Positions 1 to 64,000 of a stretch of DNA of 64,000 nt are shown here, in pieces. Position numbers and translations under genes: made by a program. The stretch comes from Tubulanus polymorphus (taxonomy: Eukaryota > Animalia > Nemertea). Position 1 is the stretch's first letter, and each line of letters starts with the position of its first letter. Location of the stretch: positions 4,426,231-4,490,230 of the forward strand of contig NC_134033.1 in NCBI RefSeq assembly GCF_964204645.1, written 5' to 3'. The notes under the pieces were generated by a model. The model did not search any database and was not told where the DNA came from. It worked only from the letters and a program-made list of their open reading frames with translations.

Positions 1-3000
1 TGTGATGGTTATGTTCTACAGGATGAAGATCGACAGATCAATATGACGTCACACTGTCTGGTGATCACACCTGAAAATCGACGCTTTCGCTTGAAAAATA
101 TTCACATATTATCAGAACACGAATATCAAATTGACCGATGTTTTCTCAAGATGTCATTGTCATGTGATCAGTTTCTTAGTTTGAGTAATCAGTGTCTTGA
201 TAACAGTCTCGTAGTAAACACAATAGATTTCACAGCTGAAGGGTTTTGGTTCTGGCAGTATCAACTAATAGTAAAACTACGTCGTGAATGTCTAGGAGTG
301 AAAAAAGCAGCTAGTATTCGAGGTTACCTTATCTTATTTGCGACTCCTGATAAATGTGGACTAGTGCAGTCACCGATGTACCCAGGTGGGGCAGGACGTA
401 CGTCAAAATCAATTGTCTATAAATTTGAAAAAACGATAGAACAAAATAGAATACAATATTACGGCATATATCAATATTACAGATTTATTCTCAAATCTAT
501 CGGATCAGTTTCATGTGAAACAAACAATTCATTTGATAATGATCCAATCATTCTAATGCAAATAATGAATTACAGCCACTTCCTAGACGGAGTCGTTAGA
601 AACCGACATGAAACTAAAATATGTCAAAATAACGCGGTTCGTGGACTCATATTTCATAGTTTAAAAGGTTGGGACCTGCGTTTTGAAGTAATTAATAGAA
701 TTCCAACGTTTCAAATACAATACACTTTACACGAGTCGTTACCGATTAAACGTTTCGATAATTTCTACTGTCAAAATGGATTTCTGGATTCCGGAATTTC
801 CTGCATCAAATTCATCAGAGATTTACGTCTGAATTGGGAGAACGCTGAAATATACTGTAGACAGAAGTACGCGGGACATCTACTCAGTATCAACTCAGAA
901 CAGGAAATGATTTCAATCAAAAGATTATTCGCTTCAGTTCTTCTCCAAATGGCGTACACATTAAAATGGCTCATAATGATGATTGGATTAAAGTGGAAGG
1001 TAAGACTAATGTATACAAATATGAATTAGAATAGAAAGAAATTTATAGAAGAAATAATATTCATTTTTTCACGAAGCAGAATGATGGATATTACACGTGG
1101 ACTGATGGTAAACCATTGAGCTACACAGAGTGGTATAAACCTGTTATTAATGAAACGATACCAGAAGTTATTCGAGGATTGATATCTCCGCTAAGAAAAC
1201 AACCGATAAATGACGTCAATATGCCGTGTACGGCGATGATACTGAATAATCCACGAGGATCAGCGAACTGGGTTCGATTCCCGTGTCAAATCGAGGAGAC
1301 GCACACGACATTCATTTGTGAATCCGAGAGAATCGACATCAAAAACAAACACAATTCAACGATAAACGATGCGAAAAATTCAACAAATACAGACTTAAAT
1401 AAAACCACTGATCAATTGATTCCCGATGTTACTTTAATTACTTCAAACTGTCCAAGGGGTTGGGTAACTATTTCTGGACAATGCTATCAAATACTAACCG
1501 ACTGGAAAAACAATCGAGGTTTGAATATTCGGAGTGCTAGAGAAATGTGTCACAGTATCCACACCGAAATAGTAAGAATCACCTCAAATACAAAAAGCGA
1601 TATCAAAAATGTTCTTAGCAAATTTCATTATCGACATCAATATGGCGCTATTCTGACAAAGGACAGCGACGGATTTAAAGTTATCAAACCACTTGTGACC
1701 AGAAATGAAATTACATATGTTCAATCAGTTAAATGGTTGTTGAACCCTTTCGATAGTACAATAGATAAAGTGCATTCCGTGTTGTGTACCTATAATGTAA
1801 CTGTTGAAGAGTTAGCTTCTATGAGCGCTTGTAAATCGTGGCAGTTTGAATGTAACGATCAAAGATGTATCAGCGACCATCGCGTTTGTGATACCAGACA
1901 CGACTGTCAACACGGTGAAGATGAACTCAATTGTACGGATATCAATTTACGCAGTCAGTTCCGCTGTAACGATGGACAGGTTATATCGATTAGCGGTTTC
2001 TGTGACTTTATGAGAGATTGCGTCGATGGCTCGGATGAGAACTCGTGCTATCATCCGCAGTGCTTATATACGCAATATCGCTGTTCCAATCAACAATGTA
2101 TCGATAGTTATAAACGATGTGACGGACTAGCCAATTGTAAAGACGGTTCCGATGAGATCGGATGCACTGCTGCACTTTGTCAGGGGTTCTCGTGCGCGGA
2201 CGGTGAATGTATTAGTTCTCAGTTGTATCGGGATGGCGTCGTGGATTGTAGCGGAAGTCTCGAAGAAGACGAATTGGTCACTAATGTGACAATGAATCCC
2301 GAGGTTTACTGTAATAATGACAATCACTGTACGACTCGTTTCACAGATCTGTGTAAGGAATCGGATGAACAAAGATGTTCGTTCAATTCTCCTCGCTGTT
2401 ATTCCCGACACGAAAGGTGTATTTTAGAAAGGATGCCGATTGGTTTCCCAGTATGTAGAAATCTTGAACATATACTCGCGTGTAATGACTTCGAATGCGC
2501 GGCTGGTACTGTAAAATGTCCGGCATCTTACTGTATACCAATCAGACACGTTTGTGACGGTCGATCCGATTGTCCAAATTCAGAAGATGAACGAAACTGC
2601 GAGACTTGGTCGTGTCCGGGAATGTTTAAATGTGGTCAGGAAAATCGATGTATTCCGCAATCTGAAGTTTGCGACGGTGTCGTAAATTGCAAACATAACT
2701 CAGATGACGAGTCATACTGTAAGGTCACGTGTCCTGAACGTTGTAATTGCCGGGGTCATTTCATCGATTGTGAAAACGCTCTTTTATCAGATATTAATGC
2801 TCGTTTTATAGAATCAACTCGGGTTTTGATTTTGTCGAATAACCGAGTCGTATTTAACGAGTCGACGTTCAACTCTTTCATTTATCTTCGTTTTCTCGAT
2901 ATTTCGGGCAATAATTTGTCTTACATCGTTCCAAACGCGTTTTCTAATTTAAACAATCTATACACATTAGACCTTACTCACAACCGCATAACATCATTAT

Positions 3001-4334
3001 CTGCTAATACATTCGCAGGTTTGATCAGTTTAAAACAACTATTTCTTATCGGAAATACGCTGCAACATTTAGAAGACGGTTGTTTCCGAGGTCTGACGTC
3101 ACTTACTGTTCTCGATCTTCACGGTCTTTCTATATCGGTTCTCGGTGAAAATGTATTTAAAGGTTTATCCGCATTACAGTCGTTAAATATCAGCAGTAAC
3201 AGAATACATTATATTTCCAGTTATGCTTTTTACGGATTGGTTGGACTTGAAATTCTAGATCTAGTCAAAAATGCCGAAGTGATATTTGTAAAACGAAACG
3301 TTCTTGGCGATCTTACATCATTGAAATACATCGCTTCGGATGCTTACAAATTTTGCTGCATGGCACCGAATGTTGACCGATGTCTTCCCGAAGCTGATCA
3401 ATTTTCAACCTGTTCTGACCTGATGGGTAACGCTGTACTGAGAGCCATCATCTGGATGATCGCATCTTTCAGTTTTCTCGCTAACAGTATCGTTATCTTA
3501 TTTCGCGTCCAAGCTTTGCGGATGGAATCCACCCGAACACGTAACACATCTTCAGATATCTACATCATTAATATTGCCGGTTGTGATTTTCTGATGTCGG
3601 TCTATTTGTTTGTGATCGCAGGAGCTGACCACGCGATCAAAGGCGTTTATTATCTGAATTCTGAAGCTTGGACAGATAGCTCATTATGTCGTCTCGCCGG
3701 GGTTATTGTCACCGTTTCCTGCGAAGGTTCATTGACTTTTCTCTTAATTCTAACGCGTCAGAGATATTCAAACATCGTCAACCCGTTTTCTAGAAGTCCG
3801 ATTATAACTCCGAATTACGTTATCGGTATTTGCTGCATCTGTTGGCTCGTTATAAGCACAGTTTCTATTCTACCGCTGTCATCGTCGTCTTACTTCGGAG
3901 ACAATTTTTACGGTACAACCGGAGTTTGTTTGCCTATGAATTTATTGACGATCGACGTCAATGGCTGGCAATATTCATTCGCTATTTTTGCCTTGTTTAA
4001 TGCGGCCATATTGGCTACCATAATGATGACGTACGCTCAGATGTATAGACTCGTATCTGGAAGTAGGTCGGGCTCGGGTAGAGCCGATCCTACCGAACTG
4101 GTTTTAGCACGAAGGAGTTTAGTAATCAATCTTTGTAATTTATTTTGCTGGCTACCGATAATAATCGTTCAGTTTTGCGCCGTATTTTCGGTCGAGATAC
4201 CGAACCAGGTTGCCGCTTGGCTGGCCGTTCTATTTTTACCGATCAACTCGTCTCTGAATCCGCTTCTTTATACCATACTGACGATCGATATGAAATCAAT
4301 TAGAACGAGATATAAACGTCAACAAAAGAACTAG
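1..4334 (+). CDS. GRL101-like LGR-family GPCR, copy A, 5' part outside the window; exons <1..999 and 1080..4334
   Basis: Phase-0 intron 1000..1079 (AAG|GTAAGA ... GCAG|AAT) joins ORF 43..1029 to ORF 1116..4334 and rebuilds a C-type lectin domain (WENAEIYC...MIGLKWK-NDGYYTWTDGKPLSYTEW...TFICE). This is followed by a second lectin-like module, LDLa repeats (CDGLANCKDGSDE type), LRRNT (CPERCNC), LRRs, the hinge (FCCMAP...CSDLM) and a class A 7TM (QRY, CWLP, NPLLY). Confidence 0.92.
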
Positions 4335-4849
4335 ATTAATAACACTTCAGTAGCAATAAAGGAGCTTTTAAACGAATCGTTTTAGTGTTCTCGGTCGCAC
4401 ACCAAACTCTAGTAATGAATCTAAAGAACAAAGGACATTAACGATGACCTTTGGGCCCATGGTCCATTCAGTTTTTTTATCACAACTTTCTTCGTAGCTA
4501 TTAGATTAATTGTAGATTGTTTGTTAAATGCAATGTTATTTACTTTAGGTGCGGATTTAACGGGCTCGGCGAGCCCTTTACTGGCCAGTGCAATTGAAAT
4601 AAACGATTACATAGATGACGACTTTTTAATTTATGAATGTATTCACTGATGTAGTGAAAGCGTGTGTGTGTGAGAGTGATAGGTTTCATTTTTCTTTTAG
4701 GGCGGCACGGCTCCGATAGATCCTTGTGATCTCTTCGTGTAGCCCACATTTTCTTGTTACATTTTGTCACTGTATATTATGCGATATCAATAATGTAATA
4801 ATGTAACAACAAAAATAAATACCATACTACTTTACTAAATATGCCACCG

Positions 4850-5280
4850 GATGAAATTATTTTTCAGCCACCACCGAACCGTATGGCGACCGATTCGGGT
4901 AAACGAAATTGCCAAGTTAATGAAAGTGCAACATACCCCATGCCAAATATCACAAGCATTCAATATCATGATTGATATATGCAATCAATTTTCAATAGAA
5001 TACGAAGTCAAGTTTAACACTGAACAGACTATATATTTTATCTACTTTTTCTTCCCTGGGAGGATCAGAATCCTTGAAAGTCACAGTGTTTTATTTCACA
5101 AGGCCATATCATTTAAGTATCAAAAACTGGTATGCACTTGGGTAATATGATCGCTACCGATGAGACAGACTCTCAACGGATGTACCACGCAATATGTGAT
5201 TTAAACAGAATAGTGGATATATTTCACTCACAATTTAATCATGTTAAGCCCTTTATCAGATTTAATTTCGAAAGTTGACT
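4850..5280 (+). mobile_element. Degraded LINE reverse-transcriptase fragment
   Basis: Translation gives QAFNIMIDICNQFSIEYEVKFNTEQT and, in another frame, LGNMIATDE...ICDLNRIVDIFHSQF. This resembles the C-terminal RT region of non-LTR elements; it is frameshifted. Confidence 0.5.
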
Positions 5281-6390
5281 ATATTCGAGTATATCGGAGC
5301 GTTGCTCACCACAGTTACATTTTCGGTAATCGGGTGATGATTCGAAGCGTTCAGATTCAACAGGTTTAAAGTTTATGATTATTTTTCCTAGTTTAATTCC
5401 GGTCACGATAGAGTTTGATTGACAGGTACTTTTGTTGTTGATCACGCTTAATCAGTTATCAGAATAGAACACTAACTCACCATCTATCCACTAATTCTGG
5501 ACGATGAACAATTTGAAATTTGTTTTTCCCTGCCTTTGTCTCTCCCTCTGCCTCTGCCCCCTCTCCCTTTCCCTCTCCAATAATAAATATCACAGCTAGT
5601 GATAAACATCACAGCTAGATACATCGTTTCAGAGCGATGTATAAATATTTTACCACATATTATACGAACGCACCAGCGAGCCGGCGATCATATCAGCGGA
5701 TAAATCACTCGTAATAAATGCAAATAAAACCGCGATGATGAGTTATAAAAAACGTTTTAAACGAATCTGTATCGATACAACACCTCTCCACACATCAGCT
5801 CGTATGTACGTACCAGTGCGCGACGTACTTGAACAGTCATTTTTATCGCGTTTTTTATCAGTGACTGTTTGTCACACAGTTCTGGGATCTAGCTACCAGT
5901 TGTACTTTATCATCGCTGGCATTTCGTCAACTTCGGGAGCCGGTCGAACCCAGTTCCATAGTTGCCGTTACAATTTGATTATGTTGAATTTATGAATGTT
6001 AACGAATTAATCTTGATCGTATATGATACAAAAAGAACTAAACATTTCTTGGCGAATACATTGGAAACTGATCGGGATCTCGGAGTGGAAAATCGACAAC
6101 TGATTTTGAATTTATAGCGAAACAATCGGAAAAAAACTTAAAAGTGACATGCTAAAACTGATTGTGACATTACAGATATTATCGTTGGACAATGAATAAT
6201 GCAATCTGATTGTAAGTTCTAAATCGTTGGAAAATTGAATTTGAATTTCTTTAGAAATTGACATATTGAAAACTGATTGTGACTTTCTTGTCGAATCATC
6301 GGAAACTAATCGTGATTTTGAAGTGAAATCATTCCACTTCACAATCAAGTTGACCCAAGCGAACTTTTCAGGTGAACTTATCCGCGAATT

Positions 6391-10031
<3,641 letters not shown>

Positions 10032-10642
10032 ACGATTCGTCCATGAACCGGTGACAAACACCAGATAGCGCGACTAACAGTCGGTTTTGCGGCATTCCAA
10101 ATTCAAACACATTTATAAATTTTGATACATTTAAACCCCGAATTTCCAATTGGCAAAATCACTTAAAAACGGGGTTATATATACTGTATAGATCGGTGCT
10201 GTTGTATTTAGTAAATCGTTCATTTGTATAATCTTGTAAATAACCGTGTTATGTTAAAAAGTCTTTATTTTTCTCCTTTATACGATTGTAAACAAAATTA
10301 TTGGCCAAAAAACCACCAACCGACATCCGTATGACCCGTATTTTCCTGTTCCAAATCATACAGTCGGGCTATGTGTTGTTTATATACCGATAAAACGTAA
10401 GACTCTCCGTAACTCTTGGAAATAAACACTTCGAACACAATAATTCGAATCATTACATCCAATGATGCCAGTCAAATATCTATGGTTTAATTGGAATTCA
10501 AACACTGGCCACATTTGATTCGAGTTCAGATTGAGTCTACTGTCTACTTTGCTATAACGATGGTCCATATGTTCAAAACTAAGATTAAACCTATCCTAAC
10601 GGCAGAGTCCTAATGAGAAACTGTTTAAAATCTCTACTCTAC

Positions 10643-11560
10643 CGGATTATGTGAGCAGTTTTATCTTTTCCTTGAAGAGATTTCAGCTCACACATGAGTC
10701 CTCTATCAGACCAGGTTGTTTTAGTCAGCACACACTTGATGCAATCAGGTCCTGATGAAGTGAGGAAGGTCTGGAATCTGGAAACTGTATTTGTCGGTTT
10801 AGTCAACGCGCATTGGCAGCAATCAGATCCTGCACAGAAAGGTCGTCTCTGAAAATGCAACCAAAGTTTAATTAGACTTGAATCAGCTTGAATACGACCT
10901 CACCTAAGTTTGACATTTAGAATTGAAGTTAAATTGTCCGCTCACCAACTCATGTGTGGATCTGCATGGATTATTTCGATCAGTTATCGTTTCCTTGGGA
11001 AATGTGACACCCGAGCTACAGCACTAATATCTGTCCGGCCTTGTTGGTTTAGTCAGCAAACATTGACAGCATTCAGATCCTGAGAGAAGTAGAGCTTATC
11101 TGAAAAAAACAGTATTGATCTCAATGATAATTCTTAATTTGCCTCGAAACATGCACATTGTAATCTGTTATAGCCAGTATTAAAAAACCCACAAATCCAC
11201 TCACCACCAATTTCTGTGTGAAGCATCATGGATTATCTCAAAAATGTCTGGAGTTCACAGCGTCGGTTTACTCAGCTTCGGAGTATTGGCATTAATAAGG
11301 TCCTGAGTGAGGAATGGCTGATCTGAAAAACCGACAATTTCATATTTCAGTACTGACTGGAAGAATCAATGTTTAAGTTTAGGTTGGATGCCCGAGTGAG
11401 AACCCAGAGACAGGGAGTCAATTAGATTAATTTATAAACGAGATGACGTGAACCGTCGAAAGCATCCCTCGGCAACTTCCCAAATTAGTGTTTAAATTAG
11501 TGGAAAAAAACTTATAGATCTCCCTTTTTACTTACCTAATCTCACGCAAGCACTGTACAT
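10643..11560 (-). other. Array of duplicated exon-like units (putative micropeptide or lncRNA gene)
   Basis: Minus strand: candidate first exon ending at 11536 (TTAG|GTAAGT). Units 11322-11205, 11099-10946 and 10848-10643 (internal acceptor at 10777) each start after TTT(T/C)CAG and share CAGGA(T/C)CT...TGA(C/G)TAAA(C/A)C and a 3' ATAATCC motif; two end in GTGAG donors. Confidence 0.5.
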
Positions 11561-12171
11561 ATATGCGCGTCTATATTGAATTCAACGCGTGTTAAGAATT
11601 AATCCTATGCCGGTTAAATTTCAAATCGAAAGGTATTCATTGAATTCAGAGATCGAGGACAATAACCAGACACAATATGAACTGAGTTTGTCATGATGCG
11701 GTGCAAGGGACGCGAGAACCACTGGCTAGGTAATACCATACAGACCCTGTTAATATTTTAACTTCAGAAACCTAACTAATATATGAAGTAGATATAATAT
11801 CAGATATTCTACACGTCCTCGTTAAAATGATATTTCTATACAGTAAATTAAATCCTTTCAAAATTGAATTAACAGAAAAATCACTTTGCAATACAATCTG
11901 TTATTTACATTTCCATTGTCTATAACTCGAATTGTCACTGAAATCAAACACACATCATAGAACTATTTGGAATTGATCAAATAAAATGAATTAAGATGAT
12001 ATCATCATAGGAAATATGCAATACATTCAACAAATCAAATGTCCATTGTCTGTAACTTGTTAGAACTGTCTTAGCACCAGCAACAGCAGTAGTAGTAATA
12101 GTAGCCGAGCAGGAAATACTGTTATTTGTATTTATGAATTCAAGTCATCAAGATGATAAATAGAGGCTACT

Positions 12172-12337
12172 TTAACTTTTCTCATGATTCTAACTCGTCA
12201 GAGATATTCAAATATCGTCAACCCGTTTTCTAGAAGTCCAATTATAACTCCAAAATGCGTTATCGGTATTTGCTGCATTTGTTGGCTCGTTATAAGCACA
12301 GTTTCTATTCTACCGCTGTCATCGTCGTCTTACTTGG
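12172..12337 (+). pseudogene. Isolated fragment of the GRL101-like 7TM region (TM3-TM4)
   Basis: Near-identical to about 3735-3897 and 41070-41232 (ctaactcgtcagagatattcaaatatcgtcaacccgttttctagaagtcc...tcgtcgtcttactt). Confidence 0.9.
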
Positions 12338-12878
12338 ATTGAGTTGTTTCCTCAGAAAGTCTGCAGAGAAAAAGTCCTTACCCGCCACAATCAGATATCC
12401 ATGCGCTTCGCTTTGCTTCAACTCAGTTATCATATTGACTGTAGAGTGTGAATTGTCAAAACAGATGTTGACGAAGTGTTATAGAGACGCAGAATATATA
12501 AGTTAATAAAGAAAATATTATCGAATATTGTCAAATCTGGTTCGGATATCAAAACGCAGTTCGGAAGCGACAGTAAATATTTTTAGCGAAATAATTGCGC
12601 ATGATTATAAACACGATATATTGAAACACGTCTAAATTTAGAAACCGCGGTAATTACAGCGAAACCGAAAACAGATGGAAGTTTCACAAAATACGATACT
12701 GGTGCCAGTTTGATTTGGTCTTTACAAAATAATTGGACACTGGATCAATTCGTCAACATCTGCCATTGGCAAATTCGTTGTAACTTCGTTATAACTGCAG
12801 CTATTCTTTTGAGAAATGTCGTGCGAACTTGGAAATAGTTAGAAATGTGTTTGTTTCGAAGCGTGAATTCTGCTCAAT

Positions 12879-15800
12879 ATGCAGCGAATGAAAGCGTTGT
12901 TCGTAGTTTTACTGATCGCTCGCGGAGACTGTATATTTACGCGGGCTGATCGCGCAAACTCTGTCGAGGAAGCCGCGTCTGTTACAGTCAGTTCATCTTG
13001 TAAGAAGACTCAATACTCCGTCGATTCTACGTCCGGTTACATCGTTTCACCGAACTATCCCTCGTTAGTGCACGGTGTTGAATGTCGTTGGTTCGTCGAC
13101 AGCTCTTTACCGGGAAGTTTTCTCGTTCAAGTTTACTACGACATCGAGCCGTCGATATTCTGTAACGAGAACTGCCCTCTCATCGGTAAATCCGACAACA
13201 AACTCTGCGCTACCAGTAGAAAACCACTTGAAATCGGCAGTAATGATTTGATTTCGTTGTTGTTTAGGAGTAACGTCGATGGAGCGCGAGGTAGTCGGGT
13301 TCATATCATATATCGTTTTCTAGAACAGAGTCGCTTGAAAATCGAATATAAATGCATTATTTATTAACGGTGGAGTAAAAGAATTACCAACTCAAACAGG
13401 TTATAAATTCACGATTTCTACCTCTCGGTGTATATTGTTGTTAGAATGGATCGGGAAGCCAGACGGGTTTGCAATGAATTTAACGTTTATACAGTTAGAT
13501 TTCAGATTAAAACCAGGAGAGTATCCAATGAAAACTCGTCCTCAAATTTACGACGGATGGAACAGCACCAGTGAACCTATAGCTCTTATACTAGAACAAA
13601 CCGGACATCCACCTTCGTCGTGTTATACTAAAACTTATAAAGCACGTATTGAATTCATTTCAACTAGATCTTGGTTTCAGTCGCAGTTACTCATGCGAGT
13701 TTACAAAATATAATTTTGGAACATCTCTAACCCGTTAATTCAAATCTATAATAAATCAGGACTGCTCACTACAATTGATGGAATACCACATATAGTAACT
13801 AAGTCTAAACACTTATACTGCTGGTCTATCACAGTCGATGTTCTGCAGTACGTCATCTTCAACTGGACACGTGATCTCGTCTCGTCACCAGGTGTCGTTG
13901 GTGTATATAAACAGGAAGGGTTACGTATTGTGAGAACTGATATTTTACTCAGTTTTAACCATCTTATATCTCTGAGTGTAAAATCAGACGGATTTCTCGT
14001 GATTCTGTGCGTTTTAACGACATCGCATTTTTTTAAATCAAATTTGAAAATAGAATTCGAAGTGAAATCAATGAAAATATCAGACGACCACGTCAACAAG
14101 CCAAGGATATCGGTAAATTAAAAACAATGATTTGTAAATTAGGTTCGTGTAATAGAATCATTGTAATAATCTATGATTTTGATGGCGATTTTGACGAGTG
14201 AAACTTTGCCGAGAAACTTGGAATGACAACGTTATGTGTGACCCAAAGCACATGTTGTTTACGCGGAGTAATTATGATGATTAGTGGAAGAATTTAAATT
14301 ATTTTGGATTACAACTAGAACTATTATCGATATTTTGCTGTTTGTTAGTGGTTTGAAATTGTCGTATTGTAAACATTCAATACTGTAATCAATTCTCTTA
14401 TATTTCAGCATTCAATCACAAAGTTTGTGATTGAATGCTGAAATATAAGAACTCAATATCAGCTAATCGATTGTTCCCAAGATCAAAGACTACATTTTAT
14501 CGTGTAACTACATTACAACTAAACTGGAAAGTGAACATCTATGAAGAACAGTTGAAACTAACAGCGCTATCAGAAAACTGTGATCGAGCTGGTTTTTATA
14601 ATTTTGATGGTATAATTTCACAGCTAGACGCTATGGTCCGTATTGTCCTGGTTCATACTACGGTCGATCTGTCGTCAGCCTGATTACATCAGGTGGACCG
14701 GTTACTGTAGTAGCATACGCTTATTACTATAACAATCGGTTAACTGTTGGTTGTCCTAGCAGGTCATCTCTTGAATTTGCTCCTACTGATTGTGATGGTT
14801 ATGTTCTACAAGAAGAAGAACGTCAGATCAATATGACGTCACACTGTCTCGTGATTACACCTGAAAATCGACGCCATCGCTTGAAAAATATTCACATATT
14901 ATCAGAACACGAATATCAAATTGACCGATGTTTTCTCAAGATGACATTATTATGTGATCAGTTTCTGAGTTTGAGTAATCAGTTTCTTAATAACAGTCTT
15001 GTATTAAACTTCACAGTTAATGAGCGGTTCCTGAACTTCGCTGAAAAGCTGAAACACTGAAAAGCTGAAACGCTGAAATAAAAACGCTGAAATTTCAGGG
15101 AATTTCCGAAAAACGCCGAAATTTCAGGGAATTCCCGAAAAACGCTGAAATCGTGCTAGGTACCGACAATACACGTTTTGAAATGTTTTCCGGGCCGGTG
15201 TCCGCTGACGAGTCCTGAACCGTGTTTTATGCTCTACCTTCGGTTACAGAGACATGCCTTATGGTCGTCGTCATGACCGACTTGATCGATTGCGGATTGC
15301 GTGGATTGTTAGATGTGTTTTTTGCCATAGTTTTATGTGCATATACCGGTACGATCTAACAATGAAGTTATCACTTCATTTGAATAAATTCTTAATCACA
15401 GTAATATTAATTCACAATATTTTTTCTTATGTTTGGTGATTTCTTGCAACGTATCATTGCCAAGTCTCATACAAGTAGTAGCTGAATGAAAGTACAGTTA
15501 GGCTGAACCTGATAACCCAAATTAAGTGCTAGCATAGAACTAATGATTATTTTGATTCTATTTTCGGTGTCATTGAAATTCGTTAATAAAGGTTTTAACC
15601 GTCATAGTATACTGTACTTGGCATTGCTACAATTGGGTGCCATATTTCTACAATTTCTACAAGGAGGAAGGAATCTTTAAGTGTCTTTGTTCCCGGGTAG
15701 GGTACGGGGTAAAACCTGGTTTACTTTCTCTTTCGACTTGCCGGAGACTACTATCTGCAATGTATTGCATGCTTTGATGTGTCTGGCCTATAGGAGTCGA

Positions 15801-17817
15801 ACGATATTTTTTTCCCATACACAGGCATGGCTTTAGTGTAGATGAAGGCTAGGCACTGCACATTGTGGATTGACTGGAACTCTTAACTCACAAAATTAAA
15901 CGAGTCAACAAGAAAGATCCAATAATTGGACATTTGTCTAACTATATTATTTAACAGCTTGAAATAACACATTCTGCAAGAGTATACAAAGGAAATCAGT
16001 TCTTACATTATATCAGAATCAATAGTTCGCTTAACTCTGGCTAGAATTCTGGTTCCATTGCTTCATATTCTAATGAAATCCACTAGTATACCTTAGAATA
16101 TCGCTTCTTAGCTTAAGACTAAAAATTTGGTACCAGGAAACAGGAGAGAAAAGTGGGTGTACTGTACATCCGCAATTGACTTATTTCTCTCTGGTTGAAT
16201 CAAGTTATTATTGAAATAGCATTCGAATAGCCATTTTATTTTTAAAAATTGTGTCGTTCAGCTATCCTGCTGCAAATTTCGCAGTTGAAGTTTACTGGTG
16301 CCATCTGATTTCTCAGTATCTCAAAAAATTTGCACATTCTAAGCCTGAATCTAAAAATAGAAAAAGGTGCATTTTAGTCGGATATAAAAGAATAGTGGCT
16401 AATACACCCTGGACTATATAGCCTATGGGGTGGGCCTAGTTTGAAAGCACTGAGGTCTGACAGAACAGCACTTAGTAAATAAATACTGAAATTAAACTTA
16501 CAAAACACCCAATACTTGAGATGATGTACTTGACAAGAAGTGTCACCAGCTAAGCATATCAACTTTGTCTATGACTCCTCCTTTTATAGATTCAGTAGTA
16601 GTCTAAAAATAAGAATCGGTACATTTTTCTAACAGTCGGTATGTCATTTCTTCAAAAAAACTAATTATTATCACGCCACAGCAAATAAATTATTCACAGT
16701 TGTTGAATGGTTAGCCCGATTTAGATTAATTGGTTGACGCTAATCAGTATGACCCATACGTAGGGGCCTACTGCATGCCATTGGCGTCAATCCATTCCAT
16801 TCCATTCCACAGTGAATTAAAAAGAAATTTAGTTAGATCCCTTTTGTCCAAAAGCTGCATCATTTATATAACTAGCTGTCAAATTTAATTTACCTCCTTC
16901 AGAGAATACCATAGTGACATAGTCCGTCGCCCATCAACGTGTTGACAAAAGAAAAGTTGCTCCATGTTTTATACATGAACGTTCAAATAAGATATTTTGC
17001 GTCTTGCAGGGAATATTGAGCTTAGTGTTTTAGTTGGCTTGCACGGTTTGTGAATGGGTTTTCCTCATTATGCTGCCTGTATGCATTAAAAATCCGGATT
17101 TCAAGCGAATTAATTTGTCCAACAAGTGGCCCTCTAGAAGTATACTCCACACATACTGTCCATGCGTGTCTCTGTAACCGAAGGTAGAGACTAAAACACG
17201 GTTCAGGACTCGGCAGCGGACACCGGCCCGGAAAATATTTCAAAACGTGTATTGTTGGTACCTAGCACGATTTCAGCGTTTTTCGGGAATTCCCTGAAAT
17301 TTCGGCGTTTTTCGGAAATTCCCTGAAATTTCAGCGTTTTTATTTCTGCGTTTCAGCGTTTCAGTGATTCAGCTTTTTCAGCGAAGTTCAGGAACCGGTT
17401 AATTAGTTTGTATTCTGGCAGGAACCACTGATAGTTAAACTACGTTGTCAATGTCGGGGAGTGAAAAAAGCGCATAAGTTTTGGATTTGCCGGTTCCCGT
17501 CTCCCAGTTGCTACTAAAGATAAATGTGGACTCGTGCAGTCACCGAACTACCCGGGTTCGGCAGGAAGTACATCTAAATCTTTTTTCTACGAATTTGAAA
17601 AACCCGATACAACATAATATATTTCAATATTTCAGATTTATCGTCAAATCTATTGGATCAGTTTCATGTGAAACAAACAACGTGGATGCGAATGATCCGA
17701 TCATTTTGATACACAGCTGATAAAGTAATACCTCTTTCAAAATGGAAAACTGTTCAAATTTATAAGGACCCAACACAAAACTTTAATATGTGAAAATAAC
17801 GCGGTTCGTGGACTTAG
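12879..17817 (+). pseudogene. GRL101-like copy C pseudogene (exon 1, intron 14113..14408, partial exon 2), 3'-truncated
   Basis: Collinear with 34575-38030. Lesions: frameshift/stop near 13350-13370, TAA at 13711-13713 (TCA in copy B), a 1-nt deletion near 14611 and a 2.4-kb insertion at 15025-17397. Homology ends at about 17817. The upstream ~500 bp (12380-12878) matches 34088-34574. Confidence 0.92.
15025..17397. mobile_element. Non-autonomous Mutator-like (MULE) DNA transposon
   Basis: TIRs of about 230 bp (CGGTTCCTGAACTTCGCTGAAAA... / ...TTTTCAGCGAAGTTCAGGAACCG). 9-bp TSD GTTAATGAG (15016-15024) / GTTAATTAG (17398-17406) with one mismatch. Host exon sequence resumes after the element. 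No transposase ORF. Confidence 0.85.
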
Positions 17818-17867
17818 TATAACTAGATTTATTCACGACTTTAAAAGTTCGTAACCACCATAATCTA

Positions 17868-18010
17868 TGGGATAATATATACCCAGGGGAATAATATAGA
17901 ATCCAGGAATATCGGACTCGGGGAATAAATAGAACCCCTTTATCTAGGTTTCCCCTGGGGGAACATAGAACCCGTGGGAAATATAGAACCCGGGGAACAT
18001 GGGTATGGAT
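17868..18010. repeat. Degenerate short tandem repeats (GGGGAAYATAGAACCC-like), probable MITE remnant
   Basis: Several imperfect copies of ggggaa(c/t)atagaaccc just past the breakpoint of the GRL101 pseudogene. Confidence 0.5.
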
Positions 18011-18103
18011 CGTATTATTTTCAAGTGTCGTCATCTTGCAAGTAAATCCAGTCACAATCTGTCCCTGGATTAATCCGTAAAGAATAAACAATATCTCAAT
18101 CAA

Positions 18104-19201
18104 TTATTTTGAATAACACAGATAACTGATGAGTAATACTTGTTTTGCTTTTTTCCTGAAGCTGTCGTTCGTTGCGCAATAAACGAAGAAATTTACTGAT
18201 GAATCAAAAGCACTGAGCAGAATTCCAACTTTCCTCAGGACCATTAGTTCATCTCCGGATAAACTGTGGCGTATTCCTAACTTGATTCTGAAGAAATGTA
18301 ACAATCGCTGTACAGATGCCGGAATTTCGAACACAAAGTACAATAACACAATCAAGAGAACCATTTTTAATATTTTCAATTCAGCGGATGTGTTTTTACT
18401 TTTCTCACTGATCGCCGCTGAGTTAAATTGTTTCTTCCCATCTATTTTTCTAAATATCATGACTCCGAACAAAGTTAGATTTAACATTATTAGAATAATG
18501 AAAGGTAAGAGAACCGTCATGAAGATGTAGGTAATGAATGTGAAGTAATACCCATAATCATACCGATAATGAAAAGGTGTTCGAGTTGTTTGGCCACCAA
18601 AGGCTCCCAATGTAAATACACCTGGAACACAAGGATCGGTCGTCCTTCCGGGTAAACGAAGTGGAAAATAATGCGGCCAATGACAAACTGCTGAGAAAAA
18701 CGCGTTGAACAATGATAAGAATATTATTTGTTTTTTGTTCCAGAATCTTCTAAAATACAGCGGACTCGCGACGACCAAAAGTCTCTCAAAACTTACTATC
18801 ACAACCGCCCAGTTTCTAGCAGTTTGAAATGTAAAGAACAGCGGCATCGCCCATGTAATGATTTCGTGTCCAAAATACCAATCATCATAGTGCATAAGCA
18901 GTTTAGTTTTAGTGGTTTTGCTGAAATCGATGATAATAAGACGAAATGGGTAAAGTACGAATACTGACAACAGAAATAGTATTTCAAACCAGGCAAGAAT
19001 TATAATAGTTTGATAAGTGGTACGACCGATCTTTCTGAATACTACAATAGAAACAGAGTTCAGTATCACTCCCAGAACTGAAACCAACGAATATCCGAAA
19101 CGGTACAGATTGACACTGAACACATGGTTCCATCGTGTAGGTGGATGTACACAGTGAGGAGACTCAGCCATCGTCGATGTGAATTGTGATGTAAAATTCA
19201 T
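18104..19201 (-). CDS. Single-exon class A GPCR, FMRFamide/peptide-receptor-like (365 aa)
   Basis: Seven hydrophobic segments; GVILN (TM1), ERLLVVASP (TM3), LLPF (TM5), EIPAS (TM6), DSSVNFFVY (TM7) and helix 8 SFRKK. Confidence 0.92.
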   Translation of the reverse strand: MNFTSQFTSTMAESPHCVHPPTRWNHVFSVNLYRFGYSLVSVLGVILNSVSIVVFRKIGRTTYQTIIILAWFEILFLLSVFVLYPFRLIIIDFSKTTKTKLLMHYDDWYFGHEIITWAMPLFFTFQTARNWAVVIVSFERLLVVASPLYFRRFWNKKQIIFLSLFNAFFSAVCHWPHYFPLRLPGRTTDPCVPGVFTLGAFGGQTTRTPFHYRYDYGYYFTFITYIFMTVLLPFIILIMLNLTLFGVMIFRKIDGKKQFNSAAISEKSKNTSAELKILKMVLLIVLLYFVFEIPASVQRLLHFFRIKLGIRHSLSGDELMVLRKVGILLSAFDSSVNFFVYCATNDSFRKKAKQVLLISYLCYSK

Positions 19202-19577
19202 ATTTCAATAGCAGTAATCAGCTGGCAGTTTAATAGCGAGAGACACGTAGCCTCCCGTTATCTATACTCGTGTCATACATAACCTGCAATCATCTGCACG
19301 ACTGTATCGTATCGCTCATCTCCATCATGCAGTGCCAAAAATTACTTGCTGAAATACGTTTTATTCGATATCTCCGATGGAATATGTTTTTTGCGAAAAT
19401 AGCGGAACTCTATTAAACTACCAGAACAAGTCGTGGCTTTCCTCGACTGTTTGATAGGACAGTAATATTACTAGAGTTTGGAAAAGAAGGCGTAACTAGG
19501 TCATAACTAGGTGTCTAATGAAGACGGGACATGCATTTAGAAAAAGGGGACAATATATTCTGTTTTTATTTCATTTT

Positions 19578-20054
19578 TCAAATCGAGAAGGCATGTGGTG
19601 ACCCGACGTCCGGCGTCATTTGGCACACTGTGAACAATATACTTCGGTCAAAATATGTGCAAGAGTTGAACGCGGATATTTCCGACATATCTTCCGACGT
19701 ATATTTTTCCGAGATAATTCGGTCTTCAACGAAAGTGACACAGGTTAATGGGATCGGCAGATCCCGACACAAGTAGGATATTTCCTGCGCTCGATTGCTG
19801 TTGTAAAGCGATTTACATCGGATATAATCGAATATGAGCGGTTGTGTCCGACCAGTAACGATCGGGATTATTCCAATCCGAATTTTGCCATTCCATGGCG
19901 TAGGCGTTTTCCGATTATCGCAGGGAAATTCCGATAAAAACCATTGGATATCTCGGAATGTTTGTCTCAAATAACCTGTTAAGTCAACATTTTCCAAAAC
20001 AATGTCAATGTTGACCTGTAACAGGCTATCTGATTGCAACAGACATCCCGAGAC
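19578..20054 (-). CDS. Putative terminal coding exon of an unknown protein
   Basis: About 158 open codons after a strong acceptor (TTTCCTTTTTAG|TCTCGG) in AT-rich DNA. No family recognised and no upstream exon in phase was found. Confidence 0.35.
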   Translation of the reverse strand, partial: VSGCLLQSDSLLQVNIDIVLENVDLTGYLRQTFRDIQWFLSEFPCDNRKTPTPWNGKIRIGIIPIVTGRTQPLIFDYIRCKSLYNSNRAQEISYLCRDLPIPLTCVTFVEDRIISEKYTSEDMSEISAFNSCTYFDRSILFTVCQMTPDVGSPHAFSI

Positions 20055-21328
20055 TAAAAAGGAAAATATCTGCAACATATGTTATCAATGGGAAATCCGC
20101 GTGCAATAGATAAGCAAACGGATGAAGAGAAAGGTGAAAATGGTTAGATCAAAAATATCATCGGACCTTCCTGACCTGACCTTATCAGCCCTATGGGCGA
20201 CAATTCCTTTCAAGGAGTCAAGAACGATATTGCCGCTAGATTTCCGGGCCTGTAGTCAGCCATGTCTTCGGAGGGTGGATTGTCACTGAATTGATCGACC
20301 TTTTATTTCTATGAAAGTTGAACCATTTGTAAGGTTAATTCCCACGTAAATTCCGGGTCCTGTGAGAACTTACGTAAACAATTTTCTTTTCCAAATTGAT
20401 AGAAGCAAATTGATAGGTAGTTTCACAACTTCTAGAATATTTGGGCTGAAGTTTTTCTTCTTTAACCAACAATTTTGCCACCGATCAATTAAGTTTGTAA
20501 GCGTGCGCATATTATATAAACGAAAAAAAAACAACGAAAGAAAAGTTTTAGTAAATGAGTAAATTCAGTTGATGCCCGATACTCCGTTACTTGTCTGAAG
20601 CAATTCATGTAAATCAAAACTTATCAAACTGTCTCGTCGTCGCTCTCTTGAACTGACCCGTTCCAACAACTGTTGTTAGCCAAGGCGAAGATAGAACCGT
20701 TTGTCCAGTTTCTCGACTAATTTGTGTCACTAATTTTCTGTCGCAGTCTCCTGCCTGACTAACTTGTGACTGACCTTGAACTCGTGGATATAGGTGCTGC
20801 AGGTGACCTGATCAGAAAGCTGAGTTTTAGAGTGACCTGAAATATGTGTTTAAAGACGTAAGTTTTAGTATAGTATGTTCATAAGTACAACATAAAACAT
20901 TATAAGATTCGTAGAAGAAATAATAAGGCCGCGCAAAAAGATGACGACGGTCGAAGGATTTTATTTTTAACTCCCTTTTAACCCTTTCAGTTCTGACTAA
21001 TTAATACCCTATAGTGCTGGAGATAATTTGAAATTTTTTAGAAATTCCACCCTATTCTGTAGAATAACGGGAATACCACTATTGTGCGTCTACACCGCGG
21101 TGCGGTGTATCGTTAGTTACTAGTATTTTACTATGTTTGACAGGTGTTGTCATTTTTCAAGATAGATAATTATTAATTATATCAATACACCGCAGTGTGG
21201 TGTACTAGCAAAATCTATCACTGATTTATACACCATAGGGTTATCCCTTCTCTATGATAAGATAATTCGAATTTTCTTGCAAAGTTTATGGATTCAATGT
21301 TGCAACTTTGTTGGCGAATTCTTTGTAG

Positions 21329-21591
21329 ATTTTGTAATTGATACCGTGTCAAAGAATCTGCCTTCGTCCGATATCAACCCACTCGAACCAGTTACAACCA
21401 CAGCGTCTGAAACTCACTGCGGTTTGAAATGTGTTTTGAATCGTGAATGTGATTTGTTCGTCATCAAACGACAAAATAACATCGTCAAATGTCGTTTATA
21501 TAATACAGATCTGATTGCCGTTGGTCAATGGCAACAAGCCACTGATGAAGTTATCTATAAAGATGAGTCTAGATTCAGACACATCACATAA
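21329..21591 (+). pseudogene. Orphan PAN/apple-domain exon
   Basis: Acceptor TTCTTTGTAG|AT. Cys pattern SETHCGLKCVLNRECDLF...KCRLY is typical of PAN domains. An apparently mutated donor AAAG|ATGAGT lies at 21562/21563. Confidence 0.55.
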
Positions 21592-24117
21592 GTCTAATAA
21601 CGCATTTTGCTGATTGATTAACCGTGAAAGCTTCGATGTTAGCAAATCACGATAATTCAATATATGTCAATAATATAATGGAAATTATAGCGTTATCAAA
21701 CGTAACATTTATTCAAATAGACAAAGCCAGGTTGCGACCAACTCGAGAGAGAAATACGTAACGCAATGTATTTTGATATTCTTATTCGATTCTTAATGAA
21801 GGATTCATTTTGTTGTCAATCTTTTTAATCTAGTGGCTTTTAATCTTTACTCTTTAAAACGATACTTTAATTCTTCAATAAACTCCATAACATGTTTGAA
21901 TCGAGTCTGTCGCGTGGGACGAAGCTATATCGGATATATACGCCTGTGAATTCGTGAAAAATCCAAAGCCAGAATGCGTAATGTCTATTAATCTACGTCT
22001 GGGATCGTTTTTGGATATCGTTCGAACACATACCTCAGTTCGGTCTTTAATACGACCAGTGAAACAGTGCAGGGTAAATAAACCATGGTTTTTTATATCC
22101 ATTCTACAATACAGCATTGTTTAGATTAATTAAAGGCTTATCAGATGTAACATACAGAGAACACGTAGATGCGGTCTCACCTGACGCGGCACTGGCATGA
22201 GTACAGGCCCGATATACAAGTCACTGCGGAGGGTTCATCAGACAATGATGATCGTAGATTAATTGCCTACGTTTTATGATTTTCTGCAGAAGTAAATGAA
22301 CAGGACCAAACAAAAAAACAAATTACTGATTTTGTACTTAAATATTCAAAAAGAGTAAATTATACTTCTATATAATTGAAAGATATTGTCTTGCTATATT
22401 CAAATTAAAGGAGAGAGTAGTTCACTATACACATAGAGAACCATTTGACAATGTTATTTACCATTTTCCGAGATATGGGTTCATGAAATAAATCTTGCGG
22501 GGCAGTATGATATACAGCTTCCGTGGTACATTGAACTTACCTATGTCTCAACATGCGTCGCACGTGTATTATATAAAAAGTCACAAAATTCTTTCTCCAG
22601 GCTACAGTGCGTAATTGGAGTCTGATCGTTGTAAAGCAGATGGTGGACTCGTGAAAAAAGTCATATTATTATAATATAACTTATAACTAATATTATTTAG
22701 TTTGTTTACGCAGCGATTGTATTCATTCTCAATTCTCGCATTAAGTTTCAAATGTACTGATTTAAAAAACCGTTTCAATAAATGGTTATTAAAATCTGAT
22801 GATTTCTGTGATATTTTGGCCATGCATCATTTTCCCTCGTTGGGTTGTCTCAAGTTACCCCGGTTACTTTGCCACAATTCTACAAATTTCACCATACTGC
22901 TTCTGGACGGTATTTAAAGGTAAATGGTGTTGTTTCTCATAGACATATTAAATTGTAATTTTACTATCCTGCTTTAGTTTATGCAAATTATCTAATATGG
23001 CGTATGGCGTATGTCTTAACCCTACTACCTTTCCGACTTCTGTAATTTCTATTTATGATTCATAGATTTATGCTCGATCGTTATCGTTGTACCGCAAGAC
23101 ATAGCACAAGGGGATTTTTTAGCATATTGAAAATATCTATTTCATTCAATTCATTTCATTTCAATTTAAGACATCGACAAAATGGGGTTCCGGTATAAAC
23201 ACATTATTCGAAAATGGAATCTTAATGTTAACACTGATCGATACCCTGTTCATTTCTTGCGCTTCTGCCATTCTGTCCCCCTTCATGGTCGTTGTGTGGC
23301 ACGTAGGGGTTGAGGTCCGGAGGGAAAAAACCTGTCCCAGGCATATCAGCAAGAAGACTTGTAGAATAAGCACGGATTAACAGTTTACATGCAGTAAATT
23401 TATATGAAACGCCGGAACTATCGAAAATGTGACTGGCAACTAGCAACTAGTAATAACTATAGTTGAAGAAAGGGAACCCACATTTATCAAACAGTGATTC
23501 ACGATCAAGATTGACATAGGAGGAGGAGAAAATATCCTTTCATCACGATACAGAATTATAGCTCATTTGCTGTTTATTATCATGCATTACAACTTCGTGT
23601 TATTTTGAAGTAAATAGTCAAGCCATTCGTATCTAGTTTATCAATCCCACAATAACCGCTTTTCTGTTTGCAAAAAAAGCGTCATGGCGCATTCGGGCGG
23701 CTTGAGGAGTAATAGGTAAGGCGGATACGGGCGGCGTGCGAGCTTAAGTTGTAAGATTGGCTGTAGAACTAAGTTGGTCTTAGACTGGTCTTAAGTATAT
23801 GCCATGACTGTGCAACCGGCCCCTGATATACCTCCAAAATCGCTCTGCACCGATGTGGGCGGTATATCGGGATTAACTATTAGATATCTATATCTATTTG
23901 AATATATTCTATATATCAATAGGAATATATACTTGATTATAACACTACAAACCGGGAAAGACTACGTCTATTATGATATATCTATATTTAACAACAACGT
24001 CTAAACGACTACACTGTATCAATTTGTTTCGAAGCTCTGTATCGGAACGACATTACTGACGTCACGTCGCAGTCGACCTGAACCCACCTACTGTATCTGA
24101 TTCTCGATTATTTTCGC

Positions 24118-27100
24118 TTATTCGCTCGCTGTTTTGGAGGCTTTAGAGGTTTGACCCAGTTTGAATTCCGCTCGACACATATCGAACACTCGTTTGTTGA
24201 CGATAAAAGCCAAGAAAACCAGACAACCTTGAGACGAGTTCAACAAATTGAAGAAATACCAGAGATAATCGTTATTTACGAACGACGCTACGAACCCGAC
24301 CACCCACGTGACCCCAGTCACTACAGCCATTCGGTAGAAAATGAATGTGGTCGTTCTCATCTGTTTGGCGTTAGATGAAGAAGTGGACATCGCGGAAAAT
24401 GACCGGTGAATGCGGTAAACTGTAGCTACGAATAGAATCATACTGACCAGATCGATAATACCGATCGGTAGAACGAACGCCATCAATAGGGAGAAACTGG
24501 AACTAAACCAACAAGTAACGGGGCTTCCGTAAACCGCACCGGAGTACTGAGTGGTATCGGTGTTGTGTAGGACGATACAGGGTCCGACAATGAGGAATGG
24601 AGAAAACCAAACTGATAGTAGATAGTACAGTAACGTCTTAGGAGAATCGATCAGTTTACGAATAGTGGAAAATGTAATGAACATGTGAACAGAAACAGCG
24701 GCCATAGACGCGAAAACAACCATCCAAATATAGTGTTTAACAGCGGCCATCGACACGCATAGTAATCGATTATCAACGCCGATCAGGCTGGAAATATGAA
24801 GAGTTTGAGCCACGGCGAGAGTTATACAGAGATTGACGATGAGTTTACCGGGTAGAGTTCGCAGATCGGGAATATTCAAATAGATTACGACCGTTATCAC
24901 GAGACTGACGACGGACAGACAGCTACAGGTGAAGGTAATCAGGAAATCGTGATCGGAAAATAACGAACTGACCGTTATTTTAAATTTTGAATTGTTTCGT
25001 CGTCTGCAAACCATGGCTCCTGTACTAGAATACACTCGCACGCAGTCATTGATTTTAGTGGAACATTTACTCGATTTTAATATCTGCATTTTTCCGTCGT
25101 CTCTGGTAATTTGAAAAATTCTGTAATATTTAAAAGACGGGTTGGATTGGGCTAGAAATGAGTTACTTCCGGTTTGGGTCATATTGTTTTCTACGTCTGC
25201 CTCTGTATCGATGACGTCACAGCGAGTATTCTTAGTCAAACTCGTAGCCGACAACTCGTAACCGGAAATGGTCACCAGACTGCCATCATTGCCGAATTGA
25301 CACGTGATCATCGCCTCATATTCGCTCAAGATTGATTCCATAGTGACGTCACCGAGAAACTCTTCGTGATTGGTAAGCGTGAAGTCGCGTCTGTACAATG
25401 ACGATTCATTGCTTAAAGATGATAAACTTCCTATTTCTGAAATCTTTGATTTATGGACATCGCCGCAGACTTTCACTTTGAAATACATCAATTCAAACCC
25501 GAAGTTTTTCATAACAAATCGCTGAGTTTCGTTAAAAGTAATAAAGAAAGATAAATACACGCGTACGGATATTATAGGCCATTCGTTCTCAACAAGCCGA
25601 CAGACAGCGTTGTCTTCGTCGGTACCCAGGAGTCGGTATCCCCGTAAACAGCCGTATCCGCGACATCTACGCGTCTCCTGGTCAAATATTTCGTTTGTTT
25701 CCGAGCAAAGAAAGTCTTTCGGCGCCCACGAGATGACGGGCATTCCCGCAGTTCGAAATTCTACGCCGTTCGCGACACTGAAATCGAGTAAGATGTTCAA
25801 ACCGAATGTTTTTTGGCCGGTTAGATCATAGTTACAAACTAAGGTCGATTCGTTTAAAACGCTGTCACTCAGTTCACATTTCATACAGTAATAATTACGG
25901 TATGTTTTCACCCGTCCACCGACTACAGCTGATATCGGGTTAAAAACCCGTCTGCATTTAGACCTTAAGTCTTGATCTGCTGACTCGTTGCAGTGTGACG
26001 TCACGGGTAGGTTACTGCGCATGCACGGCTGTAAAACCATGCGAACTTTCCTGTGATGCGCGTAAGATAAACGACAATCTTCGGGCAGCCGAACCTTCGC
26101 GGTATCGTCGCTTAAAGACGCGTTTTGCACGCTCGTGATGACGTCATCGATTCGTGTGGTTTTAGTGCACTGCAGGACGAGACTAGCCGGTTCGTATTGA
26201 GTGTCGTTGAACCCGTGACACATCGCGCAATACATATTCTTAAAGGGAAGCCAGTCGTCGATGTAGACGGGAATCGTCGTAGCTAGATTACTGGACGGCG
26301 ATTCGCAATAGCGACGCATGTCTGAATTCAAGTCGAAATCACTCGGGCACCGACTGATCGCTATAAAACCTTTTGACTGATACGTCTCGATTCCGATTCC
26401 GTATATACAGTCGGTCCATTGAATTTGTTGTATCGTTTTGTTTCGCCTCAATTCGTCCACGTCGCTTCTCATGACGCACTTTCCAACCAGGTCACAACAG
26501 TTGTTAAACAGTCCGCAAGTACATAAATTCGCCAAACAACCCGTGACTGGACAAACTCGAACTAAATCTCCATCTTCATCTATTTGCTCCGATGCCACCT
26601 TGTAATCTCCGATCAATTGGTTTTTTATGTCGCCTCTTCCGGGAATTTTTCGACCAGGAATCCTACCTGCGTTACCCGTTATCCCAGTTCCGGGAATCTG
26701 TCTACTCGGCATTCCAGATTCGGGGAATCGTTGGGTCGCGATGAAATAATCTGAAATTATTACAGCAATTAGTTTTTTTTTCGATAAACCCTTCTTCCAT
26801 TTTTAGAACTTCCATTTTGCATTAGAAAATCTTAACCCCAGTAATCAAAAAGGCCTTAACGTACGTATAACCGTACGGTATAGCTTAGAATTCGATTAAC
26901 ATCGTTTACGTTTTTTTTACGTTTCGTTTACGTACATTTAGAACGGAAATCGATCGGCGTTTTGGAAAGAGTTTAAACGCGTACCGTACATCGTTGTATC
27001 GGTTTCAAACGCGTTCAAATCGCGTACTGTACAACGCGTTTCAATTGGAACGATAAACGACAACGCGACCCGTTAATTTTAATCTGTACCGTACGTTTTT

Positions 27101-27768
27101 TTTTCTTTCACGACGGTTTAAAAGTGTCTGTATTTGTATTAACATGCGAAAAATACAATATAAACATGCATTATAAATGATTAAAATTTCCCCTTGAGAT
27201 ACAAATGGATTACTCAACCCTTAAATAATTTCTATTTACACAATGACAAATGGCCAACTGAATAATTTAGAACGGAATAAACATCTCCAAACGTTCTGGA
27301 TCCAGTTCCATCGTTCTAAGATGAATTTTACTCTAGAGTTAAAACATTGAAAATGAAGTGATTTTAACTCTGACTTACGTAATTCTGACTGACAACAGTG
27401 GAACTGGATCTGAATAATATAGTGTGAAATGCAGCTAATATCTAGGCTCCTATAAAATGTACAATAGCAAGAGACTAAGAGAGAGCAAGAGATTGACGTT
27501 TGTATTTCTTCTTTTGTTTTTCCCTCTCTCTCCATCTTTTTTTCTTTGAATATACATATATAGTGCTTGCTGTTGCGTCCTTTTGGCCTTTGCCTGGCCC
27601 TCACGAGAAAGCCTTCTCAATTGAATTTTTGTTCTGTTTGTGAATATTTTCATGGCATGCTTTCTTATAAAATGAATATAAATCGAACTAAAGAATAGTT
27701 AATTTCGACTTACCGGTGCAGACGACCAGCAGAAGAAGAAATCGATTCAGGACGGATCGATGATACAT
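24118..27768 (-). CDS. Methuselah/adhesion-like class B GPCR with Cys-rich ectodomain; exons 27768..27714 and 26750..24118 (895 aa)
   Basis: Exon 1 encodes signal-like MYHRSVLNRFLLLLVVCT; a phase-1 intron (G|GTAAGT ... ATTTCAG|AT) joins it in frame to the 864-aa ORF. Somatomedin-B-like Cys cluster (CTCGLFNNCCD), two (F/Y)(K/R)NxYCxxC repeats and a secretin-family 7TM (LRTLPGKLIVNL; GVTW; NSSQG). Confidence 0.88.
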
Positions 27769-28087
27769 CTCAAACCGGTATAGAAACCACACGACTGCGA
27801 CTCGTAAATGAGATCGAGTTAGATCGATTCTTATCTTATAAAAGTTAGATGTATCGTGTTCAGATGAAACAAGAAGCTGATTGCACGAATTAATTACGGA
27901 TGATAGTTAATGGACGCGTGAGATTTTAATGACGAGGCTTCGAAACAAACATTGACATGCGCTTAATTCTCTTCTATATACAAATAATGGCTTTACGCCG
28001 TTAAGGTGTTTGTTGCGCTTACCGGGATCAAGAAATCAAATCTATATCATGGACTGATTCTTTGGTGTTGAAATGCGTAAAAACGAC

Positions 28088-28250
28088 ATCTGGTTGGCAC
28101 TATTCATACACTATTTTCAATTGTCTTTTAATGCGGCCACATAAGATGTATAGATGCGCTCAGATTCAGATGTATAGACTCGTATCTGGGAGTATGTCGG
28201 GCTCGGGTAGAGCCGATCCTACCGAACTGGTTTTAGCTCGAAGGAGTTTC
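28088..28250 (+). pseudogene. Isolated, scrambled fragment of the GRL101-like 7TM (TM5-ICL3)
   Basis: Encodes QMYRLVSGSMSGSGRADPTELVLARRS; the DNA matches about 4040-4120. Confidence 0.88.
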
Positions 28251-28271
28251 TTTTAAAAAGTAAGACATATC

Positions 28272-29534
28272 TATGGCGGCTGATTCGGGCCATGTAAACA
28301 TTCTTTCCGTCCTCCACGAAAACAAATATTACCGCGCAAAAACAAACTTTTAACGCGCAAAAACAAAATAATCCGTTTTTGCGCGGACGTCAAGTAGCGC
28401 AAAAAAACATATATTCAAATAATTTACGCGCGCTACGTGGTGTCACGCTGTCGCCATCTATTAGATTAAGCAGTAACTAAAGAAATAATTAATCTATGCA
28501 GTTGTATTGATTGATTTAAAAGGAAAAAGGAAAACTAACTTTACTTAAATTAACGACCCCTTGATGAATACAAATATACATATATCGCTTGTTATGGTCT
28601 TCGATTGATCACAATACAATGAAGTTATATTGAGCTTGAAAATACCGATAGTTGAATTTGATTGACCGGCAACCAGTCTACCACTTATATATTGATAACG
28701 TATGCACATCAGCCCACACAAAACCATATTAATAACGCGTGGTTGTTATTAATGTATAGTAACATATCATAACGGTTTTTACGGTGTCACAAAACCTTTT
28801 AAAATATGAAGAAAAATATCGGCGTAATTTTCTGCTGGTTTTTTACCGTACATATATAGATTTATCTTCATTTCTGAGAGATTCATTTTCTGAGAGACAT
28901 CTAGCAGAAAATTGCATTTGAATCTGGAGCACTTGGTACGAACGTGTTAGATAGAAATACCGTACACGTTATACTTTCACATAGAAAAAACAATTACTAT
29001 ATTAGACCATGCATCCAGATTTGTAGATACAGATTTATTAAAAATAAATGCTATTGATGTTGTTTGTTTGTTTGCTTTACGTCATTTAGGTCTCTATTTG
29101 TCCCATGACTAACCGTATTGAATATTTTGTAATGTTTCAGCAGATGGGTATAATAGTCGGGTTAGATTGAACAAGCTATTTTCAGCATGTTCTACCAGTT
29201 CCATTTTATATTCAAATCTTATGTTAATGAGGGGTGGGACTAGGCAGATCTATCAAGTTATCACATACTTACTGTTTCATCTAATAGCAGCAGGCGTAAT
29301 ATCATAGCAGCAAGCGTAATATTTTTTAATTTCACGACCGCAAAAAACAAACTTTCGTTTTTGCGCCCGCGCAAAAACAAACTTTTAGCGCGCAAAAACC
29401 GATTATTTCGTTTTTGCGCGTTAAAAGTTTGTTTTTGCGCGGTAATATTTGTTTTTGTGCGGTCATATTTGATATTTGCGCGTTTTCGTGGAGGACGGAA
29501 AAAAATGTTTACATGGCCCGAATCAGCCGCCATA
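28272..29534. mobile_element. Non-autonomous IS3EU-like DNA transposon
   Basis: Termini TATGGCGGCTGATTCGGGCC...GGCCCGAATCAGCCGCCATA, imperfect TIRs over 100 bp with CGCGCAAAAAC subrepeats, and an exact 6-bp TSD CATATC (28266-28271, 29535-29540). TAY..RTA ends with a 6-bp TSD fit IS3EU. Confidence 0.8.
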
Positions 29535-30344
29535 CATATCTACCACTCCCTTTAAGTAATTTATATCACGTTCTCAAAATACTTTGCCCCTCAACAAACA
29601 ATTGGTGGTGGCACCCCATCCGCAATCACATTCGCAATCAACTTCGGCATCCAGTTTTATAGTATAATACATGGATTCACCCCGTAATACATAGGAATAT
29701 AGCATCCACGCATGTTATGTTGCATTATATATTATATGCATCATTTGACATTATCATAATACATTTAAATAGGTTACAAATGTAACATGATTCGAGATTA
29801 GCACTGACTGTGGAATTAAGTCATATATTTCACAGGGATCACGTTTCATATGTGTTTGCTCATTTATATTACATACGACTAATTTACGCGAAGATTAAGC
29901 TATCAGAGACACGTGTAGCATCGAACACACCCCTTCTCATCCACGCCGACTGTGAATCGTTCGCGATCATGACTGAAGTTCTAAACAAATTTGCTGGAGT
30001 GTGGGTGAGTACTTTTTGAACGTTTGCCGATAAATTGTGATAACGTGTGATGATGGAACGGGTTGCTCTGAACAGACGATGGGGTTTATTATAATTGAAT
30101 TCAAATCGCCTATGAATCAAGCCGGGTGTAATAGATTACCACAATCAATCGTGAATTTTATGAGTTGGTTTATGAAGCCGATACACTGCGTTTGTATATG
30201 GACAATCATTGTATAACTGTTTGTGTTAGCTGCGCAGATCAGGGGATCTAGGTATGTTAAATTAATTTAGAGCACAATTTGGCGTATATAATTTAGCGTC
30301 TCTTATCGTCCAACATCCAGCAGCAGTCCGAACGATCCATCCAC

Positions 30345-30597
30345 AGTTTTGTGGGATTGATTTGACTCTCAATCCGGTTCTACAAGTACAATGTGTGGGT
30401 TTGATGTGACTCTGGATCCATAGTTGTGCGGCTTTACATTGATTCTGAACCCAGTGCTGTGGGTGGAATTTGACTCTCGATCTAAATCGACATTTGCGGA
30501 TTGGTCTTATATGACTCTAAACTCAGTTCCCCAATTGTGTGGCTGTGTTGACTCGGAACCCAGTTGCACGGTTGAGTGTGTTTACTTTGACTGTGGA
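30345..30597. repeat. Degenerate minisatellite (about 33-37 bp unit, TGTG...TTGACTC...CCAGTT)
   Basis: Recurring tgtgg...ttgactct...ccagt motif, roughly 7 copies. Confidence 0.55.
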
Positions 30598-30823
30598 CCA
30601 TAACATAAAATTCCTGGTATGCAAATTAGGGCACCAGAACGCCAGAATGCAAAAACGAAAAATGTCCGTTTTTTTCATAAAAGAAAATTCGACGTTTTTC
30701 ATTGTTATGGCGGGCTCGCCAAAACGGACTTTCATAGAAAAATTGACGTTTTTTTCGTTTTGGGGTACAGGCGCCCTCGTTTGTAACCAGGAATGTTACG
30801 TTTTGGCCCGAATCAGCCACATA
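30598..30823. mobile_element. Short IS3EU-like MITE with its left terminus lost
   Basis: Right end GGCCCGAATCAGCCACATA nearly matches the 28272-29534 terminus. The element is internally palindromic (ccataacataaaattcctgg / ccaggaatgttacgttttgg). Confidence 0.65.
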
Positions 30824-30859
30824 GTAAACGTTTAAAACGTATATGCTTTTCTATTTCAG

Positions 30860-32281
30860 ATGATGCAAAATGGACGTAATTCGGCTGAGGACCTAAAACT
30901 GCCGCTTGTGACGCCATCTGGTGATGAAACCGCGAACGGAAGCCGCGTAACGCGTTTCCTATCTTCGACGGCTCTAGTCAAAGTCATCGCTTTCAACTCC
31001 GTATTTCTAGGCGCGTTAGTGACTTCGGTAGTCATCCCGATTCTACCGGCGCTACTCGTCGACTTCGAAAAACAAGCGGCTCTGGCAAGCGGTGTCAACT
31101 CGACGACCGGAAGAGTGGCCGAATTTGAATACAACGGCCAATACCATCCGTGCGCGCATCGAAACGGAAAAACCGTCGAAAAAATAAGCTTTATATTTCT
31201 AGCGAAACCTTTCAGCGAAATGCTGACTAATCTAATCACCGGAAGAGTCGTCGATTCGTTCGGGTTTCGAATCCCATTATTACTCGGTTCGGCGTTGAGC
31301 ATCGCGTCCGTAATCGGGTTCACGTATGTCGACACGATCTTGCTGATGACCTTGATGCGGATAATAGAGGGCGTCGGCACCAGTTTGAGCGTCGTATCGT
31401 CGCTGGCTTTGGTCACGAGCGTTTTTAAAATGGACGACGAACGAACGAAAGCGATCAGTATCGGTTACATGGGTTGGTCAGCAGGTGTCGCTCTAGGTTA
31501 CCCGTTCGGTGCAGTGACGTACTATTTCTTCGGGCGCGACGTGCCGTTTTTGATGCTAGGGGCGCTGTCGATTATAGACGGTATTTTACGATTGGTCGTT
31601 CGCCCGCCTGTCAAGAAACCGGTGGCAGCCTCGACCAAATCTGCGATGGAATCGAAACAGAATCTGACGGAATTAATACGAAATTCGCACGTGATTCTGA
31701 TAGTGATTCTATGCTTCGCGATGTACACGATATGTGGCGCGTATTTGACCCTTGCGCCCGATTGGATGCTGCATGATTTGTGCGCAACCATGTGGCAGGT
31801 TGGCGTAATACTATTGATCGGCGCAGTTTTTCAAACGGCCATGAAATATTTCGTCGGTTGGTACGGAATTCGGGTCGGCCGTTGGGTGTGCGCCGTCGCG
31901 GGGTACCTCATACTCGTCGTAGGTCTATCAACCTATACGCTCCCGCCATATATATGGGCCCTGCTGGGTCCTGATCTCGCGATACGGATCGGCTACGCGG
32001 CCAATGCGTGTTCGCTGACGTCACTACTGGCTCTGGTTTGCGAACGTAATTTCCCAAGCCAACAAGGCTCGGCGTTCGGTATTTATAACGCTTTTACGAA
32101 TCTAGGTTTCGTCGTAGGGCCACTGATTAATATAGGCCTTTTACAGGTGGTAACTACGACTTGGTGTCTGAGGATGTTCGCCGGTATGTCACTGCTGTCG
32201 GCTTGTTTGGCCGTATTTCTCAAATTCGCGGAGGACGGCAACAATGATTCGGACGTCGAAGAATTAGTGGAGCCTGAATGA
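30860..32281 (+). CDS. MFS transporter, SLC18 (VMAT/VAChT)-like, single coding exon (473 aa)
   Basis: About 12 TM segments; TSVVIPILP (TM1), FLAKP (TM2), GRVVDSFGFRIP (MFS motif A), DDERTKAISI, GFVVGP. An acceptor TTCTATTTCAG lies directly before the ATG, implying an upstream 5' exon. Confidence 0.9.
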   Translation: MMQNGRNSAEDLKLPLVTPSGDETANGSRVTRFLSSTALVKVIAFNSVFLGALVTSVVIPILPALLVDFEKQAALASGVNSTTGRVAEFEYNGQYHPCAHRNGKTVEKISFIFLAKPFSEMLTNLITGRVVDSFGFRIPLLLGSALSIASVIGFTYVDTILLMTLMRIIEGVGTSLSVVSSLALVTSVFKMDDERTKAISIGYMGWSAGVALGYPFGAVTYYFFGRDVPFLMLGALSIIDGILRLVVRPPVKKPVAASTKSAMESKQNLTELIRNSHVILIVILCFAMYTICGAYLTLAPDWMLHDLCATMWQVGVILLIGAVFQTAMKYFVGWYGIRVGRWVCAVAGYLILVVGLSTYTLPPYIWALLGPDLAIRIGYAANACSLTSLLALVCERNFPSQQGSAFGIYNAFTNLGFVVGPLINIGLLQVVTTTWCLRMFAGMSLLSACLAVFLKFAEDGNNDSDVEELVEPE

Positions 32282-34574
32282 GGACCCGGTCTGTTTACTC
32301 TCTAAGTCAGAACACCAGTGCCTTAAACGTAGGTAGGGACTACACTCGGTTATGTAGTTTTGGGTCCCGGCTTAGCATTCTTCTATTTTCACTCAGGACC
32401 TAGTTGCGCAGTCTTGAAAAGTCCAAAAGTAGTTTTGAATATTAAGACTGGACATATGATTTACCTATAGAATTTCAATTATAGTTAAAGGCAGTTGTTA
32501 GATTGGCTATTGAAGTGAGATCGTCATAAAGCATTTTTAAATCTAAGTCAGAACTGTGCAACAGACCCCAGGAATCGAATTGTCAAATCGAAAAAAGTGG
32601 GAAACTGGGGCCCAGGATTTAACTCACGAATTTGTTCTCACAATTGTGGAACTGGGCACACAACTGTAGCGCCGGGTCGATCTTGTTCAGGAAACAATCT
32701 CACGACATTCACGCATTTCCTTTCGGTGCTAAATACCTCGACTCACTTTCAAAACTTCAAGCAGGCTAATTTCTAAAACTATAAAATTTCATTCTGTTTC
32801 TTACTAAATATGCGGCTGAAATAGAATAATACGAACTGCGAATTGTAATGAACAATGATGTTCTTTATATAACAAATAATCTCCAAGTTTTTGCTACGTA
32901 TGTTTTTCAAATAAGAACAAAATGATTTCTGAAGCAAAAAATACATTAAATTAGGGCAAGGTCAGATGTTACCGTAGATATGTACTTCCAATGTCCAAAA
33001 GGACTGGTCCAACTAAATTGTCAGCGACCCTTTTTCTGTTACGACTAGAGACGATCGACGAATGTGGCGAAAGGATTAATACATCGTTTCTCCTAATCGG
33101 CCGGGTCATTTTGTAAACTGCAACCAAATTTGTCATCATTTCTAACTGTCGGGTCCGTTATTTTTTAGCTGAAAAATTATTCAAAAGGTAATGTAGGCCT
33201 ACCGGGTAATTAGGCAGCCGACCGGGTCATGCTTAGCAGAAATCTGCAATCATCCGCCACTCCTGATATTCCCCTCGCGACGGAGACTTCCATCGGAGAC
33301 TTCCGGGTTCACACGTGTCTAGACAAATATACTTGAAAATAATTTTCGAAATCCGAGTCTCAAAATCATTGAAGAATCATACGATATATGAGTAAGATAT
33401 TTCTATAAGACACGAAGAAAAAAGTTTCCGCCGGTTGTTAGACTCTAAACAAACAGTTTCATAAATAAAACGATTGCTTTTCATTGGAATAAATACAAGT
33501 AAAAAGTCCCTTTTGCAATGAAATAAATGGTTGAGTTATACGTCGGGAACGCCCCCTAGCGGGATTGCTGGTGACAAGGAATCGTTACGCGCTCAACATT
33601 TTATAACACGAGAAATGTAAAATATTTGATGACGTCACTTGTTATAGAAATCTTTAAAACCGATAGAATATAAAAGGAACTGGTTTATTTATTGTAGACC
33701 TGATTTTTTTTTTTTAATTTTCAACTCTACCCCCAGTCTCCACTAGTTACATGTATCATTCCACGCACGTGCGGGTAATTACTGTCAAACATCACGTGAT
33801 CTAACAGATAACACCTGTTCACTGACCGCAACTACATTATTGACGATAAATATGAAAATATGCATTTTCAAATTTTGGACTGTTTTCGGAAAATGATACG
33901 GCGCAATTTTCAAATCTCGATCTTGTACGAGCTTAAAACCATAGATAGAGAAACAACAAGATTTGAATATGTGGTTTAAAGTTATCGGCATCTGTGACAG
34001 TCCGTTAGAACATTTTTTTTCGATGATCCACTTTGATTCTGTTTTGATAAAAGCGTTATCTTGATTTTCGTGTTTATTCAAAAAGATCCCACCGCACAAT
34101 CAGATATCCATGCGCTTCACTTAGCTTCAACTCAGTTATTATATTGACTGAAGAGTGAATTGTCGAAACAGATATTGACGAAGTGTTTTACAGAGACGCA
34201 GAATATTTTGCAGTAACAGCAGAAAATATTACTGGATATTATTAAAACCTGAACGCTGTTCGGGAGCGACAGTAAATATATTTTTAGCAAAATAATTGCA
34301 CATGATTATAAACAAGATATATTGAAACACGTCTAAATTTAGAAACTGCGGTAATTACAGCGAAACCGAGAACATGAGAAAGTTTCACAAATACGAGACT
34401 GGCGCCAGTTTGATGGGAGATCTTAAAAAAAAAATAATTAGACTCTGATCCATTCGTCAACATTTCATATTAGCAAATTCGTCATTACATTGCAGCTACT
34501 CTTTAAAGAAATGTCGTGAAAACTTTGGAAATAGTTAGAAATGTGTTTGTTTTGAAGCGTGAATTGTGTTCAAT

Positions 34575-37500
34575 ATGCAGCGAATGAAAGCGTTGTTCGT
34601 AGTTTTACTGATCGCTTGCGGAGACTGTATATTTACGCGGGCTGATCGCACAAACTCTGTCGAGGAAGCCGCGTCTGTTACAGTCAGTTCATCTTGTAAC
34701 AACACTCAATACTCCGTCGATTCTACGTCTGGTTACATCATTTCACCGAACTATCCGTCGTTAGTGCGCGGTGTTGAATGTCGTTGGTTCGTCAACAGCT
34801 CTTTACCGGGAAGTTTTCTCGTTCAAGTTTACTACGACATCGAGCCGTCGATATTCTGTAACGAAAACTATCTTCTCGTCGGTGAGTCCGACAACAAACT
34901 CTGCGCTACCGGAAGAAAACAACTAGATATCCGCAGTAACGGGTTGATTTCGTTGTTGTTTAGGAGTAACGTCGATGGAGCGCGAGGTAGTCGGGTTTAT
35001 ATCATATATCGTTTTGAAGAACAGAGTCGCTTGAAAATTGTACACACATGCTACAAACATGCAGTAAAAGAATTACCAACTCAAACAGGGTATGAATTCA
35101 TGATTTCTATCCGTCGATGTAAATTGTTGTTAGAATGGATCGGGATGCCAGACGGGTTTGCAATGAATTTAACGTTTATACATATTGATTTCAAATTAAG
35201 ACCAGGTGAGGATCCAATGAAAACTCGTCCTCAAATTTACGACAGATGGAACAGCACCAGTGATCCTATAGCTCTTATACGAGAACAAACCGGACATCCA
35301 CCTTCATCGTTTTATACTAAAACTAATAAAGCACGTATTGAGATCATTTCAAGTAGATCTCGGTTTAATTCGCAGTTACTCGTGCAAGTTTACAAAGTAT
35401 CAGATTGGAACATCTCTAACCCGTTAATTCAAGTCTATGATAAATCAGCACTGCTCACTACAATTGATGGAATACCACATATAGTAACTCAGTCTAAACA
35501 CTTATACTGCTGGTCTATCACAGTTGATGTTCTGCAGTACGTCGTCTTCAACTGGACACGTGATCTCGTCTCGTCACCAGGTGTCGTTGGTGTATATAAA
35601 CAGGAAGGGTTACGTATTGTGAGAACTGATATTTTACTCAGTTTGAACCATCTTAAAACTCTGAGTGTAAAATCAGACGGATTTCTCGCGATTCTGTGCG
35701 TTTTAATGACATCGGATTTTTTAAGATCGAACTTGAAAATAGAATTTGAAGAGAAATCTTTGACAATATCAGATATTATCGTCAACAAGCCAAGGATATG
35801 GGTACGTTCATTACAACCAGTTGTACTAATGCTTTGTATGATATAATTCTATGATTTTGAATATCATAATGTTGAATTTGACCAGTGAAATCTGAGATAA
35901 CTACGTTATGTGCTCCAACTTTTTCACATAATCCATGAGATAACCGGCAGATGAATACCATAGTAACAATTAACTCTTAATTGTCACTCTGTCAACTATC
36001 CACTTTCAGGGGCCGGTTTCACAAAGCGTAATAAACCCTTAATTATGATTGAATTACTAATCATGATTAAATTATCATGATTTAATCAAGTTAGGTGTTT
36101 CACAAAACGTAATTAACTTTAATTATAATTAAGTTAACTACAAAATTTAATCATCATTAGTTTATTATCAAAAACAAAAAGCTGCAGATATTATTCATGG
36201 AATTTGGTGTTTATTAATTGACGACGGCAATCCCTACACTTATTCAGTTTTTCAGATTGTTTGGCTCAAATAATTAGGATTTTTTGCCTTTTGTAAAAAA
36301 GGCATGTCAATACTCTAAATTCTATTGATTGTTTTCAAACGTCCTATGTCTTTTTGTCAGCACGACCACCACATACTTAGAAGTATTGAATTAATTGATT
36401 TTTTCCATACATATGATAGATTTCTGTCAGTAGAGTACATATCTATGGAGTTAGTGTTAAAAAGTGCTAATCACTGCTCGGAAATAAAAACCCCATTTAC
36501 GTACGAGGATTTTATTTTGCTGACTGGAGGTGAGTTTCTATTTAAAAACTTTTGAGACATCTTGCTAAGTTTTTCCACTGGTTCCTGAGACCTTTCAGAG
36601 CAATCTTTAACTCCCAAAGGAGTGAATTTCTCTTTTCCTCTAAACAAGGAAGGTTGTTGATGCTTGGAGAGCAAATGGCTGTCTAAAGTTCCGCCATTTT
36701 GATACAGTTAAATTGTAATTAAGTTGCCTAATTGTGTAATTAGTTAATTTTGTAATTAAACCCTTTCGTGAAACCGAATTTTAATCGTTATTAACTAATC
36801 ATGATTAAGGAAATTTAATCATGATTTAGGTCCTAATTATAATTGAAGTTAATTATGCTTTGTGAAACCGGCCCCTGGCATTTAGCCTTAGAAATACATG
36901 TTACTGCAGACTAATTATAATAATTAATCGGAGAATTGCAACACCTCAACTATTATCGATATTTTTTTCCATTTTAGGTAAGTTTAAAATTCTCGTTTTG
37001 TAAAAATGCAATGTTGTAATCGATTTTCTAATATTTCAGAATTATGTGAGGATAAAATCAATACCAGCTAATCTATTGTTCCCGAGATCAAAGAATACAT
37101 TTTATCGTGTAACTACATTACAACTAAACTGGAAAGTGAACATCTATGAAGACGGGTTGAAACTAACAGCGCTATCAGAAAACTGTGATCGAGCTGGTTT
37201 TTATATATTTGATGGTAGTAATTTCACAGCTAGACGCTATGGTCCGTATTGTCCTGGTACATTCTACGGTCGATCTGTCGTCAGCCTGATTACATCAGGT
37301 GGACCGGTTACTGTAGTAGCATACGCTTATTACTATAACAATCAGTTAACAGTTGGTAGCTCATCTCTTGAATTTGCTCCTATTGATTGTGACGGTTATG
37401 TTCTAGAGGAAGAACAACGTCAGATCAATATGACGTCACACTGTCTCGTGATTACACCTGAAAATCGACGCCTTCGCTTGAAAAATATTCACATATTATC

Positions 37501-40500
37501 AGAACACGAATATCAAATTGAGCGATGTTTTCTCAAGATGCCATTGTCATGTGATCAGTTTCTGAGTTTGAGGAATCAGTTTCTTAATAACAGTCTCGTA
37601 TTAAACACTGTCGATTTCGCAAGTGATGGGTTTGGATTCATGAGGTATGCACAATCGATTCAACTGCGTCGTAAATGTCTGGGAGTCAAAAAAGCTGCAA
37701 GTTTAAACGCTATCCCTAACCTTGAGATAGCTAAAGATAAATGTGGACTGGTGCAATCACCGCACTACCCGGGTACGGCAGGACGTATCGTAGCATCTAT
37801 ATCATATAAATTTGAAAACTCGATACAACTAAATACATTTCATTATTACTATTTTATTATCAAATTTATTGGATCAGTTTCATGCGGAACGAACAATGGA
37901 AGAGCAAATGATCCAATAATATCGAGGCAGTTTATACATGACGATTCATTCCGAGATGGAAAACTTTCTATTCCAACCCAACATGAAACTAAAATATGTG
38001 AAAATAACGCGGTTCGTGGACTTATATTTTATAGTTTAACAGATAATACTCTGCATTTTGAAGTAAATAATAAAATCCCAACCTTTCAAATACAATACAC
38101 TTTACACGAGTCGTTACCGATTAAACATTTCGATGATTTCTACTGTAAACAAGGATTTCTGGACTCCGGAATTTCTTGCATCAAATTCATCAGAGATGAA
38201 CGTCTGAATTGGGAGAACGCTGAAATATACTGTAGACAGAAGTACGCGGGACATTTACTCAGTATCAACTCAGAACAGGAAATGATTTCAATCAAAAGAT
38301 TATTCGCTACAGAACTTCTCCGAATGGCGTACTCATTAAAAGCGCTCATAATGATGATTGGATTAAAATGGCAGGTAAGACTAATGTTTACAAATATGAA
38401 TTAAAATAGTACGATTTTTAAAGAAGAAATAGTTATTTTCTTTTTTCACAAAACAGAATGATGGTTATTACGCGTGGACTGATGGTAAACCATTGAGCTA
38501 CACAGAGTGGTATAAACCTGTTATTAATGAAACGATCCCGGAAGTTATTCGAGGATTGATATCTCCGCTAAGAAAACAACCGATAGATGACGTCAATATG
38601 CCGTGTACAGCGATGATACTGAATAATCCTCGAGGATCAGCGAACTGGGTTCGATTCCCGTGTCAAATCGAGGAGACGCACACGACATTCATTTGTGAAA
38701 CAGAAAGAATCGATCTTAATGCATCTTCACAAAACGATACAACTGAAATAAAGTGGAAAAACATTGAACGATTTAACTCCACGTGTCTAAGAGGATGGAT
38801 TCGTATAGAAGCGCATTGCTATCAAATACTTACAGCCTGGCAAACGCTCCAATCTGAAAGTTTAACAATCGAAACAGCCAGAGAAATGTGTCTTACAATC
38901 GGCGGAGACATAGGTATAATAACATCTAATATTGAAATACAGTATTTGATAAATGTTTTCCACTTTCAGCATCAATATGGCGCTATACTGACTAATCATA
39001 CAAGCGGCAGAATTGTGGCAATACAACCAGTTGTAATTAGAGATTGGATAACATATTTTCAAACAGTGAAATGGTCAGTGACTGCCTTTGATAATGTGAC
39101 AGATGAAGCGCATTCCGTTCTATGTTCCTATGATGTAACTGGTGAGTTGGTTTCTGTAAGCGGTTGTCAATCGTGGCAGTTTGAATGTAACGATCAAAGA
39201 TGTATCAGCGACCATCGCGTATGTGATACCACACACGACTGTCAACACGGTGAAGATGAACTCGATTGTACGGATATCAATTTACACAGTCAGTTCCTCT
39301 GTAACGATGGACAGGTTATATCGATTAGCGGTTTCTGTGACTTTATGAGAGATTGCGTCGATGGCTCGGATGAGAACTCGTGCCATCATCCACCGTGCAT
39401 ATCTACGCAATATCGCTGTTCCAATCACCAATGTATCGATAGTTATAAACGATGTGACGGACTAGCAAACTGTAAAGACGGTTCCGATGAGATCGGATGC
39501 ACTGCCGAACTTTGTCAGGGGTTCTCGTGCGCGGACGGTGAATGTATTAGTTCTCAGTTGTATCGGGATGGTATCGTGGATTGTAGCGGAAGTCTCGAAG
39601 AAGACGAATTGGTCACTAATATGACAGTGAATCCCGAGGTTTACTGTAATAATGACAATCACTGTACGAGTCGTTTCACAGATCTGTGTAAGGAATCGGA
39701 TGAACAAAGATGTTCGTTCAATTCTCCGCGCTGTTATTCCCGACAAGAAAGGTGTATTTTAGAAAGGATGCCGATTGGTTTCCCGGTATGTAGAAATCTT
39801 GAACATATACTCGCGTGTAATGACTTCAAATGCGCGGCTGGTACTGTAAAATGTCCGGCATCTTACTGTATACCGATCAGACACGTTTGTGACGGTCGAT
39901 CCGATTGTCCTAATTCAGAAGATGAACGAAACTGCGAGACTTGGTCGTGTCCGGGAATGTTTAAATGTGGCCAGGAAAATCGATGTATTCCGCAATTTGA
40001 AGTTTGCGACGGTGTCGTAAATTGTAAACATAACTCGGATGACGAGTCATACTGTAAGGTCACGTGTCCTGAACGTTGTAATTGCCGGGGTCATTTCATC
40101 GATTGTGAAAACGCTCTTTTATCAGATATTACTGGATATATCATTGAATCAACCCGGGTTTTTATTTTGTCGAATAACCGAATCGTATTTAACGAGTCGA
40201 CGTTCAACTCTTTCATTTATCTTCGTTTTCTCGATATTTCGGGCAATAATTTGTCTTACATCGTTCCCAACGCGTTTTCTAATCTAAACAATCTATACAC
40301 ATTAGACCTTGCTCACAACCGCATAACTTCATTATCTGCTAATACATTCGCAGGTTTGATCGGTTTAAAAGAACTATTTCTTTTCGGCAATCCGCTGCAA
40401 CACTTAAAAGTCGGTAGTTTCCGAGGTCTGACATCACTTCCTGCCCTCGATCTTCACGGACTTTCTATATCGGTTCTCGGTGAAAACGTATTTAAAGGTT

Positions 40501-41684
40501 TATCCGCATTACAGTCGTTAAATATCAGCAGTAACAAAATTCATCACATTTCGAGCTTTGCTTTTTCTGGATTAGTTGGACTTGAAATTCTTGACCTCGT
40601 CAACAATTTTGGAGTAATATTCGTAGAAAGAAACGTTCTTGGCGATCTTACATCATTGAAATACCTCGCTTCGGATGCTTCCAAATTTTGCTGCATGGCA
40701 CCGAATGTTGACCGATGTCTTCCCGAAGCTGATCAATTTTCAACCTGCTCTGACCTGATGGGTAACACTGTACTGAGGGCAATCATCTGGATGATCGCAT
40801 CTTTCAGTTTTCTCGCCAACAGTATCGTTATTTTATTTCGATTTCAAGCTTTGCGGATGGAATTCTATGGAACACGTAACAAGTCTTCAGATATCCTCAT
40901 CATAAATATTGCCGGTTGTGATTTTCTGATGTCGGTCTATTTGTATTTGATCGCAGGAGCTGACCACGCGTTTCAAGGCGTTTATTATCTGAATTCTGAA
41001 ACCTGGACGGATAGCTCACTATGCCGTCTCGCCGGGGTTATTGTCACCGTTTCGTGCGAAGGTTCCTTGACTTTTCTCTTAATTCTAACACGTCAGAGAT
41101 ATTCAAATATCGTCAACCCGTTTTCTAGAAGTCCGATTATAACTCCGAAATACGTTATCGGTATTTGCTGCATTTGTTGGCTCGTTATAAGCACAGTTTC
41201 TATTCTACCACTGTCATCGTCGTCTTACTTCGGAGACAATTTTTACGGTACAACCGGAGTTTGTTTGCCTATGAATTTACTGACGATCGACGTCAATGGC
41301 TGGCACTATTCTTTCACTATTTTTGCCTTGTTTAATACGGCCATATTGGCTACGATAATGATGACGTACGCTCAGATGTATAGACTAGTATCTGGAAGTA
41401 GGTCGGGCTCGGGAAGAGCCGATCCTACCGAACTGGTTTTAGCTCGAAGGAGTTTAGTAATCAATCTTTGTAATCTATTCTGCTGGCTACCGATAATAAT
41501 CGTTCAGTTTTGCGCCGTATTTTCGGTCGAGATACCGAACCAGGTGGCTGCTTGGCTGACCGTTCTATTTTTACCGATCAACTCGTCTCTGAATCCGCTT
41601 CTTTATACAATACTAACTATCGATATGAAATCTATTCGTGAACGCAATAAACGACGACTAGGATTGACGACATCCGGTAAATAA
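34575..41684 (+). CDS. GRL101-like LGR-family GPCR, copy B, complete; exons 34575..35801, 37040..38374, 38457..41684 (1929 aa)
   Basis: Signal peptide MQRMKALFVVLLIACG. Two phase-0 GT-AG introns (35802..37039, 38375..38456) join three ORFs in frame. Domains: CUB (GYIISPNYPS...CRW), further CUB-like segments (DGSNFTARRYGPYCPG), C-type lectin, lectin-like module, LDLa repeats, LRR, 7TM. Confidence 0.93.
36007..36877. mobile_element. PIF/Harbinger-like non-autonomous element in intron 1 of GRL101 copy B
   Basis: TIR CAGGGGCCGGTTTCACAAAGC / GCTTTGTGAAACCGGCCCCTG with AT-rich subterminal palindromes. It is absent from the equivalent 296-bp intron of copy C. Confidence 0.8.
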
Positions 41685-42037
41685 ACAATATAAAGCTGCG
41701 TCTATGTTCAATGTTAAATTTCTCACGTACGAATTCGATTCGTTGAAACCGTTTCCTTATTCCGAAAACTTTCGAAAGCGATTCAAATTTCTCGAATCAA
41801 TTAATGTTCTTTTGGAATAAAAGAGATTTCATGCAGTGCGTATTTAAAGTAACTCAAGTCGATTTGATTTTTAAAAATCCGGTGTAGTTACTGTTTATTC
41901 AACTAAAAAAATATCCCCTACAGATGGCCTGATATCTCTACCTTTAGTGGTTTTCACATAACATGAGAATAATTTGACATCAAAAATAGTAGTTTCAATT
42001 GAAAATGAACCAGATATTATTTCTACTTTTTTATAAT

Positions 42038-43520
42038 TGTTTCACATCCTTCGGAGTAGTTGAGAATGGAAACCTCAAATAGGATTTGTAGTCAAGTCGG
42101 AAAATAGAGGGAAAAGATATTTTGCGACTTCGAAAAAAGTAGTTTAATTGAAGATGAGCTAAACCAGATATCGAAATTTTTTAATTATTTTTCGAGAAGC
42201 TCTTAAAAGTAGCAGAAACTACTTTCAAATAGTAGTCGTAGTCAGGCCTGATCTACAAACCAAATCAAATCAGTTCGATCGTACCAGTCTGAGCAAGTGT
42301 ATTTTTTCAGTGAACCTAATCGTTTGTGCTAAATGAAAACGTCTTAGAAAACACTCATATCGAAATTTATACATTGACTGGTAATGATTTACGACGCGAT
42401 TACGATTGGATATCTTTTTTTTTCATTTCCAAAGAAAACAACAACAACATATTAACAAACCAGAAATCTTCAATTCTGTATTTCTAGGTTTAGATCAAAG
42501 GAGTGCGGTTCATTGTTTTAAACGAAATTTACTGGATTCATATTTCGTGGCCTATCTATCTCCGTCCCGTCATAGTTTCGTCACGGGTTCGAACCCGGGA
42601 CCCGTTGATCGTGGACGGCTCGTAATGTCCTGTTTCTCTGAGTGGCAGGAATACTGTTTTTGAGGTGACCGGGTTGTCGATCAGGTGACTCGTCTCGTCG
42701 GCCTCCGAGTTGAACTGGTGATCGTGTTTAAGACGCGTCAGCAGTGAATGATTTAAAGAAGTTAAAGAGAAAGGCCGATATCTGCATTTCATGTAGAATT
42801 TTTGATTTAAAAAGATTTTAAGATTTGAAAGAAGCCAATGATAAATGAAATAAGAGTTGAACGTTGGAAAATACCGTGAAGTAAGCAAACGTTTTCAAAC
42901 TAGTTTTTTGACCCAAGCCCGGGAGTTTCATTTTTGACAACGAAACAACTGTTACAATAATGTTTAACGTACATTGATATAGTATAAGGGGTTCTGTGTG
43001 ATTCGATGTGCACTACGTCATCGAAGTAAGCGTTTGAGCATGTTCATTTGTAGTTAGATATTAAGATGCCGGCTTAATCTGGAGCCCTACACTATGATTA
43101 TATAAACTAGAATCAGGGTTGTCAAGGAGCCTTATGTTAACCTCACAATTAGTAAAACGTAAAACACAGTCACTTTATAGGTTACTCACACAGGGACTTG
43201 TTTACCCGATGAAGCTACTATACTAGTAGCAAAACTCGTATCTAAATAAGACAAAAATACACTACGCTGTCTTTATACATTTCACTGAATAAACAAAAAT
43301 GTTGTATGAAACTTGAAATCAGTGGTTATCTGACTGAATCTCTACAGCGGATTTTCATACAGAAATATTCGCGAATTTCTCGTCGTAGTAAAAGATATAT
43401 GTAGACATTTACCACAAAATTACACATTTGAAACTTTGCATTTTTTGAATAAGTCATACAGAAATTATCTGTGTTTCTGTGAGGCTTGTAAAAATGTAGT
43501 AATAGTGGAAGGAAGTGTAA
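42038..43520 (+). repeat. Segmental duplication, copy 1 (partner about 56400-57500)
   Basis: Collinear shared blocks such as cttcgaaaaaa..tagtttaattgaaga, cgtcatcgaagtaag.gtttgagcatgt and cagcggattttcatacagaaatattc. Confidence 0.8.
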
Positions 43521-44246
43521 ATATTGTGAATGCGAGTGAAACTGTTACAAGCATTATTGTCGTGCGTTTTGATTTTGTAGATTTCTGATCGGACGAAACC
43601 AATTTTCGAACCTCTAAATATAATTGAAATATTTCAACGGAATTTGATGTTAGTATACGAATTAAATGTAAAATGTAAATATGAATGACAATTATGAGGA
43701 AAAAATTTATTTTGGTCAAATAATTCGCGGTAACATCCGAAAAACTGACCGGTGAAATGTATCGACAAAGTAGGAAGAGGATATAGAACCAGCGAATTCA
43801 CTGCAGTGATTATCAACATAGTAAATCTAGCGAATCTCGGACGTTCTAGAGATATCACTATTATAAACCACGAACTATTGCTTGCTGCGAGTATCATTAC
43901 AAATTCATAGATTTGACAGCTGATCAGTGTATCCATGATGAATTTTGTTCATCTTTAACGCGCAAGAGAACAAACTGTAAAATGGGCATCAGCGTAAAAC
44001 TGATACAGTACATACAATCACTGATTGACAATACGATCAGATAGTTAGTTTAAGATAAACTGTGGAATCTGCGACTTATCATTATCATTAGGAAAGTAGC
44101 TGAATTTCAAAATGCTCCAAACAAGAACAGTGCACTAGGCAGAATGGCCTATGATACAGTACGGTAGACTCCGGACCTGTTCGCTACAGATATGATAATG
44201 ATGTAACTGATATAAGTTCGACCAATTTGCATTAGAGTAGATTTCA
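43326..44246 (-). pseudogene. Full-length but degraded class A GPCR pseudogene
   Basis: Fragments in shifting frames: RRFHSLSLTNYLIVLSISD, SSWFIIVISLER, TTIMLVTVSLAFTIFTLPST, NFVVNVYIYLLLRREIREYF; contains stops, frameshifts and deletions. Confidence 0.8.
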
Positions 44247-44694
44247 TTAATTCATGAGGCTCGAATTTAGAATCGAATGGAAGTGTACTAACTGTCCTGT
44301 AAGATTTATTCTTAACAGCGAATAGAAAATCTATTCTCCGAAATCTAGCACAATCTACTGGTATGTTGTGAAACTTACTGCGTGAAATAAAAATTCAACT
44401 TAGTCAAATAAAAATAAACAACGTGCGAGAATTCATCGTAAAATCATTACATGTCAATAGCATCAGTTTATGATTCAACTAGTTCAACCAGCCACGCAAT
44501 ACAGTAACTAGGAGTTCTCAAGGGCTCAACTGCTCTAATTCTGCGTTCCTTTAATGCAATTTTTCTATCTTTTGTTCATAAGACAAAGACGTGGAATCAG
44601 AACTCGGGATTTGAACCTGTGCACCTCTTACCCGCTGCCAAGTTCTGGTGACTGACACGGTATGTAATCAGTCAAGTGTGATCACTAGTGATTA

Positions 44695-45039
44695 TTGGTG
44701 ATTTCAAGTGTGGTGAGTGGTGATTTCAGGTGTGGTGACTAGTGATTTCAGGTGTGGTGACTGGTGATTTCAGGTGTGGTGACTGGTGATTTCACGTGTG
44801 GTGACTGGTGATTTCAGGTGTGGTGACTGGTGATTTCAGGTGTGGTGACTGGTGATTTCACGTGTGGTGACTGGTGATTTCAGGTGTGGTGACTGGTGAT
44901 TTTATGTGTGATGACTGGTGATTTCAGGTGTGGTGACTAGTGATTTCAGGTGTGGTGACTGGCGATTTCAGGTGTGGTGACTGGTGATTTTAGGTGTGGT
45001 GACTGGTGATTTCAGGTGTGGTGATTGGTGATTTCAGGT
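44695..45039. repeat. 22-bp minisatellite (GGTGTGGTGACTGGTGATTTCA), about 15-16 copies
   Basis: Directly visible tandem units with no unique spacers. Confidence 0.97.
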
Positions 45040-46325
45040 TCCGTGTTGCGACAGGTAGATAGTTCTAAGATAGTTCTAAGAAACTTCTTCGAATTCAGTG
45101 ATGTTTCGAGTTACAGACAATGAAGATTTGATTAAGGAGTTAAGCGATGCTTCAGGAATCCTACGACTCAGTTTGTGCTCGGGCGAATCTAACTATTTAT
45201 CAATCCGAAGCCTGTAGATCCTGCAGCTCTCAGACCATCAAGTGAAGTCACAAGTATTCGGAACTTCACCTGAGACATTTTGAATTGAAGATTAACTATA
45301 CTGTACATGCTTTATTTTAAACAAACTTTCAAAAACTGATCCTTCACATTGATCTTTGGAACGGTCTAACTAGCGGTAGAGTGTGAACGCACCCGGTTGA
45401 ATATTTTGAAGGTGGTTCTCCCAGACTGCAGATGAACTGAATTAGAATTAAACGTTTGAGTTTGATCGAATGTCTTATTATCAAGCGATAGACTAAAATC
45501 GGGTCATATTCGATACTGGGATGTCGAATACGTACCAGAATGGCTAGTTGTATCAGTCTGAGAGCGGCTTTAGCGTATCCAGAATTCAACGATCATTAGT
45601 CCGATCTCTGGACAGTATCAACCTACGTACAAACGGATACCCAGAAAAATCATTCAACACTAGATTATAACAGACGGGATCATCAGAAGTCCCTCTCCAG
45701 TGATTAACTAATGACAGGCCCGTAGAGTTCCAAAGTTAACGATCCGCGCAAAAAATTGGGCCTAAGCCGAGAGTTAAAACTTACAACTATATCAACATGA
45801 TACATATCGTTATGAAACCACTGTTGCTACACTAACAGATGGGTTTTTTGTAAAACTAGGTTTATAAAATCAAAGGCTTTTGTACCGTATCAATGATATA
45901 CATCATTTTCACGTTTATACATTTCGCCTCTAAAACGCTTGAATTCATCCATCGTGTAAAACTAAACTTGAGTCGTCTACCCGTGTTACAGTTGTTCGAT
46001 GATTTTTACGCGAGTTGCGATGAAGAAAATACTCGGTGCCACCGAATCGACAACGAATAGCGAATAGCGTATGACGATTAACGAATAGCGAATAACGTTT
46101 AGCGATTGACGAACAGCGTGGCGGTCCAGGAATTCCGTACGGTTGAGGTTTACAAAGAGAGAGAAATCGTGAAAATATTTAGAATTGAATTGGAATTAAA
46201 AACAAATAATTAACCTTTACTAATTTACATTGTACTTTTTAATATGTGCGATGAACCAATATGGATCTTTATATATAGATACCTAAGGTTCCAAAGTGTA
46301 GTTTGACTGTAGACCTACTGTAAAT

Positions 46326-46529
46326 TACGGAAGCCCCTAGGTGAGATACGAGATATTTTTTTCACAATTTCGACTTATTCATGTCGAAATTCGAGTTGTT
46401 TTATGTCGAATTCCGAGATAATAAGTCTACATGAAAATAACACAAAATTCGTCATAGTAAGTCGAACTTCGACTTTATAAGTCGAAATTGTGAAAAAATT
46501 ATCTTGTATGTCAAGTAGGGGCTTCCGTA
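46326..46529. mobile_element. IS3EU-like MITE (204 bp)
   Basis: Termini TACGGAAGCCCCTA...TAGGGGCTTCCGTA with an exact 6-bp TSD GTAAAT (46320-46325, 46530-46535). Confidence 0.85.
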
Positions 46530-46594
46530 GTAAATAGCCCGGGTATTTACTCAGAATACTGAGGTATGATAAATAGCCCTTGTATATATGTTAT

Positions 46595-46707
46595 CTGCGC
46601 CCAGTTTCAGAGTTGTGAGTTAGAGTTAACTCTTGAGTTAAAATCAGTTCTTTTCAATGTTTTAACTGTAGAGTGAAATTGAACTCAGAACTGTAGAACT
46701 AGACGCT
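46595..46707. mobile_element. Short palindromic MITE (GAGTTAACTC family); relatives at about 57005-57132 and 32395-32572
   Basis: cccagtttcagagttgtgagttagagttaactc...actcagaactgtagaactag. The 57.0-kb copy is an insertion relative to the duplicated segment at 43.16 kb. Confidence 0.55.
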
Positions 46708-47865
46708 GAATACTGAGGTAGATTGAAAAGTGTTATATCAGCTCTGTGTTAGCTTATAGCTTCTTTCTTATCGTGTTCAACTTGAAAATAAAATTGTTAA
46801 TTGATACCCTGATTTATAAGATAGAAGTCACGACGACGGCTTGGGATTCGAGAGAAATATTACTCGCACTAAAATAAATCTCATGATTTATTGCGAAAAG
46901 CTAATCCTTCATTTAGAAGAATTCGCATTAGAATAAAACCGCTGAAGGAGAGTGGTTTCGACTCGGTGAAATGGTATATCGTTTGCGTTTTAATCCCGAG
47001 TTGACTTTCACTCTAAGTGCCTCGGAATCGAAATCTTTAAATACCGAAATAGATGCCGCAAATCGACGCTAGAAATCGTAACGGTATCTGGTTGTATTTC
47101 TATACATATTTTATCGCTGTGTTGAACTCATATTGATTGAACCCAGGGAAAAGTTGCTTAGCAGAGATCTTACGCATACGGTTCAAGAGGTTGCATTGCT
47201 ATGCGGCTACGTCACAGCACGTGACGACATGACCAATGCATTTCCGGTCGAATGACCAAAACTTACCCAATAGGTGATTGTTGCACCAAAATGATACATA
47301 CGATACTCAGCAACCTTCTAAATGGCCTTCCAAACGGGTATGTTTCGCCCGAAACTTACTTGCTTTTCATCCGACAAAATGGATATATTATTCTCTGGAG
47401 AAATGTTTTCTCTGGAGCCATGTGTTCGACCTTTAGGAAAGAAAAAACGCCGAACTTCTTCCCGAATTGTCGACCAGTTTTCACGTCGGTAATTGGAAAT
47501 AACAGCATCTTGACCCCCCCCCCCCTAACATATCGAGTCACGTAGTCCTTTAGTATTGAATCCTTCAAAATACTCACTATACATATGACTGAAGGCATTA
47601 TATATTTTTCATGAATTGTCGCCGCCTTTGTTATATTTCTATGTAAATTGATATTTTGTGCAAATGTTGAAATCCAAATCTGACCTAACACGAACAAAAC
47701 TATACCTTGAATAGTAATGGAAAGTTGGATAGAAAACCATTTACATTCTTCTAGCAGTAAATAGGTATATAATCATATTAGGCATTGCAGATGTATAGTC
47801 GCCACATTAAGACTAAATTCAATTTGTCAAATGAATTTGATTCGATCTTCCTGGGACACATTGCG

Positions 47866-48948
47866 ATGGATTCATTTTATGTTGAAACGCTGAATCGAAA
47901 TGCAGTATTTGATGCCAAACCAGAAGAGACCAGAATGGCGAACAATAGATCGGTGACGGTATGGTTGTGTCCTGAACCGAAGTTTATACCGATAGAATAC
48001 GTTCGTTACCATGTGAAGGTTTACGGTATGGGTCCACTATGCGTTATCGGTATCATTCTGAACGTGATAACGGTTGTTGTATTAGGTCGTCTGCGTAAAG
48101 CGCGCCGTTCCGTTAATGCGTTATGGATCCTGGCTATCATCGAGACCGCGTTCTTAATAAACAAGCTGCCCAGGGCATCACTAAGATTTTTAGCGTTTCG
48201 CCTCATATACGGAAGACATGTTTTCGGTATACCTGGTAAACTGATTTTTCCACGCATGGATCGTGCATTATTGATACCGAACGGTACGCTGCACGCCACT
48301 CGTAACTGGGTAACCGTTTTAATTCAAATCGAACGCCTGTTTATCATAGCTTTTCCGTTAAAAGCCAGAATCGTTATCACACCGCGCCGTTTAATTATAT
48401 GTAGCGCATTAATAAGTTTTGTATTTTTACTGCTGACTATTTTTGCCTGGTTAGTCAACATACCGATACATATCACCACAGGGTGCATCAGTCTGAACTA
48501 CATGATACCGCATGAAAATAAATTTCCAGCGATCGTTAAACGTTATTCCTTCACTCTAGTACCGATTCTCGTGACTTTGCTATCGGATTTAATCATGTTA
48601 ATTTTTCTCGCCGTTAATACGAGGCGCCGGCGGTCACTACTGAACCAACCGTCGGCAGTTCCGCCCGGTGGTGAGGCGAAATCCAACTCCCAAACGAAAG
48701 CGACTCTCATTGTCATTTATGTTTGTTCGGCGTATGTGATATTAGAATTTCCCCAAATATTCATTGGAACAGCCAGAAACGTCGTCGGTGCAAATATCTG
48801 GCCGATGTTCTTTATTGTAGGGAGTTTTACTACTTCGTTAAATTCCTGTATAAACTTCCTAATATACGTCATACTTGATAGAAACTTCAGAAAAACGCTT
48901 TCCACAATGGCATCGGCTTGTTTAACGGAAAAGCCCATAACGCCATGA
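47866..48948 (+). CDS. Single-exon class A GPCR, peptide-receptor-like (360 aa from ATG 47866)
   Basis: GIILN, TRNWVTVLIQIERLFIIAFP, EFP, NSCINFLIY and NFRK; same broad family as 18104..19201. Confidence 0.9.
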   Translation: MDSFYVETLNRNAVFDAKPEETRMANNRSVTVWLCPEPKFIPIEYVRYHVKVYGMGPLCVIGIILNVITVVVLGRLRKARRSVNALWILAIIETAFLINKLPRASLRFLAFRLIYGRHVFGIPGKLIFPRMDRALLIPNGTLHATRNWVTVLIQIERLFIIAFPLKARIVITPRRLIICSALISFVFLLLTIFAWLVNIPIHITTGCISLNYMIPHENKFPAIVKRYSFTLVPILVTLLSDLIMLIFLAVNTRRRRSLLNQPSAVPPGGEAKSNSQTKATLIVIYVCSAYVILEFPQIFIGTARNVVGANIWPMFFIVGSFTTSLNSCINFLIYVILDRNFRKTLSTMASACLTEKPITP

Positions 48949-49639
48949 AATTAACCTTAAAAATGAAAAAAACCTTAATTTGCCGTAAAACATTTATTTA
49001 GATATCTTATGTAATAGATGAATATATTTATTGAATGAATTCAAACTGAATCAATTCAAATAAACGATCGCTACCGTTTACCGTGCAATGAACGTTCGAT
49101 AACTTAAAATGATTGTAGTGTCGAAGCCTTTTTCCAATCGGAGGTCCACTGTCGTCATTTTGCGGACCATCCGTCACAAATTTTCCCTAATATATTCACC
49201 TAACGCTAATTTAAACATATTTGATTTTTTTCCCAATTACGAGGCCCATGACTTAATATACTGACGTACATGTTTTCTGCAATATTCACCGAGGCGCCAT
49301 CTACGTATCCCCCTAGTCACCGTGGCTAGGCACAGTGGTCAACAGCTCGAGATTGAAGTGAGATTGGGAAATCTGTCCATAGAAAAGATTGAAAATGTAC
49401 TCTACAACACTCTCTATAACTCTCTACACAGACAGGTGACATGATCTCCAGCTCCAACAATGACGTCATTTGTAATTTACAGATTGCCATCTTTGCCGAT
49501 AAGCTCGTCAAATTAAAATGCAATTGTTTATTATATAAAGTAATTGTACAAATGTTAGTTGAAAATTTTTTCTTGGTTTGCTGAATATCTGGCAAAGATT
49601 GATGGGTTAATGGGTTATTTGTTTTACTGCTTATTTGAA

Positions 49640-49770
49640 TATCTGCAGCGGATTTTCATACAGAAAAATTCACGAATTTATCGACCCAGTAAAAGATATA
49701 TGTAGAATTTTACCACAAAGTTACAAACATGGAACTGAGTGCAAATGTCAAATAGAAGATATCTATGTTC
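49640..49770 (-). pseudogene. TM7/helix-8 fragment of the 43.3-kb GPCR family
   Basis: FHVCNFVVKFYIYLLLGR*IREFFCMKIRCR; the DNA matches about 43345-43430. Confidence 0.75.
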
Positions 49771-50782
49771 CGGTGAGATTGTGTTACCACGACAACAAGA
49801 GGAGATGCAATTCACTTTACTAACCTTGCAATTCAACTCTAGATTTGTATCGGTTAAACAGCAACACAATTTCAATACTGGTACGTGCTCTTTTAATGGA
49901 TCTCATATCAAACCACGTTCGTGATAAATCACATATAATTCTATTTCGGTTGGAATACATTTTGATGACGTCAATTTCCTGTTTTACAAATTAAAACGGG
50001 AAAATACTAAAAGGTTCGATGAAATTTCCGATTGAAAAAACTTAGGTTTGATAGAAAATCTAATTACACAAAATTAGGTTTGAACATATTTCTATATTTC
50101 AAAAAATCATATAAAGTTGCTTTAAAACGTACTTCTGCGCGGGTAATGTTTTAGACAGTTTTATACAAAATATCGCGGCTACAATTCTACGATATAAATT
50201 ACTCGACATATCGAGTTCCTGTAAAATCATTTTGAAGCTTTTGTTCGACGAAAGTTTTCACCATACGATTGATATCGTCTAGATAATTTCTAGGTATTAA
50301 TATCACGTATACGTGAGTCATATCGAATAATCCGTATGATATAAATCTCACAATTTTTTTCCGTCATCATTATCACCACGCGTTTATAAAGTTCGAGGGC
50401 ACCGTTTTTATGAGTTAGTCGCGTCTGAGAAGGGCATTTAAAAGAATGTTAGTCAGTACACATCTTGTATCGCTCGTTCATTTCTAGCCCCCGTCAAGAT
50501 GATCGTTCCACCGTTATGCACGATGCATTTTATTCGATTATCCGCTGTATACACGAGTCCCGGAAATATTTCCGGTTCGTAACTCTAACTGCTACCAAAG
50601 AAATTGTCTAAAGTTTCCAAAGAAATCCGTTTTCCAGTCTTTTTCACGGCCGAAATTTGAACGCCGTATTTTGAAATCAGAAAATTTTACTTTACATCCC
50701 TATTTTTGCACTTTTCGACCGAATTGTCTCGCCGCATGTTTGTTCTGAAATATACTTTTCGAACCCGTGATCACCATTTTTC

Positions 50783-51300
50783 TGATGATCGACGTCAATG
50801 GCTGGCACTATTCATTCGCTTTTTTTGCCTTGTTTGATACGGCCATATTGGCTACGATAATAACGACGTACGCTCAGATGTATAGACTAGTATCTGGAAG
50901 TAGGTCGGGCTCGGGTAGAGCCGTTCCTACCGAACAGGTTTTAGCTCGAAGGAGTTTAGTAATCAATCTTTGTAATTTATTTTGCTGGCTACCGAAAATA
51001 ATCGTTCAGTTTTGCGCCGTATTTTCGGTCGAGATACCGAACCAGGTGGCCGCTTGTTATATAGAATATAAATTAGAATATTTCGCCATGAATGTTATCT
51101 ACGCTTACATTCTACCGTTATCTTTCATAATTCTATTGAATTCTGTTATAATAGTTCAGTTATTCAAGAAATCAAAAATTATTTCTTCTGAAAAGAAAAC
51201 TACAAAATCACAGAGTACAAAAAAAGCTGTTTAAGTCGCGTTTGCAGTATTTGCGCTACCATCCACGTCACTGTATTCCTACCAATCTCGACAGAACTAA
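50783..51300 (+). pseudogene. Chimeric relic: GRL101 TM5-TM6 (to about 51056) fused to a TM5-TM6 fragment of the 43.3-kb GPCR family
   Basis: IDVNGWHYSF...EIPNQVAA is near-identical to copies A and B. It is followed by YAYILPLSFIILLNSVIIVQLFKKSKIISSEKKTTKS, similar to NSVEIFQLYLEVRKLVSSDQKSTKS at 43465-43719. Confidence 0.85.
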
Positions 51301-52286
51301 AAGACGAACGGTGCAACGAACATAATTAAGTAATTTCTAGAATCAGCCATAGTAAGAACAGGATTAATAGTATATTAAATTAAATATTTTCACTAGCGGT
51401 TGAACCGGCACTTGGACTTTTGTCCTGGCGCAACCTTGATTGAAAATATCCGAAATTTCTTTGTCATCTTTCTCGCATTTTAGTTTTTCGTACTTTCGTT
51501 TTCAAAGTGTAGTTAATTTGATAATCATTAACTACAGAAGGTAATAACGATCAGTTACCGGTATTAAGGATACGGATTGATTGGACAGTTCATTTTAGGA
51601 AAATACCATGTGTGGTATTTTTGTGGTTTGCTAAGTAATTAGTTATACGTCCTCGCTGTTACTGTTGATGGCCTGTCGTCTGCTCAAGTTGTTCGCTCAT
51701 TGTTCGTCGCCCTTGATTCCCATGCCGTGGGAATTATAAAGGCTTTACATAGTCTTAAGACGGACACATGGAAATAGAATTTGCAACACCGAAATACATT
51801 TATAGTTAGTAGTTTGTACTAAGGACGTGTAGTACGATGTTATACCGTTGTAAAAACCTCTTTTTCGGATAAACTTGTTACAACCAGCCGGGACCGAAAG
51901 GCATCACGAATTGGAGGTTAGTGAATTTTGGCTGAGTTTTCTCTGATGACAGTTTTAGATTTTTGGCAGTTGCTGAACCTAGTGTATCAACAGTAAACGA
52001 TGAAAGAAATTTGATGTTCCGAAGTAATATCGAAATCCATTTTAATGAATGTATATATTACCTACTGTTACTATCTGGCGGTTTTATTATTCTTGTACAA
52101 ATAGGACAAATTAGTGAAGCGTCATAAACCGCCATAAACATATTAATAATTCACTCCTGATCTATATAGTAATTGTCACGACACGATATTTAACGCATCA
52201 CCGGTTTTAATGTCGTTTTCGCACAATGATTTCAACTGTAAATTTAATGATGAAATCGGAAGTGTTACAGTTATGAAATGTGTTTC

Positions 52287-53713
52287 TCACGGGTTGTACT
52301 GACATAAAAAGTCGTTGTGATTGTTGCAAGGAATATCATTATATCTATCTGTATCGATGTACCACTGAATACAGCGTTCGTGCCGATAGTTCGGTTCCCC
52401 GTTGTGCCAGGGTAGGATTGCGATAATGGTATTATCTGATCTCCAAACCCACGGGCCGCGCATTGACCCGGAATTCGTCTGCAAATCATATCCACCTAAC
52501 ATAGGTTTATAAACGACTTCTGAAAAAGAAATATTAATTTTAGAAATAATTGTGCACTCCATTTTAAGGGTGGCGCCTTTTGAGCCGGTAACTCAAAAGG
52601 ATAACTGATTTATGGTGTGAAAACTGAAGATACGGCATGGCAGTAACTAACCAGAGCAAATGGCCTAAGAGCTTCAGATAATATGTGTTGATTTAGACTC
52701 CGCGATGTTTCGCAATCCCACATCTAAATCGACAACCTGGCATTATTACCGAAAAGTTAATTCAAACTCGTTTAATGATAGGAATTTGGCTACAAAAATG
52801 TTTATACTTTGTTTCTTATTTCTGTAGAGTTTAAAAGTTGACCCGGCCGGTCACCCAATCTACCGTGCATCACTTTTTTAATCATGATCAAACTAACAAT
52901 AACAGACCCGACAGTAATAGTAATAGTAATAGAAACTCATTACAAATTTTATGGCAGTTTACAAAACTTACTCGGTCGATTAGGAGAAACAAGGTATGAT
53001 TTTATTCTAGCTTTAGAATCAATCAATATGAAGTTAGACATACCATTTTTGTCGATGAGATATTTCCTCAAGGCAGCCCTCGATTGTGAAGTGCGGGGTT
53101 CGGCAAGTATCCAACCGTGATAGGTACAGAAACTTGCCGCGTCTGTGACGGTCGCACTTTTATAAGCGTTACTGTTCCATCGGAAAACGTGATAGCAAAT
53201 TCCATTCGCGACGAAAAATCCAAATCTACAAGATCCGTGTTCTACAAACAGAGGAATATATAATATATATATATATATATATACATATCCGATATTCTCA
53301 AAAAGACGATTTCAAATAGCCCGATTAACATGATTTATGCCAATATTCTAGAGCTTCTCTTTACAGCTGGAATCATTTATTCACTTATGAATTGAAAAAA
53401 AGTAGTAAGTTCTCGAAAAAATACCTTTATCGTGTTTGTACATGACAATTTTCGTTTTTCCCGATGCTCTGTATTTCACCAGCTCGTTGTCGAACAGGTA
53501 ACATTCGTCGACGCCGTGAGATTTCGTCGAATCGACGTCGAAACCCCGACAATTCGACCCTTCGCTCAAACAGCGCAGCGCGCATTCACCGCGCGACCCG
53601 ACTGTCGACTTGTAAGATTTTGCAGACGCGTCGACCGTCATCGTATAGAACTCTCGAAACTCGGACGCGACGCGGACTGTCAGACAAATAAACGGGATGA
53701 ATTTAGCGAACAT
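52287..53713 (-). CDS. Secreted PAN/apple + C-type lectin protein; exons 53713..53425, 53241..53044, 52519..52287 (239 aa)
   Basis: Signal-like MFAKFIPFICLTVRVAS and PAN (GECALRCL...CRGF...CYLF). Two phase-1 GT-AG introns. The middle exon, missing from the ORF track, reads EHGSCRFGFFVANGICYHVF...AASFCTYHGWILAEP. The last exon reads WVW...WHNGEPNYRHERCI...YNDIPC...FLC. Confidence 0.88.
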
Positions 53714-56399
53714 GTCGTGGAGAAAATGTGCTACACGTAACATAAGAACTGTTCTATGCATGGAACTAATCACCAGTTACAGATTCCAGCTAACCGCGTG
53801 CGGCATCCTGTGTGTGTCCAGATAATACGTAGTCAACCTCGCATAAATCGCTTTGATACAAGTAGCGAAATCGTTCGGTCGCACGAATTAAGTCCCATTA
53901 GTTTCAAAACCTCTTTCAAATAGTGCTTTATGTATAAACCGCTATTTTATCTAGAGTCGCCATGTCAAAAATAAGACAGCACGAAATGGCTTCGAAATGA
54001 TGACTTAAAAAGTTCGTAGCCACTATAATCTACATGTAGCATAATTGTAATAAATCGTTGAATCTAATTCTGTTTCATGTAATGAATTTCTATGTTTGTA
54101 ATAAAACACTGATGTTCACTGGTACGAAAAACAACCGCTTCTATTACGAGATTATATAAAATTGAGAGGAGACCTCAAAATAACATGAAACGAATGATTT
54201 GAATCATCAATTAAAAAACCGCGTCTTCTAAAAATATACCCAAGAAATATCGAAATCAAAACAAACAGCGCACTCCCGAAATCAGCTCAAATATCAATAA
54301 AATAATTCAACCATATAAAACCAGAAATCTAGGTTCCACAGGAATAGGACCCGACCGAAACCGGCTGTCTGAACCTGAAACCAGTTGTACGTAAGTAAAT
54401 GTCATTTGTATTTTATAAGAAGTAGAGTTTAACTCTCCAACTCTTCATCTTACTCAAATCACACTTAACTCACGAACAGTCAAACATTTCCAATCAAGTT
54501 CAATTGTAAATAAATGCAACTTTTCCTGTTAAAAAGTTCCACTTGAAATTACAACTGTGTTTTATATCAACAGCTGAAATTATGTTCTAATTAAAGATCT
54601 ATCAACTAACTATTCTAACCTAGCCTATATATTCGGCCTACCCATTCAGGCTAGGGTTTGGGGGTAGGGAGGAGGATACTGAAATAGAGAGACATGTTAT
54701 ACAGGTCACACCGGAATTCTTCAGTCACTCTGTCATCATCATTCAACTTCATGTTCAATCTTCTGTGACTAGGGGGTCTTGTTCTTCTCACTGAAGAAGA
54801 ACATACAGGCCGTACCTGAATCGGGCCATTCTGTTGTGTGCTGGGGGTGAAGACACGTACTCTGTGGCATAGTCTTCTGGGGTCTTGTCTCAGCGATGAC
54901 CCTGAAATTGTCACGTTTATTTCAAGTAAAATATTTACATAAAAGGTGTTGTCTTATAAAACAATAAATTTGAAAAATCGGAAATTCTGAAAAAATAAAG
55001 TTAAAAACCTGAAAATAAAGAGAGACCCTGGAAAAAAAGAAGCATGAAATACAGGATCCTGAAATAGAGATATAAGTAATAAACAAACTGCTATTTTTAT
55101 CTGTAGACCCCGAGACCCACAGGACCCTGACGTTAATAGGACCCTCTTTATTGATTAACGCATTTGATTTAAGATTGTATTAATATTCATGCACTCCTAT
55201 AACTTAATCCCTCACCGAGTAAGTTCCTAAACTAACTTAACCTATAAATTATAATTTCAGCTGTTAATGTTTTTCGAACTTACAGTTTATCCAATCCTGT
55301 GTGTTTAATGTATATCCAATATAATGATAATCCTTGAGTCAATTTGAATCCTTGTGTTTTGGATAACAGTTATAAATCCGGTAATCAGTTTGAGCGCGAT
55401 TCCATTCCAACTAAATCCTGCGCAAGAAGACAATTCAAATTCCATTTAATTTCCAGTAACAGCTAAGTTTTTGAGAACAGTTTATCTTAAATTCGTTTCA
55501 GCGCGATTCCATACATGTTCACAAGAGGTGTCTACTTTTTTTACGGGAGACTGTTTGAGCCCCTCTGTCCAGAATGGTAAACCATATACCATCGCGACAA
55601 CCTCTAGGTGTGAACAAATACAAGACACCCAGGTGTAATAATCTGTGCGAACGACAAGAATTTTCGAACACAATGAAGTTTCATATTTCATATTATCTAA
55701 CTATCGGGGTCACTAGTCATAATCCATCTTCGCTCTATAAACTGCGCGGCTCTACAGATATCAATCAATTCTGAACTGCATGAAATATGTATCAATATAG
55801 TATGAATCAGATACTAGAAATATCTACTAGCAGTTGATTTGATTTGAAAATTTAACAATCACATTTGATGATGCCGCTAACACCAGGTCGTGCTGACAAA
55901 ACATTTTCATCTGTGATCGGACGCATAATTAGTTATACTCGTCGATGATTTGCTAATTGGTACGAAATATGCCTAATCTAAACTGAATGAAACCGGTTTC
56001 GATGCGACCCGCGCGTCACGTGGGCATTTGGCACATTTGACTTCTGTATCGGAAGACATAAACTTTGTTCTGTTGCGTTGAGTGTGAACACAAAATCCCG
56101 AGTTCCACTATGTTTGTCAAAGAAAATTATTGGATGTTGTTATGTATTTAATTTGAAGGAGTTTCCCTCGTTCTGCGGTACGGACGTCGCTTACCTCGGA
56201 GCGAAGTACTGATAAAAGAAGAATTGAGAACACGCGCCATCGAAATATTATCATTGTTGTTCGTGGTTTCGTGAAATTATTATAGTTTTTTTTTTCATAT
56301 TCGTGATTTTATCGATTTCGTTGCTTGACACGTTCATTGAGAGTCGTGTTTATATGGACGGGTTAGAACTGGACGCGCTCCGGATTCTTGTTTTTTAGA

Positions 56400-57505
56400 A
56401 TCGTTTCATATGCTTCGGAATAGTTAAGAACAGAAACCCACTACTCTCAAATATGAGTTTGAAGTCAAATCTGAAAATATGGAAAAAGGGGGTCTTTTCA
56501 ACTTCGAAAAAAATAGTTTAATTGAAGACGAACCGAACCAGATTTTGAGAGTTATTATAGATATTTAAAAGTTATTTGAAATAGTAGAAAATACTCTCAA
56601 ATAGTAGTCGTTGTCCGTTCAGCAAACCAATACAGTCGTGGATCAGAGGCGCGGGCAGTGGATGATTTTAAAGAAATTGAGAAATGGTCGAAATCTATAT
56701 GTAGAATTTCTGATTAAGAAATAAGAAATAAGCAAGTGCAGGAGTATTTCGACGCCGTAAAAAAAAGTTACGATAATTTTTATATACATTGATACCTAGT
56801 TTGAAGGGTTCTGTGCGAGTCTATGTGCACCACGTCATCGAAGTAAGTGTTTGAGCATGTGCATTTGTAGTTAGATATTAAGAGTTCTGCTTTCTCTTGA
56901 GCCACGCACTAACATAATTATAATAAATAATTATATAAACTATAATGAGGGTTGTAGAGGAGCCTATGTTAACCTTCTGTCCAATCAACAAAACCTATAA
57001 CACGAGACCCAGTTCAACAGTTCTGGTTAGGATTTGACTCAGAGTTAACTCATTGAAAATTGATTATTTTTACTCTTAACAGTTAACAGTAAACAGAGTT
57101 AACAGTAACTCACATGTGTAAAACTGGATCTAGAAGTCGCATTATGGGTTATTCATACAGGGACTTCTTTATCTGATGAAGCTGCTTGAAGCTGCTATTG
57201 TTGCAAAAGCTCGTATCTAGATAAGACTAAAATACTGTCTGTCTTTTACATGTTACTAAACGAACAAAAATGTTGTATGAAACTTGAAATCAATAGTTAT
57301 CTGACCAAATTTCTGCAGCGGATTTTCATACAGAAATATTCCACGAATTTCTCGTCCCGGTAAAAGATATATGTAGAAATTTACCACGAAGTTACACATT
57401 TGTAACTTTGCAAATTAGCCATAAAGAAATTCACTCATGTTCTTGTGAGATTTGGAAAAAAAGTGACAGTAGTGGATGGAACTGTAAATATTGCAAAGTA
57501 AGCCG
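56400..57505 (+). repeat. Segmental duplication, copy 2, including a minus-strand GPCR TM6-TM7 relic (about 57297-57505)
   Basis: Collinear with 42038-43520; the minus strand reads AIFTVPSTTVTFF...CNFVVNFYIYLLPGREIR. Confidence 0.78.
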
Positions 57506-58304
57506 TACGGTTATTTCTAATTTAAACAGTTATTGCTAAAGACACTCAGCGTTTTGAGGCGTGACGCATCTGCTGATCATGCAGTATATCAATGACATTA
57601 TTTGATGTTATTGCTCTGCTGGGTTTTACATGTTACATAATCAAAACGATACAAATCAGTACAAATGATATTTGTGAACGCGGCCGAGCTTACAGATATA
57701 TCCTGTTAAAATGCTGGTTTCGTGCATGATTTTGATTTTAAACTTCAGTTTATTCACTGGAACCAAACTACCGATAGGTAAGAGACGTATTGATTATTTG
57801 TGATCACGTTTACAGTATATTTCAATTCTTATATACAGTACAGTTTATGTATCCAATCTCATCACATTTGAAATACAAATAAAACTGTTCTGATGAGAAA
57901 CACGATTCTACAACTTACTAAAGAGACCTTATTTACAACTTTTATTCCGCCGTCTACAGTAGACTGCCATCTGAATCTTACCAGATGGCAATAGTGAAGA
58001 TGTCGAAACAAGAGTATGGAAATAACATAAGTCATATTGTGAGATTCAGGGTTCAATGGCAGTATTTCAATGAAAAAGCATTCCTACAGAAATTTCGTTA
58101 TTTGGGTCTCATTTATTCTCATGTATTGATGTGACTTTTTTCGAATTCGAAAAATATTTTCAAATAACTTTTCTAGACACGTGTGGACCTCGCCAGGCTC
58201 CGATGGAACATTATCGTGGAAAAGAGACAAGTTCCAGCTAGCACACAACGTCCATACAACATTCGGAAACGTTCGTGAAACTTTATAATGTAACGTTCAG
58301 GCAT

Positions 58305-58670
58305 CAGTCATCACCTAACTGTTGTATTGGGTGTCTACCAGTTAACCGTTCTGTGCAGTCATTACCTAGCTGTTGTATTGGGTGTCTACCAGTTAACCGT
58401 TCTGTGCAGTCATCACCTAACTGTTATGTAGGGTGTCTACCTGTCAACCGTCCTATGCAGTCATCACCTAACTGTTGTATTGGGTGTCTGCCGGTTAACC
58501 GTTCTGTGCAGTAATTACCTAACTGTCGTATAGGGTGTCTACCTGTCGTCCGTCCTGTGCAGTCATCACCTAACTGTTATGTAGGGTGTCAGCTGTCAAC
58601 CGTCCTGTGGAGTCGTCACCTAACTTGCGTGTAGGGTGTCATCTGTCAACCGTCATTTAGAGTCATCACC
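58305..58670. repeat. 51-bp minisatellite, about 7 copies
   Basis: Unit CAGTCATCACCTAACTGTTGTATTGGGTGTCTACCAGTTAACCGTTCTGTG, decaying toward the 3' end. Confidence 0.95.
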
Positions 58671-59769
58671 CTAGTACGTAAGGCGTATTACTACGCTTTT
58701 ACATTTCAGCTTGCGCATTAATTCCCCGATTTACTCCAAAAGTATATCTACACGTTGCACTACAATGTCGTATATCGGACTTGGGCCTGTACCCCTCACC
58801 CTGTTTAATCGAATATTCGGTTTAATCGCAGGGACTGTATGTAGTGAGTCTGACGAATTCTGAAAAGTGGCCACTTTCGGAAAAATTTATATCAGGCTCT
58901 GATTAGTGCTTAATTTTCAGGTAATACCTGGTAATGTTTGAAAAATTCCCATCGGATTAAAGAATAAAACGCATTTAAAAGTTAGAAATTCCGTTGTTTT
59001 AATTTTTGCCGCAAAAACCTACTACGATTTTTCTAGCAAGGTCTATGGTTTGTATGTTCATACTTCAATTATTACGTCAAATATGAGAAGATAAATTTAT
59101 AATACAAATATTTAAATCTTAGTGGACCCATTATTTGTTATAAATTTTCAATAATTGTTCGTATGAAATTATGATTAAATGTATTACCAAGTTTGTTCCC
59201 GGCGTTATTATGAAATTAACTTACATTACCGAGTTAGTAATGATAGACTGGGATATTTTGAGGGGACATATTTTCCAGGACATTTTTTCTGGGGACATTT
59301 TTCCCATTGACATATTTTCCAGGACATTTCTTTTCGGAAGATTTTACCGTATACCAAATCCAACATTTGGCTTCCGTCGGATTTCTCGGTAAATGAACCA
59401 ATCAGCGAACACAACAACAAATGCCTACTCGTCTGGAAGAAAATTGTCAGAATCATCATCATCGATATCGATTTGTTTAAACTTATAAAACAGATTATTA
59501 TCATATAAATGTATCAACTTCGAAATATCGATGATGCTTTGTTAAACGTACAAATGTTTCGAGCGTTGAGGAACAGGTAACTATTTCTCCATTGAATCCA
59601 TACGATGATTTACACACTTATAACGTAAAAGTATATAGAATTCAAGGTCATTCGAATTGACGCACGAAAGAAGTCTGCGAGGACGTTTGGGAAATCTATA
59701 TAACTTTCGAGATAGTTTCATAGTAATCAGCGAGCCGTAATTGAGAGTGAAGTCTGATTGGTCGACGCG

Positions 59770-60714
59770 ATGGCTGCAACTTCAGTTCATCGGAACCGCA
59801 CGAATCCCACTAATATCTACACAAGCGTCGTACTCGCAGCGAGTACGATAAACGGAACCTATCTGTGGTGTTACCTCGTATTCGCCAGTCTTTGTTTCGT
59901 GCTCGGATTTGGCGGCAATCTCCTCATCTTAATAGTTATGCTGCGACGTAATCTATGGCGACGTTCATTCAGTCGCATGTTCGTTCAGCTGGCCGTCTGC
60001 GACACATTGGTTCTCATCGGTTACTTCGCCAAATATATCAACGTTATATCATATGCATTTTATGGAAAATTACTGGTCAAACCGTCGACGCGAATTCAAT
60101 GTATACTTTTTGAGTATTTTATATCGGTTGGACTTTCGAGCAGTCCGTGGACGCTGGTCCTCGTATCCGCCGAGCGAATGTGCGTCGTTTGTTTTCCGTT
60201 TAGAGGTCCTCGTTTCTGGAGCCCGAATACAGCGTCGAAACTCTGTTTCTCCGTAATCTGCTTCATAGCGCTGATCTACAGTTTTCTATTTGTAACTATT
60301 GACGTTAGTGATAACGGTTGTACCTTTAAAGATGTGCTCACATTTACCAAGCCTTTGCTGTCGTCGATTCTCATCTCTATCGGCCCGTGTATTTCGTTAG
60401 CGATCACGTCCGCCATAACTTCCATCACGTTATTCAACAAAAGGGGAGACTCAGGAACAACCCGAGCATCTAAATACTCAAACCAGGTAACCGTGTTGGT
60501 TCTGGTACTGTGCGTTTTCTTCATGGTTACGACATTCCCCGCCACTTTAGTGAGCCCTCACGTCGGGACTAATGCGGGATTAAAAAAAATTTTCACCGCC
60601 CTCACCGATATTCTAATGATAAACTTTTCGTTCAATCTCTACTTGTATCTGATGACGGGAAAAGAGATCAGAAACGAATTGCGGAGTTTGTGCTTCGCAA
60701 AGAAACCGTCGTGA
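59770..60714 (+). CDS. Single-exon class A GPCR, peptide-receptor-like (314 aa from ATG 59770)
   Basis: GFGGN (TM1), LAVCD (TM2), ERMCVVCFP (TM3), TFP (TM6), NFSFNLYLY and GKEIR; N-glycosylation sequons in the N-terminus. Confidence 0.92.
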   Translation: MAATSVHRNRTNPTNIYTSVVLAASTINGTYLWCYLVFASLCFVLGFGGNLLILIVMLRRNLWRRSFSRMFVQLAVCDTLVLIGYFAKYINVISYAFYGKLLVKPSTRIQCILFEYFISVGLSSSPWTLVLVSAERMCVVCFPFRGPRFWSPNTASKLCFSVICFIALIYSFLFVTIDVSDNGCTFKDVLTFTKPLLSSILISIGPCISLAITSAITSITLFNKRGDSGTTRASKYSNQVTVLVLVLCVFFMVTTFPATLVSPHVGTNAGLKKIFTALTDILMINFSFNLYLYLMTGKEIRNELRSLCFAKKPS

Positions 60715-61145
60715 ACGCGGCCACGAAATATAGCTGTAGACATATCCAAAATCGTATAATACTCTTCACCCGGTGGCAAGACGGTCGTTATAAAAAATCG
60801 ATTACCTCGCTGCAGTCTATATCAGCACCCACCCTGTCTTCCATTTAACTAATCTAATCATTTAGAAAATCTGCATCCGCTAAATTAGACTATTTTAACT
60901 CTCGGTCTTTCTTTCCTCGTTTCAAATTTATCTAATTAGTAAAAATGAATCCGTTCCAACTTTTTAATCATATGGAGATTTCAGAATTCGCCGACGACTA
61001 CGAAAAAATTCCACTAGTTCATCGCCGTTGAACTCACCATTAAACTTAGTATCTATCAATGAATTAGGAATGATATCTTGAATATTAGTTTAATCAGTAT
61101 ACCCCGAGGCACGTCTTATGTATAAGGATCACGTCTATATACATC

Positions 61146-61232
61146 GTTGCTGCTGCTGTTGCTGCTGCCGCTGCTGTTGCTGCTGCTGGCTGCTGCTGCT
61201 GCTGTTGTTGTTGTTGTTGTTATTATCATTAT
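61146..61232. repeat. (GCT)n/(GTT)n trinucleotide microsatellite
   Basis: Directly visible. Confidence 0.9.
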
Positions 61233-64000
61233 AACATGAACAGCTGCATCTTTCCTCTATTTCGTCAAGAAAATCACATCACAGAAGACATTGTTCCGTT
61301 CAAATTTCCGGGTAGTTGCGGTAGTTACCGGGTATTTAGGTAACACAAAACGTCTAACAGAAAAACGATTTTCACGAAACAAGCACTGCGTGATTTGTGA
61401 AAACATTAGAATAGAATCACCGGATATTATTTTTTTTAAATACCACAGGTTAAAGGTTTAGAAGCCGAACTTTCACCTCCTTCGATTACTGTTTAAGTAC
61501 GGTTTATAATATAGGAACTCACAAGAGCTGTGAGTGTGTTTCCAAAACCATACACAGATTTAAATCGATGTAGATGAATGTCGTCGAGAACAGTCGTAGT
61601 CATCAACGTTAATCCGTGTCGAAAACCGATCAACCGAATCGTATTTTCAGTGCTTACTATAAATATCTCGTAATGTATACTATTTTGGGGAATTAAAGTC
61701 AAATCTATCGTACTCTACGTTGTCTGTTCTGTGGTGGTCGGTCGTCACCGTCGCCGCACAATTTGGAGTCGTTCCTATAGACAAATGTTATGATCAATCG
61801 TATCGTTAAGCGCACTGAAAGGGTTCATATATTACTTTGAAGATGATCAAGTAAAAAAGAGAGAAAGAGGGCTAATGGGGGCCAAGCAAAAAACATGTTG
61901 AGGTTTATTGCGAGTCAGTAACTCATAAACTAGTTTCCTTAGTTAAAAGCGATTTTTCGGAGATTAATTCCGATTTTGTAACCCGGAATAGACAAAATCA
62001 CATTTATTTGAGAAAACTAGTTTATTCGTTATTCCCAGTTACTTACTCTGAATTAAACCTCTAAAATTGCATTTAGAAACAAGACAAGAGTAGAAAAGAC
62101 AATGAAGATGATCAGGAGGTTAAGAATATAAGTGATTTAGGAACAGTTGTAAAAGTTAAAGGTTATCGCAGAGGATGGGAATTTGATTAGCTGAATTGCA
62201 AGGGTGTTGTGTTTTTCCACATAACTGAGGATGAACGTAATTACATCTCACACAATTTCACAACGACAAATTACGACAATTCAAAGTTATCACATGAGGT
62301 GTGGCCTATTGCACAGTGATATACACCTATGTGTTAGATAATTGATGAAATAATAATGCATGAATTTGAAAGGTTCAATTAAAACCAAGACCCTTTGGAA
62401 CGCCCTGATCTCCGTGAGAAAATGCACAGATTCCCTGGTCATTCTTTTCTCCAATTAGTATTTAGAAACGCCTTTGATACAAAATCCTTTATTTTTCACT
62501 TTTTCCCTATATTCCTTCAGTAGAATAAACACACTCAAACGCGTTGAACGAATATTAAGAACCCACTATCTACACGTTAAAATTTTTTTTAAATCGGGAA
62601 TTTATCTAATCAAATATTAAAACAACACGACCTAGAACTCAACCTAGAGATCATCGCCAGGCGTTCAAACTCCTGGATGATGATCTCAAAGGCGAGATCG
62701 AAATGTGGTGTACTTTTGATTATTTTTCTAGAGGATTTTGTATTTTAAAGGACAGTGTACTTTTGCCTGTGAACGATTTTGATGCCAAACCGCATTGCAA
62801 GTATATATAATATTATCTCTAGAGCAATGGAGCATGAGCAAAAAAAATAACGAATTAACAACGGTTAATTTAAAAAATCGAAAAGCGAACAGAGTGAGTG
62901 CAGTGCACTTTTCCGGGAGAAGAAGAGTACCTTCAGTGTGGATGATTGGATTGAATGGTTAGGTCTATGTGACTTATTTGTTTTACAATACAGTTAACCC
63001 CCAATATATCACCCTCAAATATCCTGTATTTCAAGTAATCATCTAATACATATTCCTATGCCTCACGTTGCACATCCAGGAAAAGTCGAATGGAAGTAGA
63101 ATGCCTAATCTTTCTTTTTTACCTAACCGTGAAACCTTACAAATTTGTGAATGACCGTCAAATGTCTGATTTATGAAATATATTAAAATGTAGAATACCT
63201 GGACATGGGCTGCCGAGATATTTTGTGCCCACATGAAGTGGGGGCAGTCGTTTGTTGTTTGGGTAATCGGAGATCCACTAGATGACACTATTCAGAACTC
63301 GGGCTTATAGAGAGCAATTTGTGCTAAATTCCAATCTTCAAGTCGTCTAAAACACTTGTTCAATGCATCGAAATAAAATGCTGCCTTGCAAACAATACTG
63401 CCAGACCATAGGTCACTGACGTACTGGTCGGAGTGGTGACTAGGCAATTACTCTGTTCTATCGTTATTTTAATACAAAGAAATATTTCTTTGTGTTTCAA
63501 GTGGATATGCTTTTAAAGCGGCACTTTCGGTGGAGAGAGGCGTGGCCACGGAAGAGGCGTGACACTACGGACTATCAATTAGATTGATGTGTGACACCCA
63601 GCTGGCGTATCTCCCATCGTAAATAAAATCACCAGACGATTCTTACCGCCGCAATTTGGTCCATGACAAACACTTTCACTGACGATATCGGATTATTCAT
63701 AACGGATCGAGAACCAAAAACTTGCATTTTCGAAAGCTGACTATTTCTATAAGAACGGGAATTTACATTGTGTGCTCTTTGCAGCGCCGTCATCGTAGAA
63801 TTTCTTATTGATTTCAAAACGGTGTATAAAAACTTTTTACCCAAGATCCGTCGTGAAGGAGCCGTGTCTGGATCGTGAATCACGCGAACAAGAAGAAAAC
63901 ACCAATCAATTAGTTGAACTTTGATGAGATATATTCACGAGTTAAAACAAATACGTCGATAAAGAAATGAACTCGACTTCAAATTACGCGAATGAAACTT

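Follow-up and report, generated by a model that had tools for sequence, protein, structure and literature searches.

A B-type lectin-like module in an A-type receptor gene: a mosaic member of the GRL101-like receptor family of the ribbon worm Tubulanus polymorphus

The window analysed here, a stretch of 64,000 nucleotides from the ribbon worm Tubulanus polymorphus, contains two paralogous receptor genes, copies A and B, that are about 96% identical in the flanks of positions 1322-1830 of A and strongly diverged between them. This raises the question of how a sharply bounded block of divergence came to lie inside one exon of two otherwise near-identical genes. Global alignment of A (1-4400) with B (37388-41740) gave 92-100% identity per 60-bp window on either side of the block and only 42-68% between A 1313-1840 and B 38690-39175. 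The identity ends just after ...TTCATTTGTGAA (A 1321, B 38696) and returns at ...TCGTGGCAGTTTGAATG (A about 1830, B about 39166). A sequence-only reading of this DNA had described both boundaries as exon-internal, and its coordinates proved correct, each gene having the block inside a single long exon; the skeleton that it described as kept across the block is present in full (C.RGW, CYQILT.W, AREMC, HQYGAILT and HSVLC). As suggested by our comparison with other members of the family, copy B is very probably an A-type gene that received a single tract from a B-type gene in place of its own sequence, by ectopic gene conversion or an equivalent double crossover.

The receptor genes and their second lectin-like module

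The exons of the receptor genes were searched individually against the references rather than as one joined spliced protein. Exon 3 of copy A encodes, in this order, the end of lectin domain 1, the second lectin-like module, LDLa repeats, leucine-rich repeats (LRRs), a rhodopsin-type 7TM region and the stop codon (Table 1). Pfam models matched it as Ldl_recept_a (E 2.6e-35) in six stretches N-terminal of the LRRs, as LRR_8 (E 1.8e-31; LRR_4 and LRR_1 also match) in three stretches directly before the 7TM, and as 7tm_1 (E 2.4e-23) at amino acids 818-1064, the C-terminal rhodopsin-type 7TM. The best named protein match was an uncharacterised protein of T. polymorphus itself (LOC141911221, 71% identity), and the other named matches were snail and clam LDLa-LRR-7TM proteins (30%) and relaxin receptor 1 (27%, E 1.6e-69), the best named vertebrate relative. 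By its predicted domains the receptor is a GPCR of the GRL101-like, type C LGR (relaxin-receptor-like) class. The exon 2 product of copy A comprises a CUB-like region and the N-terminal half of the first C-type-lectin-like domain, the latter including a weak Lectin_C match in Pfam at amino acids 277-303. The introns ahead of exon 3 in A and B are 80-81 nt long and of the GT..AG kind. Copy B is complete, all three of its exons lying inside the window. The third gene, 'copy C', had been taken for a paralogue comparable with A and B and turned out to be a truncated pseudogene that lacks the module.

Table 1. Features of the receptor genes in the window (positions 1 to 64,000)
Feature	Position	Strand	Remarks
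Copy A, exon 2	1..999	+	Open frame 1, GT donor at 1000; window begins within the exon
Copy A, exon-2 variable patch	223..690	+	CUB-like by the motif CG..SP.YP
Copy A, intron 2	1000..1079	+	80 nt, GT..AG
Copy A, exon 3	1080..4334	+	Single long exon; open frame, Pfam matches
Upstream homology box U2	1147..1322	+	5' breakpoint interval of the proposed swap
Module core, A-type version in copy A	1323..1788	+	Minimal swapped tract
Downstream homology box D1	1789..2054	+	Module end and first LDLa repeat; 3' breakpoint interval
'Copy C'	12870..15009	+	Truncated, frameshifted pseudogene: exon 1 and part of exon 2, no module; tblastn with B exon proteins
Copy B, exon 1	34566..35846	+	In open frame; signal-peptide-like start MFNMQRMKALFVVLL...
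Copy B, exon 2	37046..38375	+	In open frame
Copy B, exon-2 variable patch	37610..38059	+	
Copy B, exon 3	38457..41684	+	Intact; A-type backbone and B-type module
B-type tract within copy B	38700..39123	+	Equivalent to A 1323-1788; up to 38524-39389 including the boxes

Between the receptor copies the window holds four single-exon frames, at 18107-19201 (-), 59758-60711 (+), 24121-26712 (-) and 30860-32278 (+), whose products are two rhodopsin-type GPCRs, of which one matches nematode chemoreceptor models as well, an 864-amino-acid 7TM protein of the secretin/adhesion type and an MFS transporter. Stray 7TM-coding fragments of the receptor (12163-12336, 28089-28250 and 50779-51054; 63-91% amino acid identity to B) are debris of former copies. 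Self-comparison of the window also revealed tandem and inverted repeat arrays at 8385-8810, 44682-45039 and 58305-58670, with no relation to the receptor genes.

The module core consists of an N-glycosylated linker followed by a putative degenerate C-type-lectin-like domain. A profile built from 18 modules had as its top PDB matches only C-type lectin-like domains (IgY receptor, PLA2R, mannose receptor; E 3e-6 to 1e-3). The match to this receptor family spans the N-terminal half of the module only (CxxGW, the CY strand and helix alpha-1), and the sugar/calcium motifs WIGL, EPN/QPD and WND are not visible in the 18-sequence alignment. Pfam Lectin_C reached E 0.12 at best, in one of the 18 members. 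An AlphaFold model of the module from 18 paralogues was poor (pLDDT 37.6), with an order of secondary-structure elements like that of a C-type lectin-like domain, and a word search with the module, to which length limits apply, found no relative. The module is likely a degenerate lectin-like fold, and 'lectin' here names this probable fold and not a demonstrated binding of sugar.

Six-frame searches of the genome (268 Mb, 77 contigs) with two module queries gave 358 and 332 candidate loci, which amounts to at least 330 paralogues. The genes of this family have three exons, stand in tandem arrays and encode giant GRL101-like receptors with CUB-like, lectin-like, LDLa, LRR and 7TM parts. An A-type module (84-89% amino acid identity to the module of A) is present in about 55 genes on contig C9, and a B-type module (82-92% to that of B) in about 25 genes on the same contig. 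The two subfamilies occupy interleaved arrays on the same chromosome and differ along the whole gene: DNA identity between the types is 64% for the module and 68-80% for the LDLa/LRR part, and ordinary B-type genes share 72-79% identity with A over the 1.5 kb that follow the module and about 76% over the rest of the gene. The hypervariability that the sequence-only reading had attributed to the module is hence not borne out; instead there are two discrete types, each 92-94% alike in DNA, with dN/dS of 0.37 and 0.63 within the types and 0.27 between A and B. Its further proposal, that gene conversion homogenises the LDLa/LRR/7TM core between genes, is not supported either, for B is itself an A-type gene and the core of true B-type genes is only as similar to the A-type core as given above.

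For comparison across the subfamilies we used 60 of the at least 330 loci, about 3.5 kb of each, at window-equivalent positions -421 to 3330, with exon 1 and the 7TM end lying outside this range. The set comprises the A-type loci L001 (copy A) to L030, the chimeras L031 (copy B) and L032, the B-type loci L033-L048, L054 and L057 (C9, 3.18-4.78 Mb), the loci L049-L053 (15.7-16.3 Mb) of a sister group of the B-type genes, B2, and five more distant copies. Stop codons were present in the sampled part of exon 3 in 12 of the 60 copies, so that about a fifth of the family looks pseudogenic. Three A-type loci of one clade (L009, L026 and L029) have a short B-like patch, KWSVTAF instead of KWLLKPF, at the 3' end of the module, which looks like a small conversion tract within the A-type module.

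Copy B as a mosaic of the two subfamilies

Copy B and L032, which lies 330 kb from it, were the only genes in which a B-type module was followed downstream by A-type sequence (94-96% identical to A); the other 26 genes with the module of B were 72-79% identical to A in the downstream region. In 100-bp windows, B tracked A-type genes everywhere outside the module (0.90-0.99 to the best A-type copy), and at window-equivalent 1310-1780 it was 0.96-0.98 identical to B-type genes and 0.53-0.75 to A-type ones. At 579 diagnostic sites, both chimeras were B-type in one contiguous block (1323-1788) and A-type elsewhere, and this clustering was highly significant in triplet tests (Fisher p 1e-84 to 1e-93). 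Diagnostic sites are absent from 1147-1322 and from 1789-2054, so that the tract is between 466 and 908 bp long.

Phylogenies of the segments were discordant for both chimeras. The suggestion made from the sequence, that recombination or gene conversion shaped the pattern and that a module on the ligand side was exchanged, is supported. The module tree has B and L032 as sisters (support 84) within the B-type genes, with the A clade at 100% support; the backbone tree places both within the A clade (100% support, stem of 0.33). The analysis shows the B-type and A-type subfamilies to be the sources of module and backbone, and also the age of the mosaic relative to the radiations of the two subfamilies. 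Placing the chimeras with the wrong type, under a constraint that held them together with half of the wrong group, cost 330 and 865 log-likelihood units (AU p 7e-30 and 6e-6). A constraint to one clade (p 0.61 and 0.08; 0.066 and 0.0005 in a rerun) is satisfied by sliding the chimeras onto the stem and is therefore the wrong test.

Synonymous divergence along the gene, estimated by the Nei-Gojobori method for the segments U (1080-1319), module (1320-1832), D1 (1833-1976) and rest (1977-3300), was strongly non-uniform, and the uniformity that the sequence-only reading had named as a result against itself was not found. Listed in the order of these segments, dS was 0.10, 1.41, 0.04 and 0.15 between A and B, 0.27, 0.097, 0.04 and 1.07 between B and the B-type genes, and 0.15, 0.14, 0.00 and 0.16 between B and L032. 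As this profile by segment indicates, the divergence of the module of B reflects a separate ancestry and not faster evolution in place. Strong diversifying selection on the ligand-binding surface of a recent duplicate, which would make the module diverge where it stands, could appeal to the raised within-type dN of the module (0.054-0.064, versus 0.011-0.033 in flanking segments) and to its within-type dN/dS (0.37-0.63, versus 0.18-0.58); we accord it next to no probability, because the module is saturated at synonymous sites between A and B against 0.04-0.15 in the flanks, at a dN/dS of 0.27, and because about 25 other genes offer a ready donor type at dS 0.097. The dS profile together with the existence of the B-type clade refutes such in-place diversification. 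No compared segment had a dN/dS above 1 in these segment-wise Nei-Gojobori estimates.

On either side of the module lies a stretch, of 176 and 266 bp respectively, that is nearly identical in about 80 genes and too long for short reads to span, and an assembler might have joined A-type and B-type reads across these stretches. The available reads and the second chimera make such an artefact extremely unlikely. In an Illumina run from another sample (X5), all 30 bins of 37900-40100 were covered at 98% identity or more with no gap, and the depth within the module of B was about 12-20, as for a single-copy sequence; these reads are 150 bp long, so that they cover the locus without linking diagnostic sites across the boxes and without bridging the junctions of B directly. 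The module of B has substitutions of its own (96% identity to the nearest B-type gene, L033, and 95-96% to L032), and the window is free of any N. Furthermore, L032 shows the same mosaic at a dS of about 0.15 from B in nearly every segment; the two differ by about 4-5% all along, so that a one-off join is not the source of the mosaic. The Logan contigs from runs X1-X3 were fragments of 60-390 nt that left most of the module uncovered; one of them skips 72 nt at 38378-38451, which differs from the GT..AG intron. At position 39143, four of seven X5 reads carry an extra GAA that restores the glutamate of the other copies (GEELAS versus GELVS in B), which represents either an allele of B or cross-mapping reads of L032.

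The contiguous block of donor-type sites, the discordant segment trees, the jump in dS and the presence of donors on the same chromosome are together the marks of a mosaic produced by ectopic gene conversion. Copy B stands tail-to-tail with a B-type array at 4.506-4.531 Mb and L032 head-to-head with another at 4.74-4.78 Mb, each array being of opposite orientation to the chimera beside it. No direct or inverted repeat was found between the two boxes. A tract from a B-type gene, no shorter than 466 bp (1323-1788) and no longer than 908 bp (1147-2054), would have replaced the A-type sequence in B through ectopic (non-allelic) gene conversion or a double crossover of equivalent effect. The exchange would have started and stopped in the two short boxes at the sides of the module, a route from one box to the other that takes the whole module across.

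The ground for this direction, with the module moving into an A-type gene, is parsimony. The identical final mosaic is predicted if B was originally a B-type gene whose two long flanks, exons 1-2 with the introns on the upstream side and the LDLa/LRR/7TM part on the downstream side, were overwritten by homogenising A-type conversion, the module being left unconverted. Such conversion of B-type genes by A-type sequence does happen in the two boxes, and B adjoins B-type arrays. We nevertheless consider this course improbable, as it calls for two long conversions, which within the sampled part cover at least 1.2 kb upstream and at least 2.2 kb downstream and both stop precisely at the boxes, where a single tract of 0.5-0.9 kb suffices otherwise, and as A-type sequence beyond the boxes was present in none of the other 26 sampled B-type genes.

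The insertion of a B-type module into an A-type gene presumably happened once. The dS between B and L032 is about uniform (0.14-0.16) and their dN/dS is 0.11-0.34, and a single event followed by duplication and maintenance under selection fits these values. The chimera has been under purifying selection since the duplication; it would have stayed intact and given rise to B and L032 by one duplication. The two are not sisters in the backbone tree, where joining them costs 26 log-likelihood units (p-AU 0.14), and two events, or later conversion of the backbone, may instead account for them. Among about 57 genes with an A-type backbone (at least 90% identity), about 51 have an A-type module and 2 a B-type module, the remaining 4 being truncated and untyped; swapping of the module is rare, since only these 2 have a foreign one.

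The shared boxes and comparable receptor families

The two boxes stand out in the comparison of the subfamilies. Identity between A-type and B-type genes is 0.976 in U2 and 0.957 in the D1 box, equal to the identity within a type, versus 0.64-0.80 elsewhere; no difference between the types is fixed in either box, and the D1 box has eight polymorphisms common to both. Between the B-type genes and B2, by comparison, identity falls to 0.898 in U2 and 0.847 in the D1 box, versus 0.91-0.94 elsewhere. The boxes contain 10 and 24 sites at which A-type and B-type genes agree and B2 differs, and not one site of the opposite pattern; outside them there are 0-7 sites of the first kind and 10-101 of the second. 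At most of these box sites the more distant copies, serving as outgroups, have the B2 state, which argues that the transfer went from A-type into B-type genes. The subfamilies are accordingly as alike in the boxes as copies within one subfamily, because the B-type genes carry A-type sequence there. All sampled B-type genes are in this respect mosaics themselves, with A-type sequence in both boxes. GC3 in the boxes is 0.42 in A-type and B-type genes versus 0.30-0.32 in B2, which fits biased conversion and A-type origin alike.

The boxes are already the most conserved stretches of the gene, and it is there that the interleaved arrays exchange sequence. Earlier or continuing conversion would have put the A-type sequence into the boxes of the B-type genes; the boxes may predate the swap, or a chimeric donor may have spread them into the B-type genes. 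A more elaborate proposal is that the boxes are kept alike as recombination substrates and that modules are shuffled as cassettes between backbones, in the germ line or somatically, with pseudogenes as donors. We regard it as very unlikely; if true, shuffling of this kind, with the 12 of 60 sampled copies that bear stop codons representing the pseudogene donors, would be comparable to pseudo-V gene conversion in the chicken or VLR assembly in lampreys.

Receptors of the same build are known from the snail Biomphalaria sudanica, where the SudRes2 cluster of 12 genes encodes GRL101-like type C LGR receptors with an N-terminal C-type lectin domain, and a role in immune recognition has been proposed for them without demonstration (PMC12297450). 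The ribbon-worm genes share with SudRes2 the architecture of lectin-like domain, LDLa, LRR and rhodopsin-type 7TM and the arrangement in tandem clusters that include truncated members (PMC12297450). In contrast to the snail system with about 18 loci, the ribbon worm has at least 330, and its genes add CUB-like N-terminal exons and the second, degenerate lectin-like module. A text search of the SudRes2 paper returned zero occurrences of either 'gene conversion' or 'recombination' (PMC12297450).

The process proposed for copy B is an ordinary one for tandem gene families, and the family itself is of a known kind. In the MHC, the lectin-like receptors of the NK complex and CEACAM, short conversion tracts likewise carry a ligand-binding segment from one paralogue to another, with breakpoints in the most conserved stretches; trees of the segments differ, and divergent segments persist in a homogenised background. 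Relative to those cases, the ribbon-worm example concerns another gene family and phylum, the swapped unit is an internal part of one exon and not an exon itself, and swaps are rare, the two subfamilies of about 80 genes together showing presumably one event. The tempting reading of a hypervariable, immune-like module gives way to a single cassette swap with known donor, recipient and breakpoints. Short stretches that are identical between subfamilies would allow a divergent module to pass between backbones, and a large family could thereby make new combinations of outer modules.

The swap might affect ligand specificity. Copy B and L032, set beside A-type genes, form a natural pair for studying binding by the second module, because little else differs in the compared part, the patch in exon 2 apart.

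The variable patch of exon 2

A divergent patch in exon 2 had also been reported from the sequence, and it is confirmed by the alignment, in which A about 200-690 is 52-77% identical to B. The patch of B has 66% amino acid identity to its best other copy genome-wide and 59% to L032, and the sequence around it is 95-97% A-type. For the patch of A, only three other copies reach 82-83% amino acid identity, all others remaining at 72% or below. It is this CUB-like patch, and not the lectin-like module, that is the truly variable part of the receptor.

Against other genes with an A-type backbone, pS in the patch was 0.27 in A and 0.34 in B, versus 0.12 and 0.11 in the rest of exon 2, and in B pN was 0.21 versus 0.04; over the two genes the ranges were pS 0.27-0.34 and pN 0.16-0.21 in the patch and pS 0.10-0.12 and pN 0.04-0.07 in the rest of the exon. 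Synonymous divergence in the patch is about three times that of its flanks. The general idea of diversified outer parts in a homogenised background is supported for this patch, with no evidence of a dN/dS above 1. With pS raised and pN/pS at about 0.6, the ratio exceeding 1 in only 2% of pairs, the patch represents old divergence in a younger or homogenised background.
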